NCBI GenBank assembly: GCA_018715565.1
Contig: DVLJ01000236.1
Location: forward strand, 48-64,047
Direction of reading: 5' to 3'
DNA length: 64,000 nt
Source of the DNA: Candidatus Ventrimonas merdavium
GTDB lineage: Bacteria > Bacillota > Clostridia > Lachnospirales > Lachnospiraceae
Shown here: piece by piece, positions 1 through 64,000 of the stretch
Position numbering within the stretch: position 1 is the first letter of the stretch
Layout of the letters: every line of letters begins with the position of its first letter
The notes under the pieces: generated by a model
What the model was told of the DNA's origin: nothing
The model's database searches: none
The model's input: only the letters and a program-made list of their open reading frames with translations
Translations under genes and position numbers: made by a program

Positions 1-138
1 CCTGAAAGAAATCTATGTATATTGCCTGTATTGCACTCTGTATCTTTCAGTGTTACAATGGACGTATCATCTATTTGGAGTGTCAAACATCTTTAAAAGA
101 GATACTGTCTATTTTGAAACTTTTGGAGGAGTGATACG

Positions 139-465
139 ATGCAGCAAGCAAAAGAACTACCTGCCTGCCCGGTAGAAACAACGCTCATGCTCATTGGCGA
201 TAAGTGGAAAGTCCTTATTTTGCGTGACTTAATGCCTGGAACAAAGCGGTTCGGAGAACTCAAAAAATCCATTGGCACGGTGTCGCAGAAAGTCTTGACC
301 GCCCAGCTTCGGGATATGGAAAAAATGGGGCTTGTCGATCGCCAGGTGTACGCAGAAGTCCCGCCGCGGGTAGAATACAGTCTGACAGATCTGGGCAGAA
401 GCCTAAAGCCTATCCTTGACGCTATGTGGGCGTGGGGTGAGGATTACAAAGCGCAGAACCGTTAA
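139..465 (+). CDS. HxlR-family winged-helix transcriptional regulator
   Basis: 108-aa ORF. CPVETTLMLIGDKWKVLILRDL...RFGELKKSI...SQKVLTAQLRDMEKMGLVDRQVY is the HxlR/DUF24 signature. GGAGGAG RBS about 7 nt upstream of the ATG. Confidence 0.85.
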   Translation: MQQAKELPACPVETTLMLIGDKWKVLILRDLMPGTKRFGELKKSIGTVSQKVLTAQLRDMEKMGLVDRQVYAEVPPRVEYSLTDLGRSLKPILDAMWAWGEDYKAQNR

Positions 466-492
466 AGATCACGGTCTGTCTGAACCATAAGA

Positions 493-549
493 GCAAAAGA
501 CACGTCTGCCAGGAACCTTCTCCAGGTCCCGGACAAACGTGTCTTTTGC
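493..549. terminator. Bidirectional hairpin between the convergent HxlR gene and thrC
   Basis: Perfect 13-bp inverted repeat GCAAAAGACACGT (493-505) / ACGTGTCTTTTGC (537-549) with a 31-nt loop. T/A runs lie inside and next to the stem on both strands. Confidence 0.5.
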
Positions 550-595
550 TTGTCATACATTCAGTTTTTGACCTTCATTTCTTGATCGATCGGAT

Positions 596-2083
596 CTACA
601 GTCCCAGGATCTCTGCCACCGTATCCTCCATGTTGTCCCGGCCACACTCCCGGTTGTGGCGGATCTCGGCGTGGCGGATCTCCTCCACGGCGTTGGGCAC
701 GGTCACGCCGGATACCCGGTTCAGCTCGTCCACTACCGCGAACTCATCCCGGTCTCCTAAGCTGCCCTGGATGGCTTCCAGCACGCTGTGGGAGAACTTG
801 TAGGGGCTGGCGGTGGACGCGATCACCGTAGGTGTCTGATCGCCGGTGCGCTCCTTGTAAGCCCGGTATACGGCGGAGGCTACGCCGGTGTGGGTGTCGA
901 TCACATAGCCGGTATCCTCGTAGACCTTCTTGATCTCAGCCGCATTCTCCGCCTCAGTGGCGTACCCGCCGGTAAAATCCTTCATAAAGGCCTTCATCTC
1001 GCCGGTGATCTGGTATGCGCCGTTCTTGGACAGCTCCTCCATCATCTCACGGTTCACCCCGGCGTCGCAGCCTGCGCTCAGATAGATCAGCCGCTCCAGA
1101 TTGCTGGAGATCAGGATGTCCATGGACGGGGAGCTGGTCAGGATAAATTCCCTCTTCCGGTCATAGGTCCCGGTCTGGAAGAAATCATACAGGACCTTAT
1201 TGTCATTGGATGCGCAGATCAGAGTCTTCACCGGAAGTCCCATCTGCTTCGCCAGATAAGCCGCCAGGATATTGCCGAAGTTGCCGGTGGGCACGGTGAT
1301 GTTGATCACGTCGCCGTTCTGGATCTCTCCGTTCTCCACCAGCTTGGCGTAGGCGTACACATAATATACCACCTGGGGCACCAGACGGCCGATATTGATC
1401 GAGTTGGCGGAGGACAACTGGAATCCCTTGGCCGCCAGCCTTTCCCCGAACGCCTTGTCCCCGAAGATCTGCTTGACCCCGGTCTGGGCGTCGTCAAAGT
1501 TGCCGTGGATCGCCACTACTGCCGTGTTGTCCCCCTTCTGGGTCACCATCTGCAGCTCCTGGATCCGGCTCACGCCGCCCTTCGGATAAAACACGATGAT
1601 CCGGGTGCCGGGCACATCGGCAAAGCCTGCCATGGCCGCTTTTCCCGTGTCGCCGGAGGTGGCCGTCAGAATCACGATCTCGTTCTCAATGTGGTTCTTC
1701 CTGGCGGACGTGGTCATCAGATACGGCAGGATGGACAGAGCCATATCCTTAAAGGCAATGGTATTGCCGTGGAACAGCTCCAGATAATATGCGCCGTCCG
1801 CCTTTACTAACGGTGCGATCTCCTCGGTGTCAAACTTGCTGTCATAGGCATGGTCGATGCAGTAGCGCAGCTCCTCCTCGGTAAAGTCGGTCAGGAACAG
1901 CTTCATCACCTGGTAAGCCGTCTCCTGGTAGGACATGCCTGCCAATTCCTCGATGGATACGTCCAAAGACGGGATGCGGTCCGGCATGAACAGACCGCCG
2001 TCGTCTGCCAGTCCTTTTAAGATCGCCTGGGAAGCCGTCAGTCCGCTCTCCCCGCCCCGTGTGCTCTGATATGATATGCTCAT
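596..2083 (-). CDS. thrC: Threonine synthase
   Basis: The N-terminus MSISYQSTRGG...GLADDGGLFMP and the PLP-lysine context FHGNTIAFKDMA are typical of the long form of ThrC. I chose the internal ATG at 2083 (GGAGGA RBS) over the ORF-track start at 2203. Confidence 0.9.
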   Translation of the reverse strand: MSISYQSTRGGESGLTASQAILKGLADDGGLFMPDRIPSLDVSIEELAGMSYQETAYQVMKLFLTDFTEEELRYCIDHAYDSKFDTEEIAPLVKADGAYYLELFHGNTIAFKDMALSILPYLMTTSARKNHIENEIVILTATSGDTGKAAMAGFADVPGTRIIVFYPKGGVSRIQELQMVTQKGDNTAVVAIHGNFDDAQTGVKQIFGDKAFGERLAAKGFQLSSANSINIGRLVPQVVYYVYAYAKLVENGEIQNGDVINITVPTGNFGNILAAYLAKQMGLPVKTLICASNDNKVLYDFFQTGTYDRKREFILTSSPSMDILISSNLERLIYLSAGCDAGVNREMMEELSKNGAYQITGEMKAFMKDFTGGYATEAENAAEIKKVYEDTGYVIDTHTGVASAVYRAYKERTGDQTPTVIASTASPYKFSHSVLEAIQGSLGDRDEFAVVDELNRVSGVTVPNAVEEIRHAEIRHNRECGRDNMEDTVAEILGL

Positions 2084-2300
2084 AGTAGATTCCTCCGCGT
2101 TCTCCTCACCGGCCCGCCGGCGGCAGGCCCGTTTCCCTGTTTTCGTAGATTGTAGCACAATTTGGGATGGGGTGCAAGCAAAAGGGAGGCTCCGCCTGGG
2201 CAAAATGCGGCATTTCTCCGGGCCTTGTTCTCTCCGTTCCTTACTGCCTCCCCTTTTCGTCTCCGTTTTCTACGGTCTCTGCTCCCTCCCCTAGCGCTCC

Positions 2301-3707
2301 TTACCAGTTCTTTGTCAGCTCCATATTCCAATCAAGGGCGTAAGGGTTGAACGCGCTGGTTTTTAACTTCTCATAAATCTCCCTGCGGCTGCTGGGATCA
2401 TTCCCGGACCAGGCAGCGTAGCCTGCCAGATAGCTTTCTGTGAATTCATCCCAGGACTGGAAGCGGGTCTGGATGATCTTCGCCACCTCCAGCGATTTAT
2501 CCAGCGTTTCCCCGATCGTGTAATAGTCCGCCCAGTAATAGAAGCCCAGATTTGACATCGCTCTGCTGTAGTCCCAGGCAGAGCCAGTCTCATTTCCGCT
2601 TTGGATCAATGCCTCCAGCACCGCGTCTGCCGATGCCCGGTCATAAACTCCCCAGCTGGTCACCAGCATATTCCGGATATCCTGCTTCCGCTCTTCGTCA
2701 AACGCAGCAGAATCAGGGGGATTGCCCTCCACCCCTTCGGCAGGGAGGAAACCGCCTACCGCCCGGATATTCTGTCCGTTAGACTTGGTAAGGATCGCAT
2801 AAGTGGCGTTAAACCACTGTACCGTCTGATTCTCATTATAAGGGTTATAATTTTTATTCAGCCACTGCTGTCTGGTATTTAAGGCATAATCATTAGACAG
2901 CCGTTTCTTTGCCTCAAGGGCAGCCTCATCAATGGGTTCCAGCACGCCGTTCTCTTGAATCCGGTACCTGATCCCATCCGCATCCTTTGCCGTTCCCCTG
3001 GTCTCCATCTCTCCTTGATTCCCAAAAGAATATTTGACTCCATCAATTTCCCGGACCTCTTTTGTCACCAGGTATCCGTTTTCATCAAAATAATACCAGC
3101 GGCGATTCTCCGAAAGCCAGCCGTTGATGATTTTTTCTCCATTCTGATAATAGACCCATTCCTCCCCTTCCTTTACCCAGGTGGGAATTTCCTGATATTG
3201 GGCTAACTGCTGCTGGGTCTCGGTATCCCAAAGTCCTTCTGAATTATATGCCTTTCCTTCCGCGTCAAAATAATAAGGCACGCCGTCTTTCACATGCTGC
3301 ACCTTTCCGTAATTGGCGCTGGTGGTCAGTTCTCCCGTAGACTCTGTATGGTACAGATTCCCTTCCCAGACAAAATAGCCGATCTTCATCCTGCCTTTTT
3401 CCGTAAAATACCGCTGCTTGCCTTCCACCACCTGCCATCCGGTGACTGCATATCCTTCCGCATCAAAATAATACCAGCCGCCTCTGGCTTCCAGCAGCCA
3501 GTGATCCACATAGGTCTGTCCATCACTTCCCACAAACCGCCTGCCCCGTTCATCCTCCGTAAACGTGCCGCTCTCCCGTTCATTTCCATCATCCTCCGGC
3601 CTGGTACAGCGATAGGCTGCCGCCGCCTGGATCGACAAGGCTGCCGCCATCATCACGGTCAGAAAACTGCCAAACAGGTGCCGTCCCCACATGCGCTTCT
3701 TCCGCAT
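2301..3707 (-). CDS. Secreted protein with cell-wall-binding (choline-binding-type) repeats and a C-terminal DUF1266-like domain
   Basis: Signal peptide MRKKRMWGRHLFGSFLTVMMAAALSIQAAAA. Repeats GWYYFDAEGYAVTGW, YYFDAEGKAY and WYYFDENGYLVT. The C-terminal part (...SAWDYSRAMSNLGFYYWADYYT...) resembles DUF1266. GGGGGAAAGG RBS. Confidence 0.7.
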   Translation of the reverse strand: MRKKRMWGRHLFGSFLTVMMAAALSIQAAAAYRCTRPEDDGNERESGTFTEDERGRRFVGSDGQTYVDHWLLEARGGWYYFDAEGYAVTGWQVVEGKQRYFTEKGRMKIGYFVWEGNLYHTESTGELTTSANYGKVQHVKDGVPYYFDAEGKAYNSEGLWDTETQQQLAQYQEIPTWVKEGEEWVYYQNGEKIINGWLSENRRWYYFDENGYLVTKEVREIDGVKYSFGNQGEMETRGTAKDADGIRYRIQENGVLEPIDEAALEAKKRLSNDYALNTRQQWLNKNYNPYNENQTVQWFNATYAILTKSNGQNIRAVGGFLPAEGVEGNPPDSAAFDEERKQDIRNMLVTSWGVYDRASADAVLEALIQSGNETGSAWDYSRAMSNLGFYYWADYYTIGETLDKSLEVAKIIQTRFQSWDEFTESYLAGYAAWSGNDPSSRREIYEKLKTSAFNPYALDWNMELTKNW

Positions 3708-3883
3708 AGTCCTTTCCCCCTTTTCTTTGTCAGCATAGGACGCTTTTACTTTGTCCCTTTATTGTAGCACCGTATAAAAATGCTTTCAAGGGGATTCCAA
3801 TACGCTGATCTTATTACTGGGTCACAAAAGAAACAGGCTCAGCGGCGATTTCCGTACGTTCCAGTCCTGATCTGCTTCCGCTG

Positions 3884-5173
3884 TCACCGCCGTTCCAAAG
3901 AAAAGACCGCCAGATCCCCGATCAAGTCATTAAACCGCACAAACACGCGGCCGTTCTGGTCCGCCAGCAGGGTGACCGCCGACAGCTCCTCATCTGCATT
4001 CGTAAAGACATACGCCTCCACCGGGAATGCAAACCGCTCCAGATCCGCTCCGCTGTGGATGATATAAGTCTTTGAAAATGCGATCCAGTCCATGGTCTCG
4101 GTATGTTCCAGCTGATACCGTTCACCATCCCATTCCAGGGCCACATTCCCGCCGCCCGGCTCTCCGGAGACCGTCAGCTCCTTTCCCAGAAGCTCCTCCG
4201 CCCCAGCAGAACGGCTGTCATATCCGATCGCCGGGAAGATTGGATCGTCCAGGATCTCCCAATTTCCCAACAGCGCGCCAAGCTTTTTCTGATCCAGGCT
4301 GAGCATCTGATATGGCTGATCCAGGGAGATCCAGATTTCCCGACCCTGGCTTTCCAGCTGGCCGTCCGTTACGAATTGCCCATTGACTTCCCAGACTGAC
4401 GCATTTTCTCCAGTCACCGAATCCACCGAAAAGCAGATCCCCGCTCTCCCTTGCACCGATCGGATCCCCTCTGCCACGCTTAACACATCTCTGCTCCTGT
4501 CCAGCTCCGGGTAATGCTCATAGATCGCGTCCCGCATCTGCCTGATCTGCGCATCGTGGGCCTTCCACCAGCTGTAAACCTCCCGGCGGTCATAGCCCCG
4601 TCCGGCAAGATAGACCGTTTTCCCCTGCACGTCCGGGATGGAAATGGAAAACGCCTGCTGTTCCTCCTGGAACGGGAGCCGTTCTGCCAGATAGACCCAT
4701 ACGTGGATGACCTGCTCCTGTTCCTCGTCCTCTTCCCAGGCCACTCGGCTGACACGGTAAGCAGGCTGGCTGGTCGTACCCTGGATCACAAGGGAACCGT
4801 CTTCTTCCTGGTAAGAAATCTCCTGGATATCCGCCCCATGAGCGGATAAGGGCTCTCCGATCACATAGACCTTCCAGAATACCCCCAGCAAAAGGAACGC
4901 CAACAGACTGCTAACGATCCCGATCGCGATCTTTAAGTTTCTCGTATGCTGCCGCACCTTTTTCAACCCGTCGAGAACAGCCCGTTCCTCCCGGTCCCTC
5001 CCGGAGCCGCTCCTGATCCCCATCTCTTCTTTCATATCCTGATACACCTGGCGGCAATCTGCGCAGCCTTCTAAATGCGTTTTTACCAGATCCGTCCCGG
5101 CCTCGCTTAAGATCCCGTCCACATATCCGGGGAGCAGATCCCGGATGATCTCGCAGGAAACCCATTTATCCAT
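3884..5173 (-). CDS. Anti-sigma factor (zf-HC2) with one TM helix and a large extracytoplasmic domain
   Basis: The N-terminus CEIIRDLLPGYVDG...HLEGCADCRQ is the zf-HC2 anti-sigma motif. TM helix IAIGIVSSLLAFLLLGVFW. Overlaps the upstream sigma gene by 8 nt. Confidence 0.75.
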   Translation of the reverse strand: MDKWVSCEIIRDLLPGYVDGILSEAGTDLVKTHLEGCADCRQVYQDMKEEMGIRSGSGRDREERAVLDGLKKVRQHTRNLKIAIGIVSSLLAFLLLGVFWKVYVIGEPLSAHGADIQEISYQEEDGSLVIQGTTSQPAYRVSRVAWEEDEEQEQVIHVWVYLAERLPFQEEQQAFSISIPDVQGKTVYLAGRGYDRREVYSWWKAHDAQIRQMRDAIYEHYPELDRSRDVLSVAEGIRSVQGRAGICFSVDSVTGENASVWEVNGQFVTDGQLESQGREIWISLDQPYQMLSLDQKKLGALLGNWEILDDPIFPAIGYDSRSAGAEELLGKELTVSGEPGGGNVALEWDGERYQLEHTETMDWIAFSKTYIIHSGADLERFAFPVEAYVFTNADEELSAVTLLADQNGRVFVRFNDLIGDLAVFSLERR

Positions 5174-5678
5174 ATACGCTCATCTCCTTCTTGATTTTTT
5201 GCTTCACTCGATAGAACACCGTTCTGCTCCAGTTCTCACTTTTCCCCAGGATCCTTCCGATCTCCCGGAACGAAAGTTCTCCGGTAATGCGGTATAGCAC
5301 GACCTCCCGCTCCAGCTCCGGCAGGCGATGGATCGCCTGATACAATTCCAGCTTCCGTTCCTGATCAAGCAGGATCGCTTCTCCATCCCGCGCAGAAGCG
5401 TCGAAGATGATCTGCCCGTCCAGCTCTGTCGTTTCCAGCCGCTTCTTCTTTCGGAGCTCCTGATATAAAATGTGCTTCGCGATCTGGCAAAGCCACACCG
5501 ACAGCTTGCAGGAGCCGTCATAACGGGAGACGGATCCCACCGCCCGCAGGAACGTTTCCTGCATCAGCTCCTGAGACCATTCCCGGTCGCGGGTACGGAC
5601 ATAGAGGAAGCGGTAGACCAGGTCTGCATATTCCTGATAGGCAGCTTCCAGATCCACTTGTTCCCTGCGGTCCTGCAT
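5166..5678 (-). CDS. ECF-type RNA polymerase sigma-70 factor
   Basis: Region 2 (YADLVYRFLYVRTRDREWSQELMQETFLRA) and region 4 (LPELEREVVLYRITGELSFREIGRILGKSENWSRTVFYR). Start taken at the ATG at 5678, preceded by GAGGAGGTGAGA. Confidence 0.85.
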   Translation of the reverse strand: MQDRREQVDLEAAYQEYADLVYRFLYVRTRDREWSQELMQETFLRAVGSVSRYDGSCKLSVWLCQIAKHILYQELRKKKRLETTELDGQIIFDASARDGEAILLDQERKLELYQAIHRLPELEREVVLYRITGELSFREIGRILGKSENWSRTVFYRVKQKIKKEMSVYG

Positions 5679-5812
5679 GTTCTCACCTCCTCTTGTCCCA
5701 AACAGGATCCTGATCGGGACGATCTTCCATCTCTTATATCCCACTAGAGGGGGCTTCGTTACAGCCTGTTCGATAAAACATCTGGAAAATCATTGGTTTT
5801 AAACAACAGCCA

Positions 5813-5821
5813 TGCTATAAT
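5813..5821 (+). promoter_or_regulatory. Candidate extended -10 promoter element for the Fic gene
   Basis: TGcTATAAT in an AT-rich spacer about 70 nt upstream of the Fic start codon. The -35 is weak. Confidence 0.35.
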
Positions 5822-5892
5822 AATAAAAAATATAACAAATCGTCACCCTATTGACAACATTTTGCGCACCTGCACCTTTAAGGAGATTTCCT

Positions 5893-6498
5893 ATGGCTCT
5901 TGAAAACAAACTGGGACTGACCAGTTCTTCCGACCTGGCCCGGGAGGAAGAACGTATCAGCAAGAAAAAGGCTGTCCAACTATTTGAAAGCGGGCTTCTG
6001 GAACAATTACAGCCCGGCGTCTTTTCCTCCCTGCAGGCGATCCACCGGTATCTGTTTGAAGATATCTATCCCTTTGCGGGACAGCTCCGCAGCGTCAATC
6101 TGGCAAAAGGGAATTTTCGTTTTGCTCCCCTGATGTATCTGGAAGCAGCGCTGCAGAACATTGACGCGATGCCCCAGTCTACCTTTGATGAAATTATAGA
6201 AAAATATGTAGAAATGAATATCGCCCACCCATTCCGGGAGGGAAACGGGCGAAGTACCCGTATCTGGCTTGACTGTATGCTGAAAGCAGAACTGGGACAG
6301 GTGGTGGATTGGAGTAACGTAGATAAAGAAGATCATCTCCTCGCCATGGAACGCAGCCCCATCCGGGATATTGAGATCAAGCACATTTTAAAAGCGGCTC
6401 TGACTACGGAAATCCATAACCGGGAGCTTTACATGAAAGGGATCGACCACAGCTATTATTACGAAGGGTATACGGCTTATAAAGCGGAAGAACTCTAG
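5893..6498 (+). CDS. Fic-family protein (AMPylase type, class III-like autoinhibited)
   Basis: The Fic motif HPFREGNGRSTR matches HxFx(D/E)GNGRxxR. The C-terminal SYYYEG matches the inhibitory [S/T]xxxE[G/N] motif. AGGAGA RBS before the ATG at 5893. Confidence 0.85.
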   Translation: MALENKLGLTSSSDLAREEERISKKKAVQLFESGLLEQLQPGVFSSLQAIHRYLFEDIYPFAGQLRSVNLAKGNFRFAPLMYLEAALQNIDAMPQSTFDEIIEKYVEMNIAHPFREGNGRSTRIWLDCMLKAELGQVVDWSNVDKEDHLLAMERSPIRDIEIKHILKAALTTEIHNRELYMKGIDHSYYYEGYTAYKAEEL

Positions 6499-6511
6499 AA
6501 AGGGGGATCAG

Positions 6512-6814
6512 ATGGACTGGAACATCACCGGATATCTCATGATATGGATGGCGCTTTTCCTTGCCGCGATCAACCTGATCCTCGCTCTGCTGTCCAGGAC
6601 AAACTATACCGCCGTCCTTCTCTTTGCCAGCCTCTCCCTGGGCATTTTTTCCTGCATCGAGGAGCTCCGCGTCATCGAACAATGGGTGCAGTATCAGGAA
6701 GTCCCGTATGAGACACTCCTGCCCAAGCTCTGCGATATTTTCCCAAAGCTCCTCCTGGCGCTGGTCATCCTCAACCTTGCCTCGCTGATCGCGGCACGCC
6801 GAAAGAGATCTTAA
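6512..6814 (+). CDS. Small three-TM membrane protein, function unknown
   Basis: 100 aa with three hydrophobic helices and a basic C-terminus (RRKRS). AAGGGGGA RBS. Starts 13 nt after the Fic stop codon. Confidence 0.55.
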   Translation: MDWNITGYLMIWMALFLAAINLILALLSRTNYTAVLLFASLSLGIFSCIEELRVIEQWVQYQEVPYETLLPKLCDIFPKLLLALVILNLASLIAARRKRS

Positions 6815-6830
6815 CCCATCCCAAACCCAA

Positions 6831-6869
6831 ACAGACACCCGCCTTCCGACGGATGTCTGTCTTTTTTTC
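6831..6869 (+). terminator. Intrinsic terminator after the Fic / small-membrane-protein pair
   Basis: Stem ACAGACA...TGTCTGT with an inner CCG/CGG extension, followed by CTTTTTTTC. Confidence 0.7.
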
Positions 6870-6925
6870 AATATGGATCAGACCTCTCGCTTTCCGGCCT
6901 GCTGCCGGGCGAGCCGTGCTTCCGC

Positions 6926-8608
6926 TTATGCCAGGATCGGCTTCAACGCCTCTGCCAGCTTGTCCTTCTGGGCCTGTGCCTCTGCCAGGTCTTTGCCCAG
7001 GGTGGTGAAATAGGTCTTGATCTTCGGTTCGGTACCAGACGGGCGGACAACAACGGTCGCGCCGCCTTCCAGGGTGTAGATCAGCACGTTGGCGGCCGGA
7101 AGTCCGGTCTCCTCCGGCTTCTGATAGTCGGTCACCTTCTCTACCTTGTAGCCTGCAAATTCGGTAGGCGGGTTGTCCCGCAGGCCCTGCATGATGCCGG
7201 CCATCTTGTCCATACCGGTCAGGCCCGGGAACTCAAAGCTGTCTACCTTGTTCAGGTAGCGGCCATACTGAGCGTAGATCTCCTCCAGGCGCTGCTTGAT
7301 GGAGCTGCCGATGCTGCGGTAGTAAGCGGCCATCTCACAGATCAGCATGGAGCCGATCACCGCGTCCTTATCCCGTACATACGGGCCAGCCAGGTAGCCA
7401 TAGCTCTCCTCGAATCCGAAGATGAAGCGGTCTACTTCCCCGGCTGCCTCCAGGTTCGCAATCTGGTCGCCGATCCACTTAAATCCGGTCAGAACGCTTC
7501 TTAACTCCACGCCGTAGTGAGCGGCAACCGCGTCTGCCAGCGGCGTGGAAACGATGGATTTCACCGCTACCGGGTTCTCCGGCATGGTGCCCTTCTCAAT
7601 CCGTCCTGCGCAGATATAGTCTAACAGCAGCACGCCCATCTCGTTGCCGCTTACCAGCTCATAGGAGCCGTCCGGACACTTCATGGCGATGCCTACCCGG
7701 TCTGCATCCGGATCCGTAGCCAGCATCAGGTCTGCGTCGGTCTCCTTCGCCAGGTTTAAGCCCAGCTCCAAAGCGGCGAATATCTCCGGGTTCGGATAGC
7801 TGCAGGTGGTAAAGTAGCCGTTAGGATACTCCTGCTCCGGTACAATGGTGATATCGGTAATGCCCATATCGTTTAAAACGGTGGTCACCGGAACCAGGCC
7901 GGAACCATTCAACGGGCTGTACACCAGCTTCAGACCGGCGGTCTTGCACAGACCGGGACGGACCTGGCGGGCCTCGATGGCCTCATAGAATGCCTTCTTG
8001 CAGTCGTCGCCTACGAAACGGATCATGCCGCTTTCTACGCCCTCTGCGAAGGAAACGTACTTTGCTCCCTCCAGGATATCGGTCTTCTGGATCTCATCGT
8101 ATACGATCGCCGCCGCATCGTCGGTCATCTGGCAGCCGTCCGGACCGTAAGCCTTGTAGCCGTTGTACTTGGCCGGGTTGTGGGAGGCAGTCACCATGAT
8201 GCCTGCGTTGCACTGATAGTAACGGGTTGCGAAGGACAGAGCCGGAACCGGCATCAGCGCGTCATAGATCCGCACCTTGATGCCATTGGCAGCCAGCACG
8301 CCTGCCGCGGTCTTGGCAAATACGTCGCTCTTTAAGCGGCTGTCGTAGCTGATGGCCACGGTCTGATTGCCGCCCTGGGTCTTTACCCAGTTCGCCAGTC
8401 CCTGCGTCGCCTGACGCACCACATAGATGTTCATCCGGTTCGTACCAGCGCCCAGCACTCCCCGCAGGCCAGCTGTACCGAACTTCAGCGCTACCGCGAA
8501 ACGATCCTTGATCTCGTCGTCGTTCCCCTCGATCTTTGCCAGTTCCGGCTTCAGGTCCGCGTCTTCCAGATCTGCCGCCATCCAGCGTTTGTAATCATCC
8601 AGATACAT
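6926..8608 (-). CDS. pgcA: Phosphoglucomutase / phospho-sugar mutase (PgcA type)
   Basis: FGTAGLRGVLGAGTNRMN, active-site loop VTASHNPAKYNGYK, DPDADR and RPSGTEPKIK. Collinear with Bacillus PgcA as I recall it. Start at the ATG at 8608 (GGGGAGAA RBS). Confidence 0.9.
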   Translation of the reverse strand: MYLDDYKRWMAADLEDADLKPELAKIEGNDDEIKDRFAVALKFGTAGLRGVLGAGTNRMNIYVVRQATQGLANWVKTQGGNQTVAISYDSRLKSDVFAKTAAGVLAANGIKVRIYDALMPVPALSFATRYYQCNAGIMVTASHNPAKYNGYKAYGPDGCQMTDDAAAIVYDEIQKTDILEGAKYVSFAEGVESGMIRFVGDDCKKAFYEAIEARQVRPGLCKTAGLKLVYSPLNGSGLVPVTTVLNDMGITDITIVPEQEYPNGYFTTCSYPNPEIFAALELGLNLAKETDADLMLATDPDADRVGIAMKCPDGSYELVSGNEMGVLLLDYICAGRIEKGTMPENPVAVKSIVSTPLADAVAAHYGVELRSVLTGFKWIGDQIANLEAAGEVDRFIFGFEESYGYLAGPYVRDKDAVIGSMLICEMAAYYRSIGSSIKQRLEEIYAQYGRYLNKVDSFEFPGLTGMDKMAGIMQGLRDNPPTEFAGYKVEKVTDYQKPEETGLPAANVLIYTLEGGATVVVRPSGTEPKIKTYFTTLGKDLAEAQAQKDKLAEALKPILA

Positions 8609-8668
8609 AATGTTCTCCCCCAAATGATTTAGTAAAAACCTGTGCAGAATCACAAATTTTCCAACTTA

Positions 8669-8697
8669 ACTATACACGTTTTTGAAATAGCTGTCAA
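8669..8697 (-). promoter_or_regulatory. SigmaA-type promoter for pgcA
   Basis: On the minus strand: TTGACA, 17-nt spacer, TATAGT, about 55 nt upstream of the pgcA start. Confidence 0.45.
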
Positions 8698-8748
8698 TCG
8701 CTGGACGGTAAGTATACACGATGAAGGGCGGATTCCACGGCATTTTCC

Positions 8749-9702
8749 TCAATCCAACTGCCGGATTCTGGGGTGGAAGGATCCGGCGGCTTTCCATAAA
8801 CTAGCATTTTCTGTCTGGTTGACCGTTCGCTCGTTCTTAGAAAAACAGAGCAAGGATTCCCACTCCACCGGAAATCCTATATGATGCAGCGAAATATCTT
8901 TCTCGTATTCTTCTATCATGGCTTTTAAAGGAATCACAAACCTGGATTCCCATTTATCCGGCTCTGGATAAAGATATTTTAAGACCAATAATTGAGTAAA
9001 TAATGTTCGGTCCGCATGGACCATACTGTTTTTGGGTATCGCCGGCATCGCCGGAAATATCCAATAATAAAGTCTGGAGTAATGAGCGCATTTGTTTCTT
9101 AGATCCGTCAGACATCTTAACCAGCTTTCCAATAACTTGGGCACAGTATCCATATCTGCAGCAATCGCTTTTTTATCCTCTGCAAGCATGTCCTTATAAA
9201 AATAGGAAAGCATACCCACAGAAAAAAACTCTATGATAACCCATATGGGGAACTGCCCGTCATAATTCTCTTTATGATGCTTTACCACTAAGGTGGATGC
9301 ATTTTCTTCAATACATGAACGTATCTTTTCTCTGAATCTCATGCTATTATGCCTGTCCGAAAACATATCCTCATTCAAATATCCCAAAGCCCCATATTTG
9401 TGCGCTGCAAAATATGCCAGTTTCGCTCGGATATTGATCTCAATATCCTCGATCGTTGAAAAAATAAGTCCCCTCAAGCGACTATCAAATTCATATATCT
9501 TTTGGATTCTGGAAAAAGTGATATTGGAAAGGTAACCGCCTTCTTTCCTGCGAAATGGAAGAAAATAAGCAGATATTCTATAATAATTGACTCGTTTCAA
9601 AAACTGGATACATTCTGACTCCTCTTGCCTAGATATCAGAAATCCCTTTTTTCTGATCAGAACAATCTGTTTTTCATAGCTAGTTGGTTCTTTAAGCTGC
9701 AA
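8749..9702 (-). CDS. Abi_2-family (AbiD/AbiF-like) abortive-infection protein
   Basis: YEKQIVLIRKKGFLI...NYYRISAYFLPF...FDSRLR...LRNKCAHYSRLY is the Abi_2 pattern. I prefer the TTG start at 9702 (AAGAGG RBS 7 nt upstream). The ORF extends to a GTG at 9753 that has no RBS. Markedly AT-rich compared with its neighbours. Confidence 0.75.
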   Translation of the reverse strand: MQLKEPTSYEKQIVLIRKKGFLISRQEESECIQFLKRVNYYRISAYFLPFRRKEGGYLSNITFSRIQKIYEFDSRLRGLIFSTIEDIEINIRAKLAYFAAHKYGALGYLNEDMFSDRHNSMRFREKIRSCIEENASTLVVKHHKENYDGQFPIWVIIEFFSVGMLSYFYKDMLAEDKKAIAADMDTVPKLLESWLRCLTDLRNKCAHYSRLYYWIFPAMPAIPKNSMVHADRTLFTQLLVLKYLYPEPDKWESRFVIPLKAMIEEYEKDISLHHIGFPVEWESLLCFSKNERTVNQTENASLWKAAGSFHPRIRQLD

Positions 9703-9792
9703 TGTGATGCCTCTTTTCCATACCTGATAAAAAAATGTCTCCCCATGGGGCACATCACTTTCGTGAGAGGTGTGGGGAGTCCTGTTGGTATT

Positions 9793-9821
9793 ATCATATT
9801 CTTATCTGCGAAAAAAGTCAA
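9793..9821 (-). promoter_or_regulatory. SigmaA-type promoter for the Abi_2 gene
   Basis: On the minus strand: TTGACT, 17-nt spacer, TATGAT. Confidence 0.45.
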
Positions 9822-9943
9822 CTGTAAAATCCAACATTCGTAAACAGACCGTAAGGACTTCCCGCCCCCTCCCATGCTATACTGAAAATATCAAAAAATC
9901 TTCTCGAACCTTCCACCAGAACCAGCAGAAAGGAGCGCCCTGT

Positions 9944-11314
9944 ATGAACGATGACCAGACCAGGAAAACCAGCGCCACCGGCGCTGTGGAAAGCATGTTC
10001 CCTCCGGCCAGAGAGCTGGTCCTGGCGGGATTGACCTTTACCTTCTTTTCCCTCGAGATCGGGTTCCTGCCTTACCTGACCCATGCCTGCGGGGCGTTCT
10101 GGCTGTTCCGGGGTCTGGGAAAGCTGCGGGATCTGAACCGGCCGTTCCGGCAGGCATACCGTATTTCCGCTGCTTTTCTGCTCTGGCATGTCCTCTTGTT
10201 CGGCATCCTGGTCTCCCCGGCCGTCCGGATCTTGGAAGGCGTTTTCTTAACGGCGGGCCTGACCGCCTGCCGGATCGCCATGCTGGGCTTCACCCGCAAA
10301 GGCTTTCGGGAGCTCTGCGACCGTCAGGGCATCGTCCCGGACCGGGATCCGTTCCTCTGGCTGGCCGTGAGCCAGGGCGTACTTCTCTGCGCCGGTCTTA
10401 CCCCAGGACTGTCCGGCGTGACTCTGATCGGCTGGGCTTCGGTCCTCTGGATCGTCTATCTGCTGTACTCCGCCGCCAAGCTGACCAGCTCCATAGGCAA
10501 ACAGCTTCCACCGGTCCCTGCGCCGGATCGGTTCCCCGGAGAACGGTGGATGGCTCCCGCCTGCGCGGCGGCCTGCATCCTCTTAGCTTCCACCTGCGTC
10601 TTCTGGAACCACCGACCCCCAGCCGCCGCAGAGGTCCCCTCCCGCTCGGCCGAAGCCGCCCAGATCCAGGCTCATCTGGCCGCTCTTGGCGCACCGGAAC
10701 AGGTGCTCTCTGATCTGACGGACCAGGATCTGCTCACCTTAAGCTCCGTTACGGAAGTCCAGGTACAGGAGGAACAGGTTTCCTTTTCCATCCGCCACAG
10801 CCTGTCTGACCAGGAGGAACAAAGCCTGTACAGCACCGCCGTCTGCTTTCTGACCGAAGACCAGAGGACCTTCGTACTGGAACATTTCACCTGCAGCGGC
10901 ATCGCTCCTTTCTGGCAGGACGGTCTCTGGATCAACTCCATCCTTCCGCCCCGGCAGCCGTCCGGACAGGTTCTCTTCTCCCGGAACGGCAGAGAATGGA
11001 CCGCCCCTATGTCCAGCTTGGGAACGATCGACGGCACATCCTACACCTTTTTCGGCATGTCCTCCTCGGTCCACGGGCTGTACGCAGATTTCTGCTTTCC
11101 ATTTTTCTCGGAGGATCAGCGGGGATATGTGCTGTACCAGGCAGGGCTCCCCTCGGACTCGGATTCTTACAGTCATACGGCCTATACCCGCTACTGCCAT
11201 GCGCCGGGACCTTTGCGGCTGCCATATTTCCAGACCGGAGAACTCCTGAGAGACCAGCTGGGGCAGACAAGCGGGACCTCCCTTTGGACCGCCAGTTTTC
11301 AGGTTAATTGGTGA
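9944..11314 (+). CDS. Polytopic membrane protein with a C-terminal soluble domain, function unknown
   Basis: About 6 hydrophobic helices in the first 270 aa, followed by a roughly 190-aa domain I do not recognise. ATG at 9944 follows AAAGGAG. The upstream part of the track ORF (9770-9943) is AT-rich spacer. Confidence 0.6.
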   Translation: MNDDQTRKTSATGAVESMFPPARELVLAGLTFTFFSLEIGFLPYLTHACGAFWLFRGLGKLRDLNRPFRQAYRISAAFLLWHVLLFGILVSPAVRILEGVFLTAGLTACRIAMLGFTRKGFRELCDRQGIVPDRDPFLWLAVSQGVLLCAGLTPGLSGVTLIGWASVLWIVYLLYSAAKLTSSIGKQLPPVPAPDRFPGERWMAPACAAACILLASTCVFWNHRPPAAAEVPSRSAEAAQIQAHLAALGAPEQVLSDLTDQDLLTLSSVTEVQVQEEQVSFSIRHSLSDQEEQSLYSTAVCFLTEDQRTFVLEHFTCSGIAPFWQDGLWINSILPPRQPSGQVLFSRNGREWTAPMSSLGTIDGTSYTFFGMSSSVHGLYADFCFPFFSEDQRGYVLYQAGLPSDSDSYSHTAYTRYCHAPGPLRLPYFQTGELLRDQLGQTSGTSLWTASFQVNW

Positions 11315-11513
11315 AAGAGTGAGGATATGATCAGACTCCTATCCCACTCAAAATCTTTCCCAAATTTAACATTTCCCCCACCGCCGATTTGATCTTCCCC
11401 TTCTATACTCCTTCTATATTGTACCCTGACAGCGTCCGGGAAACGGCCCGTCTGAGACGCCGCCCCGGACGCTGCCGCAAAGGAAAAGAAAAAGGAGAGG
11501 AACCAGATCCAAT

Positions 11514-12176
11514 ATGAAGATCACCTATCAGGATATCATCCGGAACAAAGAGATCGAACAATACATCGCCATGGGCAACGAGGTTCTGGGAAAGCTGGGC
11601 TTTACGGAGCATTCCGTCAAGCACGCCGCCGTGGTGGCGGACCGGGCAGCTAAGATTCTGGAAGACATCGGCGCTTCCAAAAAAGAGATCGAGCTGGCCA
11701 AGATCGCCGGCTACATGCATGACATCGGTAACTGTGTGAACCGCCACGACCATGCCCACAGCGGCGCCATCATCGCCTTTCAGATCCTGCGGGATCTGGG
11801 GATGCCTACTGAGGACATCGCCGTGATCGTTTCCGCCATCGGCAATCACGACGAAGCCACAGGAACCGCCGTGACCCCAGTTTCAGCGGCAGTCATCCTG
11901 GCGGATAAGACCGACGTGCGCTCCAACCGGGTACGCAACAAAGACACCGCCGCTTTTGATAAGCATGACCGGGTCAACTACGCCGTCCGCAAAGCAAGCG
12001 TCACCACGGATCCCAAGAAGGGCGTCATCCATCTCAATATCAAGTTGGATGAAGATATCTGCTCCGTCCTGGATTATTTTGAGATCTTTACCGAGCGGAT
12101 GCTGATGTGCCGGCGGGCCTCCGAGCTTTTGGGGCTGCGGTTCAAATTTACGGTCAATGGAAGCAAAGTCCTATGA
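11514..12176 (+). CDS. HD-domain phosphohydrolase
   Basis: HSVKHAAVVA...GYMHDIGN...HDHAHSG...IGNHDE is an HD metal-binding pattern. AAAGGAGAGGAA RBS. Confidence 0.8.
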   Translation: MKITYQDIIRNKEIEQYIAMGNEVLGKLGFTEHSVKHAAVVADRAAKILEDIGASKKEIELAKIAGYMHDIGNCVNRHDHAHSGAIIAFQILRDLGMPTEDIAVIVSAIGNHDEATGTAVTPVSAAVILADKTDVRSNRVRNKDTAAFDKHDRVNYAVRKASVTTDPKKGVIHLNIKLDEDICSVLDYFEIFTERMLMCRRASELLGLRFKFTVNGSKVL

Positions 12177-12215
12177 TCCTCCGGCAGCGGCGGCTCTGGA
12201 ACATGCGTCCATTCC

Positions 12216-13193
12216 CTACCGCAGCCGTTCCAAAAACCGCCGTCTTCCGGCCTCCTGGTCCTCCAGGCTTTTTAATTTCTCTACATTTTTATCTGGCACC
12301 CACGCCTTGTTGGCGTTGAAATAGTAGTTCAGCTGTTTCCAGTATTTCTCCGGATACAAGAACAGGCAGTACAGGCAGTCCCGGTCCTCCCGGGTCACCG
12401 GCAGCACCCGGTCGTAGCTTTCCATCATGGAAATGCCCAGCCGTTCGTCCCAGCCATGCTTTTCCATCACCTTCCGCATGAACCGGTACAGATCTGTCAT
12501 CTGCCGTCCCCGGTGCATCTGGTTAAACTCAATAAAGGCCACCTCCCGGGGGCCGATCAGCACATGGTGCTGGTCCAGATCGCCATGACATAAAAAAAGC
12601 TGGTCCTGCCTCTGATTTCTCCCGAGTAGTTCCAGCCCTTCCTGTGCCGTCAGCGCCTGTTCGTAATACACGTCAAAATGCTGCATGACACAAAGCTCAA
12701 ATTCACTTTTCTTTCGTTTTCCCCGGATGTAGGTGCGCACCCGTTTCATTTCCCGGGTATGCCGCCTCATCTCGTCGTCCAGGGCAGGCCGCAGATTGGA
12801 GCCCATCGTCCAGTCCTCCTGCCACGGGATCTGCCGGAACGCCCGGTGCAGCCCGGCGATCTGGCTCACAGCGGTCAGCACCTCCCGGCTGTCCTTCAGA
12901 TTGCACTCCCGATCCAGGAACCATTCCTTTAAAATGTAATGGGTCCCGTCGGGGCCGGTGGTGAGAAGCTCGCCTTCCTGATTCCGCACATACTGATCCA
13001 CCGCCGTGATCCCCAGCTCCTTTAGCTGAGCCAGTACCTGTTCCTCAAATTCCAGCCGTTTGATCGTCCCCCGATATTCCTTCAGCAGACGGATCCCGCC
13101 CTCCTGTTCGCAGATCCAGGCTCCCCGGCCTCTGCGGACGCTGGCGGTCTCCCCCTCATACTGCTTCAGCACCTCCAGATAACTGTCGTTCAC
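12216..13193 (-). CDS. CotS-family spore-coat protein / kinase-like phosphotransferase
   Basis: Kinase-like fold with LCHGDLDQHHVLI (catalytic loop) and FIEFNQM. Length and pattern are typical of CotS/YutH-family proteins. GTG start at 13193 preceded by GGAGTGGAGGGG. Confidence 0.7.
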   Translation of the reverse strand: MNDSYLEVLKQYEGETASVRRGRGAWICEQEGGIRLLKEYRGTIKRLEFEEQVLAQLKELGITAVDQYVRNQEGELLTTGPDGTHYILKEWFLDRECNLKDSREVLTAVSQIAGLHRAFRQIPWQEDWTMGSNLRPALDDEMRRHTREMKRVRTYIRGKRKKSEFELCVMQHFDVYYEQALTAQEGLELLGRNQRQDQLFLCHGDLDQHHVLIGPREVAFIEFNQMHRGRQMTDLYRFMRKVMEKHGWDERLGISMMESYDRVLPVTREDRDCLYCLFLYPEKYWKQLNYYFNANKAWVPDKNVEKLKSLEDQEAGRRRFLERLR

Positions 13194-13255
13194 GCCATCC
13201 CCTCCACTCCTCTGTCTGTCAGTCTTCCTGTCAGCTACTTCCAGAGTATGAAAAA

Positions 13256-14476
13256 TCAGGGGGATTTATGCCCGTTACCTGTTCCTGGCCAAAGCCCGAA
13301 CTTTTTTAGCAGGAGTTCCTTCTGGTTTTCCTCCGGGTGGTCCAGCACCACTTCCAGCATCTGGTCCAGCAGTCCGCCCATCTCCTTGCCCGGCTTCACG
13401 CCGGCAGCCATAAGATCCTGACCCTTGACCGCCAGATGCTTCAGGTCCAGACAGTCTCCCGCCTCCCGGATCTGATCGGTCAGGCGGCGGATCTCTGCTC
13501 CGTATCCATTCAGCTCCATCAAGGCGTCCCAGACCTCCGGCTCCATCTGGCTCATAGCCCGCCGCACCGCCGCCGCATCCGCCGGCATGGCCGCGCCGGA
13601 CCAGGCCACCAGGGTCCGCACCCGGCTGATGGTGGCGTTATCCAGCTTTAGATCCTTTAAAATCTGCACTGCGGTCTGGGCAGCTGCACCATCTCCCGGC
13701 GCCTTCCCGCATCGCAGGAAGGCCGCCCAGCGCACGTATTTCTCCCGGCTTAAGGAAGAAGGGATGCAGACCTTCTGCCAGGGCAGACCGGCAAATGCAG
13801 GGGACACGTACTGGCTCACCCCGGTCTCATAGACCTGGCAGATCCGCTCCGGATGGTCGGAGCAGAGCAGCTTCGTCAGTTCCATCTGCACCCGTTCCCG
13901 GCTGACCTTGGCCAGATTGGGGGCAATGCGACTGATGGCGTTCCAGGTCTCCTTCTCCACGGAAAAATCCAGCTGAGCGGAGAACCGGATCGCCCGGAGG
14001 ATGCGCAGGGCGTCCTCCGTAAAGCGCTCCATAGGATCCCCCACGCAGCGGATGACCCGGCGTTCCAGATCCTGGATCCCGCCGAAGGCGTCCACCAGAC
14101 CAGTCTCCCGGCTGTAGGCCATGGCATTGATAGTGAAATCCCGCCGTTTTAGATCCTCCAACAGATCTGGGGTGAATTCCACCTGCTTGGGATGGCGGCC
14201 GTCCTCGTAGGCCCCATCGATCCGGTAGGTGGTCACCTCGTAGCCAGTCTTTTCCACCATCACCGTCACCGTTCCGTGCTGGATCCCGGTATCGATGGTC
14301 CGCCGGAACAGTGCCTTGACCTGCTCCGGACGGGCGGAGGTGGTGATATCCCAGTCCTCCGGCTCCCGGCCCAAAAGCGTATCCCGGACGCAGCCTCCCA
14401 CGGCGCAGGCTTCAAACCCGGCCTGGTTCAATATTCCAATGATGTGCTCCACCTGGGGAGGGATCTGTATCTGCAT
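13256..14476 (-). CDS. cca: CCA-adding tRNA nucleotidyltransferase
   Basis: GGCVRDTLLGREPEDWDITT head motif, RRDFTINAMA and a C-terminal HD-less tail. Typical of Firmicute Cca. Confidence 0.85.
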   Translation of the reverse strand: MQIQIPPQVEHIIGILNQAGFEACAVGGCVRDTLLGREPEDWDITTSARPEQVKALFRRTIDTGIQHGTVTVMVEKTGYEVTTYRIDGAYEDGRHPKQVEFTPDLLEDLKRRDFTINAMAYSRETGLVDAFGGIQDLERRVIRCVGDPMERFTEDALRILRAIRFSAQLDFSVEKETWNAISRIAPNLAKVSRERVQMELTKLLCSDHPERICQVYETGVSQYVSPAFAGLPWQKVCIPSSLSREKYVRWAAFLRCGKAPGDGAAAQTAVQILKDLKLDNATISRVRTLVAWSGAAMPADAAAVRRAMSQMEPEVWDALMELNGYGAEIRRLTDQIREAGDCLDLKHLAVKGQDLMAAGVKPGKEMGGLLDQMLEVVLDHPEENQKELLLKKFGLWPGTGNGHKSP

Positions 14477-14512
14477 AGGGGTGATTCCTTTCTAATTTAA
14501 TTGAGATTGCCT

Positions 14513-14559
14513 GAAAAGCTCCGGCCCGGGGCTTCCGCATCCAGCGGCGTCCCCGGGCC
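14513..14559 (-). terminator. Intrinsic terminator after proS
   Basis: On the minus strand: GGCCCGGGG, 19-nt loop, CCCCGGGCC, followed by GGAGCTTTTC. Confidence 0.5.
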
Positions 14560-14579
14560 GTTCTCCAAGGGAAACGGGA

Positions 14580-16013
14580 TCAATAAGCCCGGCCCCAGTA
14601 TACCATCTTCTTAGCCGGTTTGCCGCAGCATACGCAGCGATCCGAGATCTGCTCCTGCGCAAAGGGCATGCAGCGGGACGTAGCCCCCGTATCCTCTTTG
14701 ATCTTGTCCTCGCAGGCCCGGTCTCCGCACCACATGGCCTTGACAAAGCCAGGCTTCTCCTCGATGGTCTTGACAAAATCCTCGTAATTGTCCGCCGAAT
14801 AGGTGTGGCTGTCCCGATGGGCTCTTGCCCGCTCCAGCATATCCTTCTGGATGGTCTCTAACAGCTCGCCCACCTTGGCCGCGATCTCGTCTAAGGAAAC
14901 CTCGATCTTCTCGTGGGTATCCCGGCGTACCAGGACCGCCTTGCCATTCTCGATATCTCTCGGTCCGATCTCCACCCGCACCGGAATGCCGCGCATCTCG
15001 CATTCGCTGAACTTCCAGCCCGGGCTCTTGTCGGTATCGTCCACCTTCACCCGGAAGCCGGACAGCACGTCGCGCAGCTCATAAGCCTTCTCCAGAACGC
15101 CGGCCTTCTGCTGCTGCACCGGAACCACGATCACCTGGGTGGGCGCGATCCGCGGCGGCAGGACCAGACCGTTATCATCGCCGTGGGCCATGATGATGGC
15201 ACCGATCAGACGGGTGCTCACGCCCCAGGAGGTCTGGTGCACATACTGGAGGGAATTGTCCTTGGCCGCATACTGGATGCCAAAGGCCTTGGCGAATCCG
15301 TCTCCGAAGTTATGGCTGGTGCCGGACTGCAGCGCCTTCCCATCGTGCATCAGTGCCTCAATGGTATAAGTAGACTCCGCGCCTGCAAATTTCTCCTTGT
15401 CGGTCTTCTGGCCCCGGATCACCGGAATCGCCAGCACTTCCTCACAGAAATCCGCATAGATGTTCAGCATCTGGATGGTGCGCTCCTCTGCTTCCTCCGC
15501 TGTAGCGTGAGCCGTATGGCCCTCCTGCCACAAAAACTCTCTGGACCGCAGGAAGGGACGGGTAGTCTTCTCCCAGCGCACCACAGAGCACCACTGGTTG
15601 TAGACTCTGGGCAGATCCCGATAGGAGTGGATATCCTTTGCATAAAAATCACAGAACAGGGTCTCAGAAGTAGGACGGACGCACATCCGCTCCTGCAGCG
15701 GCTCCAGGCCGCCGTGGGTCACCCAGGCCACCTCCGGTGCAAAGCCTTCTACATGATCCTTCTCCTTCTGGAGCAGGCTCTCCGGGATAAAAATGGGCAT
15801 GTACACGTTCTGTACCCCGGCCGCCTTAAACCGGCGGTCCAGCTCTGCCTGGATATTCTCCCAGATCGCGTAGCCGTCCGGCTTGATCACCATGCATCCC
15901 TTTACGCTCGCGTAATCGCAGAGCTCTGCTTTCTTTACCACATCCGTGTACCACTGGGCGAAATCCACGTCCATGGATGTGATGGCTTCTACCAGTTTCT
16001 TGTCCTTTGCCAT
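14580..16013 (-). CDS. proS: Prolyl-tRNA synthetase (archaeal/eukaryote-like type without editing insertion)
   Basis: [26 protein letters not shown]..., class II motifs ([22 protein letters not shown]) and the C-terminal zinc-type CxxC...CVCCG...YWGRAY. Start at the ATG at 16013 after AAAGGAGAA. Confidence 0.92.
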
Positions 16014-16170
16014 GACTGTTCTCCTTTTTCTCTCTTTTCCTGAATCAATAAAAAATGTGCGTTTGGCGCACACTCGCGCCGGAGCGCGGCTGCCTCAGCA
16101 GCCATATTCCTCTGCGCGGAGTGCGCCTCCCCGCGGAGCGTTTTGTTTCTTGGAAATTAATTTTCCAAGA

Positions 16171-16451
16171 AACAAAAAACACCCGGTCCCCTGCCATCTC
16201 CATGATGACGAGGGACCGGATGATCATATCATTCGGCGGTACCACCCTGATTAGCACTCCCTGTAGGGAATGCCCGCTTTCACTCCGTTAACGCCGGAAA
16301 ACACGCTGCAGTTCGCTGCAGGACTCCAGGGCCGGTTCAGCGTCCGATCGCACGAAAGCCTCTCACCTTACGGCTCTCTCTCTGGATGTGTCTGGATCGC
16401 TTACTAATCCCGTTCACCGTCTGTTCTTATGCCGGACTGGGTCCGTATGTA
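16171..16451 (-). promoter_or_regulatory. T-box leader (tRNA-sensing riboswitch) controlling proS
   Basis: On the minus strand: AGAGAGAG and GGTGAGAG stem-I elements, and a candidate specifier GAA-CCG-G (Pro codon). The conserved T-box AATCAGGGTGGTACCGCCG lies at 16231-16258. The terminator is CCGGTCCC...GGGACCGG followed by GTGTTTTTTG (16171-16219). Confidence 0.8.
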
Positions 16452-16457
16452 TGCTTG

Positions 16458-16486
16458 ATTCTACGGCATTTCGCCGGGAATGTCAA
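16458..16486 (-). promoter_or_regulatory. SigmaA-type promoter of the proS T-box leader
   Basis: On the minus strand: TTGACA, 17-nt spacer, TAGAAT. Confidence 0.55.
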
Positions 16487-16504
16487 GCGGTTTTGCCGCT
16501 TCCC

Positions 16505-16762
16505 TTACTTCTGGCTCTCGTCGTAGCACTGGCGCACTGCCCTGGCCAGCTGGTCTGCGCAGGACGTATCCCGATTGCCGCAGGTGTTGCCCCGCAGGAC
16601 ACTCTCGATCTGCTCTACGGTCATACCGTTCACCAGCTTGCTGATGGCCTTTAGGTTGCCGTTGCAGCCTCTTACAAATTCAATATTCTTGACCACGTTG
16701 CCCTCTAAGTCGAAGGAGATCGACGTCGGGCAGACGTTGTGGGGTTTTACTGTATATCTCAT
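16505..16762 (-). CDS. TSCPD-domain protein (TIGR03905-type 4-Cys small protein)
   Basis: 85 aa. ISFDLEGNVVKNIEFVRGCNGNLKAISKLVNGMTVEQI...GNTCGNRDTSCADQLA is the pattern of this small conserved family. GAGGAGGAG RBS. Confidence 0.75.
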   Translation of the reverse strand: MRYTVKPHNVCPTSISFDLEGNVVKNIEFVRGCNGNLKAISKLVNGMTVEQIESVLRGNTCGNRDTSCADQLARAVRQCYDESQK

Positions 16763-16850
16763 GCTCTGCTCCTCCTCATGTTCTCAACATTGTTTCTTTA
16801 TCATACTTCCGGACAAGCCCTCTGTCAAGATAGGACGGTAAAATCCTCAC

Positions 16851-16959
16851 TGTAAATTCCTTACTGCGCCATCATGATCCTCACGATCTCCTTGTCCGTC
16901 TGGCGCATGCCCTCCCGGCCCAGGCGGCTGACATTGCGGATCGTGGCCTCTACGCCGTT
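16851..16959. repeat. 109-bp direct repeat, copy 1 (identical to 18801-18909)
   Basis: Base-by-base reading shows 16851-16959 is identical to 18801-18909. Flanking bases differ on both sides (16850 c vs 18800 t; 16960 c vs 18910 g). Confidence 0.9.
16861..16959 (-). pseudogene. Orphan 3' fragment (last 32 codons plus stop) of the cyuA/yhaM-like gene
   Basis: Encodes NGVEATIRNVSRLGREGMRQTDKEIVRIMMAQ*, identical to the end of the intact gene at 18811-18909. No upstream coding continuation. Confidence 0.85.
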
Positions 16960-16973
16960 CTGCCTCTGTTTGC

Positions 16974-18419
16974 TTATTGCCTGTAAACCGTAATATATCT
17001 TTGATTCTGGCTTCTTGGTTTATCGGGAATTGTCATTGCCAGTAATCCGCTGTCCAGCAACGGCCGCAGATATTTTTGTGTGAAATTCTTTGTGTTTTTA
17101 TATCCGCAGTGTTCCGCAATTTCCGCCTTAGAGTGGGGTGCTTTGCAGAAAGACAAAATTTTATCTGTCATTGTCACTTGGGTTGTCACTTGGGTTGTCA
17201 CTTGGGTTGTCACTTGGGTCTTTTCCTGCGGCCCCACCTTTTCTACTGCAACAGAAGTCAAAGGGACCACTGTACGGAACACATCCCCCTCAATAAATTC
17301 CGGTGTGCCGCCAGAATAGAGTTTCGTGTATTTGTAAGTATTACGCATACCAGACCCCAGTTCGTCAGCCAGGCCGATTTCTCGGAATACCTTCGAGATC
17401 GGTGGGTTCTTGGCATAGGGTTCAAAGGAAGAAAGATGAAGCGCCCCATAGCCATGGGAACGGTTGGCATTCTCTGTGTAGAGTCTGCCCCGCTCGATGA
17501 CAAACTTTGCCACATATCCGCTTGAATAGTCCCGATGTGCCAGACTGTTAGAAAAAATCTCCCGCAGGATCCTGTCTCTGGCGCTAACGCTTTGAATCCC
17601 CTCCTGCACAAAGGGGTCGCTGAGATGCTTTTGCCCAAACGCGATCAGTCGGTCATAGCTTTCCAGAAGATTTGTGATAATCACATCCCGATCATCATAG
17701 CGGTCCAGATTCTCTACCCGGAAAATGGCGTCGGTCTTATGCTGAGGGAGGACTGACATGATGGTAGCGTCTTTTCCAAAAAGAAGGATCGCCGCAAGGG
17801 TAATACCTTCCAGCTGCCGCTCCTCATCTTTCAAGATCAGACCAGCGCTGCGAAGCATTTCTTCATCAGACATGGATTTCCAGGGATGGTTGGAGCTGCG
17901 GATAGAAGTCATGGTTCTGGCCCGTTCCATCAGATCAGAACGCAGATCATCCATCTGAAACCGGGTCACTTTATTGACGAAATAGCTGCCACTTTTCCGT
18001 GCATATAGCTGGTACACCATATCGGAATTATCCGTAATATCCATGTCAGATTCATGGTTCCGGTCAAAAATGCGTCCCCGGTGGCGGCACACCTGACTGC
18101 TGATCGGGACTTGGATGACCAGGATCGTGCGTCCATCTACAAGGTATGTTTCCGGTTGTAAGTAAAGCGGCGGATTGATTTTTTGGCCGTTATTAATGGA
18201 GGTAACAAAATCCTTTTTCATACGGTCAACCGCATCCGGGGCGATGCCAAGGATCTCCCCGTTGTCTTTCACGCCAAGGAGGATGATTCCGCCATCGCGG
18301 TTGGAAAAGGAACAAACCGTATCGTACACATCTTTGGTAATCTCATTGGTGGATTTCTTGAACTCTACGTGGATGTTTTCACCGCCATGAATGAGCTTCA
18401 GAAGTTCTGTTTCTGTCAT
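16974..18419 (-). CDS. AlbA_2 (Schlafen-like, divergent AAA) domain ATP-binding protein with a C-terminal wHTH-like region
   Basis: The N-terminus TETELLKLIHGGENIHVEFKKS...VCSFSNRDGGIILLGVKDNGEILGI is the AlbA_2 signature. The central part resembles the HATPase_c_4-type region of RecG-C-terminal-like 'putative transcriptional regulator' proteins. Start at the ATG at 18419, downstream of the promoter at 18460-18488. Confidence 0.75.
   Translation of the reverse strand: MTETELLKLIHGGENIHVEFKKSTNEITKDVYDTVCSFSNRDGGIILLGVKDNGEILGIAPDAVDRMKKDFVTSINNGQKINPPLYLQPETYLVDGRTILVIQVPISSQVCRHRGRIFDRNHESDMDITDNSDMVYQLYARKSGSYFVNKVTRFQMDDLRSDLMERARTMTSIRSSNHPWKSMSDEEMLRSAGLILKDEERQLEGITLAAILLFGKDATIMSVLPQHKTDAIFRVENLDRYDDRDVIITNLLESYDRLIAFGQKHLSDPFVQEGIQSVSARDRILREIFSNSLAHRDYSSGYVAKFVIERGRLYTENANRSHGYGALHLSSFEPYAKNPPISKVFREIGLADELGSGMRNTYKYTKLYSGGTPEFIEGDVFRTVVPLTSVAVEKVGPQEKTQVTTQVTTQVTTQVTMTDKILSFCKAPHSKAEIAEHCGYKNTKNFTQKYLRPLLDSGLLAMTIPDKPRSQNQRYITVYRQ
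17173..17219. repeat. In-frame 12-bp tandem repeat (about 4 units) inside the AlbA_2 gene
   Basis: GTCACTTGGGTT repeated four times on the plus strand. It encodes (TQVT)n: KTQVTTQVTTQVTTQVTM. Confidence 0.85.
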
Positions 18420-18459
18420 AGAGGCAACCGCCCCCTTTCCGTTTGAAATTCGCATTACT

Positions 18460-18488
18460 ATTATACGAGATTTTTCAAGGAATATCAA
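18460..18488 (-). promoter_or_regulatory. SigmaA-type promoter of the AlbA_2 cassette gene
   Basis: On the minus strand: TTGATA, 17-nt spacer, TATAAT. Confidence 0.5.
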
Positions 18489-18716
18489 TTTCATGTCCGC
18501 TTTGAGACACGGAAAAATCCAGCGAAAAATTTCATGGCAGCTGCACGCACCATGCCGCCGTACGTCAGCAAAAGCCGCACCCTGGGCCAGTCCCTCCTTT
18601 TCTATCTCCGAGGATGCCCTCCTGTAAGCATAACAGGCTCCTTTTTAATATAGTTATCTGCTCACATTTGGCGAATATGTGGAGGTCCTTGCTCCCCGAT
18701 ATGTGCGCGCGGAGAT

Positions 18717-18766
18717 CACAGAAAAACAGAGAGCCGACCACTTTGAAAATGGGAAACTCTCTGTTT
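18717..18766 (-). terminator. Intrinsic terminator downstream of the cyuA-like gene
   Basis: On the minus strand: AAACAGAGAG, 23-nt loop, CTCTCTGTTT, followed by TTCTG. Confidence 0.55.
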
Positions 18767-18800
18767 GCAATCTCGCCTTTCAGCGTTAGTAATAAGTTGT

Positions 18801-18909
18801 TGTAAATTCCTTACTGCGCCATCATGATCCTCACGATCTCCTTGTCCGTCTGGCGCATGCCCTCCCGGCCCAGGCGGCTGACATTGCGGATCGTGGCCTC
18901 TACGCCGTT
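18801..18909. repeat. 109-bp direct repeat, copy 2 (3' end of the intact cyuA-like gene plus 10 bp downstream)
   Basis: Identical to 16851-16959. Confidence 0.9.
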
Positions 18910-20115
18910 GTTGACGATGCCGTCCCCGGCCTTGAACTCCTGGCCGTTCCGGTACATGTGATACCCCAGGATCCCGGCCTGGACGCTGGAGGCGATCTTG
19001 GCGGCGCAGGACGGCTTTGCTCCGTCGCAGATGATGCCGGACACGATGGCCAGGGAATTGACCAGGGTGTGGGCGATGGCCTCATACCGCCCCCCGTACA
19101 GATAGGCGATGCCGCAGCCCGCCGCGCAGCCTGCGCTGACCGCGCCGCAGTAAGCGGAAAGCCGCCCGATCCCGGCCTTTTCATGGACCGCGATCAGATT
19201 GGAAATGGTCAGGGCCCGGTACAGCTGCTCCTTCGGCACGTTTAATTCCTTCGCATACTCGATCACCGGCACGGAAACGGTGATCCCCTGGTTGCCGCTG
19301 CCGGAATTGATGATGACCGGAAGCTCGCAGCCGCTCATCCGGGCGTCGGAACCGGCCGCCGCCTTGGCTACCGCCCGGTGCTCGATGGCGTTGCCGTAAG
19401 CCTTTAACAGGGTGGAGCCTACGTTTGCGCCGTAATCTCCCAGAAGCCCTTCCTCTGAGATCAGGGTGTTGTAGTGGATCTGCACGTCCAGGATCGGCTT
19501 GACGTCCTCCAGGTCGCAGGTCTCTGCAAAATCCAGGATGCCCTCGATCGTCAGCAGGGACTTATCCGCCAGCCCCGTTTCCTTCGGCTCTCCCTCGCTG
19601 CAGCCGATCTGCTCCGGCTGCTCCTCGGCGGCAAACAGGGTCTCCCCATTTTTCTCAATGTAGGTGATATTGGTGTGGTACTGGCTGATCCGGACCACGG
19701 CAGAATCCTCGCCGCCAAACAGAGTGATCAGGATGTCAAAGATGATGCCCGTATCCAGCGGCTTCACGCTCACAGGAACCTGCTCCAAAAAGGTCCGCAT
19801 CTCAGCCTTCTGCTCCTCTGTCACCTCGGCGATCACCTCCAGCTGACGGTCCTCCTGGCCGCCCACGATGCCGGCCACTGCCGCCGCCTCGATGCCCTTC
19901 ATCCCGTCGGTATTGGGTACGATCACGCTTTTAACATTCTTGATGATATTGTCGCTGACTCCGATCTTCACCCGGTCCGGGGTCTTCCCCAGCACCTCTC
20001 TGGCCTTTGCCGCCGCATAGGCGATGGCGATCGGCTCTGTACATCCCATAGCCGGGACCAGCTCCTCCTTTAAGATCTGTACATACGTGCTGTAACGCTT
20101 ATCTGTCCGCTCCAT
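18811..20115 (-). CDS. cyuA: L-cysteine desulfidase family protein (UPF0597, serine-dehydratase-alpha-like; YhaM/CyuA type)
   Basis: MGCTEPIAIAYAAA, SGSGNQGITVSVP, ICDGAKPSCA and MRQTDKEIVRIM are collinear with E. coli YhaM/CyuA as I recall it. Start at the ATG at 20115 after AAGGAGGA. Confidence 0.8.
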   Translation of the reverse strand: MERTDKRYSTYVQILKEELVPAMGCTEPIAIAYAAAKAREVLGKTPDRVKIGVSDNIIKNVKSVIVPNTDGMKGIEAAAVAGIVGGQEDRQLEVIAEVTEEQKAEMRTFLEQVPVSVKPLDTGIIFDILITLFGGEDSAVVRISQYHTNITYIEKNGETLFAAEEQPEQIGCSEGEPKETGLADKSLLTIEGILDFAETCDLEDVKPILDVQIHYNTLISEEGLLGDYGANVGSTLLKAYGNAIEHRAVAKAAAGSDARMSGCELPVIINSGSGNQGITVSVPVIEYAKELNVPKEQLYRALTISNLIAVHEKAGIGRLSAYCGAVSAGCAAGCGIAYLYGGRYEAIAHTLVNSLAIVSGIICDGAKPSCAAKIASSVQAGILGYHMYRNGQEFKAGDGIVNNGVEATIRNVSRLGREGMRQTDKEIVRIMMAQ

Positions 20116-20299
20116 CCTCGGATCCTCCTTTGTGGTTTTAAAGGGCACTGCCCTGCAGTACAAGCTTCCTTGTATATTCTAATCTTACTACTGATTATAT
20201 TACTAATCATATCAGTATGTCAAGAAAAACAGGCCTTCATTTTCCTCTTTTTTGCCCCATGAAAGGAAGCGGCGGGGAAAGCACGGCCTGTTCTCTGTT

Positions 20300-21658
20300 T
20301 TAAACGTGTTTTCTGGCCTCCGTGGATAAAGCGCGGTTTATCTGCCTCGCAAAAAACAGGGTGAGGAGGGCCGTCAGAAGGTCAGCCATCGGCTGTACCC
20401 ATATCACGCCGGTCAGCCCGAACAGACGCGGGAGCGCGAAAACCAAGGGGAAGAAAATGATCCCCTGCCTGCTCAGGCTCAGGACGCCTCCAACAAGGCT
20501 TTTCCCCATAGCAAGATAGAGAGACGCGTAGACCATCTCAAATCCAAATGGGAGAAAAGATACCGCACTCAGCCGGAGGGCTTTCTCTGCCAGCCCGGTC
20601 ATTTCTGGATCCGTACCAAAAAGCGCTGTGATCGGACCTGCGAAGATCATGAGGATACACGCAGCAGCCGCGCAGAATCCCGTGGTCCAGAGCATACAGA
20701 GCTTCAAAGCTCCCATTAACCGGTCAAACCGCTTCGCCCCATAGCTGTATCCTGCAAACGGCTGAAATCCTTTCAAAAATCCAAAGACAGCATAGGTTCC
20801 CACCGTCATGATGCGGGTGACCGCTCCCATCGCCGCCACCGCATGATCCCCATAAGGTTTTGACGCGGTATTGATGCTTCCTGTGGCCGCGCCTGCAAGC
20901 AATTGGAACAGGAGCACCGGGATCCCTATTTTCAGGATCTCGGCATAGATCGTTATTGACGGTGCGATCTTTTTTACAGAAATCCGCAGGACGCCTTTCC
21001 CTTTTCTCAGGTATCCCAGATAAAGCGCCATATTGATGCACAAGGACAGGACCGTTGCGGCGGCGGCTCCCTCAATGCCCAGATCCATCCCATAGATCAT
21101 GACCGGGTCCAGGATCACATTTGCCATGCTTCCCGAGAGCATGGCGATCATGGTGAACCTGGTAGCTCCCTGGGCTGTCAGCAGATTGTTCATCATGACG
21201 TTAAAGATGTTGATGACCGCGCCAGGTACGTAGATCCTGGCATACGCCTTGGCGTAAGGCAAGATCGTTTCGGTAGCTCCTAACGAAGTAAGGACCGGCT
21301 CAAGAAAGGCCATGATCCCGCAGATCACAGCTGCGCCGGCCAGCAGCCCTGAAAAAAGCGCAGTGGAAGCGGTCCTGCCGGCTTGTTCTAGGTCTCCCTT
21401 CCCCAACAGGCGGGATATGTAGGACGAAGCCCCCGCCCCAAACATCATTCCCAAGCCGATCACGATCTGGACGATCGGGAACACCACCGATACCGCTCCC
21501 ATCTGGCTCATCCCAAGGCCGCCCACAAAATATGCGTCGATCGCGTTGTACAGCGCGGAAATGAGCATCCCCAGCATCGTTGGTATCCCCAGCTTAAGGA
21601 GCGCAGGCGCGATCTTTGCCTCCTCCAATAAGTAGATCCGATCTGATTGTTCTTTCAT
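20300..21658 (-). CDS. MATE-family efflux transporter
   Basis: 452 aa, 12 TM helices. N-terminus LLKLGIPTMLGMLISALYNAIDAYFVG is typical of MATE/NorM. AAAGGAGGAA RBS. Confidence 0.88.
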   Translation of the reverse strand: MKEQSDRIYLLEEAKIAPALLKLGIPTMLGMLISALYNAIDAYFVGGLGMSQMGAVSVVFPIVQIVIGLGMMFGAGASSYISRLLGKGDLEQAGRTASTALFSGLLAGAAVICGIMAFLEPVLTSLGATETILPYAKAYARIYVPGAVINIFNVMMNNLLTAQGATRFTMIAMLSGSMANVILDPVMIYGMDLGIEGAAAATVLSLCINMALYLGYLRKGKGVLRISVKKIAPSITIYAEILKIGIPVLLFQLLAGAATGSINTASKPYGDHAVAAMGAVTRIMTVGTYAVFGFLKGFQPFAGYSYGAKRFDRLMGALKLCMLWTTGFCAAAACILMIFAGPITALFGTDPEMTGLAEKALRLSAVSFLPFGFEMVYASLYLAMGKSLVGGVLSLSRQGIIFFPLVFALPRLFGLTGVIWVQPMADLLTALLTLFFARQINRALSTEARKHV

Positions 21659-21678
21659 TTGAAATTCCTCCTTTTAAA

Positions 21679-21696
21679 ATTGAACATTAGTTCAAT
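21679..21696. promoter_or_regulatory. Palindromic operator candidate (TetR site) upstream of the MATE gene
   Basis: ATTGAAC-ATTA-GTTCAAT. Shares TTGAAC-N4-GTTCAA half-sites with 22309-22324. Confidence 0.5.
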
Positions 21697-21722
21697 ATTG
21701 TTCGATAAAAAAAGGAACTGGC

Positions 21723-22292
21723 CTAAAGACCAATCCCTGATAAATACATTTTCGATAATTGATATAGGATCCTCACGGCCCATTCCTTTCCTCGGTAATG
21801 ATACATGATCTGCATCAGTCCATCTACAAAGTTATTCGCGATAATGTGGAAAAACACCTCGTCGTATCGCGCATCATCCCGATGCTTCTGCAGGTGGGCT
21901 TCTACGTCCCTGATAAAGCGTTCTCTTTCATGCTCATACTTCGTGCCTTCGCTTTTATCGATCAAGATGATAAATTCCTTCCGATGCTCGAACAGATTGA
22001 GGATACAGTCAGCCTCTGCCTTGCTGAGACCGTAGATCTCGCTGTCTGTATGCCTCGCTCCGTCCTTGTCCCCCGCCGTCAGCACCCGCTCCCAGTCGTA
22101 CCGGACAGGGCTTAAGACAGCGTCGAACAGCGCTTCTTTGCTTTGATAATAGGAATAGATCAATCCTGTAGGGATCATCGCCTGCTTCGCGATACTGCGC
22201 ATAGCCGTCGCGCGGTAGCCCTTGTCATAAAACTCCTGCAGCGCGGCGCTGAGTATCCTTTCCCGAATCTCTTCTTTCAGTACCTGAGCCAT
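21723..22292 (-). CDS. TetR/AcrR-family transcriptional regulator
   Basis: The N-terminal HTH region IRERILSAALQEFYDKGYRATAMRSIAKQAMIPTGLIYSYYQSKEALF. Start at the ATG at 22292. Confidence 0.85.
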   Translation of the reverse strand: MAQVLKEEIRERILSAALQEFYDKGYRATAMRSIAKQAMIPTGLIYSYYQSKEALFDAVLSPVRYDWERVLTAGDKDGARHTDSEIYGLSKAEADCILNLFEHRKEFIILIDKSEGTKYEHERERFIRDVEAHLQKHRDDARYDEVFFHIIANNFVDGLMQIMYHYRGKEWAVRILYQLSKMYLSGIGL

Positions 22293-22308
22293 CTGTATCT
22301 CTCCAATA

Positions 22309-22324
22309 TTGAACTTAAGTTCAA
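22309..22324. promoter_or_regulatory. Palindromic operator candidate (TetR autoregulation site)
   Basis: Perfect palindrome TTGAAC-TTAA-GTTCAA, 17 nt upstream of the TetR start codon. Confidence 0.5.
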
Positions 22325-22368
22325 GTATAACCTCCGGCCAAGGATCTGTCAAGCCCCTTATCCCTCAC

Positions 22369-22644
22369 CTAATCATTATCCGGCAGCAGCTTGATATGCA
22401 CCATGATGTTCCGCACAAAGCTCCCTTCCGGCAGCTCCATATCCTCGTGGTGGGTCTGGGACGGGAACTCGCCGCCGTCCTCTAACTCCACCCAGAGCCA
22501 GTTATAGGCCGCGTCCCGGGCCGCCTCCAGGGCGTCCTCTAAGTCCGGTCCGTCGGCCTCGCAGCACTCCAGGTCCGGAAATACCACATGGTAACCGTTG
22601 TCATCTTGATGCGGTGTAAATACCGCCGGGTAAGTAAATGTCAT
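22369..22644 (-). CDS. HicB-like antitoxin-fold protein (N-terminal domain only)
   Basis: 91 aa. YPAVFTPHQDDNGYHVVFPDLECCEADGPDLEDALEAARDAAYNWL is the HicB_like pattern. 4-nt ATGA overlap with the rarA stop. Confidence 0.7.
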   Translation of the reverse strand: MTFTYPAVFTPHQDDNGYHVVFPDLECCEADGPDLEDALEAARDAAYNWLWVELEDGGEFPSQTHHEDMELPEGSFVRNIMVHIKLLPDND

Positions 22645-23996
22645 TGCTGTCTTTCTCCTGTTCTATCTTGATTTTCTGCCGCCTTCCACCGCTTCACGGC
22701 TTCCAGCTTCTCCTTCACCGCCGCTTCCGCCCCCTGGACGCCGGGATGGTAATACACCCGGTCCTTGACGCCATCCGGCAGGCACTGCATCCGCGCCACC
22801 TTTTCCTCGGTGTCGTGGGCGTAGATGTAATCCTCGCCGTAATGCAGCTCCTTCATCAGGGAGGTAGGCGCGTTGCGGATCTGGAGCGGCACCGGCTCCG
22901 CCAGCATGCGCTGGGCGTCCTCCTTTGCCGTCTCATAGGCCACATAGGCCGAATTCGTCTTGGGCGCCATGGAAAGGTAGATCACCGCATGGCTTAAATG
23001 CACGTTGCACTCCGGCATCCCCAGGAAATGGCACGCCTGATATGCGGCGATGGTCAACGGCAGGGCCTGGCTGTCCGCCATGCCCACGTCCTCGCTGGCA
23101 AACCGCACCAGACGTCTCGCCACATATAGAGGGTCTTCTCCCGCCTCCAGCATCCGGGCCAGCCAGTACACTGCCGCGTCCGGGTCACTGTTGCGCATGG
23201 ATTTGTGGAGGGCGGAGATCAGGTTGTAATGCTCCTCCCCCTTCTTATCATACATCAAACTCCGCCTGCCGATACACTGGGAAAGGATCTCCCAGGTGAC
23301 CGCGGTCTCCTCCGGGCCGATCTCCCCGTTGGTCACCGCCATCTCCAGGGTGTTCAAGGCGGTGCGGGCGTCCCCGTTGGCAAACTCGGCGATCTTCTCC
23401 AGCATCCCCGGCTCCACCCGGATCGGCAGATAGCCGAACCCCTCCGGGCTTTTTAACGCCCGCTCCAAAAGGCCGGTCAGGTCCTCCACCGTCAACGCCT
23501 GGAGCACAAAGACCTTGCACCGGGAGAGCAATGCGGCGTTGATCTCAAACGACGGGTTCTCCGTAGTGGCCCCGATCAGGATGATGCTCCCCTTCTCCAC
23601 GTAGGGCAGGAACGCATCCTGCTGGGCTTTGTTGAAGCGGTGGATCTCGTCTACGAACACCACCGTCCGCTGCCCCGAGCGGCGGGCCGCCTCCGACCGG
23701 GCCATGACCTCCTTGATCTCCTTGATGCCGCTGGTCACCGCGCTGAAATTGATGAATTCCGCGTGGGTCCGGTGGGCGATGATCATGGCCAGGGTGGTCT
23801 TGCCCACCCCCGGCGGCCCCCAGAAGATCATGGACGGCACCTGATCCTGGTCGATCAGCTGGCGCAGGATCTTCCCTTCTCCCAGAAGGTGCTTCTGTCC
23901 CGCAAAATCCTCCAGCGTCTCCGGCCGGAGCCGGCTGGCCAGGGGGCGGTACGCCTCCCGGCCGCTGTCAAACAGAGACATCTGCTCCATCTGCAT
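22641..23996 (-). CDS. rarA: Replication-associated recombination protein A (AAA+ ATPase)
   Basis: RPETLEDFAGQKHLLG, Walker A GPPGVGKTT, Walker B VVFVDEIHRFNK, and the MgsA C-terminal block HYNLISALHKSMRNSDPDAAVYWLARML. Confidence 0.9.
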   Translation of the reverse strand: MQMEQMSLFDSGREAYRPLASRLRPETLEDFAGQKHLLGEGKILRQLIDQDQVPSMIFWGPPGVGKTTLAMIIAHRTHAEFINFSAVTSGIKEIKEVMARSEAARRSGQRTVVFVDEIHRFNKAQQDAFLPYVEKGSIILIGATTENPSFEINAALLSRCKVFVLQALTVEDLTGLLERALKSPEGFGYLPIRVEPGMLEKIAEFANGDARTALNTLEMAVTNGEIGPEETAVTWEILSQCIGRRSLMYDKKGEEHYNLISALHKSMRNSDPDAAVYWLARMLEAGEDPLYVARRLVRFASEDVGMADSQALPLTIAAYQACHFLGMPECNVHLSHAVIYLSMAPKTNSAYVAYETAKEDAQRMLAEPVPLQIRNAPTSLMKELHYGEDYIYAHDTEEKVARMQCLPDGVKDRVYYHPGVQGAEAAVKEKLEAVKRWKAAENQDRTGERQQ

Positions 23997-24011
23997 ATCT
24001 CAAATCCCTCC

Positions 24012-26594
24012 TTAGCAGGTGGCTCCGCCCTTCAAATGCTTCTGGGCCTGCAGATTCTCCTGCTTTCTCGCCAGCAGATCGTCTGCCAGGAGCTGGCGCT
24101 CCACCTCCTCGAATCCGATCCGAGCCACCGTGTCCGCGAACCGCTCTCCGGTATTGCCCTGCTCCCTAAACAGCAGGATGGCCTTTTCCACCACAGACAG
24201 GACCTCTTCCTTATCCGTAAAGATCTTGTCCAAGTAACGGCCCTGGGCCACCTTCTTGCCCCAGCGTCCGCCGATGTATACCCGGTAGCCGTCAAGGAAG
24301 TCCTCCGTTACATGGAACGGACATTTTCCAACACAGCGGCCGCAGTGGTTGCAGGCGTCCGGATCCACCGCCAGCTTACCGTTCTCCATCTTGGCCACAT
24401 GGATCGGACAGGTCTCCTCCACCTGGCATACCTTGCAGCCCCGGCATTTCTCCATATCAAATTGGGGAACCCGCTGGCCAATGATGCCCAGATCGTTCAG
24501 ATCCGGCTTCACGCAGTTATTAGGACAGCCGCCCACCGCGATCTTAAACTTGTGGGGCAGCTTCACCTCCCGGTAGCCGTGGTAGAACCGCTCGTGGATC
24601 TCCTCCGACAGGGCAAAGGTATCCGCCAGGCCGTACTGGCAGGTAGTCCCCTTGCAGGACACCACCGGGCGCACCTTGGAGCCGGTGCCGCCGGTCTCTA
24701 AGCCATGGTCCAGCAGGTACTCCCGCAGCGGCTCGATATTGTCAAAGGGCACGCCCTGGATCTCCATGGTCAGACGGGTGGTCATGGTCACCTCGCCGCT
24801 CCCGAACTGCTCCGCCGCCTCGGCGATCACCCGGGCTTCCTCCGCGGTGATCTTGCCGTTCCGGGTGATGACCCGGCCGTTGAACTTGTCCGGGGTCCGT
24901 TTATCCTTCAGGAATCCCAGGGCCTTGACCCGGGTCTCCTCCTCCTTGGAGACGCCTGCGTCGGCGCCCTTGACCTTCACCTCGTTAAAGAAGGTCGACC
25001 CTTCCAACACCACGGTGTGCTCATAGCCGTAGAAGCGCATCCGGTTCTGGAGGAAGTATGCCCGCTTGCCCCGGGCGCAGACCAGAAGGTACTTCCCGTC
25101 CTTCGGCAGGCCGGGGATCTCCCCGTTCACCGCCGTCAGATCCACATACACCGCGCCCCGGATCGAGGGAGCTGGGCCTGCATCGATCACCGTATAGCCG
25201 TCCGCCTTTCCCGCGGCGTATTCCGCCGGGGTCATGCTCACCAGCTGGCCGTCCAGCTTGTTCATCATCACATAGACTGCCTGAACAAAGGGATGGATCG
25301 CCGTGGAAAACGGCGGCGCATAGGCAAAGTCTCCATTCTCAAAGTCTTCCAGGACCGCGCCCATATTGATGCCCATAACAGCGATATCCACCATCTTATC
25401 CACCGCTCCCGGTCCCAGGACCTGGACGCCTAACAGCTTTCTGGTGGTCTTATCCGCGATCAGCTTGGTGATGAAGAAGGAGGCGTCAGGATAATAATGG
25501 GCCTTGTCGTCGGTGGGAACCAGCACGGTCTCCACCTCAAAGCCCGCCTCTCTGGCCTGGGCTTCCGTCAGTCCGGTACGGCCCACATTTAAGCCAGGCA
25601 GCTTCACCACGCCGGTCCCCAGAACGCCAGGGTAGGTCTTCTGGGCGCCTGCCAGCACCTGGGCCAGGGTACGGCCCTCCAGGTTAGCCGAGGAACCCAT
25701 AGGAGACCACTGGCGGCTGCCGGTGATCCGGTTGGTCACCATCACACAGTCTCCCGCCGCATACACGTCCTCCAGGTTCGTCTTCATCTGTCCGTCCACC
25801 AGGATCGTGCCCTTCACCATCTCAAGGCCGGAATCCTGCAAAAATCCGGTATTGGGGCGGATCCCAGCCGCCATGATCAGCAGCTCGCAGGGCAGGGTCC
25901 CCGCCGTGGTGCGCACGCCGGTCACCTGGCCTTCCCCTAAGACCGCCTCCGCTCCCGTGCCGGTGATCATCCGCACGCCCTGGGCAGTCAGATGCTTTTT
26001 CACGTAGGCGGCCATCTCCGGATCCAGGATATTCGGCAGGATCTGAGGGGCAAAATCCACCACCGTAGTCTGGACGCCTTTGGCCTTTAGATTCTCCGCT
26101 GCTTCCAAGCCGATGAAGCCGCCGCCGATCACCACGGCCCGCTTCACGCCTCTGGTCTCTATGTACGTGCGGATCCGGTCTGCGTCGTCCGGGGTCCGCA
26201 TCTTAAATACGCCTTCCAGCTCCCGTCCCGGGATGGGCAGCTCCGCCGCGGATGCCCCCACGGCGATCACTAATTTATCATAAGGACAGATCTCCGTCTC
26301 CCCAGTGATCGCGTCCCTCACCTTCACTTCCTTCTTCGCCGCGTCCAGGGCCACCGCTTCTTTCCCTGTGCGCACGGTCACGCCGGTCAGGCCGGAATAC
26401 TTGGCCGGGGTGTTGACGATCAGCTCGTCCCTCCCCTGGATCATCCCGCCCACATAATAGGGCAGGCCGCAGCCCGCGTAGGAAATGTCCCGGTCCCGGG
26501 TCAGCACCGTCACCTCCATGCTCCGGTCCTCCCGCTTTAACTTCGCCGCGGTCTTCGTGCCGGCGGCCACGCCGCCAATGATCAATACCTTCAT
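24012..26594 (-). CDS. Three-module fusion: CoADR/NADH-oxidase-like flavoprotein, rhodanese domain, and Dsr-like sulfite-reductase module with a 2x[4Fe-4S] ferredoxin insert
   Basis: aa 1-445: GGVAAGTK, redox Cys in SYAGCGLPYY and a second Rossmann VVIGGGFIGLE. aa 452-535: rhodanese-like domain with LVCARGKRA. aa 560-860: NIR_SIR-like region with SCKGTTC and GGCPNNC. Ferredoxin Cys motifs CRGCKVCQVEETCP and CNHCGRCVGKCP. Confidence 0.8.
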   Translation of the reverse strand: MKVLIIGGVAAGTKTAAKLKREDRSMEVTVLTRDRDISYAGCGLPYYVGGMIQGRDELIVNTPAKYSGLTGVTVRTGKEAVALDAAKKEVKVRDAITGETEICPYDKLVIAVGASAAELPIPGRELEGVFKMRTPDDADRIRTYIETRGVKRAVVIGGGFIGLEAAENLKAKGVQTTVVDFAPQILPNILDPEMAAYVKKHLTAQGVRMITGTGAEAVLGEGQVTGVRTTAGTLPCELLIMAAGIRPNTGFLQDSGLEMVKGTILVDGQMKTNLEDVYAAGDCVMVTNRITGSRQWSPMGSSANLEGRTLAQVLAGAQKTYPGVLGTGVVKLPGLNVGRTGLTEAQAREAGFEVETVLVPTDDKAHYYPDASFFITKLIADKTTRKLLGVQVLGPGAVDKMVDIAVMGINMGAVLEDFENGDFAYAPPFSTAIHPFVQAVYVMMNKLDGQLVSMTPAEYAAGKADGYTVIDAGPAPSIRGAVYVDLTAVNGEIPGLPKDGKYLLVCARGKRAYFLQNRMRFYGYEHTVVLEGSTFFNEVKVKGADAGVSKEEETRVKALGFLKDKRTPDKFNGRVITRNGKITAEEARVIAEAAEQFGSGEVTMTTRLTMEIQGVPFDNIEPLREYLLDHGLETGGTGSKVRPVVSCKGTTCQYGLADTFALSEEIHERFYHGYREVKLPHKFKIAVGGCPNNCVKPDLNDLGIIGQRVPQFDMEKCRGCKVCQVEETCPIHVAKMENGKLAVDPDACNHCGRCVGKCPFHVTEDFLDGYRVYIGGRWGKKVAQGRYLDKIFTDKEEVLSVVEKAILLFREQGNTGERFADTVARIGFEEVERQLLADDLLARKQENLQAQKHLKGGATC

Positions 26595-26677
26595 CTTGCT
26601 ACCTCGCTTTCTCCCCTCCGCCAGGGCGCCCCGGTCCTTGCGGGCAGGTTTCTTCTGCAGAACTCAACTCTCCTTTC

Positions 26678-26705
26678 AGTATACTATATCTGGGGAAGAT
26701 ATCAA
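26678..26705 (-). promoter_or_regulatory. Candidate sigmaA promoter of the oxidoreductase-rarA-hicB unit
   Basis: On the minus strand: TTGATA, 16-nt spacer, TATACT. Overlaps the stop codon of the upstream ytvI-like gene. Confidence 0.4.
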
Positions 26706-27802
26706 CGACTTTCTTTTCCCTTCTCCCGCTCCTCCTCATACTCCTGCCACAGACTTTCCGTCAGATCCCGGGACAAAAGCAGGCCCACCGGCCCCAAAAA
26801 CAGCCCCAAAAGCCCCCACAGCTGAAATCCTACATAGATGGAGACCAGAGTCTCCAAAGGCGATAGGCCGACCCGGTCCGCCATCAGCCGGGCTTCCAGC
26901 ACCTGGCGGAGAAAATAGCAGAGCACATAAAGCCCCATGATCCACAGCCCCTGTCCCCATCTGCCGGAGAGCAGAAGAACCGCCGCCCAGGGGATCAGCA
27001 CAGTCCCGGTGCCGAATACCGGCAGGGCGTCTAACAAACCGATGCCCACGCCAACCAGCAGGGCATAGGGATTTCCCATCAGCCACAGGCCCAGGGTGCA
27101 CACCGCCGTAGTCAGGAGCATGATGATGCCCTGGGTCTTTAGGTAGGCGTTGGCCACGATCTTGATGCGGCGGCCGATCAGGGCCAGCTCCTTGCAGTAC
27201 AGACAGCGGCGGCACCGCGCCTTCCACAGATCCATTTCCTGGATGCAGAGCCCGGTCCCCACCAGCACGATCGTCCCCACCACCAGGCACGCCGCCCCGG
27301 CCCGGAACACGGCCAGGGAATTGGTCATGACATACGGCATAGCCCCTTCTTTTACTGCCTGGAAAAGCCCCCGGAGCATTTCCCGCATCAGGGCCACCAG
27401 CACATCCCGCTTTAAGCAGAGAGCGGTCTCCATGTTGTGGCAGACGCCGGTGAGCCAGATATCCAGAGCCCGGATCCAGTCCGGGATCCGGTCCACCAGC
27501 ATGGACGCCTCCAAAAATAGCTTCTGCCCGCCTACATACAGTCCGGCTCCCAGAAGCCCGGCAGCCAGCGCCAGTTCCAGCGCCCCGGCCGCCCCCTCTG
27601 GAAGGGCCCACTGCCGGCCAGGCAGACGGAACCGCACCACCCGGGACAGCGCCCGGGCAGGCTTCCGGAAGCATACCGCCGCTCCCCAGGCCAGCAAAAA
27701 GGGAGCCGCAAGGGGCAGAAGGAAGCGAAAGCTCCCATAGACTGCCCCTGTGACTCCCAGGATCAAGATGATTTTCTTCAGTTTCTTCTCCGGTTTCCCC
27801 AT
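26702..27802 (-). CDS. AI-2E/PerM-family membrane protein (sporulation YtvI-like)
   Basis: MGKPEKKLKKIILILGVTGAVYGSFRFLLPLAAPFLLAW, and LLDALPVFGTGTVLIPW near the C-terminus, as in the YtvI/AI-2E family. Start at the ATG at 27802. Confidence 0.72.
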   Translation of the reverse strand: MGKPEKKLKKIILILGVTGAVYGSFRFLLPLAAPFLLAWGAAVCFRKPARALSRVVRFRLPGRQWALPEGAAGALELALAAGLLGAGLYVGGQKLFLEASMLVDRIPDWIRALDIWLTGVCHNMETALCLKRDVLVALMREMLRGLFQAVKEGAMPYVMTNSLAVFRAGAACLVVGTIVLVGTGLCIQEMDLWKARCRRCLYCKELALIGRRIKIVANAYLKTQGIIMLLTTAVCTLGLWLMGNPYALLVGVGIGLLDALPVFGTGTVLIPWAAVLLLSGRWGQGLWIMGLYVLCYFLRQVLEARLMADRVGLSPLETLVSIYVGFQLWGLLGLFLGPVGLLLSRDLTESLWQEYEEEREKGKESR

Positions 27803-27882
27803 GGACTCACCTATTTCTGTTTTGTACTTCCTTTGTACTAACCCTAGTCTGTCCGATGCCCTGCCGGAATATACGTTTTTCG

Positions 27883-27912
27883 TTGACAAAGCCGTCCGGC
27901 CTCTCCTATAAT
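27883..27912 (+). promoter_or_regulatory. SigmaA-type promoter of the hybrid kinase gene
   Basis: TTGACA, 18-nt spacer, TATAAT, followed by a 7-bp 5' hairpin TGCGGCT-GTTC-AGCCGCA. Confidence 0.5.
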
Positions 27913-27977
27913 GGAGCTAACCTGTGCGGCTGTTCAGCCGCAGACGATTTCCATTGAAAAAACTGGGAGGATCTCTC

Positions 27978-30533
27978 ATGATGGATAAGACCCGCCGTTC
28001 CCAATTATTAAAGACCGTCCGCTCCTTTGGCAGCGTGCGCGGCTATCTGACGATGCTGGTATTTTTGGCGTTCCTGGAGATGGCCTGTTATTTTGTCGTG
28101 CGGCAGAACCTGCTGCAGAACGCTCATCAGCAGGGCATGACCGTGGCCCGCAGCTACGGGGCCGAGACGCAGAACACCTTCACTTCCCTGAACACGCTGC
28201 TCTCCTTCGGCGCTCAGACCATCGACCTGCACCTGGACAACGACTGGAACGATGAGCAGCTGGAAGGCTGGCTGCTGTCCTATTTTAATACGGTACAGGC
28301 CGTCATGGGCGAGAGCTCAGTCGCTCCCTGCGCCTATATCCGGGGACGTGTCCTTACCCAGTCCGGATGGCTTTCCGACGCGGACATCACCCCGGCCCAG
28401 ACCAGCTGGTTCCAGCAGGTGGACCCGGAAGGCCGGGAGACCGTATACACCGGCGTATATACCGACCCGCTTTTGGACACTCCGGTAGTCACCGTAGCCC
28501 AGATGTGCAGGAATTCAGACGCCACCGTGGCCGTCCGCCTGTTCCCCGATCAGTTTGCCTTCCACTCCGACTCAGACCTGCTGCCGGAGGATGCTTCCTT
28601 TTATATCTGCGACGGCGCCGGTGTCCCGGTCAGCGTGCAGACGACCTTGAACGAGAGTCCGGAGGTGATCGCCCAGTATGTGCAGGAGCTGTCCGGGCGC
28701 ATCCGGAACGGCGAATTTGAAGCATACAACTCCTGGATGCCCGACGTATACGGCGGTCAGAGGAAGATCTACTACCATATCCTGCCCAACAACTGGATGA
28801 CGATCATCACCGTGCCCTACGATACGATCCTGGCTGACCTAAACCAGGTGATGGTGCTCTTCTCTATCCTGCTCCTGCTGTTTTTGGTCACCTTTTTCTG
28901 GGTGACCATCCGGGATATCCGCATGGATTCCCAGATGCGGCGCACCCAGGAGACCATCCAGGTCCTGGGCAACTCGTTCTACGCCCTGTACCGGGTGAAT
29001 TTTATCAAAGCCACCTACGAGATGATCAAGGGCTCTCCCGACGTGCGCAGAGAGATTCCGGAGCACGGGGATTACGCCCTGCTGACCGGCGCCTTTGAGC
29101 GGATCATCGAGGCCAATGCCTACGCTGACTTTATCGAGACCTTCTCCCTGGATAATATCGCCAAGCTGGTCTCTCACCGCATCTACGATTTCGGGGGAGA
29201 TTTCCAGCGGCTGTTCGGCGCCGAATACCGCTGGGTGAACGTCCGGGTGCTGTTTGATGAAACCCTCCAGAATGGAGAGGTGGTGCTCTGCTTCCGGGAG
29301 ATCAACGGGGAAAAGCAGCAGCAGCTCCAGGAAAAGCAGCTTCTGGAGACCGCCCTGGAGAATTCCCGGAAAAGCGAGCAGGCCAAGCACGCTTTCTTTA
29401 ACAATATGTCCCATGACATGCGCACCCCGCTGAACGCGATCGTAGGCCTGACCGGTCTGATGGAGCAGCACCTGGCTGAACCGGAGGTGCTGAAGGGCTA
29501 TGTGGACAAGATCCGCTATTCCAGCCGCCAGCTTCTGGACCTGGTGAACGATATCCTGGAGATGTCCCGCATCGAACAGGGGAAGATCGCCCTGAACAAC
29601 CAGCAGTTCAGCCTGAAGACCTGCGTAGAGGAATGTGCGGACAGCTTCGCGGCCCAGGCCCAGTCTGAGAACAAGGACCTGCAGGTGCATTTCCAGATCA
29701 GGCAGACCATGGTGATGGGCGACCCGCTGCGCATGGGGCAGATCCTGAACAATCTGCTCTCCAACGCCTTCAAGTTCACCAATCCCGGCGCGTCCATCAC
29801 GGTGACCGTGCGGCAGATGAACGAGGAGGACCGCTCCCAGTACCTGATCCAGATCGAGGATACCGGCATCGGCATGTCCCAGGAATTCCTCAGCCGCATT
29901 TTTGAGCCCTACGCCAGAGAGGTCCGGTTTTCCTCCCGTCCCATCAATGGGACCGGGCTGGGCATGGCGATCGTGAAGAACCTGGTGACCCAGATGAGCG
30001 GCGAGATCCAGGTAAAGAGCCAGCTGGGCAAGGGGACCGTCTTCACCATCATCGTCCCGTTCCTGCTGGCCGAGGAAGCGGAGGAAGCCCCGGCCGCGCC
30101 CCAGGAGGACGAGGCGGAGGAGACCTTCTCCCTGGAGGGACGGCGGATCCTGCTGGCCGAGGACAATCCGATCAATATGGAGATCGCCGAGGAGGTGCTT
30201 TCCATGCACGGCATCACCGTCGTCCAGGCGTGGAACGGCCAGGAGGCGCTGGAGACCTTCCAGCACTCCCGCCTGTACGAATTCGACGCTATCCTGATGG
30301 ACATGCAGATGCCGGTTATGGACGGCTGCGAGGCCTCCCGGCAGATCCGCGCACTGGCCCGCCCCGACGCGGCGTCCATCCCGATCATCGCCGTAACGGC
30401 CAACGCCTTTACCGAAGACATCGCCGCCACCACCAAGGCAGGCATGAACGCCCATGTGGCGAAGCCCATCGATTTTTCCGTCCTGTGCAGGACCTTAGAA
30501 GATCTGATCGCAAAAAACGGACAGCCCGGGTGA
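27978..30533 (+). CDS. Hybrid sensor histidine kinase / response regulator
   Basis: Two TM helices flank a roughly 270-aa extracytoplasmic (Cache-like) region. H-box FFNNMSHDMRTPLNAI. N and G boxes LLSNAFKF and DTGIGM...GTGLGM. Receiver ILLAEDNPINM...ILMDMQMPVMDG...KP. GGGAGG RBS before the ATG at 27978. Confidence 0.85.
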   Translation: MMDKTRRSQLLKTVRSFGSVRGYLTMLVFLAFLEMACYFVVRQNLLQNAHQQGMTVARSYGAETQNTFTSLNTLLSFGAQTIDLHLDNDWNDEQLEGWLLSYFNTVQAVMGESSVAPCAYIRGRVLTQSGWLSDADITPAQTSWFQQVDPEGRETVYTGVYTDPLLDTPVVTVAQMCRNSDATVAVRLFPDQFAFHSDSDLLPEDASFYICDGAGVPVSVQTTLNESPEVIAQYVQELSGRIRNGEFEAYNSWMPDVYGGQRKIYYHILPNNWMTIITVPYDTILADLNQVMVLFSILLLLFLVTFFWVTIRDIRMDSQMRRTQETIQVLGNSFYALYRVNFIKATYEMIKGSPDVRREIPEHGDYALLTGAFERIIEANAYADFIETFSLDNIAKLVSHRIYDFGGDFQRLFGAEYRWVNVRVLFDETLQNGEVVLCFREINGEKQQQLQEKQLLETALENSRKSEQAKHAFFNNMSHDMRTPLNAIVGLTGLMEQHLAEPEVLKGYVDKIRYSSRQLLDLVNDILEMSRIEQGKIALNNQQFSLKTCVEECADSFAAQAQSENKDLQVHFQIRQTMVMGDPLRMGQILNNLLSNAFKFTNPGASITVTVRQMNEEDRSQYLIQIEDTGIGMSQEFLSRIFEPYAREVRFSSRPINGTGLGMAIVKNLVTQMSGEIQVKSQLGKGTVFTIIVPFLLAEEAEEAPAAPQEDEAEETFSLEGRRILLAEDNPINMEIAEEVLSMHGITVVQAWNGQEALETFQHSRLYEFDAILMDMQMPVMDGCEASRQIRALARPDAASIPIIAVTANAFTEDIAATTKAGMNAHVAKPIDFSVLCRTLEDLIAKNGQPG

Positions 30534-30556
30534 TCTCCCAGGCTGCCCGTTTTTTC
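30517..30556 (+). terminator. Intrinsic terminator after the hybrid kinase gene
   Basis: ACGGACAGCC, 14-nt loop, GGCTGCCCGT (one mismatch), followed by TTTTTT. An A-run upstream makes it potentially bidirectional. Confidence 0.55.
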
Positions 30557-30585
30557 TATCTTCTCGATGATGTGGTCACCGTCTC

Positions 30586-31530
30586 TTAGCTGTTCATCAG
30601 ATACAAAAAATATCCCCCATAGCATACCAGCATCAGGACCCCGCCCATCCGGGTCAGCATCCGTTTCCGGAACACGCATGCCCACAGCAGGACGCCTGCG
30701 CCGAAGGCCACCAGCGTATCGATCACAAAGTTGGGGGCAAACTCCACCGGCACGATCAGGGCCGCAGAGCCTACGACGAACAGGATATTGAAAATGTTGC
30801 TCCCCACGATGTTGCCGATGGCAATGTCCGCCTTGCCCTTCATCCCCGCGGAAACGGAGGTGAACAGCTCCGGCAGGGAAGTTCCCAGAGCCACGATGGT
30901 CAGGCCGATGAACCGCTCGCTTAAGCCCGCCGCCTTGGCAATGGCCGTGGCCGCGTCTACGGTCACGTCGCTCCCTGCCACGATCAGCGCCAGACCGATC
31001 ACCACGAACAGGCCCAGCCGCCAGAACGGCTTGCTCTCCTCAGCCACCACGCCTTCCTGCTTGTCCCGCAGGGCCATCATGAATAAGTAGGTCAGGTACA
31101 GCAGGAACAGGACCCACAGGATCAGTCCTTCCACAAATGTCACCTGATGGCCGGTCACCCCCAGCCCCAGCAGCGCCAGGGTGATGAACAGCATCCAGGG
31201 GATCTCACAGCGCACCGTGGACTTTGCCACGGCGATAGAGGTGATGACCGAGGTCAGCCCCAGGATGATCAGGACGTTCAGGATGTTGCTCCCCACGATG
31301 TTGCCGATGGTGATGGCCGCACTGCCCTTTAACGCCGCCGCGATGCTCACCGCCGCCTCCGGCATGCTGGTACCCATGGCCACGATGGTCAGGCCGATCA
31401 CCAGCTGCGGCACGCCCAGCCGGTCCGCGATACCCGACGAGCCGTCTACAAACCAGTCAGCCCCTTTGACCAGCATAAAAAAGCCCAGGGCCAAAAGTAC
31501 AAATTCCAAAAGTAACTTCCACATATCCAT
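30586..31530 (-). CDS. CaCA-family cation (Ca2+/Na+) antiporter, YrbG type
   Basis: Two alpha-repeats, GLTIVAMGTSMPE and GLTIVALGTSLPE, and 10 TM helices. Start at one of the ATGs at 31530/31524 directly after AAGGAGGA. The 91-aa upstream extension in the track is leader RNA. Confidence 0.85.
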   Translation of the reverse strand: MDMWKLLLEFVLLALGFFMLVKGADWFVDGSSGIADRLGVPQLVIGLTIVAMGTSMPEAAVSIAAALKGSAAITIGNIVGSNILNVLIILGLTSVITSIAVAKSTVRCEIPWMLFITLALLGLGVTGHQVTFVEGLILWVLFLLYLTYLFMMALRDKQEGVVAEESKPFWRLGLFVVIGLALIVAGSDVTVDAATAIAKAAGLSERFIGLTIVALGTSLPELFTSVSAGMKGKADIAIGNIVGSNIFNILFVVGSAALIVPVEFAPNFVIDTLVAFGAGVLLWACVFRKRMLTRMGGVLMLVCYGGYFLYLMNS

Positions 31531-31630
31531 TCCTCCTTGCGTATCCGGGGACCTCTCCCCATTTCCATTCCCAGGTTCCGGCCGCCGTTGGTCCGAAGTC
31601 AGCGAAGATCCGCCCCTCTGAAGCCCAGAT

Positions 31631-31816
31631 CCAAAAAATAGAAAAAGACTTTTGCCAGGATCAGCCCTCAGGCTCCGGGGACACATCCCCGGAACCTTCC
31701 GGCATTCTGACAAAAGTCTCGTTACTTCGTTACGGACCGGACAGCGGGCATTCCGCCTGCCGTCGTACTGACGAACCCGTAAACACCCGTCTCCGGATGT
31801 CAACTACTCCCTTTTT
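31631..31816 (-). promoter_or_regulatory. Structured leader with terminator; candidate yybP-ykoY-like (Mn2+) riboswitch
   Basis: On the minus strand: AAAAAG-GGAGUAG...(GNRA hairpin CAUCCG-GAGA-CGGGUG, further helices)...AC-GAGAC-UUUU. The 3' P1 strand GACUUUUGUCAG is shared with a terminator (pairs with CUGGCAAAAGUC, then UUUUUCUAUUUUUU). Assigned from my memory of the consensus, not from a covariance model. Confidence 0.45.
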
Positions 31817-31948
31817 CGGGTTTTAGGATATCAGATTTCCAGCAGCCGCGCTACTGTCCTTTTAGAATCTTAACGTTTTCTTAACGGCCGCTCCTTTGGC
31901 CCTTCTTCCGGCTGTTCCCCCGGACCTTCCGGCCTCCTGCTCCTCCGG

Positions 31949-34153
31949 TCATTCCCGGATCAGACGCAGGGTCCAGCTCAGATACTCACCGCCTAAGGCC
32001 GGGAGCGGGATCCCTCCGCACATCAGGGCCGCGCCCGGATAGCGCTTTCCAGTCTCCAGATCCCGGTAGATCGCCGCCGGATCCAACCCCTGGAGGCGGA
32101 TATAGGCGCTTACCGGGTTGCCGTGGTAATCTAAGGTCACCGCATTGACCAGGGCTTCTTTCTTGTCCTCTGTGACGAACATCCAGGCCGCCACCTCGCC
32201 GTCCAGGCCCTGCCTGCAGGGATCCGTCAGACGGTAATAGTCGCCGTTGTGGATCACATCCCACAGCTCGTGGAATTCCTGGATCTGCTTGCGGACGTAA
32301 TTCTTCTCCGCCTGGGAGATCTTCTTAAGATCCAGCTCATAGCCGAAGCTTCCCGACAGGGCCACACAGCCCCGGGTCTCCATGGGCGTGATCCGGCCGT
32401 TCTGATGGTTGGGGCAGGCGGACACATGGGCGCCCACTGCCGAGACCGGATAGCCAAAGGAAGTCCCGTACTGGATCCGGAGCCGGTCGATGGCGTCCGT
32501 GTTGTCGCTGCACCAGATCTGAGGCGTGTAATACAGCATGCCTGCGTCGAACCGGCCGCCGCCGCCGCTGCACCCCTCGATCAGCACATGGGGATAGTTC
32601 TGACAGATCCGCTCCAAAAAGTCGTACAGACCCAGCACATACCGGTACATCACCATGCCCTGGCTGTCGGCTCCGGCCGTCGCCGACCATACGTCGGAAA
32701 TGCTGCGGTTCATATCCCACTTGAGATATCCAATGGGCACCGTATCCAGCAGGCGGCTGATCTGTCCGTAGATGTGATCCACGACCTCGCTCCTGGAAAA
32801 ATCCAGGACCAGCTGGCTCCTGCCCAGCACCGGCTTCTTCCCAGGCACCGCGAACGCCCAGTCCGGATGGGCCCGGTAAAGATCGCTGTCCTCCGACACC
32901 ATCTCCGGTTCCACCCAGAGTCCGAACTTCATGCCCAGGCCGTTGATGCGCTCCGCCAGGGACGCCAGGGTCCCGCCCAGCTTCTTTTCATTGACGATCC
33001 AGTCGCCAAGACCGGTCATGTCCGAATCCCGCTTGCCGAACCACCCGTCGTCTAAGACCAGCATCTCCACGCCAAGGCCAACAGCCTCCTTGGCGATCTC
33101 ATAGATCTTCTCTCCGTTGAAATCAAAATAGGTTGCTTCCCAGTTGTTGATCAGCACCGGTCTGGGAGCCGTCTTATATTCTCCCCGGCACAGGTTGTGG
33201 CGGATAACCTTGTGGAAATTCCGGGAAAGCTGGCCCAATCCCTGACTGCTGCAGCTGAGCAGCACCTCCGGGGCATAGAACGTCTCCCCGGGGGCCAGGG
33301 GGCAGGCAAAGAGCTCATCCTGCAGGCCCATGCTGATCCGGGTCTGCTCGAACTGGTCTTTTTCTGCCTCCGCCTTAAAGGGTCCGCTGTACACAAAGGA
33401 CATGCCGTAGCACAGGCCATGGGTCTCCGTAGTCTCCTGATCCGCCAGGATCACAAAGGGATTATACTGGTGACTGGAGGTGCCTCTGCGGCTTCCGATC
33501 ACCTGAGCGCCGTGGGCCACGGCCGTCCGCTGCAGGGTCCGTTCCATGGCGTGACGGCCATAGAACATCAGCAGGTCGAAGTTCCCGTGGACAAAATCCA
33601 GACAGGCGCTCTGTACTTTTAACAGCTTTACGGTCTTCTCGCCCCGGTTCTCGATCCGGACTGCCCGGGTGATCACATCCCGTTCCGGCAGCACCCCGTA
33701 AAGAAGGGTCACCAAAAGTCCGCTGACAGAGTCCTCCATGGCAATCTCCAGGGTCTGGGCGCCGGCCTCCGCTTCCGTCTCATAGGCGGCGGGCAGGCCG
33801 GGCAGGCTGTATTTCCCATCCAGGATCCGATATCCCTGATAGCGCAGATCCACGCTGTACGCTCCGTCCCCATTTTTTACGATCAGGGCTGGGCTCCGGT
33901 AGTCGCCGGTCCCCTGCACCGGATATTCCTGGGGCAGGGCGTCCATCGAATAGACGCGGGCGGACCCAGCCTCGTAAGGATTGCCGGAAAATCCCCGGTC
34001 CACAAAGGTCAGCAGGTATTCCATGCTTCCCTCCGTGCGGTCTCCGTAATAAAGGTGGAGCAGGTATCCGAATTCGTCTACCTTCATCTGGTAAGTCGTA
34101 TGAGCTGTATGGATGGTGAACAGCTTTGTTTCCTCCTGAAATAAGATTGCCAT
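31949..34153 (-). CDS. aga: Alpha-galactosidase, GH36
   Basis: 734 aa. The pattern FTIHTAHTTYQM...LLHLYYG..., catalytic region KWDMNR and CSGGGGRFD are typical of GH36 AgaA/Aga enzymes. Confidence 0.9.
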   Translation of the reverse strand: MAILFQEETKLFTIHTAHTTYQMKVDEFGYLLHLYYGDRTEGSMEYLLTFVDRGFSGNPYEAGSARVYSMDALPQEYPVQGTGDYRSPALIVKNGDGAYSVDLRYQGYRILDGKYSLPGLPAAYETEAEAGAQTLEIAMEDSVSGLLVTLLYGVLPERDVITRAVRIENRGEKTVKLLKVQSACLDFVHGNFDLLMFYGRHAMERTLQRTAVAHGAQVIGSRRGTSSHQYNPFVILADQETTETHGLCYGMSFVYSGPFKAEAEKDQFEQTRISMGLQDELFACPLAPGETFYAPEVLLSCSSQGLGQLSRNFHKVIRHNLCRGEYKTAPRPVLINNWEATYFDFNGEKIYEIAKEAVGLGVEMLVLDDGWFGKRDSDMTGLGDWIVNEKKLGGTLASLAERINGLGMKFGLWVEPEMVSEDSDLYRAHPDWAFAVPGKKPVLGRSQLVLDFSRSEVVDHIYGQISRLLDTVPIGYLKWDMNRSISDVWSATAGADSQGMVMYRYVLGLYDFLERICQNYPHVLIEGCSGGGGRFDAGMLYYTPQIWCSDNTDAIDRLRIQYGTSFGYPVSAVGAHVSACPNHQNGRITPMETRGCVALSGSFGYELDLKKISQAEKNYVRKQIQEFHELWDVIHNGDYYRLTDPCRQGLDGEVAAWMFVTEDKKEALVNAVTLDYHGNPVSAYIRLQGLDPAAIYRDLETGKRYPGAALMCGGIPLPALGGEYLSWTLRLIRE

Positions 34154-34185
34154 GGGAGCACTCTCCTTTCATCTCTGATTCTGTA

Positions 34186-35022
34186 TTATTTTCCTCCGGT
34201 CATGGCAATACCCTCGATGAACTGCCGCTGGAACAGCAGGTACAGGATCACCATGGGGATCATCGCCAGCATGGAGCCGGCCATCAGCACCGGATAGTTG
34301 GTGGTAAACTGTCCGCGCAGGGTGGAAAGACCTGCAGACAGGGTCATCTTGCCCATATCCGTATTGACGATCAGCGGCCACATCAGGTCTGCGTAAGCAA
34401 ACACTGCGGTGAAAATGGTCAGGGCCGCCATGGAAGCCTTAGTCAGGGGCATCATAACGCGGGTAAAGGTCTGCCACTTGGTACAGCCGTCTAAGTACGC
34501 CGCTTCTCCCACCTCGTCAGGGATGCCCATATAGGACTGGCGCAGGAAGAACGTTCCGAACGCGCTGACCAGACCCGGGAATACCAGGGCGAACATGCTG
34601 TTGGTCAGTCCCATCTTCGCCAGCATCTGATACTGGGGGATGATGAAGATCTGGGACGGCAGCATCATCTGTACCAGCACGATGCCGAACAGCAGGTTCT
34701 TGCCTTTAAAGTTTAACTTTGCGAAGGCAAAGCCTGCCGCCGAGGAGAAGGCCACGGCGCAGATCACACGGAACACGATCAGCAGGATGGTGTTGATATA
34801 CAGCTTGACAAACGGCAGGCTGGTCAGCGCCCGGCTGTAGTTTTCCGTCAGCCACTGCTTGGGCAGGATCGTCGGAGGGATCTGCACGCTCTCTCCGGCG
34901 GATTTAAAGCTGGTGAGGAACATCCACAAAAACGGGAAGATCATCAGTACGGCGCCTGCGGTCAGGGCCAGATACACCAGCATGGTATTTCTTCGGTAAT
35001 TTTTCTGTAATGACGAATCCAT
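34186..35022 (-). CDS. Carbohydrate ABC transporter permease (MsmG/CUT1 type)
   Basis: 278 aa, 6 TM helices, EAA loop EAAYLDGCTKWQTFTRVMMPL. Confidence 0.88.
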   Translation of the reverse strand: MDSSLQKNYRRNTMLVYLALTAGAVLMIFPFLWMFLTSFKSAGESVQIPPTILPKQWLTENYSRALTSLPFVKLYINTILLIVFRVICAVAFSSAAGFAFAKLNFKGKNLLFGIVLVQMMLPSQIFIIPQYQMLAKMGLTNSMFALVFPGLVSAFGTFFLRQSYMGIPDEVGEAAYLDGCTKWQTFTRVMMPLTKASMAALTIFTAVFAYADLMWPLIVNTDMGKMTLSAGLSTLRGQFTTNYPVLMAGSMLAMIPMVILYLLFQRQFIEGIAMTGGK

Positions 35023-35034
35023 GAGCTCCCCTCC

Positions 35035-35916
35035 TTATACTTCGTAGTTGACCCATTTCTTCTGGCCCCAGAACTGGAAAGCGGTCACGATGCCGATCAG
35101 CAGTACGGTCCAGATGACAATGGCGGATGCATAGCCCCGGTTGCCCGCAACAAAGGACTCCCGGTAGAACAGGTACATCAGAGACTGGGCGCTGGTCAGA
35201 GCCGGGTTGGTCTGGTCTACCATCATGTAGATCAGGTCGTAGACTTTCAGGGAAGCCATCAGACGCATGATCAGCACTACGAACAGAGTGGGGGACACCA
35301 TGGGCAGGGTAATGTGGAAGAACTGCTGCACCTTGGTGGCGCCGTCCAAGTCCGCCGCCTCATAGTAGCTCTTGGAAATGTTCTGGATGCCGGACAGCAG
35401 GAGCACGGCGTCATAACCTACGGAGCTCCATACGGCCACAGCCGCCGTAGCCGGGAGCACCAGCTTCGGATTGGTCAGCCAGTTTACCTTCGTGCCAATG
35501 ATCTGATTAATGATACCATATTCTGCGTTAAAAATCCACTTCCAGACCATCGCGATCGCGGCGGGAGCCACGACCATGGGCAGGAAATAGATGGCGCGGA
35601 ACGCGGTCTTGCCTGCGATCTTGGCATTCAGGAACACGGCGGTGATCAGGGCGAAGAACATGCCCAGGGGCACCGTCAGGATACAGAAATAGATGGAGTT
35701 CCAGGTTGCCTTCCAGAATTCTTCGCTGGCAAACATCTTTGTATAGTTGCCGATCCCGCTGATCTCGTAAAATCCAAACGGATGGGTGGTGGAAAAGCTC
35801 AGCACCAGCGTCTGGAGAAACGGATACACATTCAGTACGATCAGGCCGATGATGGTAGGCGCTACCAGGATATAGCCCCACTTCGCCTCATCGGACAGTC
35901 CTTTTTTCTTTCCCAT
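35035..35916 (-). CDS. Carbohydrate ABC transporter permease (MsmF/CUT1 type)
   Basis: 293 aa, 6 TM helices, EAA loop EAADLDGATKVQQFFHITLPM. Confidence 0.88.
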   Translation of the reverse strand: MGKKKGLSDEAKWGYILVAPTIIGLIVLNVYPFLQTLVLSFSTTHPFGFYEISGIGNYTKMFASEEFWKATWNSIYFCILTVPLGMFFALITAVFLNAKIAGKTAFRAIYFLPMVVAPAAIAMVWKWIFNAEYGIINQIIGTKVNWLTNPKLVLPATAAVAVWSSVGYDAVLLLSGIQNISKSYYEAADLDGATKVQQFFHITLPMVSPTLFVVLIMRLMASLKVYDLIYMMVDQTNPALTSAQSLMYLFYRESFVAGNRGYASAIVIWTVLLIGIVTAFQFWGQKKWVNYEV

Positions 35917-35928
35917 AGCATTCCCTCC

Positions 35929-37230
35929 TTACGGCTCCGGCGCTTCGTCAACAGTCTGCTGCATCTGGGCCAGACCTTCGTCCAGGGTCAGGGAGCCGCT
36001 GTAGATCTTTAACAGCAGGTCGTTGACCTGGGTCTTCCAGTTAGGCCGGGAAGCATTGTTGACGCTCTGTACGCCGTAATCAAACATTTCCACGCATTTT
36101 TCCACGTTCATATCGTAATCAAACTTGTCGAACGCGCTCACCCAGGTGTCCTCCAGGCCGATGTAGGCCGGGATCGCCGCGCCGGATAAGCCCTGTACCC
36201 GCTGGCCTTCCTCAGAGCCGCAGAATTTTAAGAAATCCAGGGCGTATTCCAGTTTCTTGCCATGGGCGCCGGTGGAATAGCACAGGCCGTTGGAGATCGT
36301 CGCCCGTCCGTCTCCGTTTACCGGATCCGGGCACTTGGGCAGGACCGCTACGTCCCACTTGCCTTCCATCTCTGCGTTGTTCTCCCGCAGGGACATCAGG
36401 TTCCAGTTTCCTTCCAGGTACATCGCGCCCTGGCCGGACATGAACGCGTTGCCAGGCGCGGTCTCCGCAAAGTAATTCTGATCCGGGCACCAAGGCTCCT
36501 TCTGCAGATTGATATAGAATTCCATTCCCTTCTTGGTCGCCGGGTCGGTGAAGCAGGCCGCGGTCTTGTCTTCGTTTAAAATGCTGCCGCCGGCCTGGTA
36601 TACAAAGTTCCAGTAGCCCAGCTGCTCGTCGGCGTAAGCCATGTAGCCGTATTTGCCCGTCTTCTCATAGATCTGAGCGGAAGCCTCGCACAGGGTATCC
36701 CAGGTCCAGGTCTCGTCTGGATAGGCAACGCCCGCCTGATCGAACAGCTCCCGGTTGTAGGCCAGGCACACCGTATCCTTATCCTTCGGCACGCCGTAGA
36801 TCCGTCCGTCAGAGCCCTTGGCGTTGTCTAAGGAGATCTCGGAGAAATGCTCGGTGTAGTAGTTGGGATCCTCGTCATCATAAAGGCTGGTCACATCTGC
36901 CAGCATGCCGTAGTCCGCATACTTCAGGATCTGGTTGGTGTGCATCCAGAAGATGTCCGGAAGCTGGTTGGATTCTGCCGCCGCATCCAGCTTAGTCCAG
37001 TATTCATCCCAGCTGGTCACCTGGAGTTCGATGGTCACATTGGGATTCTGAGCCTGGTAGGCGTCGATGATCGCCTGCATGCCGTCCCGCTGGGCCACAT
37101 CCCAGATCTGGAAAGATAAGTTCACCTTTCCATCTGCAGAGATCCCGGAATCCTGACAGCCGCTGACAGCCGGGACCGTCATCAGCGCCGCAAGGCAGAC
37201 CGCGATTCCTTTTGTTGTTCTGCTTCGCAT
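35929..37230 (-). CDS. Sugar ABC transporter substrate-binding lipoprotein (MsmE type)
   Basis: Lipobox VSGCQ after a signal peptide, SBP_bac_1-like sequence, and first gene of the msm-type operon. Confidence 0.85.
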   Translation of the reverse strand: MRSRTTKGIAVCLAALMTVPAVSGCQDSGISADGKVNLSFQIWDVAQRDGMQAIIDAYQAQNPNVTIELQVTSWDEYWTKLDAAAESNQLPDIFWMHTNQILKYADYGMLADVTSLYDDEDPNYYTEHFSEISLDNAKGSDGRIYGVPKDKDTVCLAYNRELFDQAGVAYPDETWTWDTLCEASAQIYEKTGKYGYMAYADEQLGYWNFVYQAGGSILNEDKTAACFTDPATKKGMEFYINLQKEPWCPDQNYFAETAPGNAFMSGQGAMYLEGNWNLMSLRENNAEMEGKWDVAVLPKCPDPVNGDGRATISNGLCYSTGAHGKKLEYALDFLKFCGSEEGQRVQGLSGAAIPAYIGLEDTWVSAFDKFDYDMNVEKCVEMFDYGVQSVNNASRPNWKTQVNDLLLKIYSGSLTLDEGLAQMQQTVDEAPEP

Positions 37231-37525
37231 AATTTACCCCCTATCGTTTTAAATTTCCCATCCGGCAGGGCCGGACGGGCGTATCTTTTCCATCTTCCGC
37301 GCAGTTGATCAAGATAGTTTTATGATACTCCCATCCCACTCTCCCGTAAATGTATCTATTTGTGCAATGTTATGCCAAAATGCTAGTTTTCTTTTTCTAG
37401 GTTGAAGTCGGGACGCATTTTGGTATATAATGAAGAGGAATGGATTTCTTTTTTATGCAATCATCCGATTTTTGGATCTGTTTTTGGGATTTTTTTAACG
37501 AACATGATGAAAGGGGATATTTCTG

Positions 37526-38377
37526 ATGGCCAATGGCAGCTTTTCTGTATTTCCCAACGAACGGTTTGTTGACCTGGGTTTATATCAATATGGGTGGGAG
37601 CAGTGCGCCCCCATGTACTCCTACGGTCCCCATGTGCGGAACCATTTCCTGTTCCACTACGTGCTTGCCGGGGACGGGGTCCTGGAGGTGACCCGGCCGG
37701 CAGGCGGCACCGACTATTTTCCGGTCAAAGCCGGGGAGGGGTTCATGATCTTCCCCCGGCAGGTGACCACCTATTATACCGGGGAGGAGCATCCCTGGCA
37801 GTACGCCTGGGTGGAATTTGACGGCCTGCGGGTGAAGGAGACCCTGGATCTGGCCGGCATCTCCCAGCTCAATCCCATCTACCGGCCCAGCGCCCGGGAC
37901 CTGGCCGCCCAGCTTCGGCAGGAGATGCTGTACATCGGCCAGAGCCGGGACCTGACGCCCCTTCACCTGATCGGCCATCTGTACCTGCTGCTGGATCTGA
38001 TGACCCGGTCGTCCTCCTCCCGCAAGACGCTGCAGAGCGGGAAAATGCAGGACTTCTATGTGCGGGAGGCCACCTCGTTCATCGAGCAGAATTTCCAGAA
38101 CGATATCTCTGTGGAGGATATCGCCGCCTTCTGCAATCTGAACCGCAGCTATTTCGGGAAGATCTTCCGGGACGCGGTGGGCAAAAGCCCCCAGGAATTC
38201 CTGATCCAGTACCGGATGACCAAGGCGGCGGAGCTTCTGAAGCTGACGGAGCTGGCGGTGAAGGACATCAGCAATGCCGTGGGCTATCCCAACCAGCTCC
38301 ATTTCTCCCGGGCGTTCAAGAGCATCTACGGCATCTCCCCCCGCCAGTGGCGGGCGGAGAACCGGATCATCTCGTAA
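37526..38377 (+). CDS. AraC-family transcriptional regulator (MsmR-like), divergent from the sugar operon
   Basis: N-terminal cupin sensor plus C-terminal double HTH (IAAFCNLNRSYFGKIFRDAVGKSPQEFLIQYRM...GYPNQLHFSRAFKSIYGISPRQWR). Confidence 0.85.
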   Translation: MANGSFSVFPNERFVDLGLYQYGWEQCAPMYSYGPHVRNHFLFHYVLAGDGVLEVTRPAGGTDYFPVKAGEGFMIFPRQVTTYYTGEEHPWQYAWVEFDGLRVKETLDLAGISQLNPIYRPSARDLAAQLRQEMLYIGQSRDLTPLHLIGHLYLLLDLMTRSSSSRKTLQSGKMQDFYVREATSFIEQNFQNDISVEDIAAFCNLNRSYFGKIFRDAVGKSPQEFLIQYRMTKAAELLKLTELAVKDISNAVGYPNQLHFSRAFKSIYGISPRQWRAENRIIS

Positions 38378-41300
38378 AGCGCCTGACCTGGACTAAGTTG
38401 GTGTGCTGGGGGTTCCCCTTGGCATAAGGGGTGGGCTCCCAGGAGGTGAGGACGTTGATGGATCCGCCTAAGTCCGCCGGGAATCGTGCGTTCCCAGGGC
38501 GGTCCTGGCTGGGGGCAGACATCTCGGTCTCTGCGCAGTCCTGGCCGGAGCCAGACAGCTCCTTCTCTCCCCCCTCCGTCACTGACGCCTCCTGCACTGA
38601 CTTCTCCGGCCGGTACCAGGCGCCCTGGGACAGGGCGGTGACGCCTTTGCAGATCCGATCCGTCACCTTCACCGGGATCCGGATCTCTCCCCGGTCGTTC
38701 CACACCACCGCCAGCTCCCCGTCCCCGATCCCCCGCTCCGCGGCGTCCTCCGGATGGATCCAGAGCCGCTGCGGGTCCAGCCGGTCCATGGAACGGTTGT
38801 TGTCATGGATAGAATGGCAGCGGCGTTTGGTGTGCCAGCCGATGAGCTGCAGGGGATACCGCCGGGCCAGAGGATCCTGGGGGCCCTCCGGCGGAGCCAC
38901 ATACCGGGGGATCGGCGGGAAGAAGGCGGAGAATCTCGTTTCATATACCTGCTTGGAAAAGATCTCGATCTTCCCGCTTTCCGTGGGGAAGGGATGGTGC
39001 TCCAGATCCGCTCTCTGCTCCGAAAAGGCGATCGCCGGCGGGTTCTCCCGGTAACGGTAGACGCCTTTTTCTTTCAGGATCTCATATTCCGGCAGCTCCG
39101 GCTCGCTCTTTCGCAATTCCTCATAACAGTACCGCAGCCACTCTCCCGCGGTCCGGCCCTCGGTAAAGGCTTCCTTTAACCCCAAACGGTCCGCCACCTC
39201 CGCCAGCCAGTCGTACTCGAAGCGTCCTTCATACAGAGGCTCGGTCACCTGATTGGTAAAGCCTACAAAATCGCCGTTCTGCCAGGGCATGGTGATGTTC
39301 TCGCATTCCAGCATGGAGATCCCCGGCAGCAGGATATCCGCGAATCTGGCGCTGGCGGTCATGAACAGATCGCTGCATACGATGAACTCGCATTTTTTCG
39401 TATCCTTCAGCAGCGCCGCGGTGCGGTTGATATCGCTGTGCTGGTTGATCAGGGTATTGCCCGCCAGATTGAGGATCATCTTAATGTCGCTGTCCAGGTG
39501 AAGGCGGCCCTGGTCGGCGATCACTCCGTCCAGCTCCGTCATGGCATGCCCCCGTTCTACCGCATCGGTCCACAAAAAGACCGGGATCTTCATCGGGTAG
39601 GGATTTTCCGGCATGGGGAACCGGGGATTCTGATGGCGGGTGCAGACGGCCACGCCGCCGGCCCAGCCGCCGGAGATCCCCACATTGCCGGTAAGACAGG
39701 CCAGGAGGATGGCTCCTCTTGCGCTCTGCTCGCCGTAAGCGTGGCGCTGGGCCCCATAGCCCTGGATCAGCGCCGCAGGGCGGGCCAGGGCATAGCGGCG
39801 GGCCAGGCTGCGGATCGTCTCCGCCTCCACGCCGGTGATGGCTTCCGCCCACTCGGGGGTCTTCTCCACCCCGTCCTGCTCTCCCATCAGCCAGGAACGA
39901 TAGCACAAAGACGGGTCCACACCCTCTGGCATATGTTCTTTATCAAAGCCCAGACAGTACCGGTCCAGAAAATCCTGGTCCTGTAAGCCCTCGCTTACGA
40001 TGACATAGGCCATGGCGTCCAGCAGGGCGCTGTCGGTGGCCGGACGCAGGGGGATCCACTCCGCATCCAACTCCCTGGCGGTATCGCTGTACCGGGGATC
40101 CACCACGATGATGGGGATGCCCTGCTCCTTGGCCTTTCTCAGATAGAACATCGAATCCCCGTCAAATACGGTCTCCGCCGGGTTGTGGCTCCACAGGATC
40201 AGCAGCTTGGAATTCAGCCAGTCTGCCCGGTCGTTCCCGGTCTCGTAAGTGCCGTACATCAGCTTGGTAGCATGGCGGATGCAAGCCGTGCTGTAGGAAT
40301 TATAATAATCCAGATAGCCGCCGTCCAGGCTCAGCAGCCGCTTTGCCAACTGGGCGGGGCGCAGCAGGGCGCTGACGCCGGTGGCATAGTTCACATAGCG
40401 GGAGCCGGGGCCGTAGGTATCCCGGATCCGGATCCATTCCCTGGCGATGATATCCACCGCCTCGTCCCAGGAGATCCGCTGGAATTTTCCTTCTCCCCGC
40501 TCTCCCACCCGCTTCATGGGCCAGCGCAGGCGGTCCTCTCCTAAAAACGTCTTATGGTAGTTAAGCCCTCTCGCGCAGGCGGTCAGGGGAAACGGACAGC
40601 CCGCCGCCTCGGCGTCCTTCTGGGTCTCGGTGGTCATCCGGACGATCTTCCCGTCCTTTACATGGGCATACAGCAGGCACCGGCCCCCGCAGTTGTTGCG
40701 GCCGGTGGTGGGGATGATCTGCTCCTGGGAGGCCGATCCCTGGGGTTCCGGAGACAGCATGGCAAATTCCTGGAAGATGCTCCCCTCCGGCTTCCGCTCA
40801 AAACGCAGCTCCTTCCCGGTCACCGGATGGGTGAAGGAAAGCTGCCAGGCCGCCAGGGCCACGGTGGGGCGGCGGTAACGGGCAGGCGGAGTCAGACCGC
40901 CCGGTCCGGCAAGGGGCGTCAGATTGCCCGCCCCGGCAGGCGTCCTCAGGCCGCCCGCCTCAGCCGGCGCGGCAGACCGGCCAGATCCAGAGCCAGCGGT
41001 CCCGCCGAACATGGGATTGTACCGGTTGTCCCCCCACAGGGGCAGGCCGTGTCCGGCCATCTGCACCCGGATCTGATGATGGCGTCCGGTGAACAGCGTC
41101 ACCTCCGCCAAAGTCAGCTCTCCATAGGGCTCCACAGTCCTTGTCTCCAGACTGCGGAGCCTCAGCTTTGCCTGCTTTGCACCAGTTATCCCCTTATCCA
41201 CAATCCTGGAACGATTTTCCTTTTCCTCTTTCAACAAATAATCCACATAGTTATCCACATTTTGGGCCGGTTTTCCACAAAGCACAGCCAGGTATTTTTT

Positions 41301-41564
41301 GCTCATGGCGCCGCCGGAAACCTGCTTACTTAAAGCCGCCGCGGCTTTTTTGTCCTTGGCGTACACCAGGATCCCGCTTACAGGCTTGTCTAATCTGTGG
41401 ATAACTCCCACATAGGGCTCGCCGGATTTTGGGGATAACTTGTGTATATGCCGGCGGATCTCGCTCACCATATCCGCGCCGAAGCCCCGGCTGGACTGGG
41501 ACTCCATGCCCACCGGCTTCCAGACCACGATCACGGATGCGTCTTCATAAAGAATCTCTAACAT
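38367..41564 (-). CDS. In-frame fusion: RluA-family pseudouridine synthase (N-terminal) and DMSO-reductase-family molybdopterin oxidoreductase (C-terminal)
   Basis: aa 1-265: VGVIHRLDKPVSGILVYAK, TGRHHQIRVQMA and QLSFTHPVTGKEL (RluA/RluD family). A molybdopterin-oxidoreductase body follows with no stop (NNCGGRCLLYAHVKDGKIVRM..., ...ILWSHNPAET..., C-terminal molydop_binding-like barrel). An internal ATG at 40760 is preceded by AGGAA. Confidence 0.7.
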   Translation of the reverse strand: MLEILYEDASVIVVWKPVGMESQSSRGFGADMVSEIRRHIHKLSPKSGEPYVGVIHRLDKPVSGILVYAKDKKAAAALSKQVSGGAMSKKYLAVLCGKPAQNVDNYVDYLLKEEKENRSRIVDKGITGAKQAKLRLRSLETRTVEPYGELTLAEVTLFTGRHHQIRVQMAGHGLPLWGDNRYNPMFGGTAGSGSGRSAAPAEAGGLRTPAGAGNLTPLAGPGGLTPPARYRRPTVALAAWQLSFTHPVTGKELRFERKPEGSIFQEFAMLSPEPQGSASQEQIIPTTGRNNCGGRCLLYAHVKDGKIVRMTTETQKDAEAAGCPFPLTACARGLNYHKTFLGEDRLRWPMKRVGERGEGKFQRISWDEAVDIIAREWIRIRDTYGPGSRYVNYATGVSALLRPAQLAKRLLSLDGGYLDYYNSYSTACIRHATKLMYGTYETGNDRADWLNSKLLILWSHNPAETVFDGDSMFYLRKAKEQGIPIIVVDPRYSDTARELDAEWIPLRPATDSALLDAMAYVIVSEGLQDQDFLDRYCLGFDKEHMPEGVDPSLCYRSWLMGEQDGVEKTPEWAEAITGVEAETIRSLARRYALARPAALIQGYGAQRHAYGEQSARGAILLACLTGNVGISGGWAGGVAVCTRHQNPRFPMPENPYPMKIPVFLWTDAVERGHAMTELDGVIADQGRLHLDSDIKMILNLAGNTLINQHSDINRTAALLKDTKKCEFIVCSDLFMTASARFADILLPGISMLECENITMPWQNGDFVGFTNQVTEPLYEGRFEYDWLAEVADRLGLKEAFTEGRTAGEWLRYCYEELRKSEPELPEYEILKEKGVYRYRENPPAIAFSEQRADLEHHPFPTESGKIEIFSKQVYETRFSAFFPPIPRYVAPPEGPQDPLARRYPLQLIGWHTKRRCHSIHDNNRSMDRLDPQRLWIHPEDAAERGIGDGELAVVWNDRGEIRIPVKVTDRICKGVTALSQGAWYRPEKSVQEASVTEGGEKELSGSGQDCAETEMSAPSQDRPGNARFPADLGGSINVLTSWEPTPYAKGNPQHTNLVQVRRFTR

Positions 41565-41692
41565 CGTCTGTTCCTTTTTTCTTAAATTTTTCCCCGGGAC
41601 TTGCATTTTTTGTTCCGCAGGTGTATAGTATAGAAAATGATATTACGTAGTTTTTAAAACTACATGTTATAGTTTTATGAGGAGATGGTTTT

Positions 41693-42343
41693 ATGACATT
41701 TAAGATCAAAGACCCCGGAAGCGCTCTGACCCACTTTATCGCCATGGTCCTGGCCCTGTGCGCCTCGGCCCCCCTGATCATCAAGGCGGCCCAGTCCCCC
41801 GGCTCGATCCATGTGCTGGCGCTGTCCATTTTCATCACCAGTATGGTCTTATTATATGCGGCGAGCACCGTATACCACACCCTGGATATCTCCCCTAAGG
41901 TCAATCAGATCCTGCGGAAGGTCGACCACATGATGATCTTTATCCTGATCGCGGGCACCTACACGCCGGTATGCCTGCTGGTCCTGGGGGACCGCACCGG
42001 CTGGGCGCTCCTGGCCTTAGTCTGGGGGATCGCCGTGGTCGGGATGGTGATCAACGCCCTGTGGATCACCTGCCCCAAGTGGTTCTCCTCCCTGATCTAT
42101 ATCGCCATGGGCTGGGTGTGCATCCTGGCCTTCGGCAAGATCGTAGCCGCCCTGCCCCGGACCGCCTTCATCTGGCTGCTGGCCGGAGGGCTGATCTACA
42201 CCGCAGGCGGCGTGATCTACGCCCTGAAGCTGCCTGTGTTCAATGCACGGTTCAAGTATTTCGGCTCCCACGAGCTGTTCCACTTATTCGTCATGGGCGG
42301 CAGCTTCTGCCATTATGTGATGCTCTACAACTTTGTGGCCTGA
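41693..42343 (+). CDS. Hemolysin-III / PAQR-family membrane protein
   Basis: 216 aa, 7 TM helices, conserved HxxxH-type end (ELFHLFVMGGSFCHY) and DHMMIF motif. GAGGAGA RBS. Confidence 0.85.
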   Translation: MTFKIKDPGSALTHFIAMVLALCASAPLIIKAAQSPGSIHVLALSIFITSMVLLYAASTVYHTLDISPKVNQILRKVDHMMIFILIAGTYTPVCLLVLGDRTGWALLALVWGIAVVGMVINALWITCPKWFSSLIYIAMGWVCILAFGKIVAALPRTAFIWLLAGGLIYTAGGVIYALKLPVFNARFKYFGSHELFHLFVMGGSFCHYVMLYNFVA

Positions 42344-42651
42344 CAGAGCTCCGCTGGGTCCTGGCCCGGCTTTTGCTCTGTCTCCGGATATCCGCAGGGC
42401 TGCGTCTGGCTTGCCGCCAGGCGCAGCTTTTCTGTGCGGCTTAGCTGCTTGATGGCCCATTCCCGCCGCATGGCCTCCTGCTTCGTGGGGAATTCCTCAT
42501 AATAGACCAGACGGACCGGGCGGCGGCTCTTGGTGTACTTGGCGCCCTGCCCGGCGTTGTGGGCCTCCACCCGCTCCTTTAAATGGTTGGTCCAGCCGCA
42601 GTAGAGGCTCCCGTCCGCGCACTGCACCAGATACGTATAGTTCTTCTCCAT
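42325..42651 (-). CDS. GIY-YIG nuclease-family protein (UPF0213 type)
   Basis: YTYLVQCADGSLYCGWTN...RVEAHNAGQGAKYTKSRRPVRLVYYEEF...A.RREWAIKQLSR. GGAGAAGGAGA RBS. Confidence 0.8.
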   Translation of the reverse strand: MEKNYTYLVQCADGSLYCGWTNHLKERVEAHNAGQGAKYTKSRRPVRLVYYEEFPTKQEAMRREWAIKQLSRTEKLRLAASQTQPCGYPETEQKPGQDPAELCQATKL

Positions 42652-42703
42652 CGCGCCTGTCTCCTTCTCCTTCCTCTGTCCCTTATCCTACCACAGGAAC
42701 CCC

Positions 42704-42729
42704 AAAAAGAAAAGCGGGCAATCGCCCGC
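42704..42729 (-). terminator. Strong intrinsic terminator about 55 nt upstream of the GIY-YIG start codon
   Basis: On the minus strand: GCGGGC-GATT-GCCCGC followed by TTTTCTTTTT. Confidence 0.6.
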
Positions 42730-42900
42730 GTCTCCTTTCCGGTCCTTATGTAAGCGGCGGCAGTCGTCTGCAGTTCTCCCGCGCCGCCTCAGGCTGCCCT
42801 GAATCTATTGGAAGCACCAGCTGTATGCGGATTTTCCGGCTTGCATCGTGTTCCCAGTCATTCGGAGGGTCCGGACCGTTATAGGATAGTATATCCGTAA

Positions 42901-42945
42901 AGAGGGGAAAATGTGCGGGCCGCAGACTCTTTTTCTGCGGGCCGC
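42901..42945 (-). terminator. Candidate terminator of the SipL-like gene
   Basis: On the minus strand: GCGGCCCGCAGA, 7-nt loop, TCTGCGGCCCGC (12-bp stem with one C-C mismatch), followed by ACATTTTCCCCTCTTT. Confidence 0.4.
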
Positions 42946-43055
42946 GGACTTTGCGGGCCGCCGCCTTTTGCAGACTTTCCTTTGCAGGCTGCCGCCTTTT
43001 GCGCCTCTCCCTTCGCAGTCCGTCTCCCCGCGGTCCGCCTCCCCAGCAGACCGCC

Positions 43056-44759
43056 TTACCGGCTCATCTCCTTGATCAAAAGCAGAGTGTCCCCAGGCTT
43101 TACCTCCTCGGAGGCCAGCCCGTTGGAGGCCATCACGTTATCCACCGTTGTGCGGAACCGTTTGGCGATCGTCCACAAACGGTCCCCCTCCTGTACCACA
43201 TATCCCACCAGTCCCGGCATCTCCTGGAACTGCTTGCGGTCCATCGGAGCCGTGTCCGCCCGGAGGATCACCTGGCGGCAGACTGGCTGAAGGGCCAAAA
43301 GCTCTAGGGTCAGCACGCCTTTTATCTCCACGGTCCCGCCTCCGGCCATGACCGCCGTGAGCTGCTCCACGCCGTTCTCCAGATACCAGATGCTGTCCTC
43401 CCGGATCCCCGGAGCCTCGGCTTCATAATGGAAGGGCAGGAGGCTGGAGGTGGCCTGGATGGGCAGGCTGTCGTCGTCGGTCAGATACAGGATCTGCACC
43501 TCTAAGGCCCCGTCGATCACCAGCACATCCTTCCCCGCCGTCACCTCATCCAGCTTCACCGTGCCGGAGCTGTGGCAGATCTGGAGGATCCGCATGTCGC
43601 CGCCTAACTCCACCTTTTCCGCCACCTTGCATTTGCCTGAATTTCGGGTCAGCAGCTGGTCGAAGCAGGCTTCCCCCGTCTCCATCGTCAGCTCCCGGTT
43701 CGTGGCGTATAAGTCACTTAACAGCTCCAGGGGCCGTTCCTCGTACAGGCGGATATCCAGCTCCACTACCGCGTCCACGTCCAGCTCCCGCATTTCCCCG
43801 TCATAGTCCGGCTTCTCCTCGATCCCCCGATGGATCAGGCGCAGGCCGATGGCCGGGAGCATTTCCTGGGCCGCCCCGGGCATTTCCACCTCTCCGGAAA
43901 ACGGCAGGCTTTCCTCCATCCACTGGACCGTGCTGTTCTCCCCCTCGCCTTCGTAGATGACGAACACCAGTAGGGATCCTTCCAGATGGATCCGGCCGTC
44001 TAAGGGTCTGGCCGAGGCGCCGCACAGCCGCATCTCTGTCCAGAGGATCCGATCGATGGCCGGCTTGCTGCCGGATAAGGTGATGGACTCCTTCAGCCGG
44101 TAGGTATCCTTCCTGCGCAGGGCAATCGCCGCTACCTCCAGGGTCTCCCGCTCCGTCTCGATGTGGGGCGGGCCAAAGAACCCGGCGTCCGTTCCGGCAG
44201 TTCCGGTCATCCCAGCCGGCCCAGTCATCCCGCCGGCCCCAGTCATCCCGCCGACACCAGTCATCCTGCCGGCCCCAGTCATTCCGCCGGCCCCGGCGCT
44301 CCCGGCCTCCCATTCCGGTTCCTTTAAGTCCACGGCGGCCTCCGCGTCGAACAGGGTCTCCACCTTTACCTCCAGGGTCACGATCCCCCGGATGCTCAGC
44401 TTCCGGGAATTGATCATGCTGGCATCCAGATCCTCCAGCTGCCAGGTCACACTGACGTAGTCCTTCTCCTCCAGCCCCGGCACGTTCACCGTCTCCTCAA
44501 AGGGCAGCAGCCCGCCCAGGGTCTGCAGGCCCCCTTCCTCCTTCCGGTACAGCACATGGAATTCCAGCTTGCCCCGCACCTGGATCTTCTCATTCTGGAC
44601 CTTCACCGGGTCCAGCTGGATCTCCCCCGCGTCCAGGATCACCTGGGCAATGTCGCTCATGGTATCCGGCACGATAAAATCATCGTCCAGGGTGACCTGG
44701 GTGTTCACCTGATTCTTCCACCGGTTCATATGTATGTTCTGTTTCACCAGCTCCAGCAT
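43056..44759 (-). CDS. DUF3794/SPOCS-domain protein with a C-terminal LysM domain (SipL/SpoVID-like sporulation protein)
   Basis: N-terminal block VTLDDDFIVPDTMSDIAQVILDAGEIQLDPVKVQNEKIQVRGKLEFHVLY, repeated later in the protein. C-terminal LysM YVVQEGDRLWTIAKRFRTTVDNVMASNGL...VKPGDTLLL. Confidence 0.7.
   Translation of the reverse strand: MLELVKQNIHMNRWKNQVNTQVTLDDDFIVPDTMSDIAQVILDAGEIQLDPVKVQNEKIQVRGKLEFHVLYRKEEGGLQTLGGLLPFEETVNVPGLEEKDYVSVTWQLEDLDASMINSRKLSIRGIVTLEVKVETLFDAEAAVDLKEPEWEAGSAGAGGMTGAGRMTGVGGMTGAGGMTGPAGMTGTAGTDAGFFGPPHIETERETLEVAAIALRRKDTYRLKESITLSGSKPAIDRILWTEMRLCGASARPLDGRIHLEGSLLVFVIYEGEGENSTVQWMEESLPFSGEVEMPGAAQEMLPAIGLRLIHRGIEEKPDYDGEMRELDVDAVVELDIRLYEERPLELLSDLYATNRELTMETGEACFDQLLTRNSGKCKVAEKVELGGDMRILQICHSSGTVKLDEVTAGKDVLVIDGALEVQILYLTDDDSLPIQATSSLLPFHYEAEAPGIREDSIWYLENGVEQLTAVMAGGGTVEIKGVLTLELLALQPVCRQVILRADTAPMDRKQFQEMPGLVGYVVQEGDRLWTIAKRFRTTVDNVMASNGLASEEVKPGDTLLLIKEMSR
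44206..44295. repeat. In-frame 18-bp tandem repeat (5 units) inside the SipL-like gene
   Basis: GTCAT recurs at 44206, 44224, 44242, 44260 and 44278. It encodes AGGMTG-AGRMTG-VGGMTG-AGGMTG-PAGMTG. Confidence 0.85.
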
Positions 44760-44824
44760 AAAAAAGCACCCACCTTACTTTCCGGATTTGGGACCGCCGG
44801 TCAGCGGCCCCATTCTTTACAGAA

Positions 44825-44851
44825 AGTATATGTGGGCGTTCTGGGAAATAT
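44825..44851 (-). promoter_or_regulatory. Candidate mother-cell (sigmaE-like) promoter of the SipL-like gene
   Basis: On the minus strand: ACATATT, 14-nt spacer, CATATACT. This resembles the ATATT-N14-CATACAnT consensus as I recall it. Confidence 0.35.
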
Positions 44852-44876
44852 GTGGGGACAGCGGTCCCGCTCCCTG

Positions 44877-45731
44877 CTACTGCATATCGTACTCATCCAG
44901 GAAATGGTGCCGCTTTCCGTCCTTCACATAGCCGATGCAGGCGTCTAGGTTGACGTTCTCCACGCTCTTGAAAATGTTCGTCTCGATGTGGGGATTGATC
45001 TGGCGGAACCGGTTGATCAGCTCCTTCATCTCCTGGCGCTTGGAGGTGTGGACATCCTCCTCCATGGCCTTTTCCTGGGCGATCTTCTCCGTGAACCGGC
45101 AGGCGCACTGCAGGAACCGCAGCTGATTGTAGTCCTTCCAGGCCAGGATGTCCTGCTCCTTCACCAGATACAGGGGGCGGATCAACTCCATCCCCTCAAA
45201 ATTGGTGCTGTGGAGCTTCGGCATCATGGTATTGACCTGGGCCCCGTACAGCATACTCATCAGGATCGTCTCGATCACGTCGTCAAAATGATGCCCCAGG
45301 GCGATCTTATTGCATCCTAAATCCCGGGCGTTGGCGTACAGGTTCCCCCGGCGCATCCGGGCGCACAGGTAGCAGGGCGAGCCTCCGGCGTCCACCACCG
45401 TCTCAAAAATGTCGGACTCAAAAATGGTGATGGGGATCCCCAGAAGCCGGGCGTTCTCCTCGATGAGCTGCCGGTTGGCCGGGTGATAGCCTGGATCCAT
45501 GACCAGGAACTTCAGTCCGAATTCCATCTTCCCGTGCTTTAAGATCTCCTGCATGCACTTCGCCAGCAGCATGGAATCCTTGCCTCCGGAAATGCACACC
45601 GCGATGTTGTCTCCCTCCCGGATCAGGTCATACTCGTTCAGAGCGCGGACGAAAGGCCGCCAGATCGTCTTGCGGAACTGCTTGATGATGCTCTTCTCGA
45701 TCTCCACGGTCCGCGGATCCGGGTGGGTCAT
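44877..45731 (-). CDS. TtcA-family PP-loop ATPase (tRNA 2-thiocytidine-type thiolase)
   Basis: PP-loop VCISGGKDS. GSPCYLCARMRRG and GHHFDD are typical of TtcA. Start at the ATG at 45731, 11 nt after the cysE stop. The longer track ORF would overlap cysE by 82 nt. Confidence 0.8.
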   Translation of the reverse strand: MTHPDPRTVEIEKSIIKQFRKTIWRPFVRALNEYDLIREGDNIAVCISGGKDSMLLAKCMQEILKHGKMEFGLKFLVMDPGYHPANRQLIEENARLLGIPITIFESDIFETVVDAGGSPCYLCARMRRGNLYANARDLGCNKIALGHHFDDVIETILMSMLYGAQVNTMMPKLHSTNFEGMELIRPLYLVKEQDILAWKDYNQLRFLQCACRFTEKIAQEKAMEEDVHTSKRQEMKELINRFRQINPHIETNIFKSVENVNLDACIGYVKDGKRHHFLDEYDMQ

Positions 45732-45742
45732 GAGATGTTCTG

Positions 45743-46390
45743 TCAATGCTGTTTCTCCTTTAATGCTTCCTGCAGCCGGTCCACTTCTTCCTCCAGTTCC
45801 CGGATGCGTTCTTCCATGCGGCAATAATGCTCCATCGTCACCTTCGGCTCTTCCTTCTTCTCGATGGGAACGCCTGCCACCTTGATCGGCCGGGCCGGAA
45901 CGCCCACTGCCGTGGTATCATTGTCCAGGGGCTTTAAGAGCACCGCGTTGGCCGCGATCGTGCAGTTGTCCCCCACTTCAAAGGCGCCCAGGATCTTAGC
46001 CCCCGCGCCTACGGTCACGTTCCTGCCCAGGGTGGGATGGCGCTTTCCTTTGTTCAGGCCCACGCCCCCCAGGGTCACCCCCTGGTAGATCGTGCAGTTG
46101 TCCCCTACGATCGTCGTCTCGCCGATCACCACGCCGCAGCCGTGGTCGATCAGGATCCCATGGCCCATCTCCGCCCCGGGATGGATCTCGATCAGAGTGA
46201 AGAACCGGGCGATCTGGGAAATGAGCCGGGCGATAAAGAACAGCCGGTGCTTATAAAACCAATGGGCAAACCGGTGCCAGATGAGGGCGTGGACGCCCTG
46301 ATACAATAAGAGCACCTCCAGGGCGCTCCGGGCCGCCGGGTCCCGCTCCTGCACCGCCTTCACATCCAGCCAGATATCTTTTAAGATCAT
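45743..46390 (-). CDS. cysE: Serine O-acetyltransferase with a short C-terminal coiled extension
   Basis: ERDPAARS...LLYQGVHALIWHRFAHWF and hexapeptide repeats GHGILIDHGCGVVIGETTIVGDNCTIYQGVTLGG. ATG at 46390 after AAGGTGA (a GTG at 46399 is also possible). Confidence 0.88.
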   Translation of the reverse strand: MILKDIWLDVKAVQERDPAARSALEVLLLYQGVHALIWHRFAHWFYKHRLFFIARLISQIARFFTLIEIHPGAEMGHGILIDHGCGVVIGETTIVGDNCTIYQGVTLGGVGLNKGKRHPTLGRNVTVGAGAKILGAFEVGDNCTIAANAVLLKPLDNDTTAVGVPARPIKVAGVPIEKKEEPKVTMEHYCRMEERIRELEEEVDRLQEALKEKQH

Positions 46391-46479
46391 TGTAGTCACC
46401 TTATCTTTCTATTTGTCCTGTATCATATCATACGAGGGGCCGGTCTGCCAAGTGAAACTTGCTCTGCATCCTGCCCGTA

Positions 46480-47883
46480 TCATCCACCGAACAGGATAGC
46501 CTTTAACAGGAGCCTGCTGGACCATGCGGCCAGAAGGAACCCTACCAGCAGATTCTCCACAAAGCCGCCCCACAGTCCGTTCTCGCCCATCAGGGTGAAA
46601 TAATGGGTGACCACATACCGCACCGTGTCCAGGCTGCACTCCCATTGGAAATACGCCAGGCACAGGGTGATAAGATAGTCCAGGCCATTGGCCGCCGTCA
46701 GCATCACGGCCGTCACCGCCACGCAGAGATACGCGCCTCTCCGGTCCAGTCCCCCGGCCAGCCTGCGGTAGCCGTCCAGGGCGCATTTTAGCATCACGAA
46801 CCCGGCCAGCCCGGCGATAAATCCGATCTGTCCCAGGAACACCCAGACCGCCACCCCCGCCAGGGAGCCGCCGAAGGCCCCCAGAAGGCCAGGGAACATG
46901 CGGGGGCGATGGGGGGCAGGGGCAGAATTTGCGGGGACAGCAGCCGCTGACGCTGACGCTCCGACACAGTCATCCCCCACACTGCTCTCAGGCACTCGGC
47001 CTTCGCCCTGCTGCTCTTGCTCCAGATCTTTTTCTTCTACCCGCTGGAGCGCCTGCCGGATCTTCGCTTCTCTGCCTGCTCCGCCGGTCTCGTACCCAGC
47101 GGGGAAGCTGCTGGCTCCCGCAGCCTGGGGATCTCCTGCGCCAGGATCTCCGTTTTCAAAGACCTCCCCGTCATATCCGCTCATATCCACGTTCAGGGCC
47201 GCCTCCGCCCTTCTCCACTGCCGCCAGTTCCAGAACAGGCCCGCGCCGCCAACGATCACGATCAGCACCCCGGCTCCCGCCAGCTGCCATGCCAGCCTGG
47301 TTCCCGGGCCGCCTCCCGGCTTGCCTGCGGTATCCAGATACATGCTGCCAAAGACGTCCTCCGCCATGTCCTCTGTCAGGAATTCCTCGCCCACCGCATA
47401 ATTTACCATATCCACCGCGTAGCTTAAGACATCCTCATCCACCGGCCGGGCGATGCCCCGCAGCGTAAGGGGCTCCGGCGCGCCGTCTTCCCAGTCCCCG
47501 TAGAAATAATCCATCAGCCCCAGCCACTCCTCCGGCGGCGTCTCCCCCCGCCCCCGGACGATACGCATACCGTCCTCAGTGGTGACCAGATAATAAAAAT
47601 AGGTGTCTTTAAAATCCGAAGCAAAGCACTCCGTCATGCCGTCCGCTTCCAGCGTCTTGTAGGAATCCTGAACGCGATCCGGCCCTTCCCACGCATCAAA
47701 CGGCTCGGTCCGGGACCGGTACTCCCGGGCCTGTTCGGCCTGCTCCACAAAAAAACAGCCGGCAGTCAGGCAGACGCTGAGTCCTGTCAGCAGGACGATC
47801 AAGCTGAGTGCCATGGCGACAGCTGCTTTCTTTTTAATTCCCTTTTGTTCTTTTTGCCACCAGGTTTCCCCTTGGTTTTTCAT
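46480..47883 (-). CDS. Membrane protein of unknown function (N-terminal TM plus ectodomain, TM, disordered linker, C-terminal 4-TM bundle)
   Basis: ATG at 47883 after AAGGGGGA. Hydrophobic segments at aa about 22-45, 215-235 and four more in the last 140 aa. No motif recognised. Confidence 0.55.
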   Translation of the reverse strand: MKNQGETWWQKEQKGIKKKAAVAMALSLIVLLTGLSVCLTAGCFFVEQAEQAREYRSRTEPFDAWEGPDRVQDSYKTLEADGMTECFASDFKDTYFYYLVTTEDGMRIVRGRGETPPEEWLGLMDYFYGDWEDGAPEPLTLRGIARPVDEDVLSYAVDMVNYAVGEEFLTEDMAEDVFGSMYLDTAGKPGGGPGTRLAWQLAGAGVLIVIVGGAGLFWNWRQWRRAEAALNVDMSGYDGEVFENGDPGAGDPQAAGASSFPAGYETGGAGREAKIRQALQRVEEKDLEQEQQGEGRVPESSVGDDCVGASASAAAVPANSAPAPHRPRMFPGLLGAFGGSLAGVAVWVFLGQIGFIAGLAGFVMLKCALDGYRRLAGGLDRRGAYLCVAVTAVMLTAANGLDYLITLCLAYFQWECSLDTVRYVVTHYFTLMGENGLWGGFVENLLVGFLLAAWSSRLLLKAILFGG

Positions 47884-48007
47884 ACGTATCCCCCTTGCTC
47901 CGGACCTGCAGGCGTTCGTTCTCCGTCTGTCCCTCCGGCCATTTTCTCGACGTCTGTTCTTCCAATACACTTCTTCACATCATTTTAGCACAGTTTTAAA
48001 GTGTTTG

Positions 48008-48439
48008 CTACTGAAAGATGACCGGATTCTCCAGATATTCCGTCCGGACAGAGATAAACGGGTAGGATTTCTCCACGCCGACCTCCTCGCCCTTTTCCGG
48101 CCCTAAAAGCTCCGTATCGATCACGATGGAATTCTCCGTGAGATACAATTCCCGCACGGAAATACTGTACCCACCGGTGCTCTGCTCCCCATATCCCACG
48201 GTTATGTAAAGTCCCTGATCATTGCTGTAGGTCAGCTTAAACGGCGCCGCCTTTTTCTGCTCCACCAGTTCCCGCAGCTCTGCCGGCAGATCCGCCTCCG
48301 CCACCACTTCAAATTCCAGATCCCGCACCTTATCCTGCTGCGCCTTTTCCACACTGCATCCCGTCAGATTCCGCGCCAGAAACGCCCAGACCACCAGACA
48401 CCCAATCAGGAACATTTTCCCCTTCAGCCGTTTACCCAT
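48008..48439 (-). CDS. PrcB-family lipoprotein
   Basis: Lipobox LTGCS. LYITVGYGEQSTGGYSISVRELY resembles the PrcB_C domain. GGGAGGA RBS before the ATG at 48439. Confidence 0.65.
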   Translation of the reverse strand: MGKRLKGKMFLIGCLVVWAFLARNLTGCSVEKAQQDKVRDLEFEVVAEADLPAELRELVEQKKAAPFKLTYSNDQGLYITVGYGEQSTGGYSISVRELYLTENSIVIDTELLGPEKGEEVGVEKSYPFISVRTEYLENPVIFQ

Positions 48440-48580
48440 AGCATCCTCCCTGGAAATGTTGATTGTTACTAATGTATTCCTTCGTACGCTGGAATATGAA
48501 ACTAATCTGGGCAAAGAAAATACCGTTTCCTCCGGCTTTAGCTTCCTTCAGGAAACGGTATCTTTCTCTATCGTCGAACT

Positions 48581-48856
48581 TTATGGTTCCTCTTTACTGC
48601 AGATCGCCAGCCGGTGCTGATACTTTTCCCGGGTAGCCATCCCGCCCCGGATGTGCCGCTCCGACTTGTTCACGTCCAGCACGATCCTGGCCCGGGCCGC
48701 CAGGGAGGGATTGATATGTTCCAGACGGTCTGTGACGTCTTTGTGCACTGTGGACTTCGAGATCCCAAACTTCTTCGCCGTCTGCCGTACCGTGGCATTG
48801 TGGTCTATGATGTAATTGGCAATGGCCACCGCACGTTCCTCGATATATTCCTTCAT
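48581..48856 (-). CDS. spoIIID: Sporulation transcriptional regulator SpoIIID
   Basis: MKEYIEERAVAIANYIIDHNATVRQTAKKFGISKSTVHKDVTDRL...NKSERHIRGG is nearly invariant across spore formers. Confidence 0.9.
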   Translation of the reverse strand: MKEYIEERAVAIANYIIDHNATVRQTAKKFGISKSTVHKDVTDRLEHINPSLAARARIVLDVNKSERHIRGGMATREKYQHRLAICSKEEP

Positions 48857-48969
48857 GGGAGTACCCCTGAGAACGTTTTTTACATCATATTGTTTTTAAA
48901 GAAGAATTATGCACAGGCCGGGGAGAATTGTCTGAGGAATATTCTGAGATTCTGAGCGTAGTTTGTCCC

Positions 48970-49443
48970 CTAGCGTGCATGCCGCCCGTCAGCAGGAATC
49001 TCATAGTAAAAATGCGGAATTTCCCTGCCATCAATCGAAGACACTGCCATCCCCTCCTGAACCGCTCCCATTTTCTCATAAAACCCTATGGCCTGATGGC
49101 TGGTAACAAACTGGAAAGACGCAATCTGATGGCTCCGGCACCAGTCTGTCAGATGCAGCCACAGGCTTTTTCCATATCCTTTTCCCAAAAGCGGCTCTGC
49201 CACATAAAAATACTCCAGTTCCCATCCTTGTCCGCTCTGGCGCATCCCCCAAAAAGCGTCCAGGATTTGGCCAGAATAGGCGGCAAAAACCGGATTTTCT
49301 TCCAGGAAACTGGCTGTGATATTGAAATCCTGGTCAAACTTTTCCATAAATTCCGGGGAATACCCCCAGTGAGCCTCAGAATCATGGGCAAGGCTCCGCA
49401 AATAAGGTACATCGGCGGGGCAAGCCGGAGAAATCTTCTGCAT
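48970..49443 (-). CDS. GNAT-family N-acetyltransferase
   Basis: 157 aa. Acetyl-CoA loop YVAEPLLGKGYGKSLWLHL and C-terminal AIGFYEKMG. Confidence 0.75.
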   Translation of the reverse strand: MQKISPACPADVPYLRSLAHDSEAHWGYSPEFMEKFDQDFNITASFLEENPVFAAYSGQILDAFWGMRQSGQGWELEYFYVAEPLLGKGYGKSLWLHLTDWCRSHQIASFQFVTSHQAIGFYEKMGAVQEGMAVSSIDGREIPHFYYEIPADGRHAR

Positions 49444-49461
49444 GCTGGGCCCTCCCTTCTT

Positions 49462-50391
49462 TTACAGGATCACGATCTCCTTCGTCTCTTCCCGTCGCTT
49501 GAGCACCTGCACGTACTCTCTGGCCATGCGGATCAGGCAGTTGATGCTGTGGCTGCGGTAAACCCCTTTCTGGATCAAAATGACGTCATATATCTGAAAA
49601 CCATCCACCCAGTTCAGCTCTACCAGGCCCATCTGTCTGACCTTCGGGACGCAGACGTAAGGAATCAGGCAGATCCGGTCCCCTTCCTGGACGGTGTTGA
49701 TCACCGCATGGATGCTTCCCAGGAACAGCTCCGAGGATGGTCTGGATCCGCTTTGCGTCAGACAGCGGCGGAATTCATCCGTAAAACAGCAATCCTCATA
49801 GGTATAGGAAAAATTCTGCCTGTCCAGATCGCTCATCCGGACTTCCTTTTGCCTGGCCAGAGGATGATCCGGCGACACCATCAGGCAAAGCCGTTCTTCA
49901 AACAGCGGGACCGTCTGCTGTCCGTCATCGCCTGCCTGCGGATCCAATGTCTGGACAAAACCGATGTCCACCTCATTCTGGTTCAGCCATTCCGGTACTC
50001 TGGCACAGCAGATCGCATTGACCTTTAAGCTGATATCCTGCCGTTTCGTTTCCACGTCCACAAAGAACTCCCCGAAGGAAAAGCCTACCATCAATTCTCC
50101 TCCGGCGACCCGGATGCTTCCAATGGTCTTCACCTGCTGGAACTCATTCTGGACCTTAAAATAAATGCTCAGCATTTCATCCGCATAACGCATGAACCGC
50201 TTTCCATCGCAGGTCATTTCGATCTTCCCGCTGCGGTATTCCACCAGCTGAGTCTGAAGCTCGTCCTCCAGGGCATGGATATGCTTTGCCAATGTGGAAG
50301 GCGCATAGTTCAGCTTTTCGGAAGTTTTCAGGTAGTTCTTTTCCTGCACCAGCGTCATAAATGTAATAAGCTGCTTCGTATTCATGATCAA
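49462..50391 (-). CDS. LysR-family transcriptional regulator
   Basis: N-terminal HTH LITFMTLVQEKNYLKTSEKLNYAPSTLAKHIHALEDEL plus a LysR substrate-binding domain. Confidence 0.85.
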   Translation of the reverse strand: MIMNTKQLITFMTLVQEKNYLKTSEKLNYAPSTLAKHIHALEDELQTQLVEYRSGKIEMTCDGKRFMRYADEMLSIYFKVQNEFQQVKTIGSIRVAGGELMVGFSFGEFFVDVETKRQDISLKVNAICCARVPEWLNQNEVDIGFVQTLDPQAGDDGQQTVPLFEERLCLMVSPDHPLARQKEVRMSDLDRQNFSYTYEDCCFTDEFRRCLTQSGSRPSSELFLGSIHAVINTVQEGDRICLIPYVCVPKVRQMGLVELNWVDGFQIYDVILIQKGVYRSHSINCLIRMAREYVQVLKRREETKEIVIL

Positions 50392-50455
50392 TTACCCGTA
50401 AGAAAAAGCATCCATTGGGAAATGGATGCTTTTGCCTTTTCTTTTCTGTAAGAAA

Positions 50456-52495
50456 CTATTTTGCGTCAGCGATCACGGTCTCACCCGCTAATTTACCGAA
50501 TACAACCGTATCGACCACCGCGTTTCCGCCTAAACGGTTCGCACCGTGGATCCCTCCGGTAACCTCGCCTGCCGCGTACAGACCGGCGATCGGAGCCCCT
50601 GACTCATCCAGCACGCGGGCCTCGGTATCGATGCTGACACCGCCCATGGTGTGATGGATACATGCCTGACGGGCAGTGGCAACCCAGGGACCATTCTCCA
50701 GCTTGGTGGTGTACAGAGTTCTTCCGAACTCATCCGCCGCGCCGTCCACGCTTGCATTGAAATTATCTACGGTAGCTTTTAAGGTGTCTGCGTCGCATCC
50801 CAGCTTCTCAGCCATCTCATCCAAAGTATCTGCTACTAAAATATAACCGTTTTCTTCCAGATAGTCAAATGTAAATCCATCTGCGGAACGCCATTCCGGA
50901 TCGGCAATATCCACATAGCCGGGACCGTCTGCAGATTCCAGCATATAGAACATGGAATCGGTCTGTCCCATAACGGCCAGGCAGATCTCGTCGCGGCGGC
51001 CATCCTCTCTTACGAAACGCTCGCCTTCTTTGTTGATGAAGATGATCTGGTCCGTTCCGTTTACGTCACGAGGCGGATATTTGGTCAGCTGTCCGTCCTT
51101 AACATTGCCCAGATACAGAAGCTGGATCTGCTCCATATCGGTTAAGCCGGCGCCTGCCTCCAGAGCCATCGTGATGCCGTCGCCCTGAGAGCTGCTGAAA
51201 CGGTTGGTGGTCATGACTTTGCTCAGGTCATTCCATTTGCCGGAGGTATTGTACTCCTGGACCATCTTGCTGTTGGCTGCAAATCCGCCTGTTGCCAGTA
51301 CAACGCCCATTCCTGCGTCTACGGTAAATTCGTTGCCGGCTTTGTCCTTACATACAACGCCGACCACTCTGCCGTCTGCATCCTGGACTAATTTTTCTGC
51401 AGTGCTGCTGGTAAGGATGGTGATCTTGTCATTCTCCGCGATCTGCTCTACGTAAGTAGACATAAATCCGGTGCCCATCTGCATGGTACTTGTATGGGTC
51501 CGCTGCCACAGGGCGCCTGCGCCCTGGCCGATGACATCGCTGAATTCCATCCCCAGGGATTCGATCCATTCCAGGCCGTCATAGGAATCGTAGCAGAGTG
51601 TCTTTACCAGGTCCAGATCCGCCACCTTATCGCCGTTGATCCAGGTCTGCAAAGCGTACCATTCTTTGGTATCGAACAGGTCGGTCCTGCCGGATGCTTT
51701 ATATTCATCCCACTGTGCCTGGACCTCCTTCTGCAGCGCCGCATGGGCTTCATCCACCGGCTCCTCTGCCAGTGCGCTCTCGATCGTTGCCTTTACCGCG
51801 TCGGTCATGGTCACCTGGCTCTGGAGCGCTTCGTTCGGCGTATTGTAGATCGCGCCGCAGACCAGGGTATCGCCGCCCACGGAACCATTTTTCTCAACCA
51901 CCACAACGCTGGCCCCGCCTTCTGCCGCGGAGATCGCCGCTGCCAGTCCGGCTCCGCCGCCGCCCACGACTACCACGTCCGCGCTCTGATCTGCCTGTGC
52001 TTCCGCCGGCACCTCTGCCTGCCAGTCGTCCAGGTTCGCCCCTGCCTGGGTCAGGCAGTCCTCCACTGCCTTTTTCACTGCGGCAGAGGTGATGGTCGCG
52101 CCGGTAACCGCGTCAACATTCAAGGTCTGATACTCCACGATCTGCTCTGGGATCAGCGTGACCGGCGTCTTTCCGCCCTCATACAGTTCCTCGCCGGCAG
52201 CATTTTTCAGCGGACCGCCGATACCCGGAGTCTCCGATTCCTTGGTCACATCCACGGAAATGATCGCATCCTCGCTGACTTCCACACTGACCTCGACCTT
52301 GTCATTCATCCCCTGTGTGGAAGCAGTGTAGGTTCCGGCCTTCATCCCGCCGCCGGCGCCCTCCGCAGCTGTTTCCTGTACGGTGGTCTCCTGCGCGGTG
52401 GTCTCAGGCGCCGCTGTTTCCGCCGTCGGGGAAGAACAGCCTGCAGCACTTAAAGCAACACACAGTCCTGTCAACAATAATCGCTTCTTTTTCAT
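50456..52495 (-). CDS. Extracytoplasmic lipoprotein flavin reductase: FMN-binding domain plus FAD-dependent fumarate/urocanate-reductase-like flavoprotein
   Basis: Lipobox LSAAGCSS. Flavinylation-type motif NVDAVTGATITS. FAD Rossmann VVVVGGGGAGLAAA. Active-site block CIHHTMGGVSID and C-terminal AAGEVTGGIHGANRLGGNA. Confidence 0.85.
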   Translation of the reverse strand: MKKKRLLLTGLCVALSAAGCSSPTAETAAPETTAQETTVQETAAEGAGGGMKAGTYTASTQGMNDKVEVSVEVSEDAIISVDVTKESETPGIGGPLKNAAGEELYEGGKTPVTLIPEQIVEYQTLNVDAVTGATITSAAVKKAVEDCLTQAGANLDDWQAEVPAEAQADQSADVVVVGGGGAGLAAAISAAEGGASVVVVEKNGSVGGDTLVCGAIYNTPNEALQSQVTMTDAVKATIESALAEEPVDEAHAALQKEVQAQWDEYKASGRTDLFDTKEWYALQTWINGDKVADLDLVKTLCYDSYDGLEWIESLGMEFSDVIGQGAGALWQRTHTSTMQMGTGFMSTYVEQIAENDKITILTSSTAEKLVQDADGRVVGVVCKDKAGNEFTVDAGMGVVLATGGFAANSKMVQEYNTSGKWNDLSKVMTTNRFSSSQGDGITMALEAGAGLTDMEQIQLLYLGNVKDGQLTKYPPRDVNGTDQIIFINKEGERFVREDGRRDEICLAVMGQTDSMFYMLESADGPGYVDIADPEWRSADGFTFDYLEENGYILVADTLDEMAEKLGCDADTLKATVDNFNASVDGAADEFGRTLYTTKLENGPWVATARQACIHHTMGGVSIDTEARVLDESGAPIAGLYAAGEVTGGIHGANRLGGNAVVDTVVFGKLAGETVIADAK

Positions 52496-52581
52496 GATAC
52501 TTCCTCCTTTATCATGTGATTGATAATATTATAACATACTATCCCTGCGCCCAACTCACACTAAAAGGATTTTCTGTCTCA

Positions 52582-54390
52582 CTATTCCGTCAGACCGTCG
52601 ATCTCCAGGATCTCTTCCAGCACCAGAACCTCCACCCCCTCCGTCTTTCCCTTCAGCCGCACCTCCCCCAGAGATGTGGCGCGGATCCGGCCTTCCAGGC
52701 GGTCGGCCACGACCCGGGAAAGATAGATCGTACCGCCAGGAGCGCTGGATTCCAGGCGGGAAGCAGTGTTCACGGTATCCCCGATCGCGGTGTAGTCCAT
52801 CCGGTCCGGAGAACCGATATTGCCTACTACGGCTTTTCCCGCATGGATCCCGATCCCAAAGGATACCTGGCGGCCATACTGCGCCATCAGCTCCCGGGTC
52901 AAAAGTCCCATCCCCCGCTTCATATCCGCCGCAGCCCGGACCGCATGCATCACATGATCCTCCTGGGGGACCGGAGCGCCCCAGAAGGCCATGGCCGCAT
53001 CCCCGATGAATTTATCCAGCGTGCCGCTGTTGGAAATGATGCAGTCTGAGATCAGCGTCAGATACCGGTTCAGGATCTCTACTACCACCGTGGGCTCCAG
53101 GCCTTCTGACATGGATGTAAAGCCGCGGATATCCACGAACAGCACCGCGATATCCATCACCTGGCCGCCCACCTCTAAGCGGCCGTGCTCCTCCTTTTTC
53201 AGGACCTCGTCCACGATCTCCGGGGCTACATACCGGCGGAACGTCTGGGTCACCAGACGCTTTTCCAGCACGGAACGGAAATAGTGGGCCGCGATGCAGC
53301 CTACATAGCACACGCCAACTCCCAGGGGGATCCACAGCACGTTCAGCACCACGCCCTGTCCGTACATCCATTTCGTCAGCAGGAGATATCCGGCTTCGAT
53401 CCCCAGGAAGGAAACGGTCGCCACCCACAGACGGCGCTTCCAGAACAGGACCATACAGCAGGCCAGGGCGGCGAACAGCAACGCCAGCTGAGGCTGCGCT
53501 CCCAGCTCTGTCTTATACTGCCCATTTAACAGGGCCTCGATCATGTTGGCCTGATACTCCACCCCATACATGGGCATGGCGTGATCCGCGGCCGTTACAT
53601 AGCTGTCCTGGAGTCCCGCCGCATACGCCCCGATCAGCACGATCTTCCCGTCAAAATAGTCCGGCGGCACCGTGCCGGTCAGCACATCCGAGACGGCGAT
53701 CGACTGGCTGTAATCCCCCGGCTTCCCGGTAAACGGCACATACCAGAAGCCCCGGCTGTCCGTGGGCGGCGACGTCAGCTCCAGAATCCCCTGGTCCCGG
53801 CAGTACAGCCGGACCGCCTGGGCCGCAAAGGAGGGGACCGTCCGTCCATCCGGCAGGCGCACCTCCCACAGTCCATGGCGGAGGACCCCGTCCTCATCAA
53901 ACATGGCATTGATATGGCCCTGGACCGTGGCCTCCTTAAGGGCCGGATAAGGCTCGTCATAGGCCTGGACGGAAAATGGTTCCAGATAGGAATTCCCATC
54001 CAGCTCCTCCAGTCCGCTCCCAAACTCTGCCGCCGAGGCAGTGACCACATTTCCGTACATCCCAGCCGCCTCTGCCAGCCAGGCGTCCCCGGCCGGCTCC
54101 CGGTTCCCCGCATACAGCACGTCGATGCCGATCACCGCAGGCCGGCACTCCTCCGACTGGTTCAGCGTCTCCAGGGTCATAGCCATGACCTCCCGTCCCC
54201 AGTCTGCGAACGGACCGATGGTATCCAGCGCCTGCTGGTTGATCTCCACCAGCACGATCTCCCCGCCGGACGCCGACCTCTCCTGATACCAGGCGTCTGC
54301 CAGGATATGCTCCTGCACGTCTAAGATCCCAGAAGCGGCGATCAGGGTCATCCCCGCCGCCGCTCCGATCCCAGCAAGCCAATATCTCAT
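52582..54390 (-). CDS. CHASE2-domain membrane-bound class III adenylate cyclase
   Basis: N-terminal TM and a roughly 300-aa CHASE2-like ectodomain (VLVEINQQALD...IGIDVLY), then three TM helices. Cyclase core VLFVDIRGFTS, LDKFIGDAAMAFWG and DYTAIGDTVNTASRLES (Lys/Asp pattern, so ATP). ATG at 54390 overlaps the upstream stop by 1 nt. Confidence 0.85.
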   Translation of the reverse strand: MRYWLAGIGAAAGMTLIAASGILDVQEHILADAWYQERSASGGEIVLVEINQQALDTIGPFADWGREVMAMTLETLNQSEECRPAVIGIDVLYAGNREPAGDAWLAEAAGMYGNVVTASAAEFGSGLEELDGNSYLEPFSVQAYDEPYPALKEATVQGHINAMFDEDGVLRHGLWEVRLPDGRTVPSFAAQAVRLYCRDQGILELTSPPTDSRGFWYVPFTGKPGDYSQSIAVSDVLTGTVPPDYFDGKIVLIGAYAAGLQDSYVTAADHAMPMYGVEYQANMIEALLNGQYKTELGAQPQLALLFAALACCMVLFWKRRLWVATVSFLGIEAGYLLLTKWMYGQGVVLNVLWIPLGVGVCYVGCIAAHYFRSVLEKRLVTQTFRRYVAPEIVDEVLKKEEHGRLEVGGQVMDIAVLFVDIRGFTSMSEGLEPTVVVEILNRYLTLISDCIISNSGTLDKFIGDAAMAFWGAPVPQEDHVMHAVRAAADMKRGMGLLTRELMAQYGRQVSFGIGIHAGKAVVGNIGSPDRMDYTAIGDTVNTASRLESSAPGGTIYLSRVVADRLEGRIRATSLGEVRLKGKTEGVEVLVLEEILEIDGLTE

Positions 54391-55892
54391 CACACCTCTT
54401 GTCCTTCCTCCAGGGAGCGCTCCTGCTTTGGCTCCTCCCAGCAGCGGCTGGCCGCGAACATCCGCACCAGCCCGATATCCAGCTTCCGCTCCTTTTCCGC
54501 CATCTCCATCAAAACCTCCAGCGCCTGCTCCACCGGGATCCCCTTTTTGTAGGGCCGGTCTTTGGCGATCAGGGCTTCAAATACATCTAACAGGGTGATG
54601 ATCCGTACCTCCATGGGGATCTGATCCCCCCGGAGCCCTTTCGGATACCCGCTCCCATCCAGCATCTCGTGGTGGCCGGCCGCCCATTCCCGCACATGGG
54701 AATACTCTTTGGGAAATTCTACCTCCGCCAGGAAACGGTCCGTCAGCACCACATGGTCCTGCATGATCCGCCGCTCCTCTGCCGAGATCGTCCCCTTCCG
54801 GGTCTGCAGCGCGCCGCATTCCTCCTGGGTCAGCCATGGGAGCTCCCTGCCGGCTTCATCCGTAAACCGCTTCTCTCCCAGCTCCCGGACCTGGCCAGCC
54901 AGGTCGTCCGGCAGGAAGCCGATCCGGTTGACCGTATCCACCAGCTTCTGGGCCTGGGCCGTCTCTGTCTGGATCTGGCGCCAGGTTTCCTGATCAGACC
55001 GCCCTTCCAGATAGGCCAGTCTCGCCAGCAGACGGACCTCCTTCAGCCGCCCCTTCACCTCCGCGTACTGGACCGGGCTCAGCCGGGCGTTCTTGTTCAT
55101 GATCTCCAGGGGAGTCACGATCTTCCCGATGTCGTGGAGCCAGATGCTCATCAAAAGCTCCTCCCGGTGGGCTTTGGAGAACAGCACCCCCTTCCCGCTC
55201 CTTCTGGCCACCCGGTTCATATAAGTCAGGAACCGCTCGCCATATACCGCCATGTTCCGGGTATGGGACGCATTATAGGGCGTCCGGGCGTCGATGGCCG
55301 AGGAGGTCATGCGGACAAAGGACTGGATCAGCCCCTTGACCTCGCTGATATACCTGGAATTCTGGATCGTGATCGCCGCCTGGGAAGCCACCGATTCCAC
55401 GGCCAGCACCATCTCCTCGGAAAAACCGCAGACCGCCCCCGTCTCATCCATGGCGTTGATCAGCTGCAGGACTCCCAGCCGCTCTCCCGTCCGGTTCCAA
55501 AGAGGCGTTACCAGCAGCGATTTGGTATGATATCCCGTCATGGCGTCATAGCGGGCCGGGCCGGAAAAATCATACGTCTCACAGTTGCGCACGTCCTCTA
55601 CCAGGATCGTCCGCTTATCCAGCAGGGCCATGGCGCAGACATTGCGCCGGGTGAGGGGCACCGGCGGCAGGCCGCTCCCCTCCCAGTCCGCTCCCCTGCC
55701 GGGATCCATCGACTTATTCTTCATAAACTGGAACTTCAGATGCTCCCCCTCCAGCAGATACAGGGTCCCCGCATCACACCGGGTCAGCTCCATCACCTGC
55801 TCCAGGATCGTCTCCAACAGCTTGTTGAAATCCTTTTCCATAGACAGTGATACGCCGATCTCTAATATCTGCCGCATTTCTTCCTGTGTCAT
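54390..55892 (-). CDS. GAF-domain HD-GYP phosphodiesterase
   Basis: N-terminal GAF (LTRCDAGTLYLLEGEHLKF...LVTPLWN...GVLQLINA). HD-GYP core IWLHDIGKIV...HHEMLDGSGYPKGL. Start at the ATG at 55892. Confidence 0.85.
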   Translation of the reverse strand: MTQEEMRQILEIGVSLSMEKDFNKLLETILEQVMELTRCDAGTLYLLEGEHLKFQFMKNKSMDPGRGADWEGSGLPPVPLTRRNVCAMALLDKRTILVEDVRNCETYDFSGPARYDAMTGYHTKSLLVTPLWNRTGERLGVLQLINAMDETGAVCGFSEEMVLAVESVASQAAITIQNSRYISEVKGLIQSFVRMTSSAIDARTPYNASHTRNMAVYGERFLTYMNRVARRSGKGVLFSKAHREELLMSIWLHDIGKIVTPLEIMNKNARLSPVQYAEVKGRLKEVRLLARLAYLEGRSDQETWRQIQTETAQAQKLVDTVNRIGFLPDDLAGQVRELGEKRFTDEAGRELPWLTQEECGALQTRKGTISAEERRIMQDHVVLTDRFLAEVEFPKEYSHVREWAAGHHEMLDGSGYPKGLRGDQIPMEVRIITLLDVFEALIAKDRPYKKGIPVEQALEVLMEMAEKERKLDIGLVRMFAASRCWEEPKQERSLEEGQEV

Positions 55893-55958
55893 AGATGTAT
55901 CACCATCCCTTCCATTGCAACGTTCCCGCTCCTGTCTTAAGATCATCCGGCGGCTCCG

Positions 55959-56924
55959 TCACCGGGGGATGATCCATATTTTCTTCAAAAAATGGTCGCA
56001 GACATACAGATCCCCGTCCCGCACCATCAGCCCTCGGGGCTCCACCGGAAATGCTTCCATCCCCGGCTGATCCGCAGCTGCCAGTGTGGTCACAGTGCCT
56101 CCGGCGATCCTGCGCACCGCACTGTTGCCCGTATCCGCCACATACACCGTTCCATCCGGCGCCGCTGCCACGCCCTGGGGATTGGACATCTGGGCCTGCA
56201 TCGCGTCCCCATCAGCCATCCCCGCCGCACCGCTTCCCGCCAGCACGGAGACCGCGCCGTCTGTGATCGTCAGGATCCGGTTCGCCCCCGACTCCGCCAC
56301 ATACAGGACGCCGTCCTTCCAGCAAAGCCCGGTAGGCTCCGACAGCCCTGCCGCGTAAGTGGTGATCGTTCCCGTAGGCGTAAGCCGCCGGATGGCATTG
56401 TTGCCCGTATCTGCGATATAGAGGTTCCCTTCTCCGTCCGCCGCCAGCCCCGTGGGACGGCTGAAGGCAGCGTCTAACCCGTAACCGTCCGCCGAACCTC
56501 CCTGGATCGTCCCTGTAGCAGTCTGGATCTTATTATCGCCGCAGCGGATCAGACGCACCACGTTATTTTCCGTATCAGTCACCGCATATCCGTCCAGAAA
56601 TGGAGCGATCGCCCAGGGCTCCCGGAAAAATCCCTCGTTCAGAGCTCCGTCGTTGTATCCGCCGGACGGCTCTCCGTACAGATCCTGCACGCCGCCGTTT
56701 CCTGCATAAAGGGTGCTGGTCCTTCCGCTCACCTTCCAGACCACCTTGTTATAGGTATCCGTCACCAGAAACGAACCATCCTCCAGGGATACGATCCCGG
56801 AGGGGGCACAGATCACATCCATGGCGCTCTCTGCTGCCGCCGCCGGAAACGCCGCGGCCCCGGTCAGGCAGGCGGCCGTCAGCATCGCCGCAAGTCTTTT
56901 CCATCTCTGTTTTCCTGTTCTCAT
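55959..56924 (-). CDS. Secreted NHL-repeat beta-propeller protein
   Basis: Signal peptide ...TGAAAFPAAAAES. Six repeats of the type G.LYVADTGN.A.RR.. (for example LYIADTGNNAIRRL and VYVADTGNSAVRRI). Confidence 0.75.
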   Translation of the reverse strand: MRTGKQRWKRLAAMLTAACLTGAAAFPAAAAESAMDVICAPSGIVSLEDGSFLVTDTYNKVVWKVSGRTSTLYAGNGGVQDLYGEPSGGYNDGALNEGFFREPWAIAPFLDGYAVTDTENNVVRLIRCGDNKIQTATGTIQGGSADGYGLDAAFSRPTGLAADGEGNLYIADTGNNAIRRLTPTGTITTYAAGLSEPTGLCWKDGVLYVAESGANRILTITDGAVSVLAGSGAAGMADGDAMQAQMSNPQGVAAAPDGTVYVADTGNSAVRRIAGGTVTTLAAADQPGMEAFPVEPRGLMVRDGDLYVCDHFLKKIWIIPR

Positions 56925-56928
56925 GCTG

Positions 56929-59900
56929 TTATGCCTCCGTTCCTTCCTGATCTATGGGGTCCTCGTCTTCCAGTCTCCGGCCGCCGTTCCCGGCGCCAGA
57001 ACCGCCGCTCCGGCTGTCATCCTGCCGCTGGTCTGAGCGGCCTGCGCCGGACGGTCTTTCTTCCGTCTTGGCAGCATTCGCCCCTAGGACTTGCCTGATG
57101 TCGGAGCCGGAGCCATCGGGCGTATCCGTCTGATCCAAGGTTTGCCCTGTCTTTGTCTTTTCTCGGTCCTGTGGATCCGATCCCTTCTGAAGAGCCAGGG
57201 GATCGCTCTGCCAGTTTGACGGGCTGGCCTTCTCCGCTCCTTCTCCCCTCTCATCCTCCTCCAGATCCCAGTTGGAGCCTGAAGCGACGGTCCAGTTGGA
57301 ATCCGAAGCCAGTTCCTCGTCCAGGATCAGGAAGCGGGCAGGGTTGATGCGAAGGTAATAGTAGCCGCCGTCCTGCTCGATGCGATAAACATCGTCATCC
57401 GGGTTGTACTGCTTCCTATTCAGCTGCAAGACGTTCTCGCTTTTGGCCTTGATGACCGTGCCCAGTTTATCTGCGGCAGGGAAATTCACACTGTCCACTT
57501 CTTCGCAGACCCAGTTGATCGCCGGCCCTTCTCCCTGTGAAGCGATCGTCCCGCCGCCTAACCGCAGAGTCATGCCGGCCGACTGGATATAGATCACTCC
57601 ATCCTCTGCTCTCTCAGACTGGATCAGACTTCCGCCTCCCTCCGGCTCCCATCCCTCCGCATACGGACTTAGATCGCCGTCCCAATCCATTGCCAGGGTC
57701 ATATGCCCCTTCACCAGATCCACGGCTTTCTGAGATTCCGCAGTGACCTCCGATCCTTCCAATGCCAAAACATCAAACGTACTGCCCTCAAATCGGAATA
57801 CCGCGTCTCTTATCTTGTCATTCTCCTGAGATCCTGCATCCATGGCTCTGACATCCGCATACGTTTCCGTATCCTCCCCGGAAAGCAGCGGCCACGGCCA
57901 ATCAGACGGCCACCACCACGGCGGCTCTGATCCTCCCTCATCTGCGCCTCCGCCTTCTGTCTCTCCAGGATCTTCGGATCCCCCGTCCCCATCTGCAGCC
58001 GTTACAACAACATCTGTCAGCGTGATGGTATTGTTTTGGGTTTTCGTCAATTCTGCGGCAGAGGACGCGGTCAGATCCAGCTTTGCGCTTTCCCAGCTGC
58101 AAGTATTCTCCTCAGAACCATCCAGGACCAGCACAACCGAATTCTGCAGGGCCAGCTCCGCACCGCTCATATTCACGGTATTGTGGTTGGAATTATTCTC
58201 CAAGCGCACCGCAATGGAATCCTTCAGGGTCATGACCGCGCCGTCCAGGGATATCTCATTCCCTTCCACAGCGCTGCCGCAGATCACCACGGAGCCTTGT
58301 TCCGCCTGCACATCCTGGCTATAGAATCCCGCCTGGTTCGCTCCTGTCCCGGAAAGCTCCACGCCCACTGCGCTCCCTGCCAGATACAGCTTCGACGCAT
58401 CTTCCCAGACTGCCTTTCCTCCATCCAGCAGCTGTACCGCCGCAGACTGATCAGCCGCCTGGACCGTGGTCCCATCGCCAAATGTCACGGCAGCTCCGCC
58501 TTTTGCCTGTACGCCGCAGACGCCGTTCCTGACGAAAAGCATGGTATCCTCCAGGACAACCTCTGTACTGGCGGAGTTTCCCTGGGCTGCTTCCGCTGTG
58601 ATCAGCGCGATACCGGTCCCACGTTCCGAGCCGCTCTCCATATCGACTTCCAGCGTACTGCCAGAGATGGACAGCTGGCTTCTGTCCCCGGCGCTGATCA
58701 GGCTGCCGCTGTCAGCTCCGTCTGCCGGAATACTTCCGCAAATATAGGAATTGGTGATCCCGCATATAGCCGTCTGACTATCCGCGGCGCTTGTCTCGAG
58801 CAGAGACATCCCCCCGTCTATCGTCAGACCGTCCAGAAGCAGGGTTCCATGATTTTCTAATCTTCCATCCGGATCGATCGTCAAAGTCCCAGGCTCTGCC
58901 CCATCCATCGCCTCAGGACCAGCGGATCCCTGGGCATGCTCCTGTCCCCCTGTGATCCTCAGGGCTCCGGTATCTGTTACCACCAGCGGACATTCCAGGG
59001 TCAGGGAATAGCCCCCCAGATCCAGACCGACCGGGTTCTCTGCCGTACCTGCGGACACCTGGCAATCCGGATCCGTTCCGCCGGACAAAGCCTCGATCAC
59101 TGCGTCCTCCTCCAGCACCACGGTCGTTCCTTTCTCTGCCTCGGACAGGGCAGTCCTCACGTCTGCGAAGATCTCCTCCAACCGGATCTTTCCATCCACG
59201 ATGCTGCAGCCCGGCAGGTTTGCGGAGGTGACATCCGTAGGAACGCCGCCCTGCACGATCGCAAGGGAAGAAGTGCTCTGCCCTGCAGGCAGATCGAACA
59301 GGCTGGCCGCGGAAGCCGCCTGAACGGTGGTGCCATCCAGATCCAGGGTGATCTTCCCTGCGGCTTCTCCTTCGATGGAGATCGCCGTTCCATTGCCGCC
59401 ATCGATACTGCCGCCATGCACCGTCACTTCTGCCGTGCTCCCTGCAGGCATGGACAGCGCCGCGCACGCCTCGCTCCCGATCAGCGCTCCCTGGGTCATG
59501 GTAAACTGGCCGCCGGATAAACGGGTCCCGCCATTGATCGCGCCGCCGGATACCGTCACCGCACCGGCCGTCTGCTCCAGGCCGGCTACCTCGCCAGTCC
59601 CCTCTACCGAAAACGTGCCGCCGGATACTGCCGCCCCCTGGGCTAAGGTGCCTCCGGTGACCGCAGCCGTTCCTGCCTTATGCTCCAGCTTCCGGCTGAC
59701 CGTTCCGCCCTGCACCTCCAGGGTCCCGGCCTGCTGGTCCAATTCCGGAAGCTCTCCGCCTGCAAGCACCAGTCTGGCGTTATCCCCGCTCTGGGTAATC
59801 AATCCTGACTGGCCGCCGTCTACGGTAAACGCGCCGCGGTTGGCCACCGCCGCACCGGTTCCATCCTCCCGCTGCAGGCTTCCTCCGTTCTCTACCGTTC

Positions 59901-61410
59901 CATCATTTTCCAGGGCATCGGTCACCACCAGGCTGCCGGTCTGGATGGTCAGAGTCCCGGTATTCTCCACCGTACCGGCGATGATCCGTCCGGTATTCTC
60001 GATGGTCCCGTCGTTGACAAACACGCCGCCCACCTGGAAGGTGTTCATACTGGTATTGGTGATGGTCCCGTGATTCTCCATATCTCCCGCCAGGTCCAGG
60101 GTCCCGTCGATCTGCAGGGTCTGCCCGGCGTTGACGTCCAGATGCACGCCGTCCTCCATGGTCAGCGTCCTTCCCTCCGGCACCGTTACCGGTACGTCGA
60201 TCTGCAGCGTGTTGTACGCAGCATCACCGGCTCCCGCCTTGATCACCACATCCTTCGTCTGAAGGAGGGCGTCCACCTCCGCCGCCGTCACCTGCATGGT
60301 CAGCTCTGCCGTGGTCTCGTCCGGCTCCTCCGGATCGGTGGGAACATCCGGCTCCTCTGGCGTATCCGGTTCCCCTGGCGTATCTGGTCCATCCGGCGTA
60401 TCTGGCTCTTCCGGCGTACCCGGCTCCTCCGGTGCGGAAGGCCCATCCGGTTCCGAGGGAGTTCCCTGGCTGCCGCCGGAGCTGCCGCCCGATCCGCTGC
60501 CGGAACCGCCCGATCCGCCGCTATGGCTGTCACTTCCCGCCGTCACAGAGTTTGATCCTTGATCCTGGAATACCGGATCCACCGTCACCTGGTTTGCCTG
60601 GTTCCGGATCTGCTCCTGGATCGCCGCCAGCTTATCGTGGAGCTCCTTCTGGTCTGCGGCCAGCTTCTCCCAGGCTCCGGCCGTGATCTGGCCCACATCC
60701 TGCCCGGAAGCGGCCGCGATCTTCTGCTGGAGGGCTTCATCCTCAGCTACCTCCACGCAGACAAAGCCCGGCACCTCAGACGCGTCAAACGTCCTCAGCA
60801 CCGCGCTGCACCGGCTTGCATGGCCGCTGCCATACACATAAAAATCGGCCATCTGGCCGCTCCCCACCGAGATCTGCCGGATCTGCCCCGTCACCGGATC
60901 GGACACCGCGCTCTGCACGGAGCCTTCCAGGATATAGACCTGGGTGTGCCCGCCGTCGATCACCTGCACCCATCCGGCTGTTCCCCGGATCCCGGTCACC
61001 ATGGTCGAGGTGCGGATATCTAAGGTCTCGTCTCCCTCCAAGGGCTCGGTCACATGGAAGAACAGGTTTCCTGACTTCAGCAGCAGTTCCAGCTTTTTGT
61101 CCTTCTTCCGGACCTCCGCCTCACTGACCGCATCCAGCTTGGTCAGCTTGGAATCATCCAATGAGATCCACGCATAGCTTGCTTCCTGTGTCGCCGCCTG
61201 ATAGCCGCTGTAAAGCTGCATATCCGCAAATACCGGGAGAGACCTCCCGTTCTGGTTCGTCACGCTTACCGTGCCTTCCGTCTTCGTCAGGCGCAGCGTG
61301 CTGGCTGACGCCGCGGCCTCCTCTCCCCTTGCCAGAGTCACATTGCTGCATACCATACACACCGATAAGATCACCGCTGCGATCTGTCTGTACCTTCTTC
61401 TTGCGTCCAC
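56929..61410 (-). CDS. 1493-aa secreted protein: FecR-like domain, GS/Pro-Glu linker, long Gly/Thr-rich beta-helix-type repeats, acidic tail
   Basis: GTG start with GGGGAA RBS and an N-terminal hydrophobic helix. FecR-like block EGTVSVTNQNG...LLLKSGNLFFHV...VTGIRGTAGWVQV. About 900 aa of degenerate G-T/S-V repeats resembling autotransporter passenger repeats. No LPXTG, SLH or C-terminal TM recognised. Confidence 0.75.
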   Translation of the reverse strand: MDARRRYRQIAAVILSVCMVCSNVTLARGEEAAASASTLRLTKTEGTVSVTNQNGRSLPVFADMQLYSGYQAATQEASYAWISLDDSKLTKLDAVSEAEVRKKDKKLELLLKSGNLFFHVTEPLEGDETLDIRTSTMVTGIRGTAGWVQVIDGGHTQVYILEGSVQSAVSDPVTGQIRQISVGSGQMADFYVYGSGHASRCSAVLRTFDASEVPGFVCVEVAEDEALQQKIAAASGQDVGQITAGAWEKLAADQKELHDKLAAIQEQIRNQANQVTVDPVFQDQGSNSVTAGSDSHSGGSGGSGSGSGGSSGGSQGTPSEPDGPSAPEEPGTPEEPDTPDGPDTPGEPDTPEEPDVPTDPEEPDETTAELTMQVTAAEVDALLQTKDVVIKAGAGDAAYNTLQIDVPVTVPEGRTLTMEDGVHLDVNAGQTLQIDGTLDLAGDMENHGTITNTSMNTFQVGGVFVNDGTIENTGRIIAGTVENTGTLTIQTGSLVVTDALENDGTVENGGSLQREDGTGAAVANRGAFTVDGGQSGLITQSGDNARLVLAGGELPELDQQAGTLEVQGGTVSRKLEHKAGTAAVTGGTLAQGAAVSGGTFSVEGTGEVAGLEQTAGAVTVSGGAINGGTRLSGGQFTMTQGALIGSEACAALSMPAGSTAEVTVHGGSIDGGNGTAISIEGEAAGKITLDLDGTTVQAASAASLFDLPAGQSTSSLAIVQGGVPTDVTSANLPGCSIVDGKIRLEEIFADVRTALSEAEKGTTVVLEEDAVIEALSGGTDPDCQVSAGTAENPVGLDLGGYSLTLECPLVVTDTGALRITGGQEHAQGSAGPEAMDGAEPGTLTIDPDGRLENHGTLLLDGLTIDGGMSLLETSAADSQTAICGITNSYICGSIPADGADSGSLISAGDRSQLSISGSTLEVDMESGSERGTGIALITAEAAQGNSASTEVVLEDTMLFVRNGVCGVQAKGGAAVTFGDGTTVQAADQSAAVQLLDGGKAVWEDASKLYLAGSAVGVELSGTGANQAGFYSQDVQAEQGSVVICGSAVEGNEISLDGAVMTLKDSIAVRLENNSNHNTVNMSGAELALQNSVVLVLDGSEENTCSWESAKLDLTASSAAELTKTQNNTITLTDVVVTAADGDGGSEDPGETEGGGADEGGSEPPWWWPSDWPWPLLSGEDTETYADVRAMDAGSQENDKIRDAVFRFEGSTFDVLALEGSEVTAESQKAVDLVKGHMTLAMDWDGDLSPYAEGWEPEGGGSLIQSERAEDGVIYIQSAGMTLRLGGGTIASQGEGPAINWVCEEVDSVNFPAADKLGTVIKAKSENVLQLNRKQYNPDDDVYRIEQDGGYYYLRINPARFLILDEELASDSNWTVASGSNWDLEEDERGEGAEKASPSNWQSDPLALQKGSDPQDREKTKTGQTLDQTDTPDGSGSDIRQVLGANAAKTEERPSGAGRSDQRQDDSRSGGSGAGNGGRRLEDEDPIDQEGTEA
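60359..60430. repeat. In-frame 18-bp tandem repeat (4 units) encoding the Pro/Glu/Asp linker of the giant protein
   Basis: GGCGTA recurs at 60359, 60377, 60395 and 60413. It encodes EEPGTP-EEPDTP-DGPDTP-GEPDTP. Confidence 0.7.
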
Positions 61411-61482
61411 TGCAGATTCCCCGCCTTTTCCTGTTTTGTAAAATGATGATTGTCTCTATTTCCCAACAATACGCTGATGGTC

Positions 61483-61491
61483 ATTATAACA
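61483..61491 (-). promoter_or_regulatory. Candidate extended -10 promoter of the FecR/NHL/HD-GYP/cyclase operon
   Basis: On the minus strand: TGtTATAAT in an AT-rich spacer about 70 nt upstream of the GTG start. The -35 is weak. Confidence 0.35.
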
Positions 61492-61791
61492 TAAAAAAAA
61501 TGTGCAGAAAAGGTCTAATACTTTCGACTTTTCTAAAATCAGGAAGATATTTTACGGAAATCTGGCATTTTATCGACCTGCTCCAATTATGGAGCATCCA
61601 TCCGGCCGGACCTGCCAGAAAACGGCAGGAAAAATGCCGCTGGAAACGGCACTGGAAACGGCGCTGCCAAGGGACTCTGCCAAACGGCGCCGGCCCTGTT
61701 CCGGAAGCCGTTTCCCAAATGAACAGCCTTATGCTATACTGATAGGCAGAACCGGATCTCGTTTATTATCTCAAAGGAAGGAGCATCATTT

Positions 61792-62703
61792 ATGAACATC
61801 GTCATCATCGGCGCCGGCGCCATGGGTTCCATCTACGGCGGGCGTCTGTCCCAGCATAACCAGGTCTGTCTGATCGATACCAACGAAGCCATTGTCCGTC
61901 AGATCCGCACCCACGGCCTGATCCTCCAGGAGAACGGCGCGGAGCACACCTATTATCCTGACGCCCGCACCTCTGCGGCAGGCATGCCTCCGGCGGATCT
62001 GGTCATCCTGTTCGTGAAAGCCCTCTATTCCCGCCAGGCCCTTACCGCCGCCCGGGAGCTGATCGGCCCCCGCACCTATCTCATGACCCTGCAGAACGGC
62101 GCCGGCCACGAAGATCTCCTGGCCGAGTTCGCGCCCAGGGATCATATCATCATCGGGACCACGGAGGACAACGGAGCCGTGCTGGCTCCCGGTCATGTCC
62201 GCCGGGGCGGCACAGGCAAGACCAACATCGGCATGCTGACCCAGGACGCTTCCGGGTTCCTAAGGACCCTCAAGGATACGCTGGACGCCTGCGGGTTCCA
62301 GGGCTGCATCCACGAGAACATCCGCCAGCTCATCTGGAACAAGCTCTTTACCAACGCCTCCCTAAGCGCCCTGACCGGCGTGCTCCAGGTCCCCATGGGC
62401 TATATCGCAGGCAATCCCCACGCCTGGACCGTTGCCCGCAGGCTGATCCGGGAAGCGGTGGAGGTCGCCCACGCCCTTGGGCTGGAAGCAGACGAAGAAG
62501 CAGTCACCGAGATGGTCCGCCAGAACTCTGTAAATTCTCCGGAAGGGATCACCTCGATCTGCGCCGATCTCCGGGACGGCCGCCGGACGGAGGTGGGTAC
62601 GATCAGCGGCTCCGTTGTCCGCGCCGCCAAGGCATGCGGCGTACCGGCTCCCACCCACGAGCTCATGGTGGAACTGATCCGCGCCCTGGAAGAGCGCCCC
62701 TGA
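61792..62703 (+). CDS. panE: 2-dehydropantoate 2-reductase (ketopantoate reductase, ApbA/PanE)
   Basis: MNIVIIGAGAMGSIYGG Rossmann fold, IWNKLFTNASLSALT lysine motif and the ApbA_C pattern. AAGGAAGGAG RBS. Confidence 0.85.
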   Translation: MNIVIIGAGAMGSIYGGRLSQHNQVCLIDTNEAIVRQIRTHGLILQENGAEHTYYPDARTSAAGMPPADLVILFVKALYSRQALTAARELIGPRTYLMTLQNGAGHEDLLAEFAPRDHIIIGTTEDNGAVLAPGHVRRGGTGKTNIGMLTQDASGFLRTLKDTLDACGFQGCIHENIRQLIWNKLFTNASLSALTGVLQVPMGYIAGNPHAWTVARRLIREAVEVAHALGLEADEEAVTEMVRQNSVNSPEGITSICADLRDGRRTEVGTISGSVVRAAKACGVPAPTHELMVELIRALEERP

Positions 62704-62739
62704 CCCCATTTTCCCGATTTTCCTTCGATTCTTATCCTC

Positions 62740-62783
62740 AGCCGGGGATTTGCCGGATTTTCCGCCGCCCCGGCTTTCTTTCC
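62740..62783 (+). terminator. Candidate terminator after panE
   Basis: AGCCGGGG, 20-nt loop, CCCCGGCT, followed by TTCTTTCC. Confidence 0.4.
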
Positions 62784-62805
62784 GAAAGTTTTCCCTGAAA
62801 AATAC

Positions 62806-62834
62806 TTGTGATTTTCAAGTAATAATGCTATCAT
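62806..62834 (+). promoter_or_regulatory. Candidate sigmaA promoter of asnA
   Basis: TTGTGA, 17-nt spacer, TATCAT. Confidence 0.35.
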
Positions 62835-62916
62835 GACAGGTATTATATGGAATGAGGGCTGTTTTCCGGCGCCGTCCGGACCGGACAGTCAAATCGATGA
62901 TTGTGAGGGAATGAAT

Positions 62917-63924
62917 ATGGCACTGATCATACCGAAGAACTATAACCCCCATCTTACCGTCCGCCAGACGCAGGAGGCGATCAAGTATATCCGCGACACC
63001 TTCCAGCGGGAGCTGGGCCGGGAGATGAACCTGGAGCGGATCTCCGCCCCTCTGTTTGTAGAGAAGTCCAGCGGTCTGAACGACGACTTGAACGGCGTGG
63101 AGCGCCCGGTGCAGTTCGACATCGCCTCCATCCCCGGAGATACCGTAGAGGTAGTGCACTCCCTGGCCAAGTGGAAACGGATGGCCTTAAAGAAATACGG
63201 CTTCAAGCCCGGCGAGGGCCTTTATACCAACATGAACGCGATCCGGCGGGATGAGGTCTTAGATAATCTCCACTCCTGCTATGTGGACCAGTGGGACTGG
63301 GAAAAGGTGATCACCAAGGAGGAGCGGACCGTAGAGACCCTTCAGGAGACGGTGCAGACCATCTTCAAAGTGATCAAGCACATGCAGCACGAGGTCTGGT
63401 ACAAATACCCGGACGCCGCCAAGCGCCTTCCCCACGACATCACCTTCGTCACCTCGGAGGAGCTGGAGGAACGCTGGCCGGATAAGACTCCCAAGGAGCG
63501 GGAGAACCTGATCACCCAGGAGCACGGCTGCGTCTTCCTGATGAAGATCGGAGATAAGCTAAAGAGCGGCGAGCCCCATGACGGCCGGGCCCCGGACTAC
63601 GACGACTGGCAGCTGAACGGCGATATCCTGTTCTGGTATGAGCAGCTGGGCTGCGCTCTGGAGATCTCCAGCATGGGCATCCGGGTAGACGAGGTCTCCC
63701 TGGCGGAGCAGTTAAAGAAGGCCGGCTGCGAGGAGCGGCGGAACCTGCCCTACCACCAGATGCTCCTGAACGGCGAGCTTCCCTACACCATCGGCGGCGG
63801 CATCGGCCAGTCCCGCCTGTGCATGCTCCTTCTGGACCGTGCCCACGTAGGCGAGGTCCAGGCAAGCATCTGGCCGGAGGAGATGCGCAGGACCTGCGAA
63901 GAGCACGGGATCCATCTGCTGTGA
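62917..63924 (+). CDS. asnA: Aspartate--ammonia ligase (asparagine synthetase A)
   Basis: Collinear with AsnA: [22 protein letters not shown]...ERISAPLFV...DQWDWEKVI...[11 protein letters not shown]...[17 protein letters not shown] at 62917 lies 6 nt after GAGGGA. Confidence 0.9.
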
Positions 63925-63926
63925 TG

Positions 63927-64000
63927 CCCTTGGATCTGACGGCTTGGATCCGACGGCTCGGATCTGATGGCCCGGATCTAATGGCTTGGATCTGACGTCA
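63927..64000. repeat. 14-bp tandem repeat array (at least 5 units) running off the window edge
   Basis: cccTTGGATCTGAC / GGCTTGGATCCGAC / GGCTCGGATCTGAT / GGCCCGGATCTAAT / GGCTTGGATCTGAC / GTCA... starting 3 nt after the asnA stop. Every unit contains GGATC. Confidence 0.8.

What the first reader, a model, noticed from the sequence alone, without database searches (positions are those of the whole stretch)
16851..18909. Perfect 109-bp direct repeats bracket a low-GC single-gene cassette inserted into the 3' end of the cysteine desulfidase gene
16851-16959 and 18801-18909 are identical base for base, and the flanking bases differ on both sides. The repeat comprises the last 32 codons plus stop of the cyuA/yhaM-like gene and 10 bp downstream. 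One copy therefore completes the intact gene, and the other is an orphan 3' fragment next to the TSCPD gene.

The 1841 bp between the copies is visibly AT-richer than the flanks. It carries a single gene for an AlbA_2/Schlafen-like ATPase with a consensus promoter (TTGATA-17-TATAAT). That gene's stop codon lies only 15 bp from the repeat boundary.

This is the footprint of integration of a circular element by recombination within the 3' end of a gene, restoring that gene. However, no integrase, transposase or relaxase is present. Possible explanations are an element mobilised in trans, a decayed island, or homology-driven cassette capture. AlbA_2/Schlafen-type ATPases often occur in accessory or defence neighbourhoods, so the cargo may be a stand-alone defence or stress gene.
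Basis: partly seen in the sequence, partly recalled or inferred. Interest (0 to 1): 0.65.

Follow-up and report, generated by a model that had tools for sequence, protein, structure and literature searches.

The report
Decayed mobile-element remnant behind cyuA
A single foreign gene, left over from a conjugative-type mobile element, sits behind a chicken-gut bacterium's cysteine-desulfidase-like gene between two copies of that gene's last 109 bases; it is a real, old insertion, fixed in every contig sampled, of a familiar kind, not an active novelty.

Summary
Window 16851-16959 and 18801-18909 are identical over 109 bp: the last 32 codons, the stop and 10 bp of the SDH_alpha/cyuA-like gene. 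They bracket 1841 bp of lower-GC DNA (0.48 against 0.57) that carries one AlbA_2/wHTH gene with a near-consensus promoter.

It is not an assembly artefact. At least 17 independent metagenome contigs carry it, and the repeat unitig has about 1.2-2 times the depth of its flanks in six runs.

Related species have the predicted empty site, cyuA-TSCPD-proS with one copy. Every sampled contig of this species has the insert. That includes a sister clade (about 98% identity) whose two copies have diverged (4 mismatches and 1 indel) and which keeps about 100 extra bp.

Close homologues of the cargo (91% aa, 86% nt) lie divergently beside a MOB relaxase in conjugative-element neighbourhoods. The window keeps what looks like a degenerate 19-21-codon stub of that relaxase gene.

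Best reading: a CIME-like remnant of an integrative conjugative or mobilizable element. It entered at the 3' end of cyuA, restored the gene, then lost everything except one selected gene (dN/dS about 0.05). No current mobility was seen, but the data could not have detected it. A defence role is unsupported. This is a new member of a known kind, of modest interest.

The parts
18811..20115 (-). Target gene: 434-aa SDH_alpha / UPF0597 (YhaM/CyuA-like) protein, intact.
   Evidence: Pfam PF03313 at 218 bits. Orthologues of 75-87% aa identity occur in related Lachnospiraceae-type MAGs. 'Cysteine desulfidase' is a family-level inference and was not tested here.
18801..18909 (-). R1: the repeat copy that completes cyuA (32 codons, stop, 10 bp). 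In the integration model this is the attL-like junction.
   Evidence: The last 99 bp of cyuA is as similar to its orthologues as the rest of the gene: 0.79 against 0.65-0.85 per 100 bp versus L194, and 0.85 against 0.71-0.90 versus L021.
18591..18800 (.). 210-bp non-coding stretch of unknown origin between R1 and the relaxase stub. It holds terminator-like hairpins: an inverted repeat at 18724-18766 (read on the minus strand, just after cyuA) and a plus-strand hairpin with a T-run at 18621-18637.
   Evidence: No match outside this species among the 187 loci then held, nor in plasmids or phages, and a 24-mer gave nothing in viral contigs. Hairpins. Inferred to be the terminal arm of the lost element.
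18534..18590 (+). Degenerate 5' stub that looks like the start of a MOB relaxase gene (MAAARTMPPYVSKSRTLGQ...), divergent from the cargo gene.
   Evidence: blastn homology to the relaxase-AlbA_2 arrangement in L182/L188 runs 171 bp upstream of the cargo ATG and stops at 18590. The ATG is in register. 44 of 67 nt match; 9 of 21 aa match L182/L188 (MATTRIIPLHVGKGRTESQAI) and 10 of 21 match L186. On its own the peptide match is weak (tblastn E about 0.1-0.2).
18460..18488 (-). Promoter of the cargo gene, TTGATA-17-TATAAT. It lies in the short intergenic region shared with the relaxase-linked copies.
   Evidence: 11 of 12 matches. The region is conserved in all seven homologous contexts.
16974..18419 (-). 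Cargo: 481-aa AlbA_2 (Schlafen-like) N-domain, poorly modelled middle region, (TQVT)4 linker, C-terminal winged-helix domain (Fic-like_C).
   Evidence: Pfam. RBS GGAAAGGGGG upstream of the ATG at 18419. dN/dS 0.048 against the sister clade (12 synonymous, 2 non-synonymous changes) and 0.06-0.10 against copies of about 86-88% nt identity. Best solved-structure match is the uncharacterised 3LMM, followed by Schlafen and SAMD9 N-domains. RNA contigs in one metatranscriptome.
17171..17218 (-). In-frame 12-bp tandem repeat (TQVT) inside the cargo gene, with variable copy number.
   Evidence: Three, four or five copies in L004, the window and L010 respectively.
16851..16959 (-). R2: orphan copy of the cyuA 3' end. 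Its downstream side is the ancestral cyuA-TSCPD junction. In the integration model this is the attR-like junction.
   Evidence: The alignment to the empty site in L194 starts exactly at 16959 and runs through the TSCPD promoter and gene. In the sister clade R2 carries a 1-bp deletion and is preceded by about 100 extra bp.
16505..16762 (-). TSCPD (TIGR03905) gene with its own promoter TTGACA-17-TATGAT at 16828-16800. This is the chromosomal flank, not part of the insert.
   Evidence: The cyuA-TSCPD-proS order is seen without the insert in L194-L196 and L193.
16208..16426 (-). T-box leader of proS (proS lies at 14580-16013, minus strand). It marks the downstream conserved flank.
   Evidence: Rfam RF00230 at 81.8 bits, E 1.8e-17, below the gathering score of 93. 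Homologous to L021 from window 16487 downward.

Best explanation
The 1.84-kb block is the decayed remnant of an integrative conjugative or mobilizable element. [quoted passage not shown]

Inferred history: in an ancestor of this species, a circular element carrying a copy of the last about 109 bp of cyuA recombined with the chromosomal cyuA 3' end. The most likely agent is a tyrosine-type integrase that has since been lost. This left cyuA intact (R1) and an orphan 3' end (R2) joined to the old cyuA-TSCPD spacer. Internal deletions then removed the integration and transfer genes. What remains is a non-coding arm, what looks like the first about 19 codons of the relaxase gene, and the divergently transcribed AlbA_2/wHTH gene with its promoter.

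That gene has been kept by purifying selection. It was present in every contig sampled from the species, and the remnant shows no sign of moving.

Shown: the repeat, the insertion, the empty site, the links between the cargo and conjugative-element neighbourhoods, the presence of the insert in every sampled contig, and the selection on the gene. Less certain: the identity of the relaxase stub. Inferred: the integrase, the site-specific mechanism and the deletions.
For: 1. The repeat is real and present in two copies.

2. The empty site exists in related species. L194-L196 have cyuA-116 bp-TSCPD-proS, and L193 has SDH_alpha-TSCPD. The window-L194 alignment ends at the cyuA stop (18811) and resumes exactly at 16959.

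3. The geometry is that of a gene-end-restoring integration. The duplicated block runs from codon -32 to 10 bp past the stop, in direct orientation. A review (PMC5704250) describes IMEs that integrate in the 3' end of housekeeping genes with one flanking repeat including the gene end. It also describes decay of an ICE or IME to a CIME that keeps attL and attR.

4. The cargo has conjugative-element relatives. Copies of 91% aa and 85.6% nt identity lie 101 bp from, and divergent to, a PF03432 relaxase, next to DUF3801, DUF5720, DUF6017, ParB and ParA (L182-185, L188-190, L197). An 84% aa copy lies next to a relaxase, NikA/MobC and AbiEii (L186).

5. Homology to those arrangements continues 171 bp upstream of the cargo ATG, into the start of the relaxase gene, with the ATG in register.

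6. Insert GC is 0.48, the same as the relaxase-linked copy of the gene (0.49), against 0.57 for the host.

7. The gene is under purifying selection: dN/dS 0.048. There are RNA contigs in one metatranscriptome.

8. The insertion is old and has stayed in place. The sister clade has it at the same position with 4 mismatches and 1 indel between its copies.
Against: - No integrase or excisionase is present in or next to the insert.
- No element with an integrase was seen behind cyuA. The downstream ORFs of 32 loci with close cyuA relatives, out of 160 cyuA loci fetched, were screened; only the top 25 Pfam families were visible.
- The 210-bp arm and the sister clade's extra about 100 bp match nothing outside this species, so the parent element is unidentified.
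- At 109 bp the identity block is longer than the 8-60 bp the review calls usual for IMEs.
- The cyuA 3' end looks fully native, with no mosaic signal. That is what RecA-mediated or duplicative insertion would give. The site-specific model then needs an element that already carried this species' own sequence.
- The relaxase-linked homologous regions seen here also show no integrase and no flanking repeats within 10 kb.
- The relaxase stub is short and degenerate: 9-10 of 21 aa match, and tblastn alone gives E about 0.1-0.2. It is credible mainly through its position and the continuous nucleotide alignment.
Confidence: 0.55

Rival explanations
1. The DNA is the same foreign, conjugative-element-derived fragment, but it entered without a dedicated integrase. 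One route is a RecA-mediated single crossover (Campbell type) between the chromosome and a circular molecule that had picked up about 109 bp of this species' cyuA 3' end. The other is an illegitimate, repair-associated insertion that duplicated 109 bp of target sequence. In this reading the repeats are not att sites.
For: - Both copies are host-like, with no mosaic divergence in the cyuA 3' end.
- By parsimony the two copies were identical, or nearly so, at the split of the two clades.
- No integrase and no cyuA-targeting element was found.
- Other solitary copies of the gene (L181, L191, L192) sit at unrelated loci. No flanking repeats were found around L181, the only solitary locus scanned. 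So this gene family reaches chromosomes by more than one route.
Against: - The duplicated block ends 10 bp past the stop codon, so the gene is exactly restored. That is the hallmark of attP mimicry. It would be a coincidence under random duplication.
- It is not explained how a circular molecule would come to carry precisely this host segment.
- Target duplications of about 100 bp are not a known product of bacterial transposition.
Confidence: 0.27
2. The cassette is still mobile. It would be a functional cis- or trans-mobilizable unit that is excised and re-inserted by an integrase encoded elsewhere (a resident or incoming ICE), with the perfect repeats as active att sites.
For: - The repeats are perfect 109-bp copies in the window clade.
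- The relaxase-cargo intergenic region, where oriT sites often lie (own knowledge), is retained.
- CIME accretion and mobilisation are documented elsewhere (PMC5704250).
Against: - No contig of this species read here shows the empty site. The insert has the same depth as its flanks in eight runs.
- The sister clade's repeats have decayed. Single-copy polymorphisms are accumulating in R1 or R2 separately (L001/L002; X13).
- The insert DNA was not found in any other context.
- Limitation: k=31 unitigs cannot reveal excision across a 109-bp repeat, and no raw-read or long-read run was available.
Confidence: 0.08
3. There was no insertion. The structure would be either an assembly artefact, or an old local duplication or second cyuA paralogue reduced to its 3' end.
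For: Short-read assemblies can mis-join at repeats. The sister clade's copies are diverged, as an old duplication would be.
Against: - There are at least 17 independent assemblies. The repeat has about 1.2-2 times the flank depth, with all four junction unitigs present. k141 contigs run through both sister-clade copies. An RNA contig spans R1.
- Related species have one copy and no cargo.
- The DNA between the copies is foreign in composition. It is homologous to a gene of conjugative-element neighbourhoods and appears to include the start of their relaxase gene.
Confidence: 0.02

Closest known systems
CIMEs (cis-mobilizable elements), e.g. those at the 3' end of fda in Streptococcus thermophilus. 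Defined in PMC5704250 as elements that have lost their integration and transfer genes but kept attL and attR.
   Same: Direct repeats flank the block and one of them carries the end of an intact target gene. There are no integrase, excisionase or transfer genes. There are internal traces of a conjugative-element origin (a likely relaxase stub, and a cargo gene shared with relaxase neighbourhoods).
   Different: The cognate ICE or IME and its integrase are unknown, so the repeats are not shown to be att sites. The repeat is 109 bp, against the usual 8-60 bp. The target (cyuA-like 3' end) is not among the sites in the part of that review's table that I read. The block is reduced to a single gene and was present in every contig sampled from the species.
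Integrative elements that restore a protein gene by carrying a copy of its 3' end. Examples are e14 / phage 21 in icd of E. coli, and IMEs or ICEs in the 3' ends of guaA, trmE, rpsI, rplL and others. The icd case is from own knowledge; the others are listed in PMC5704250.
   Same: The duplicated block starts inside the coding region and ends just past the stop codon. The gene stays functional and an orphan 3' end marks the far junction.
   Different: Those elements still carry their integrase. Here the two copies are identical and fully host-like, whereas element-borne copies are often diverged.
AlbA_2 - HATPase_c_4-like - wHTH proteins (the COG2865-type 'putative DNA-binding / RecG-related' family). 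The solved example is DIP2311 of Corynebacterium diphtheriae (PDB 3LMM), whose function is unknown.
   Same: The cargo has the same domain order. Pfam AlbA_2 and Fic-like_C score above threshold. 3LMM is the top structural match (E 5e-15). PHROG 12156 matches over the full length.
   Different: No member has a tested function. Here the HATPase_c_4 match is below threshold and the middle region is poorly modelled. The Schlafen and SAMD9 similarity is confined to the N-domain fold.

Membership tests
CIME (decayed ICE/IME that retains attL/attR) | Flanked by direct repeats, one of which includes the end of the intact target gene. | tested here: met
   a 109-bp direct repeat, with R1 completing cyuA. 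The empty site has a single copy.
CIME (decayed ICE/IME that retains attL/attR) | No integration or excision genes and no transfer genes. | tested here: met
   One complete gene only. The relaxase is reduced to a stub of about 19 codons.
CIME (decayed ICE/IME that retains attL/attR) | Derived from an ICE or IME by deletion. | tested here: inconclusive
   A likely relaxase stub is in register with the relaxase-AlbA_2 arrangement, and the cargo has relaxase-linked homologues of 84-91% aa identity. The parent element itself was not found.
CIME (decayed ICE/IME that retains attL/attR) | The repeats are att sites recognised by the integrase of a related element (excision or accretion). | not testable with these tools
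   No integrase-bearing element was seen behind cyuA in the 32 close-relative loci screened, out of 160 fetched. Unitigs cannot show excision across a 109-bp repeat.
ICE / IME (functional) | Encodes its own integrase, and for most IMEs a relaxase or an oriT. | tested here: not met
   There is no recombinase ORF in 16960-18800. The relaxase is truncated.
Transposon / insertion sequence | Transposase, terminal inverted repeats and a short target-site duplication. | tested here: not met
   There is no transposase and no terminal inverted repeats at the insert ends. The duplication is 109 bp.
Known anti-phage defence systems (PADLOC-DB 2.0) | The protein matches a defence-system component over most of its model, with partner genes where required. 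| tested here: not met
   Only partial hits: the pAgo model over positions 47-241 of 1121 (E 1e-9) and Aga_SIR2 over positions 323-479 of 876 (E 1e-7). There are no partner genes.
AlbA_2 / Schlafen-like domain proteins (Pfam PF04326) | Domain match above the curated threshold, with fold agreement. | tested here: met
   67 bits against a cut-off of 25.3. The N-domain pLDDT is about 90. Matches include 2KYY and the SLFN11/13/5 and SAMD9 N-domains.
GHKL-type ATPase (HATPase_c_4, PF13749) | Domain match above the curated threshold. | tested here: inconclusive
   21.8 bits against a cut-off of 26. This region has pLDDT below 50 in the model.

The most novel reading that the evidence does not exclude
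The block is not dead. R1 and R2 would be working att sites of an as yet unsampled integrase-bearing element that targets the 3' end of cyuA-like genes. The retained relaxase-cargo intergenic region would hold an oriT. The AlbA_2/wHTH protein, found beside relaxases and, under strong purifying selection, as a solitary chromosomal gene at four or more unrelated loci, would be a stand-alone protective or exclusion factor that conjugative elements leave behind in their hosts.
Probability: 0.08. Interest if true: 0.6.

Novelty: new member of a known kind. Interest (0 to 1): 0.3.

Why it matters
It gives a clean, dated example of how a gut Firmicute keeps one useful gene from a conjugative-type element while discarding the rest.

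- The junction repeats, the likely relaxase stub and the empty sites in sister species document the whole path.
- It points to the 3' end of the cyuA-like gene as a possible integration site worth checking in complete Lachnospiraceae genomes.
- It flags the relaxase-adjacent AlbA_2/wHTH family as a conserved, selected and functionally untested gene: several thousand scored homologues, with solitary copies at several loci.

It does not reveal a new kind of mobile element or a new mechanism.

Tried and rejected
- **Parent element by DNA similarity.** The insert against PLSDB plasmids gave no match. Against phages it gave one irrelevant 65% hit to a Mycoplasma phage helicase gene.
- **The 210-bp arm, the sister clade's extra segment, the R2-TSCPD spacer and the TSCPD gene against the 187 loci then held.** Nothing matched outside this species.
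- **Exact-word scans of viral contigs.** I scanned for the hairpin, for a 24-mer of the arm, and for a degenerate pattern of the cyuA C-terminus. All three gave zero hits.
- **Integrases downstream of cyuA in relatives.** 48 representative ORFs from 32 loci were scanned against Pfam. No recombinase appeared among the 25 families listed; one IS200 transposase did. 50 further families were not shown, so this is only a weak negative.
- **Remnants of other conjugative-element genes in the insert.** tblastn with relaxase, DUF3801, HTH_31, AbiEii and others found only the relaxase N-terminus, at E about 0.1-0.2.
- **Flanking repeats around the homologous islands L181, L182, L186 and L188.** None were found.
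- **Extending the relaxase-linked island to 10 kb per side.** No integrase was reached. The island abuts recN.
- **Long-read runs.** None were available. Logan unitigs (k=31) cannot distinguish filled from excised forms across a 109-bp repeat.
- **Literature on AlbA_2 or HATPase_c_4 with relaxases.** Nothing relevant turned up.
- **TSCPD as part of the insert.** I considered this because L021 lacks TSCPD. I rejected it after finding cyuA-TSCPD-proS without the insert in L193-L196.
- **One script timed out** and was rerun with blastn.
Full report
**1. Observation**

Window 16851-16959 and 18801-18909 are identical over 109 bp, and the bases just outside differ at both ends. All genes in this stretch are on the minus strand. 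In gene order they are:
- a 434-aa SDH_alpha/UPF0597 (YhaM/CyuA-like) gene at 18811-20115;
- a 481-aa AlbA_2 gene at 16974-18419;
- an 85-aa TSCPD (TIGR03905) gene at 16505-16762;
- a T-box leader at 16208-16426;
- proS at 14580-16013.

The repeat is exactly the last 32 codons, the stop and 10 bp of the first gene. Copy R1 (18801-18909) completes that gene. Copy R2 (16851-16959) is an orphan.

The 1841 bp between the copies has GC 0.479, against 0.574 for the window. The cargo promoter TTGATA-17-TATAAT is at 18488-18460. 'ATPase' rests on a sub-threshold HATPase_c_4 hit (21.8 bits, cut-off 26). 'No relaxase' overlooks a likely stub (section 4).

**2. Not an artefact**

- Look-ups by the exact TSCPD protein and by the exact cargo protein read 21 and 17 contigs. 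The two sets overlap. The contigs come from independent metagenome assemblies (chicken gut, sludge and others). All places shown have cyuA-AlbA_2-TSCPD-proS.
- In eight DNA runs the Logan unitigs break at the repeat. All four junction unitigs are present at similar depth, and the insert has the same depth as the flanks. In the six runs that list the 109-bp unitig, it has about 1.2-2 times the flank depth. Examples: 19.8 against 10-12, 21 against 9-12, and 11.7 against 4.5-6.9.
- k141 MEGAHIT contigs of the sister clade run through both copies, which are diverged there.
- A 209-nt contig in a metatranscriptome covers 18720-18928 and so spans R1.

**3. Distribution**

Within the species there are two clades, about 98% identical across the locus, with dS 0.038 in the cargo gene.

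The sister clade (L004, L007, L008, L010) has the insert at the same place, with two differences:
- Its copies differ by 4 mismatches and a 1-bp deletion in R2.
- It has about 100 extra bp between the cargo stop and R2. This segment includes the near-perfect 27-nt palindromic hairpin AATTGGCTTACAgcTTGTAAGCCAATT.

No contig read from the species shows the empty site.

Related species do show it:
- L194-L196 (cyuA 78% nt, TSCPD 82% aa) have RarA-HicB-cyuA-116 bp-TSCPD-proS.
- L193 (TSCPD 89% aa) has HicB-SDH_alpha-TSCPD.
- The window-L194 alignment ends at the cyuA stop (18811). It resumes exactly at 16959, runs through R2, and continues into the conserved TSCPD promoter.
- L021, the relative with the most similar cyuA (87% aa), has cyuA followed 15 bp later by the proS leader and lacks TSCPD as well.

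So this is an insertion with duplication, specific to this species. It is older than the split of the two clades.

**4. Origin of the cargo**

The protein has several thousand scored homologues (3624 at E <= 0.001 among the 8000 candidates scored).

Relaxase-linked copies:
- Copies of 91% aa and 85.6% nt identity lie 101 bp from, and divergent to, a PF03432 relaxase. Their neighbours are DUF3801, DUF5720, DUF6017, ParB and ParA (L182-185, L188-190, L197-198).
- An 84% aa copy lies beside a relaxase in a region with NikA/MobC, AbiEii and a large SNF2-type protein (L186).

Nucleotide homology between the window and these arrangements runs from 13-21 bp after the cargo stop to 171 bp upstream of its ATG. 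That reaches into the first codons of the relaxase gene.

Window 18534-18590 (plus strand) reads MAAARTMPPYVSKSRTLGQ, against MATTRIIPLHVGKGRTESQ in the relaxases. The ATG is in register, 44 of 67 nt match, and 9 of 21 aa match L182/L188 (10 of 21 for L186). The stub is short and degenerate, and tblastn on its own gives only E about 0.1-0.2. Its position, and the fact that it is continuous with the strong alignment, make chance unlikely.

Beyond the stub, 18591-18800 matches nothing found.

Solitary copies of 83-93% aa identity sit at unrelated chromosomal loci (L181, L191, L192). No flanking repeats were found around L181, the only solitary locus I scanned.

In all contexts only the gene, about 70-100 bp of promoter and no more than about 20 bp of trailer are shared.

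**5. Age and repeat evolution**

The cargo gene is under strong purifying selection. Between the clades there are 12 synonymous and 2 non-synonymous changes (dN/dS 0.048). Against copies of about 86-88% nt identity, dN/dS is 0.06-0.10.

By parsimony, the five differences between R1 and R2 in the sister clade are all derived in that lineage. The copies were therefore identical, or nearly so, at the split.

From dS, I estimate about 2-3 differences between the copies in the window lineage. Zero are observed, which is only mildly unusual.

At repeat position 66, both window copies have C, while both sister-clade copies and L021 have T. This is a hint of gene conversion or a parallel change.

Single-copy polymorphisms also exist: L001/L002 in R1, and run X13 in R2.

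The last 99 bp of cyuA is no more diverged from its orthologues than the rest of the gene. So the duplicated sequence is native, not a foreign mimic.

**6. Mechanism**

Best reading (confidence 0.55): a circular ICE or IME that carried this gene end integrated at the cyuA 3' end, probably through a tyrosine-type integrase. It restored the gene. Deletions then left a non-coding arm, the likely relaxase stub and the cargo gene. The result is a CIME-like remnant.
- The geometry, with the block ending 10 bp past the stop, is what gene-end-restoring attP sites produce.
- The review PMC5704250 describes both integration into the 3' end of housekeeping genes and decay to CIMEs.

Main rival (confidence 0.27): the same foreign fragment entered by homologous or illegitimate recombination that duplicated 109 bp of host DNA. 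Three observations favour it:
- the repeat sequence is native;
- no integrase and no cyuA-targeting element was found;
- at 109 bp the repeat exceeds the usual 8-60 bp.

A still-mobile cassette (confidence 0.08) has nothing in its favour in these data, because every sampled contig carries the insert and the sister clade's repeats have decayed. The available data could not have detected excision, so it is not excluded.

An artefact or an old paralogue (confidence 0.02) is excluded.

**7. Cargo function**

The domain order is:
- an AlbA_2/Schlafen-like N-domain (pLDDT about 90);
- a poorly modelled middle region with a weak GHKL-like signal;
- a variable (TQVT)n linker;
- a C-terminal winged helix.

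The best solved relative is the uncharacterised DIP2311 (3LMM). After it come the N-domains of Schlafen 5/11/13/14 and the SAMD9 tRNase.

PADLOC gives only partial domain hits. NCBIfam gives none. PHROGs gives a 'DNA helicase' family that is named by annotation only.

My inference, which is untested: it is a nucleic-acid-binding regulator or nuclease-like factor that serves the conjugative element, given its divergent promoter shared with the relaxase. The host would keep it because it is useful. A defence role is possible but unsupported.

RNA contigs in one chicken-gut metatranscriptome suggest the gene is transcribed. DNA carry-over cannot be excluded.

**8. Verdict**

Present mobility, the defence role and the ATPase label are not supported.

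This is a new member of a known kind, a CIME-like remnant, possibly at a previously unlisted target. Interest: 0.3.

Noticed in passing
window 17171-17218 (inside the AlbA_2 gene): An in-frame 12-bp tandem repeat encoding (TQVT)n. Strains of the same species have 3, 4 or 5 copies (proteins of 477, 481 or 485 aa). Homologues carry related but different repeats at the same linker, just before the C-terminal winged helix.
   Followed up: partly
window about 20230-22378 (TetR 21723-22352, MatE 20300-21658): A second lineage-specific block lies directly upstream of cyuA. In L021, L193 and L194 HicB is followed directly by cyuA, so the TetR-MatE pair is absent there. Part of the block has low GC (0.41-0.43).
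   Followed up: partly
L004 9700-9807, and the same place in L007, L008 and L010: The sister clade has about 100 extra bp between the cargo stop and R2, including a near-perfect 27-nt palindromic hairpin. The window clade lacks this segment, and its repeat is 3 bp longer at that end. A sister-clade-type loose end is also seen in sludge run X7.
   Followed up: partly
window 16208-16426 (-): T-box leader upstream of proS. It scores 81.8 bits, below Rfam's gathering score of 93, so the default scan missed it.
   Followed up: yes
window 8749-9753 (-): An Abi_2-family gene is present in the window clade but absent from the sister clade (in L004, L001's 456-aa ORF is followed directly by the phosphoglucomutase gene). 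It is a strain-variable accessory gene about 7 kb from the finding.
   Followed up: no
L193 457-2217: Its TSCPD protein is 89% identical to the window's, but the adjacent SDH_alpha gene is only about 64% identical at the nucleotide level. The locus is therefore mosaic between relatives.
   Followed up: no
L192 7926-11425: An 83% aa homologue of the cargo gene lies about 2 kb from another TSCPD gene, in an unrelated chromosomal context rich in GNAT genes. Probably a coincidence.
   Followed up: no
L188 and L197 (relaxase-AlbA_2-DUF3801-ParB-ParA islands): These islands of conjugative-element type abut recN on one side. They differ on the other side (an RHS toxin in one, MazE-like and DUF6809 genes in the other). 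No integrase or flanking repeats were seen within 10 kb, so they too may be decayed elements.
   Followed up: partly
window 42747-42821 (-): COG2827 RNA motif (RF02938, 53.3 bits). It was the only Rfam hit above threshold in the whole window.
   Followed up: no

Follow-up and report, generated by a model that had tools for sequence, protein, structure and literature searches.

A CoADR-rhodanese flavoprotein fused to a siroheme sulfite reductase-like module in gut Clostridia, a probable unstudied route to hydrogen sulfide

Results

Organization of the Locus

The window, meaning the whole stretch of 64,000 nucleotides of Candidatus Ventrimonas merdavium DNA that was analyzed, carries on its minus strand a reading frame of 860 codons at positions 24012-26594, closed by a stop codon at 24012-24014, and relatives of the encoded protein are 62-98% identical over residues 1-860. 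A first-pass annotation made from the letters alone had described a single uninterrupted ORF at these positions with the strand unstated, and this description holds. No internal stop codon is present, and a stop hidden between the modules, a concern raised in that annotation, was not found within the window's ORF. The start codon at 26594 is preceded by a GAGG-type ribosome-binding site and agrees with the MKVL(I/V)IGGVAAG N terminus of all relatives. Upstream of the ORF a consensus scan gives a promoter-like site, TTGATA-16-TATACT (26678-26705, minus strand), which with 10 of 12 matching positions is a pattern match only. The 15-nucleotide gap to rarA is as originally described, and an ATGA overlap with a hicB-like gene is present at the locus. 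The proposal of a unit led by the fusion gene and including rarA and hicB fared less well, as this neighborhood is seen in 0 of 80 related loci and is unique to the window; the unit is therefore without functional weight, and an operon logic linking the fusion to rarA and hicB was rejected.

The N-terminal CoADR-Rhodanese Part

Residues 1-446 (25257-26594, minus strand) form a flavoprotein of the CoA-disulfide/persulfide reductase type with FAD and NAD(H) Rossmann folds and a dimerization domain. Pfam places Pyr_redox_2 at residues 1-287 (E 1e-60) and Pyr_redox_dim at residues 335-433, with a further Pyr_redox match in the flavoprotein part. The NCBIfam CoA-disulfide reductase equivalog TIGR03385 scores 385.6 bits, below its cut-off of 578.8, and NF007123 scores 361 bits, below its cut-off of 458. 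Sequence matches in the PDB are to 6pfz, 8a56, and 3icr, and the fold superposes with Foldseek onto 3ict, 8a56, 6pfz, and 3nta with TM 0.88-0.93 over ~540-560 columns, the rhodanese domain included. The redox cysteine Cys42 (codon 26469-26471, minus strand) lies in the sequence SYAGCGLPYY, which fits the S-[FY]-A-x-C-x-L-P-Y motif of a single redox cysteine next to FAD; the cysteine and the motif are invariant in 37/37 sequences of an alignment of full-length relatives (42-84% identical), which underlies all the invariance counts given here. Residue 180 is acidic in 37/37 sequences, which fits NADH as the probable electron donor.

The rhodanese domain occupies residues 447-540 (24975-25256, minus strand). 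Its Pfam match is weak, at 17.8 bits under a threshold of 22.2, but the domain is confirmed by full-length matches to the solved CoADR-rhodanese enzymes, the sequence matches to 6pfz, 8a56, and 3icr reaching about residue 536, and by the fold superposition. The catalytic cysteine Cys506 (codon 25077-25079, minus strand) is invariant in 37/37 sequences, as are Gly509 and Arg511, and sits in a strongly cationic and nearly invariant loop, C-A-[KR]-G-K-R. A variable linker of poorly conserved columns, residues 541-552 (24939-24974, minus strand), follows the domain and is the point of fusion and fission.

The C-terminal Siroheme Module

Residues 553-835 (24090-24938, minus strand) form a siroheme sulfite reductase-like module of the Dsr-LP/Fsr-C type, with Pfam matches to NIR_SIR_ferr (residues 565-628) and NIR_SIR (residues 638-835, E 1e-31). 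The closest solved relative found with phmmer is the methanogen Fsr (PDB codes 7npa and 7np8, E 6e-39, query residues 580-828). Arg574, Arg607, Arg642, Lys682, Lys684, Cys647, Cys652, Cys690, and Cys694 are invariant in the 37 relatives, so that the siroheme/[4Fe-4S] ligands and the substrate-binding residues, whose absence on alignment would have counted against the module, are all in place. The correspondences to Fsr are R607 to R388, R642 to R423, K682 to K460, and K684 to K462 (Fsr numbering from bioRxiv 10.1101/2022.04.07.487323), and R574 is the likely equivalent of Fsr Arg355, although two of the three printed alignments do not quite extend to it.

The siroheme-cluster motif reads C647-x4-C652 ... 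C690-x3-C694 and is one residue shorter than the Cx5C of Fsr and AsrC. The x4 spacing, at which the first-pass annotation had paused, is real; it is invariant in 37/37 relatives and is a hallmark of the family. An inserted 2x[4Fe-4S] ferredoxin domain at residues 711-762 (24309-24464, minus strand) is marked by Fer4 family matches in Pfam and lines up with the corresponding insert of Fsr. Two CxxCxxCxxxCP motifs had been read here; the second stands, whereas the first is CxxCxxCx5CP (C717-x2-C720-x2-C723-x5-C729-P). None of the eight ferredoxin-insert cysteines is replaced in the 37 sequences, C720 being an X from masked bases in one row, and all 12 cluster cysteines are thus conserved without replacement. 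With these matches from Pfam, PDB sequences, and folds, all three modules recognized at first pass (CoADR-type flavoprotein, rhodanese, and siroheme module with ferredoxin) are established, and C42, C506, C647, C652, C690, and C694 lie where they had been placed.

The C-terminal Cysteine Tail

The protein ends in a tail, residues 836-860 (24015-24089, minus strand), with helices (839-849 in the AF2 model) followed by a terminal GGATC in which Cys860 is the last residue. The terminus GGA[T/S]C is invariant in 37/37 sequences, with Cys860 conserved in all. The AF2 model of the fusion protein has a pLDDT of 85 and a pTM of 0.67, and pLDDT falls below 50 at residues 858-860. Fsr chains stop 1-14 residues past the aligned core, and the compared AsrC is without such a tail. 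The first-pass annotation had overlooked the tail, together with the split-gene forms and the NirB-like plan described below.

The tail tracks thiol-redox partners of the SiR-like module, being present in 38/38 proteins with CoADR-rhodanese as partner and 4/4 C_GCAxxG_C_C fusions and in 0/3 PF02579 fusions and 0/1 DUF134 fusion, counts that overstate the evidence as the sequences are related. Among the CoADR-linked copies examined, all those with ≥56% identity have it. The tail is missing in the SiR-like partner of a reversed gene pair (genome G069) and in P0140-like proteins, which resemble the partner of P0128, and so is not required for every pairing; conversely, many stand-alone SiR-like proteins, e.g. 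P0385, have the Cys tail with no adjoining CoADR gene.

Distribution and Gene Arrangements of the Family

Full-length copies of the fusion occur in no fewer than 80 species genomes from the families Lachnospiraceae and Oscillospiraceae, many of the carriers being abundant, among them Blautia, Mediterraneibacter, Faecalicatena, Sellimonas, Eisenbergiella, Clostridium leptum, and Gemmiger, and thousands of metagenomic clusters have the same architecture. The family is therefore common, as the first-pass annotation had allowed it might be, but the assigned function that it had coupled to that prospect did not turn up; the sources name the fusion only "FAD-dependent oxidoreductase," and full-text literature searches with varied terms found no published description of the three-module architecture.

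The two modules also occur as a split pair, in which adjacent genes of 545 and 317 amino acids lie beside a LysR regulator, and as a more distant split pair. Two relatives are divided by an in-frame stop (TGA in G050 and TAA in G283) aligning to positions 542-543 in the linker. These are split genes, and selenocysteine at a catalytic cysteine was rejected since neither stop lies at a cysteine. The reverse gene order is found as well, with a 32%-identical CoADR-rhodanese gene. The two modules are thus evolutionarily linked in several independent arrangements. On a tree of the SiR-like core with AsrC as the sole outgroup, stand-alone proteins are interspersed with fused and split ones, indicating that the link has often been gained and lost; placement relative to Fsr and Dsr comes from pairwise and profile scores.

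When all ORFs of the 80 loci were clustered, the recurrent neighbors were limited to DUF134, LysR, and the siroheme operon, with no recurrent transporter or sulfur-metabolism gene near the fusion. In ~10 loci the operon hemA-sirC-hemC-cobA/hemD directly follows the fusion, and the source genome has siroheme-synthesis genes for at least two steps (SirC-like and CobA/HemD). A PAPS/APS reductase was not found in the source genome, which is 97% complete, arguing that sulfate assimilation there does not end with the fusion. Mutual exclusion with AsrABC was considered and rejected, as AsrC occurs in 48/301 genomes of the order and in 2/12 fusion-bearing genomes, which gives no signal.

Comparison with Known Systems

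The likenesses proposed at first pass both hold, the N-terminal part resembling the CoADR-rhodanese persulfide reductases and the C-terminal part Fsr. The persulfide reductases comprise CoAPR of Enterococcus faecalis (PDB code 8A56), CoADR-RHD of Bacillus anthracis (PDB codes 3ICR and 3ICT), and Npsr of Shewanella and A. fulgidus (PDB codes 3NTA and 6PFZ), and are 31-36% identical over residues 1-545. The fusion differs in that its rhodanese domain is followed by an entire siroheme reductase and that no cst-type operon or CstR adjoins it, the neighbors in relatives being DUF134 or LysR. The pair C42/C506 corresponds to the catalytic pair C42/C508 of E. faecalis CoAPR, where both cysteines are required, C508 is persulfidated in cells, and the swinging pantothenate arm of CoA has been proposed as the sulfur carrier between them (PMC9405070).

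The C-terminal module aligns to residues 362-604 of the Group I, F420-dependent Fsr of Methanococcales, with the same inserted 2x[4Fe-4S] ferredoxin, the substrate-binding Arg/Lys residues, and the "assimilatory" arginine (R607), and the overall plan of an N-terminal input module joined to a compact single-repeat sulfite reductase is shared. In Fsr, however, the N-terminal domain is an F420H2-oxidizing FrhB/FpoF-like domain with extra Fe-S clusters in place of CoADR-rhodanese, the first cluster pair is Cx5C in place of Cx4C, the 25-residue Cys-ending tail is absent, and the hosts are methanogens rather than gut Clostridia.

AsrC is the siroheme subunit with a ferredoxin insert of anaerobic Firmicutes, and the AsrABC complex is thought to be NADH-linked via a separate flavoprotein, AsrB. 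The C-terminal module of the fusion shares the siroheme and ferredoxin insert but is only 28% identical to AsrC of the same order, AsrC has the Cx5C spacing and no Cys tail, and it forms a separate clade far outside the fusion family. The AsrC model TIGR02912 gives 109 bits against a cut-off of 324, and AsrA was not found in the source genome. NirB resembles the fusion in placing on one chain a flavoprotein of the pyridine-nucleotide-disulfide-oxidoreductase fold and then NIR_SIR_ferr and NIR_SIR, and its model TIGR02374 matches both halves, with 242 bits for the whole protein (cut-off 578) and 83 bits for the C-terminal part alone. The NirB flavoprotein is without the CoADR redox cysteine and without a rhodanese domain, whereas the fusion, unlike NirB, has no Pfam match to Fer2_BFD (the BFD-type [2Fe-2S] domain), and its siroheme module is of the Dsr/Fsr type with a ferredoxin insert. 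DsrAB has in common with the fusion this Dsr-type module with ferredoxin insert, and the fusion's flexible C-terminal arm with its terminal, conserved cysteine may be likened to that of DsrC, a comparison of our own. DsrAB is an A/B heterodimer rather than a single chain, and DsrC has two tail cysteines rather than one. The dsrA and dsrB models score 84-92 bits, with 88 and 92 bits set against cut-offs of 393 and 341, and no family match to a DsrC homologue was obtained in the source genome.

Discussion

The fusion is a real, uncharacterized 860-residue enzyme common in gut Clostridia, and it probably represents an unstudied way of turning sulfite or thiosulfate into hydrogen sulfide. The best explanation, put forward tentatively and at somewhat less than an even chance, is a soluble two-site sulfide-forming reductase whose sites are coupled by thiol-borne sulfur and whose substrate is sulfite and/or thiosulfate. 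What we infer of the bound cofactors, the donor NADH, the thiol relay, the role of Cys860, and the substrate is as follows. At one site, the C-terminal siroheme coupled to its [4Fe-4S] cluster would reduce sulfite with electrons delivered via the two [4Fe-4S] clusters of the ferredoxin insert. At the other, the N-terminal module would act as an NADH-dependent CoA-persulfide reductase, in which sulfane sulfur bound to Cys506 as a persulfide would pass to bound CoA and on to Cys42 beside the FAD, where H2S would be released at the expense of NADH. The sites would be linked by sulfur carried on thiols and not by electrons alone, the flexible tail with its Cys860 being the likely intermediary that leads from the siroheme pocket to the thiol module. 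The physiological substrate may be sulfite, thiosulfate, or both, drawn from an extracellular source or from organosulfonates.

A more specific form of this two-site reading, which we think doubtful, would treat the Cys860 arm as a built-in DsrC. By this analogy the arm would reach into the siroheme pocket, and sulfur from sulfite, reduced only in part, would leave it as a persulfide or trisulfide on the arm and be handed to the rhodanese/CoA/Cys42 system, where NADH would release H2S, the six electrons for sulfite being split between ferredoxin (Fe-S path) and NADH (thiol path). A point against the two-site reading in general is that the pocket shares with Fsr its "assimilatory" traits (R607 and CxnC...Cx3C), which in Fsr have been read as a sign of full six-electron reduction with no thiol acceptor involved (bioRxiv 10.1101/2022.04.07.487323).

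The same Fsr-like pocket favors an arrangement in which the flavoprotein is purely an electron input, with electrons running from NAD(P)H through FAD and the pair of ferredoxin clusters to the siroheme. The protein would then be a self-contained NADH:sulfite reductase, and C42, C506, and C860 would have a regulatory role or be vestigial. The joining of an input module to a siroheme module has strong precedent in Fsr (Fsr-N and Fsr-C) and NirB, and the TIGR02374 matches to both halves are in keeping with it. We nevertheless regard this arrangement as rather unlikely. Across 37 sequences reaching down to 42% identity there is no variation at C42, at C506, or in the rhodanese domain as a whole, which would be unexpected if they were dispensable, and the closest solved relatives all carry out two-electron thiol/persulfide chemistry. 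Pfam finds no extra Fe-S or BFD domain bridging the FAD and the ferredoxin insert, and in the other tail-bearing fusions the N-terminal partner is C_GCAxxG_C_C, a putative thiol-redox domain. Alternatively, the protein may be a one-chain thiosulfate reductase, for which the three activities needed are those of the three modules. Cys506 would take the sulfane sulfur and free sulfite, NADH/FAD/Cys42/CoA would reduce the persulfide, and the siroheme would consume the sulfite and so pull an unfavorable cleavage, the tail being unnecessary. Gut thiosulfate arises by host oxidation of sulfide, and the cationic rhodanese loop would suit an anionic substrate. Rhodanese with anaerobic sulfite reductase has been proposed as a thiosulfate-to-sulfide route in Halanaerobium, and the two gene sets are described there as common together in Clostridia (PMC5497025). 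This scheme too is unlikely, in that no conserved thiosulfate or sulfate transporter adjoins the fusion in the 80 loci, a YeeE-type transporter was not found in the source genome, the characterized CoADR-rhodanese enzymes use persulfides and polysulfide with no thiosulfate activity found reported, and the invariant Cys860 is left unexplained.

The modules could also be two independent enzymes sharing one chain, a persulfide reductase detoxifying reactive sulfur species and a ferredoxin-fed sulfite reductase detoxifying sulfite, with the fusion serving their co-production under sulfur stress. Stand-alone SiR-like proteins 70-80% identical to the module and with no CoADR neighbor indicate that it can work alone, and the mixing of fused, split, and stand-alone forms on the tree is compatible with such independence. 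Against this, the modules are found paired in no fewer than four gene arrangements and at 32-60% identity, and the Cys tail accompanies every CoADR-linked copy examined at or above the identity level given earlier, making independence quite improbable.

Hydrogen sulfide in the gut acts on the epithelium, on inflammation, and on the risk of colorectal cancer, and surveys of microbial sulfide production tally dsrAB, asrABC, and cysteine-degrading genes. If the fusion is a sulfite or thiosulfate reductase, it would be a sulfide source missed by such marker surveys, its scores lying far below the dsrA, dsrB, and asrC cut-offs, and the fermenters that carry it would gain an outlet for reducing equivalents. 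Were the Cys860 arm to act as a built-in DsrC, fermenting gut bacteria would have in this protein a soluble, single-chain counterpart of DsrAB-DsrC-DsrMK. The fusion offers a compact soluble system in which to ask whether a siroheme reductase couples to a thiol-based persulfide reductase.

Domain organization of the fusion

The fusion is encoded by an ORF of 860 codons that runs without interruption, as the first-pass annotation had read it (24012-26594), and lies on the minus strand of the window. A ribosome-binding site of the GAGG type precedes it, as does a promoter-like element, TTGATA-16-TATACT (26705-26678). Judging from the alignment of relatives, translation begins with the ATG at 26594; the nearest database copy (P0002, 98% identical, 882 aa) has its start called 22 codons upstream. 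Pfam assigns Pyr_redox_2 to residues 1-287 (E 1e-60), Pyr_redox_dim to residues 335-433, Rhodanese to residues 469-533 at a sub-threshold score (17.8 bits versus 22.2), NIR_SIR_ferr to residues 565-628 and NIR_SIR to residues 638-835 (E 1e-31), with Fer4 families lying within the last of these at residues 711-762. All of the cysteines named from the sequence alone are found in their places, and the first ferredoxin motif, given there with a final spacing of x3, is corrected to CxxCxxCx5CP. Long ORFs also run antisense to the fusion gene at 23640-24701 (+, 353 aa) and 24705-25433 (+, 242 aa), and in several G+C-rich relatives, e.g. locus L038, the antisense ORF exceeds the true gene in length and misled simple ORF calling; these ORFs are composition artefacts.

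The N-terminal CoADR-rhodanese part

Sequence comparison aligns residues 1-536 end to end with the solved CoADR-rhodanese enzymes, namely the A. fulgidus persulfide reductase (6pfz, E 9e-98), E. faecalis CoA-persulfide reductase (8a56), B. anthracis CoADR-RHD (3icr) and Shewanella Npsr (3nta). An AlphaFold2 model of the fusion, for which 37 full-length relatives served as input (mean pLDDT 85.1, pTM 0.67), superposes on these enzymes with target TM values of 0.88-0.93 over 540-560 columns. The superposition includes the rhodanese domain, and the domain proposed in the first-pass annotation is therefore real despite its weak Pfam score. In the E. faecalis enzyme (CoAPR) the catalytic cysteines are C42 and C508, the latter being persulfidated in cells, and sulfur is proposed to be carried to the flavin-side C42 by the swinging pantothenate arm of bound CoA (PMC9405070). 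The equivalent residues of the fusion, C42 and C506, are both invariant among the 37 relatives, and the same applies to the cationic loop C-A-[KR]-G-K-R that contains the rhodanese cysteine. In 37/37 sequences an Asp or Glu occupies position 180, where the second strand of the NAD fold ends, and by the usual Rossmann-fold rule this points to NADH as the donor. The fusion scores below the NCBI CoA-disulfide reductase cut-offs in the profile search; its N-terminal part belongs to the CoADR-rhodanese persulfide reductases but is divergent among them.

The siroheme module and its C-terminal tail

The closest solved relatives of the C-terminal module are the F420-dependent sulfite reductases (Fsr; 7npa and 7np8, E 6e-39 over residues 580-828), followed by DsrA, DsrB and NirA at ~1e-14. 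Profile scores of 109 bits for AsrC, 92 for dsrB and 88 for dsrA are all far below the cut-offs, and an authentic AsrC of the same order shares only 28% identity with the module. In the alignment, with Fsr residues numbered as in the structure paper (bioRxiv 10.1101/2022.04.07.487323), Arg388, Arg423, Lys460 and Lys462 of Fsr correspond to R607, R642, K682 and K684 of the fusion, and R574 is the likely counterpart of Arg355. These five fusion residues and the four siroheme-cluster cysteines are invariant in the 37 relatives; the eight ferredoxin cysteines show zero replacements, C720 being X in one row (masked bases). The first siroheme-cluster cysteine pair, Cx4C (C-K-G-T-T-C), had raised doubt in the first-pass annotation, and it is indeed spaced one residue closer than in Fsr and AsrC. 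The spacing is invariant in the family and is thus a hallmark rather than an error. The C-terminal part is an Fsr-C/Dsr-LP-type module, and the fusion lies outside Fsr, AsrC, DsrAB and NirB by their defining features.

A feature that had gone unmentioned is found beyond this module. Fsr chains stop before this region, whereas the fusion continues for 25 residues past their end point, forming helices in the model (residues 839-849) and then GGATC, with Cys-860 the last residue. The terminal GGA[T/S]C is invariant in 37/37 full-length relatives, down to 42% identity, and its last residues have pLDDT < 50, a value that would fit a flexible arm. A census of 120 close homologues of the C-terminal module and other representatives finds the Cys tail in 38/38 proteins with a CoADR-rhodanese partner, 4/4 with a C_GCAxxG_C_C domain (a putative thiol-redox family), 0/3 with PF02579, 0/1 with DUF134 and 48/80 stand-alone proteins without an N-terminal extension, counts that are suggestive only because the proteins share kinship. 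The module is highly mobile among architectures; versions 65-79% identical occur in other fusions (P0341, P0131, P0333, P0391; P0319, P0348, P0351), with C_GCAxxG_C_C (an NCBI '(seleno)protein' family) and PF02579 (NifX/NifB-like) as partners.

Distribution and split forms

One genome of each species was scanned by pattern, and all of the best 80 loci kept have the full 860-residue architecture (62-84% identity). Carriers include Mediterraneibacter, Blautia, Faecalicatena, Sellimonas, Eisenbergiella and Hungatella of the Lachnospiraceae and Clostridium leptum DSM 753, Gemmiger, Pseudoflavonifractor and Acutalibacter of the Oscillospiraceae. A protein search matches thousands of metagenomic clusters, the few named ones bearing just the label 'FAD-dependent oxidoreductase' or 'pyridine nucleotide-disulfide oxidoreductase', and about a dozen of 301 sampled genomes of the same order hold a full-length or in-frame-split fusion.

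The two modules are also encoded by adjacent genes in some genomes. One pair encodes a 545-aa CoADR-rhodanese protein and, after 119 nt, a 317-aa SiR-like protein with the Cys tail, adjoined by a divergent LysR gene. In loci L096 (G050:C3) and L097 (G283:C65) a single in-frame stop, TGA or TAA, is all that interrupts the two frames. It lies in the variable linker, at the position matching residues 542-543, and could mark a recent fission or possibly be read through. Another, more distant split pair is found, and at L098:1998-6588 the order is reversed, a SiR-like gene (311 aa, without the Cys tail) preceding by 5 nt a CoADR-rhodanese gene (568 aa, 32% identical), after which come an oppositely oriented cupin gene and coaBC. 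This CoA-biosynthesis gene fits with a CoA cofactor. The L098 CoADR-rhodanese protein bears its own Cys-containing C-terminal extension (…IHACGIGIK). The SiR-like core gives a tree on which AsrC falls far away as the outgroup. Fused, split and stand-alone forms are mixed there with those joined to other partners, so the CoADR-SiR link has formed and been lost repeatedly.

Gene neighborhood and genome context

Among the best 80 loci, the gene immediately preceding the fusion encodes a DUF134 helix-turn-helix protein in 14-16 (PF02001, same strand; L050:823-1212 and 15 other loci), a LysR gene adjoins the fusion in 9, and hemA-sirC-hemC-cobA/hemD directly follow it in about 10 Eisenbergiella-like loci. 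The neighbors offer few further clues. DUF134 may be a dedicated regulator of the SiR-like module; in P0390 the DUF134 domain is fused to the module itself. The downstream rarA and hicB of the window are beside the fusion in 0/80 relatives. About 4 kb downstream, a 450-aa serine-dehydratase-alpha protein (PF03313, 18811-20163, minus strand), described earlier as a "cyuA-like cysteine desulfidase", is a possible further sulfide-forming gene; rarA, hicB-like, TetR and MATE genes intervene, and the placement is not kept in relatives.

The source genome (97% complete) has siroheme-synthesis genes, and no PAPS/APS reductase, AsrA, DsrC or YeeE-type transporter is found in it. The fusion is therefore not the last step of sulfate assimilation here, and either an external supply or organosulfonates must be the origin of its sulfite or thiosulfate. 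AsrC presence shows no anticorrelation with the fusion. The genome also encodes a second, 526-aa NIR_SIR protein (contig C37, L002:553-2133, minus strand; NIR_SIR_ferr 42-107, NIR_SIR 118-261) adjoining a histidine kinase and outside any cys operon.

Proposed mechanism

What is shown extends to the modules of the fusion, the catalytic residues they carry and the evolutionary link between the modules; what follows is inference. The preferred reading, with somewhat less than even confidence, is of a two-site enzyme in which sulfite would be reduced at the siroheme, fed through the ferredoxin insert, and sulfane sulfur on Cys-506 would be reduced at the CoA/Cys-42/FAD/NADH site, the two sites being coupled by sulfur carried on thiols with Cys-860 the probable carrier. 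The Fsr-like 'assimilatory' pocket argues against this reading, as it suggests complete reduction without a thiol acceptor, and so does the missing tail in the most distant split pair.

A rival in which the N-terminal part only feeds in electrons from NADH, on the pattern of NirB or Fsr, is rather unlikely. A one-chain thiosulfate reductase, whose rhodanese domain would split thiosulfate and pass each product to its own site, is less probable again; a route of this kind, by a rhodanese plus Asr, has been proposed for Halanaerobium (PMC5497025). That the two activities are independent and merely co-expressed seems improbable.

Dsr-LP homologues in Firmicutes were described by Susanti and Mukhopadhyay (PMC3448663), in whose text the words 'fused' and 'oxidoreductase' are absent, and literature searches found no description of the fusion architecture. 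The interest of the fusion lies in its abundance in gut bacteria and in its unusual pairing of chemistries.

Follow-up and report, generated by a model that had tools for sequence, protein, structure and literature searches.

Why would the gene for a giant exported protein be packed together with genes for an NHL propeller, a GAF-HD-GYP enzyme and a CHASE2 adenylate cyclase in Candidatus Ventrimonas merdavium, a member of the Lachnospiraceae? The question arises from one locus within the window, i.e., the whole stretch of 64,000 nucleotides that was analysed, in which four packed minus-strand genes had been described in an initial annotation; ORF calls and profile searches confirmed both the genes and the domains named in them. 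In the reading put forward here, to which a probability of roughly 0.55 is assigned, the locus would be one instance of a signalling cassette conserved in Clostridia and arranged around a CHASE2 receptor adenylate cyclase, by which a surface signal would be converted into cAMP and further into a change of c-di-GMP. The elements of the locus are:

61411-61791: divergent spacer, 381 bp, 45% G+C overall; its proximal 150 bp have 33% G+C, against 61% in the operon
61483-61491, minus strand: candidate extended -10-like element TGTTATAAT, a consensus match only
56929-61410, minus strand: gene 1, giant exported protein, 1493 amino acids
55959-56924, minus strand: gene 2, NHL protein, 321 amino acids
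54390-55946, minus strand: gene 3, GAF-HD-GYP ORF, 518 amino acids in its longest form, preferred start 55892
52582-54393, minus strand: gene 4, CHASE2 cyclase, 603 amino acids, ATG at 54390

The stop codon of the giant gene and the ATG of the NHL gene are 4 nt apart, and the TGA of the HD-GYP gene overlaps the cyclase ATG by 1 nt (TGATG, base 54390), both as originally reported. Between the NHL stop and gene 3, the gap is 12 nt for a start at 55946 or 66 nt for a start at 55892; the latter, which is also the earlier value, is preferred because homologues start at the corresponding point and the ATG at 55892 is preceded by the stronger ribosome-binding site (GGAAGGGA). Read from gene spacing only, the four genes would be co-transcribed. 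The spacer of about 380 bp had been called AT-rich, which applies to its proximal part. It is in this proximal part that the candidate -10 element lies, 72 nt 5′ of the GTG start of the giant gene; a second copy of TGTTATAAT is found at 52528-52536, ahead of a flavoprotein gene downstream of the operon. The next gene upstream, encoding PanE (start 61792), is divergent, and no terminator hairpin was found 3′ of the cyclase gene.

The centre of the proposed cassette is the product of gene 4, which is organized as follows:

aa 6-24: first transmembrane segment (TM1), by hydropathy
to about aa 300: CHASE2 ectodomain (Pfam, 138 bits, E 4.6e-40)
aa ~299-367: three transmembrane segments, by hydropathy
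aa 413-585: catalytic domain Guanylate_cyc (Pfam, 91 bits, E 1.2e-25)

The strong matches of both profiles bear out the suggested fusion of CHASE2 to a class III cyclase. D421, D465, K461, T535, N542 and R546 are invariant in 21 homologues, all catalytic residues are present, and the protein is predicted to be a class IIIb adenylate cyclase. ATP-type specificity had been attributed to a Lys/Asp pair; the specificity is retained, while alignment to CyaB (3r5g) and Cya2 (2w01/6fht) gives K461/T535, i.e., the Lys/Thr pair of Pseudomonas aeruginosa CyaB. The similarity to CyaB extends over the catalytic domain (E 2e-30; DKF.GD and MDYT.IG), upstream of which CyaB carries a different sensor and membrane module, MASE2.

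Gene 3 encodes two domains, the assignment of which is upheld by both Pfam profiles:

55332-55892, minus strand: GAF (Pfam, E 7e-16)
~54447-55331, minus strand: HD-GYP (Pfam HD_5, E 9e-30)
54807-55064, minus strand: family-specific insert of ~85 amino acids within the HD-GYP region

Hydropathy revealed no transmembrane segment in the gene 3 product, which is read as cytoplasmic. Across 46 family members, the motifs HD, H, HHE..DG.GYP and DRPY are kept and, judged by this conservation, the HD-GYP domain would be catalytically competent. Searched against the PDB, the family GAF profile has as its 21 best matches, at E 4e-41 to 1e-9, the cAMP/cGMP-binding GAFs of CyaB2, PDE5, PDE10, PDE2, PDE6 and Lcd1, together with PmGH, while GAFs binding other ligands match only at E>4e-4. 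A D-x-x-T-G-Y-x-T motif is conserved in the cassette GAF; the full NKFDE motif is missing from gene 3, which has N-A...F...M-V instead. The GAF would accordingly be classed as of cyclic-nucleotide type, an assignment that does not separate cAMP from cGMP.

The giant protein is composed, from its N-terminus, of the following parts:

aa 1-27: cleavable signal peptide
60790-61296, minus strand (aa 39-207): FecR-like beta domain, the conserved head common to the whole family
aa 215-272: helical stalk
60316-60522, minus strand (aa 291-365): low-complexity GS/Pro-Glu linker
60469-60522, minus strand: Gly/Ser tract
60346-60432, minus strand: Pro/Glu repeat (TRF: period 18, 4.8 copies, 81% matches)
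57991-60315, minus strand (aa 366 to ~1140): beta-helix-type body
57889-57924, minus strand (aa 1163-1174): Trp cluster PPWWWPSDWPWP
57481-57855, minus strand (aa ~1186-1310): strain-variable cassette, in the C-terminal module
C-terminal end: acidic tail

The full-length protein was not matched by the FecR Pfam profile; the first 300 amino acids alone were, with 41.9 bits (cut-off 24; E 1.4e-10; aa 73-166). The AlphaFold model of the head has a pLDDT of 87 and its best Foldseek matches are 6ovk_R, the C-terminal cell-surface signalling domain of PupR (E 6e-7), and the FecR-type anti-sigma protein BDI_1681 (4m0n). Profile and predicted fold thus agree on the FecR-like head first suspected. The linker falls below a pLDDT of 50 in the head model. 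As to the body, residues 1-330 of its AlphaFold model reach a pLDDT of ~85-96 with short periodic strands and the remainder 30-70, which limits confidence to aa 366 to ~700 of the giant protein. Its top Foldseek matches are all right-handed beta-helices (PL6 lyases, Antigen 43, EtpA, SRRP, tailspikes), albeit weak ones (best E 3.7e-4). The GS tract, the 18-bp Pro/Glu periodicity, the Trp cluster and the acidic tail were all confirmed. Hydropathy also agrees on the missing C-terminal transmembrane anchor, and no recognisable wall or membrane anchor of another kind was found in the protein.

Variation among relatives is concentrated away from the head. Compared with the strain-level relative L094, the variable cassette is only 44-48% identical at the amino acid level and contains indels, whereas nucleotide identity amounts to 98.5-99.9% in its flanks and in every neighbouring gene; the Trp cluster PPWWWPSDWPWP is identical in a strain-level relative. 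The FecR heads are 45-53% identical among homologues with unrelated bodies, and the head family comprises 786 clusters (50% identity) at E<=1e-30. The giant proteins are thus characterized by a constant FecR head and highly variable bodies.

The product of gene 2 corresponds to the secreted six-blade NHL propeller predicted earlier: the Pfam profile matches at E 1.9e-29, six blades are readable as PxG...DG.LYV.D..N..I repeats, and a hydrophobic stretch at aa 11-29 belongs to an N-terminal signal sequence.

Whether the four genes form a functional unit was approached through loci around relatives of the cyclase in 80 species of Clostridia; flanking DNA was adequate in 49 of them. A FecR-head surface protein is encoded near the cyclase in 37/49 (76%), a GAF-HD-GYP in 31/49, a GAF-GGDEF or MBL-GAF-GGDEF in 11/49 and any GAF-linked c-di-GMP enzyme in 42/49 (86%); an RNase Z/Apyc1-like MBL hydrolase accompanies it in 40/49 (82%). 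Just one of the 49 cyclases has no cassette partner at all. FecR and a GAF-linked enzyme both adjoin the cyclase in 32 species, and FecR, NHL and GAF-HD-GYP together in nine. The four-gene order of the window recurs identically in the strain-level relatives L094 and L095, while L091 has the order MBL, GAF-HD-GYP, FecR giant, NHL, cyclase. The expected synteny of the four families is thereby established, and the profile searches suggested for its verification (FecR, CHASE2, Guanylate_cyc, GAF, HD_5 and NHL) were all supportive. Judged by gene neighbourhood, the families occur side by side in many Lachnospiraceae and Oscillospiraceae and in other Clostridia. The NHL protein is the least constant partner (14/49 loci, 29%). 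Fusions tie it to the FecR-head protein: in relatives, NHL domains are joined to the C-terminus of FecR-head proteins or to SLH domains, and FecR heads, NHL and SLH domains also occur in one polypeptide. The two also co-occur away from any cyclase.

This last observation leads to an alternative reading, according to which the giant protein and the NHL propeller are neighbours of a cAMP/c-di-GMP module of the cytoplasmic membrane without being its partners: they would form an adhesin or cell-wall module, and CHASE2 would sense something else directly. This reading would be favoured by FecR-LRR plus SLH-NHL pairs and a FecR-LRR-SLH-NHL fusion that have no cyclase within 9 kb, by the adhesin-like nature of the bodies (beta-helix, LRR, Flg_new), and by the ~24% of cyclase loci that have no FecR gene, M-GH-cyclase being the commonest single order. 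When 18 metagenome loci with flanks were anchored on the FecR head, nine contained the cyclase and two more contained MBL and GAF-HD-GYP, in line with a cassette; ~40-50% of head-anchored loci are without a cyclase. Against mere neighbourhood, the FecR gene of the 37 species has the same orientation as the cyclase and lies no farther away than 9 kb on the upstream or 6 kb on the downstream side, mostly abutting, despite the reshuffling of gene order. The FecR/CHASE2 pairing, noted earlier in Proteobacteria and Campylobacterota, recurs there with other output domains, and the conservation of the head relative to the unrelated bodies suggests a constant partner for it. Pairwise distances of FecR head and CHASE2 ectodomain show a weak co-variation (r 0.74; partial r 0.50 when controlling for the catalytic domain), a value confounded by shared phylogeny. 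On balance, mere neighbourhood is considered unlikely.

In the preferred reading of a coupled cassette, the giant protein would be secreted and, at the membrane, its N-terminal head would dock to the ectodomain of CHASE2, by analogy to the heads of FecR and PupR on their partner signalling domains. The Gly/Ser-Pro/Glu linker and the beta-helix body would span the cell wall, with the body, variable among species and even strains, binding an external ligand or surface with the aid of the NHL propeller. Binding would alter cyclase activity and, consequently, the cAMP level; cAMP would bind to the GAF domain of gene 3 and switch the HD-GYP phosphodiesterase, and the resulting change in c-di-GMP would be delivered by c-di-GMP receptors encoded elsewhere. 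The analogy to FecR/PupR anti-sigma factors concerns the fold of the PupR C-terminal signalling domain, through which the partner receptor is bound at its own signalling domain; unlike these factors, the giant protein has its FecR domain at the N-terminus of a large secreted chain and lacks a cytoplasmic anti-sigma domain, a transmembrane anchor, an ECF sigma factor and a TonB-dependent transducer. In the Burkholderia BiofilmReg operon, and in a related two-gene case of P. aeruginosa PAO1 (LysM-FecR plus CHASE2 histidine kinase), an exported FecR-domain protein likewise comes with a CHASE2 transducer, encoded immediately adjacent, but that protein is small and carries LysM, and output is by histidine kinase and response regulator. 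Sinorhizobium meliloti CyaD1, CyaD2 and CyaK are CHASE2 adenylate cyclases that perceive a protein signal via the envelope protein NsrA. They resemble the proposed system in using an accessory envelope protein for an external signal; that protein is, however, an outer-membrane beta-barrel, and output is through a Crp-type regulator. The S. meliloti FecR-domain gene smc02177 belongs to the Clr regulon and is not required for signal perception.

For the cytoplasmic part, a precedent for the very step proposed is Tlr0485 of Thermosynechococcus vulcanus, a GAF-HD-GYP of the PmGH family with the same two domains as gene 3, in which c-di-GMP is hydrolysed only when the GAF has bound cAMP. It is cyanobacterial, was studied as an isolated enzyme without a described operon of CHASE2 cyclase and surface protein, and is likened here by architecture, the Clostridial family having its insert between the HD and GYP halves. 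PmGH of Persephonella marina (4mcw) aligns with gene 3 over both halves (E 5e-19) and shares the HD, HHE..DG.GYP and D motifs; it differs in having no insert and in its trinuclear iron site, with Glu185 at a position that is Tyr in gene 3. Lcd1 of Leptospira interrogans, a cAMP-activated diguanylate cyclase, has the GAF-GGDEF architecture that takes the place of GAF-HD-GYP in sister cassettes, and the cassette GAF profile matches its GAF structure (5w10) at E 1.5e-11; unlike gene 3 it synthesizes rather than hydrolyses, and GAF-GGDEF is absent from the window. Bd1971 is a further precedent for such a relay.

It might be argued that no second nucleotide is involved, the cyclase and gene 3 forming a synthesis-degradation pair in which GAF-HD-GYP hydrolyses cAMP and is itself stimulated by cAMP in a feedback, like PDE2 and PDE5, and output is through a cAMP receptor elsewhere, e.g., of the Crp family. 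The HD superfamily does include cyclic-mononucleotide phosphodiesterases, Campylobacterota CHASE2 clusters include a cAMP phosphodiesterase, and the 64-kb window holds no MBL hydrolase, so that some enzyme must clear cAMP. However, all HD-GYP signature residues are kept, the nearest solved relatives, V-cGAP3 and PmGH, act on cyclic dinucleotides, and no HD-GYP enzyme is known to us to hydrolyse cAMP. In most relatives, moreover, the MBL hydrolase, probably the cAMP-clearing enzyme, stands beside GAF-HD-GYP and would leave no need for a second enzyme that degrades cAMP. Finally, GAF-HD-GYP is replaced in 15 of the 80 loci by a GAF-fused canonical GGDEF diguanylate cyclase, which cannot degrade cAMP. 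This pairing is therefore thought improbable.

The same replacement bears on the identity of the second nucleotide, for which c-di-GMP and cGAMP had both been suggested. Hypr GGDEFs are marked by Ser, canonical c-di-GMP synthases by an Asn/Asp pair; in the replacing GGDEFs, GGEEF is intact and FKxVNDTYGHNAGD contains the canonical Asn/Asp. The exchange of HD-GYP for canonical GGDEF points to c-di-GMP, as far as can be read from sequence, and disfavours cGAMP. A role of 3′3′-cGAMP or another cyclic dinucleotide would be in line with the best solved match of the HD-GYP half of gene 3, the cGAMP-specific V-cGAP3 (5z7c, E 2e-21), and with the Tyr at the PmGH E185 position in both; since V-cGAPs also cleave c-di-GMP-like substrates and the match to PmGH is only slightly weaker, it is regarded as less probable still. 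Together with the GAF profile matches, the GGDEF exchange lends comparative support to the nucleotide-to-nucleotide relay first envisaged, for which the above precedents exist. That this relay is self-contained could not be maintained: the usual MBL hydrolase is absent here, and c-di-GMP receptors must sit elsewhere in the genome. Neither a GGDEF gene nor a c-di-GMP riboswitch was found within the 64 kb, and the reading thus presupposes that this organism uses c-di-GMP. A Pycsar-type anti-phage locus, in which the cyclase would make a cyclic nucleotide on infection, is very improbable despite PADLOC PycC matches of the catalytic domain (best E 7.9e-32) and the weak likeness of relatives' MBL enzymes to anti-Pycsar Apyc1, since the matches cover the generic class III fold only, the cyclase, a CHASE2 receptor with four TM segments, has the Lys/Thr pair of ATP specificity, no Pycsar effector (cNMP-binding TM or TIR protein) is present at the locus, and the chromosomal cassette has housekeeping neighbours and is stable across species.

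An arrangement similar to the cassette as a whole is a Campylobacterota cluster of CHASE2 adenylate cyclase, phosphodiesterase, FecR-domain protein and TPR protein, for which one common pathway was proposed from bioinformatics only. It likewise unites a CHASE2 cyclase with a phosphodiesterase for nucleotides and with an exported FecR-domain protein, but is Gram-negative, its FecR protein is in the outer membrane, TPR takes the position of NHL, and the phosphodiesterase is one for cAMP instead of a GAF-linked c-di-GMP enzyme. In accordance with the initial view that no characterised system joins these four parts in a Gram-positive, the cassette has not been described there before. While its individual parts are already known, what is new is a Gram-positive cassette of this kind, widespread among Clostridia of the gut, together with the giant surface proteins that it encodes.

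The four co-directional minus-strand reading frames and their tight junctions (4 nt, 66 nt and a 1-nt overlap), described in the initial annotation, are present in the window. The features of the locus are as follows.

56929-61410 (-), giant gene encoding the protein with the FecR-like head, ORF of 1493 aa
55959-56924 (-), NHL gene, ORF of 321 aa
54390-55946 (-), GAF-HD-GYP gene, ORF of 518 aa
52582-54393 (-), cyclase gene, ORF of 603 aa
61483-61491 (-), TGTTATAAT, promoter-like site in the upstream spacer of the operon
52528-52536 (-), second TGTTATAAT, in the same ATGTTATAAT context as the promoter-like site of the operon

The giant gene and the NHL gene are separated by 4 nt, and the ATG of the cyclase gene shares 1 nt with the HD-GYP stop codon (TGATG). 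The GAF-HD-GYP gene has an ATG at 55946, 12 nt from the NHL stop, and an alternative ATG at 55892; the latter, which has the better ribosome-binding site and agrees in position with the starts of homologues, is favoured and gives the 66-nt gap. The divergent spacer 5' of the operon measures 381 bp, with 45% G+C (33% in the proximal 150 bp, compared with 61% in the operon), and gave nothing in Rfam at E<=1. The 86-bp gap 3' of the operon holds the second TGTTATAAT, and no terminator hairpin was found in it. A four-gene transcription unit is plausible, although read-through into the downstream flavoprotein gene may occur.

The gene preceded by this second site (50456-52495) encodes a lipoprotein-type, flavocytochrome-c-like reductase with FMN_bind and FAD_binding_2 domains; next come a LysR regulator gene (49462-50391) and a strong bidirectional hairpin at 50404-50433. 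The neighbouring genes, PanE, AsnA, the LysR regulator and the flavoprotein reductase, lie outside signalling. Elsewhere in the window, a 1079-aa ORF (38367-41606, minus strand) contains PseudoU_synth_2 (aa 25-184) and a complete molybdopterin oxidoreductase (aa ~300-1069); it represents an unusual fusion or else two separate genes taken for a single one. A hybrid histidine kinase (27924-30533, plus strand; HisKA, HATPase_c, receiver) has a ~480-aa N-terminal region without Pfam match at E<=1e-4. The only Rfam family found at gathering thresholds in the whole window is a COG2827 RNA motif (RF02938, 53.3 bits; 42747-42821, minus strand) 5' of a small ORF (42325-42651); neither a c-di-GMP nor another riboswitch was detected in that search, and a tRNA scan of the window gave none. 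SipL, together with SpoIIID in the strain-level relative L094, marks a spore-forming Clostridium-type organism.

The class III catalytic residue set is complete in the gene 4 product. The metal-binding residues D421 and D465 and the transition-state residues N542 and R546 are invariant among 21 homologues and align with those of solved cyclases. The Lys/Asp specificity pair assigned in the initial annotation is wrong; alignment to CyaB (3r5g) and Cya2 (2w01/6fht) gives K461/T535. K461 is located within DKFIGD, which reads DEFMGD in the wild-type guanylate cyclase Cya2, while Lys is found in the adenylate cyclase chimera 6fht and in CyaB; T535 is located within MDYTAIGD, the CyaB equivalent being MDYTIIG. 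With Lys and Thr denoting class IIIb, Lys and Asp class IIIa, and Glu/Gly-Cys the guanylate cyclases, the enzyme is therefore a predicted class IIIb adenylate cyclase. Its CHASE2 assignment (PF05226, aa 15-310) withstood the profile check, scoring 138.2 bits where the cut-off is 26.3. By hydropathy estimate only, hydrophobic segments are located at aa 6-24, 299-317 and 349-367, with a weaker one at ~322-345, which corresponds to the canonical topology, in which an extracytoplasmic domain lies between a single N-terminal transmembrane segment and three clustered C-terminal ones. A Pycsar anti-phage system was rejected as an explanation: the PADLOC PycC models match only the generic cyclase fold, and a cNMP-activated TM/TIR effector is absent.

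Conservation of the gene set was assessed in a species collection with a single genome for each species; the query was an alignment in which the cyclase and its relatives were combined. The best cyclase relative has 63% identity. The best 80 of 583 genome hits, from Lachnospiraceae, Oscillospiraceae and other Clostridia, were used as loci, and their ORFs were annotated with profiles built on the proteins of the window and on hits of the first round; 49 of the 80 have flanks of at least 6 kb upstream and at least 4 kb downstream.

Partners found beside the cyclase in these 49 loci
FecR-head protein: 37/49
GAF-HD-GYP: 31/49
GAF-GGDEF or MBL-GAF-GGDEF: 11/49
Any GAF-linked c-di-GMP enzyme: 42/49
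RNase Z/Apyc1-like MBL hydrolase: 40/49
NHL propeller: 14/49
FecR head and GAF-linked enzyme: 32/49
FecR head, NHL and GAF-HD-GYP: 9/49
None of these partners: 1/49

The four families of the window do co-occur in relatives, as the nine loci with all three partners beside the cyclase attest, and independent Pfam-annotated contexts agree with the profile-based synteny. The exact gene order of the window is kept in strain-level relatives. Among species the order varies (MBL hydrolase, GAF-HD-GYP, FecR head, cyclase; the same with NHL before the cyclase; FecR head, cyclase, MBL-GAF-GGDEF; and others), the genes still being co-directional and abutting. The combination of FecR head, NHL and GAF-HD-GYP with no MBL hydrolase, as in the window, occurs in 1 of the 49 loci; no MBL, GGDEF or extra cassette copies were found within the 64-kb window. 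The overall reading of the initial annotation is largely borne out by comparison, albeit as a system less unprecedented and less self-contained than proposed.

The association between head and cyclase is strong, although not obligatory. Among 18 head-anchored metagenome loci with flanks, a redundant sample, the cyclase is present in 9, and MBL plus GAF-HD-GYP in 2 more. A mirror-tree of FecR head against CHASE2 is weakly positive and confounded by phylogeny, and was for this reason given only a minor place among the arguments. Pairs of FecR-LRR and SLH-NHL proteins, and a 2091-aa FecR-Flg_new-LRR-SLH-NHL fusion (loci L092:9001-13347 and L093:9001-15276), have no CHASE2 cyclase within 9 kb; the FecR-head/NHL surface module therefore occurs independently of the cyclase as well.

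In the gene 3 product all HD-GYP signatures are kept (HDIGK, QDH, HHEMLDGSGYP, LDVFEAL...DRPYK), with at least 95% of 46 family members retaining the HD, downstream His, HHExxDGxGYP and D...DRPY motifs. No transmembrane segment was found by hydropathy. The position of Glu185, the third-metal ligand of PmGH by which the trinuclear subtype is recognized, is occupied by Tyr (PYNASH), as in V-cGAP3; this implies a putative binuclear-type site, which is still compatible with HD-GYP family membership. Between the HD and HHE..GYP halves lies an insert of ~85 aa (aa ~295-380, window 54807-55064), which is poorly conserved in sequence, present in 46/46 cassette HD-GYP family members and absent from PmGH.

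The GAF profile of the cassette matches, in this order, CyaB2, PDE5, PmGH, PDE10, PDE2, PDE6 and Lcd1 (E 4e-41 to 1e-9), while haem (DevS) and bilin-type GAF domains appear only at E>4e-4; with profile A4 the values are 3.9e-41 for CyaB2, 7e-39 for PDE5, 8e-19 for PDE10, 8e-17 for PDE2 and 1.5e-11 for Lcd1. The ligand of the CyaB2 and Lcd1 GAF domains is cAMP. In the NKFDE motif, Asn and Phe are invariant; the HD-GYP subgroup has Ala for Lys and is missing the Asp-Glu pair, and the GGDEF subgroup retains N-K. The phosphate/ribose motif D-x-x-T-G-Y-x-T, its role being taken from PDE2A structures, is invariant in cassette GAF domains. By profile matches, the GAF domains of the cassette are closest to the cNMP-binding GAFs, and not to haem, bilin or other GAFs.

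The nature of the second nucleotide is indicated, indirectly, by a domain swap. In 15 of the 80 loci (best 80 of 583), a GAF-GGDEF protein or an MBL-GAF-GGDEF triple fusion is found in place of the HD-GYP enzyme; in these proteins GGEEF is intact, and FKxVNDTYGHNAGD has the canonical Asn/Asp, as in c-di-GMP synthases. The proteins (L068:11740-13464, L057:3004-4704, L061:4611-5624 and 12 more) are of ~570 aa in the triple fusion and ~337 aa in GAF-GGDEF; to our knowledge, the MBL-GAF-GGDEF architecture has not been described. Of the nucleotide-to-nucleotide relay proposed in the initial annotation, the relay itself gains from the cNMP-type GAF profile and from this swap, while cGAMP, named there as one candidate for the second nucleotide, is argued against by the canonical Asn/Asp of the swapped-in enzymes. 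That the HD-GYP enzyme is a mere cAMP phosphodiesterase is likewise argued against, as a GAF-GGDEF protein can take its place. The cassette is most simply read as a putative cAMP-to-c-di-GMP converter, because the same cyclase is coupled interchangeably to an enzyme for hydrolysis or for synthesis of c-di-GMP, which in both cases is located behind a cNMP-type GAF. The MBL enzyme, with sub-threshold similarity to RNase Z, a "cyclic nucleotide-degrading phosphodiesterase" and Apyc1, would be a cAMP-clearing hydrolase.

At the exported end of the cassette, the head of the giant protein scanned alone matches Pfam FecR (PF04773) with 41.9 bits (cut-off 24), and its fold matches by Foldseek, which upholds the FecR assignment. 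The Pfam scan of the full-length protein gave no match, FecR included; since the head alone does match, this is a filter effect and not counter-evidence. The beta-rich head comprises aa 39-207 (AlphaFold model, pLDDT 87). Its Foldseek hits 6ovk_R (6e-7) and 4m0n (1.3e-6) represent the best matches, the C-terminal cell-surface signalling domain of PupR and a Bacteroidetes FecR-type anti-sigma protein. A cleavable signal peptide of the AxA type precedes the FecR domain, which begins ~10 aa later; a FecR-like N-terminal signal-anchor was dropped as a model, the AxA sites being conserved across homologues. A FecR-type anti-sigma factor was rejected too, as the protein has neither an anti-sigma domain nor a transmembrane anchor. 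Because of the cleavable signal peptide, the FecR domain soon after it, and the lack of any ECF sigma factor or TonB-dependent transducer gene in the window, the gene 1 product is a FecR-domain protein and not an anti-sigma factor.

C-terminal to the head lie a helical stalk (aa 215-272), a tract of Gly/Ser and then a Pro/Glu repeat with an 18-bp period. In the all-beta body, AlphaFold confidently models the first ~330 residues as a short-strand solenoid; the only structural neighbours of the body, all with weak Foldseek scores, are lyases and adhesins of the right-handed beta-helix type. A beta-helix fold class without specific family is accepted from the model, with confidence only for those ~330 residues. 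The protein closes with the Trp cluster, then a C-terminal module, and last a tail that is acidic and disordered; neither an anchor motif nor a C-terminal transmembrane segment was found in the protein, in agreement with the initial annotation. Six homologues (P0134, P0135, P0138, P0140, P0150, P0154) carry a C-terminal hydrophobic segment and then a basic tail (e.g., ...AIPMAVAMLAGLMAIAPKL...KNRKER), which suggests a putative C-terminal signal for membrane anchoring or sorting, absent from the window protein.

The NHL protein has a signal sequence and matches Pfam NHL (PF01436) with E 1.9e-29. Six repeat units are readable by eye, four of which were caught by a simple pattern search, and the protein is predicted to form the single six-blade propeller expected from the initial annotation. 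Some FecR-head homologues end in an NHL propeller, the last strand of which resembles the end of the separate NHL protein of the window; this connects genes 1 and 2 by fusion/fission.

Beyond strain variants of 91-92% identity, homologues of the giant protein have only the first ~290 residues in common (45-53% identity), with unrelated bodies (LRR_5/LRR_8, Flg_new, beta-helix, NHL with SLH). An exhaustive head search gave 786 clusters (50% identity) at E<=1e-30, in which the head is always N-terminal and lengths reach 3706 aa. Variation is also found between strains. Directly after the Trp cluster, aa ~1186-1310 (window 57481-57855) share only 44-48% amino acid identity, with indels, with the L094 protein (9552-14036), whereas the rest of the giant gene together with its neighbours is 98.5-100% identical (neighbour genes 98.5-99.9% at the nucleotide level). 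This mosaic strain-variable cassette looks like a product of recombination or diversifying selection; DGR-like hypermutation was rejected, as the differences include indels and hit all residue types. Such a pattern, in which the head is conserved and the exterior diversifies, would be expected of a constant transducer-docking module with variable ligand-binding antennae, and the variable bodies, the strain-variable cassette included, suggest that whatever is sensed is under diversifying pressure.

Sequence and comparison establish the gene structure, domains, folds, catalytic residues, synteny, fusions and domain swaps. Taken as a whole, the CHASE2 cyclase of class IIIb would be modulated by the exported antenna with its FecR head, either alone or together with the NHL propeller, and cAMP would bind to the GAF domain and thereby switch the HD-GYP c-di-GMP phosphodiesterase; the contacts between the proteins, the ligand, the nucleotide specificities, the direction of regulation and co-transcription are all presumed. 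We put the probability of this mechanism at roughly 55%. A wider and rather doubtful proposal is that of a Gram-positive counterpart of cell-surface signalling in gut Clostridia, in which wall-spanning FecR-head giants would serve as exchangeable antennae for the CHASE2 cyclase. Their interchangeable, rapidly diversifying bodies (beta-helix, LRR, Flg_new, NHL/SLH) would signal directly to the cyclase that they have met a ligand of the host, the diet, a phage or a neighbour cell, and dedicated GAF-HD-GYP or GAF-GGDEF enzymes would turn cAMP into a c-di-GMP decision.

A literature search gave no description of the cassette in Firmicutes and nothing relevant on CHASE2 in Clostridia/Firmicutes. 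The window fits the pairing of an exported FecR protein with a CHASE2 transducer known from Burkholderia and Campylobacterota, a gene pair present in 37 of the 49 Clostridial loci. In Burkholderia and P. aeruginosa, LysM-FecR with a CHASE2 kinase is, for the envelope step, a genomic precedent only; in Campylobacterota, a CHASE2 cyclase with a phosphodiesterase, an outer-membrane protein that has a FecR domain, and a TPR protein is likewise a genomic precedent only. A functional parallel is offered by S. meliloti, where CHASE2 cyclases receive a protein signal via the accessory envelope protein NsrA; the Clr regulon of this organism holds a FecR-domain gene, which is dispensable for perception.

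CHASE2 is widespread, yet the majority of its members have neither a known signal nor a known route of perception; the FecR/CHASE2 pairing has been noticed several times without explanation. The cassette, which occurs in many gut and rumen Lachnospiraceae and Oscillospiraceae, places a surface protein and the CHASE2 cyclase next to a cNMP-type GAF, a c-di-GMP enzyme and, in most cases, a hydrolase that may do the clearing. With the whole path side by side, two questions become testable, namely whether a FecR fold feeds CHASE2, and how cAMP and c-di-GMP are wired in Gram-positive anaerobes. The variability of the bodies, and the diversifying pressure that it suggests, bear on colonisation and on how commensal Clostridia interact with phage or host. 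If the antenna reading is true, the cassette would give a monoderm CHASE2 its first physiological ligand route, and the FecR fold a direct role outside sigma-factor control.
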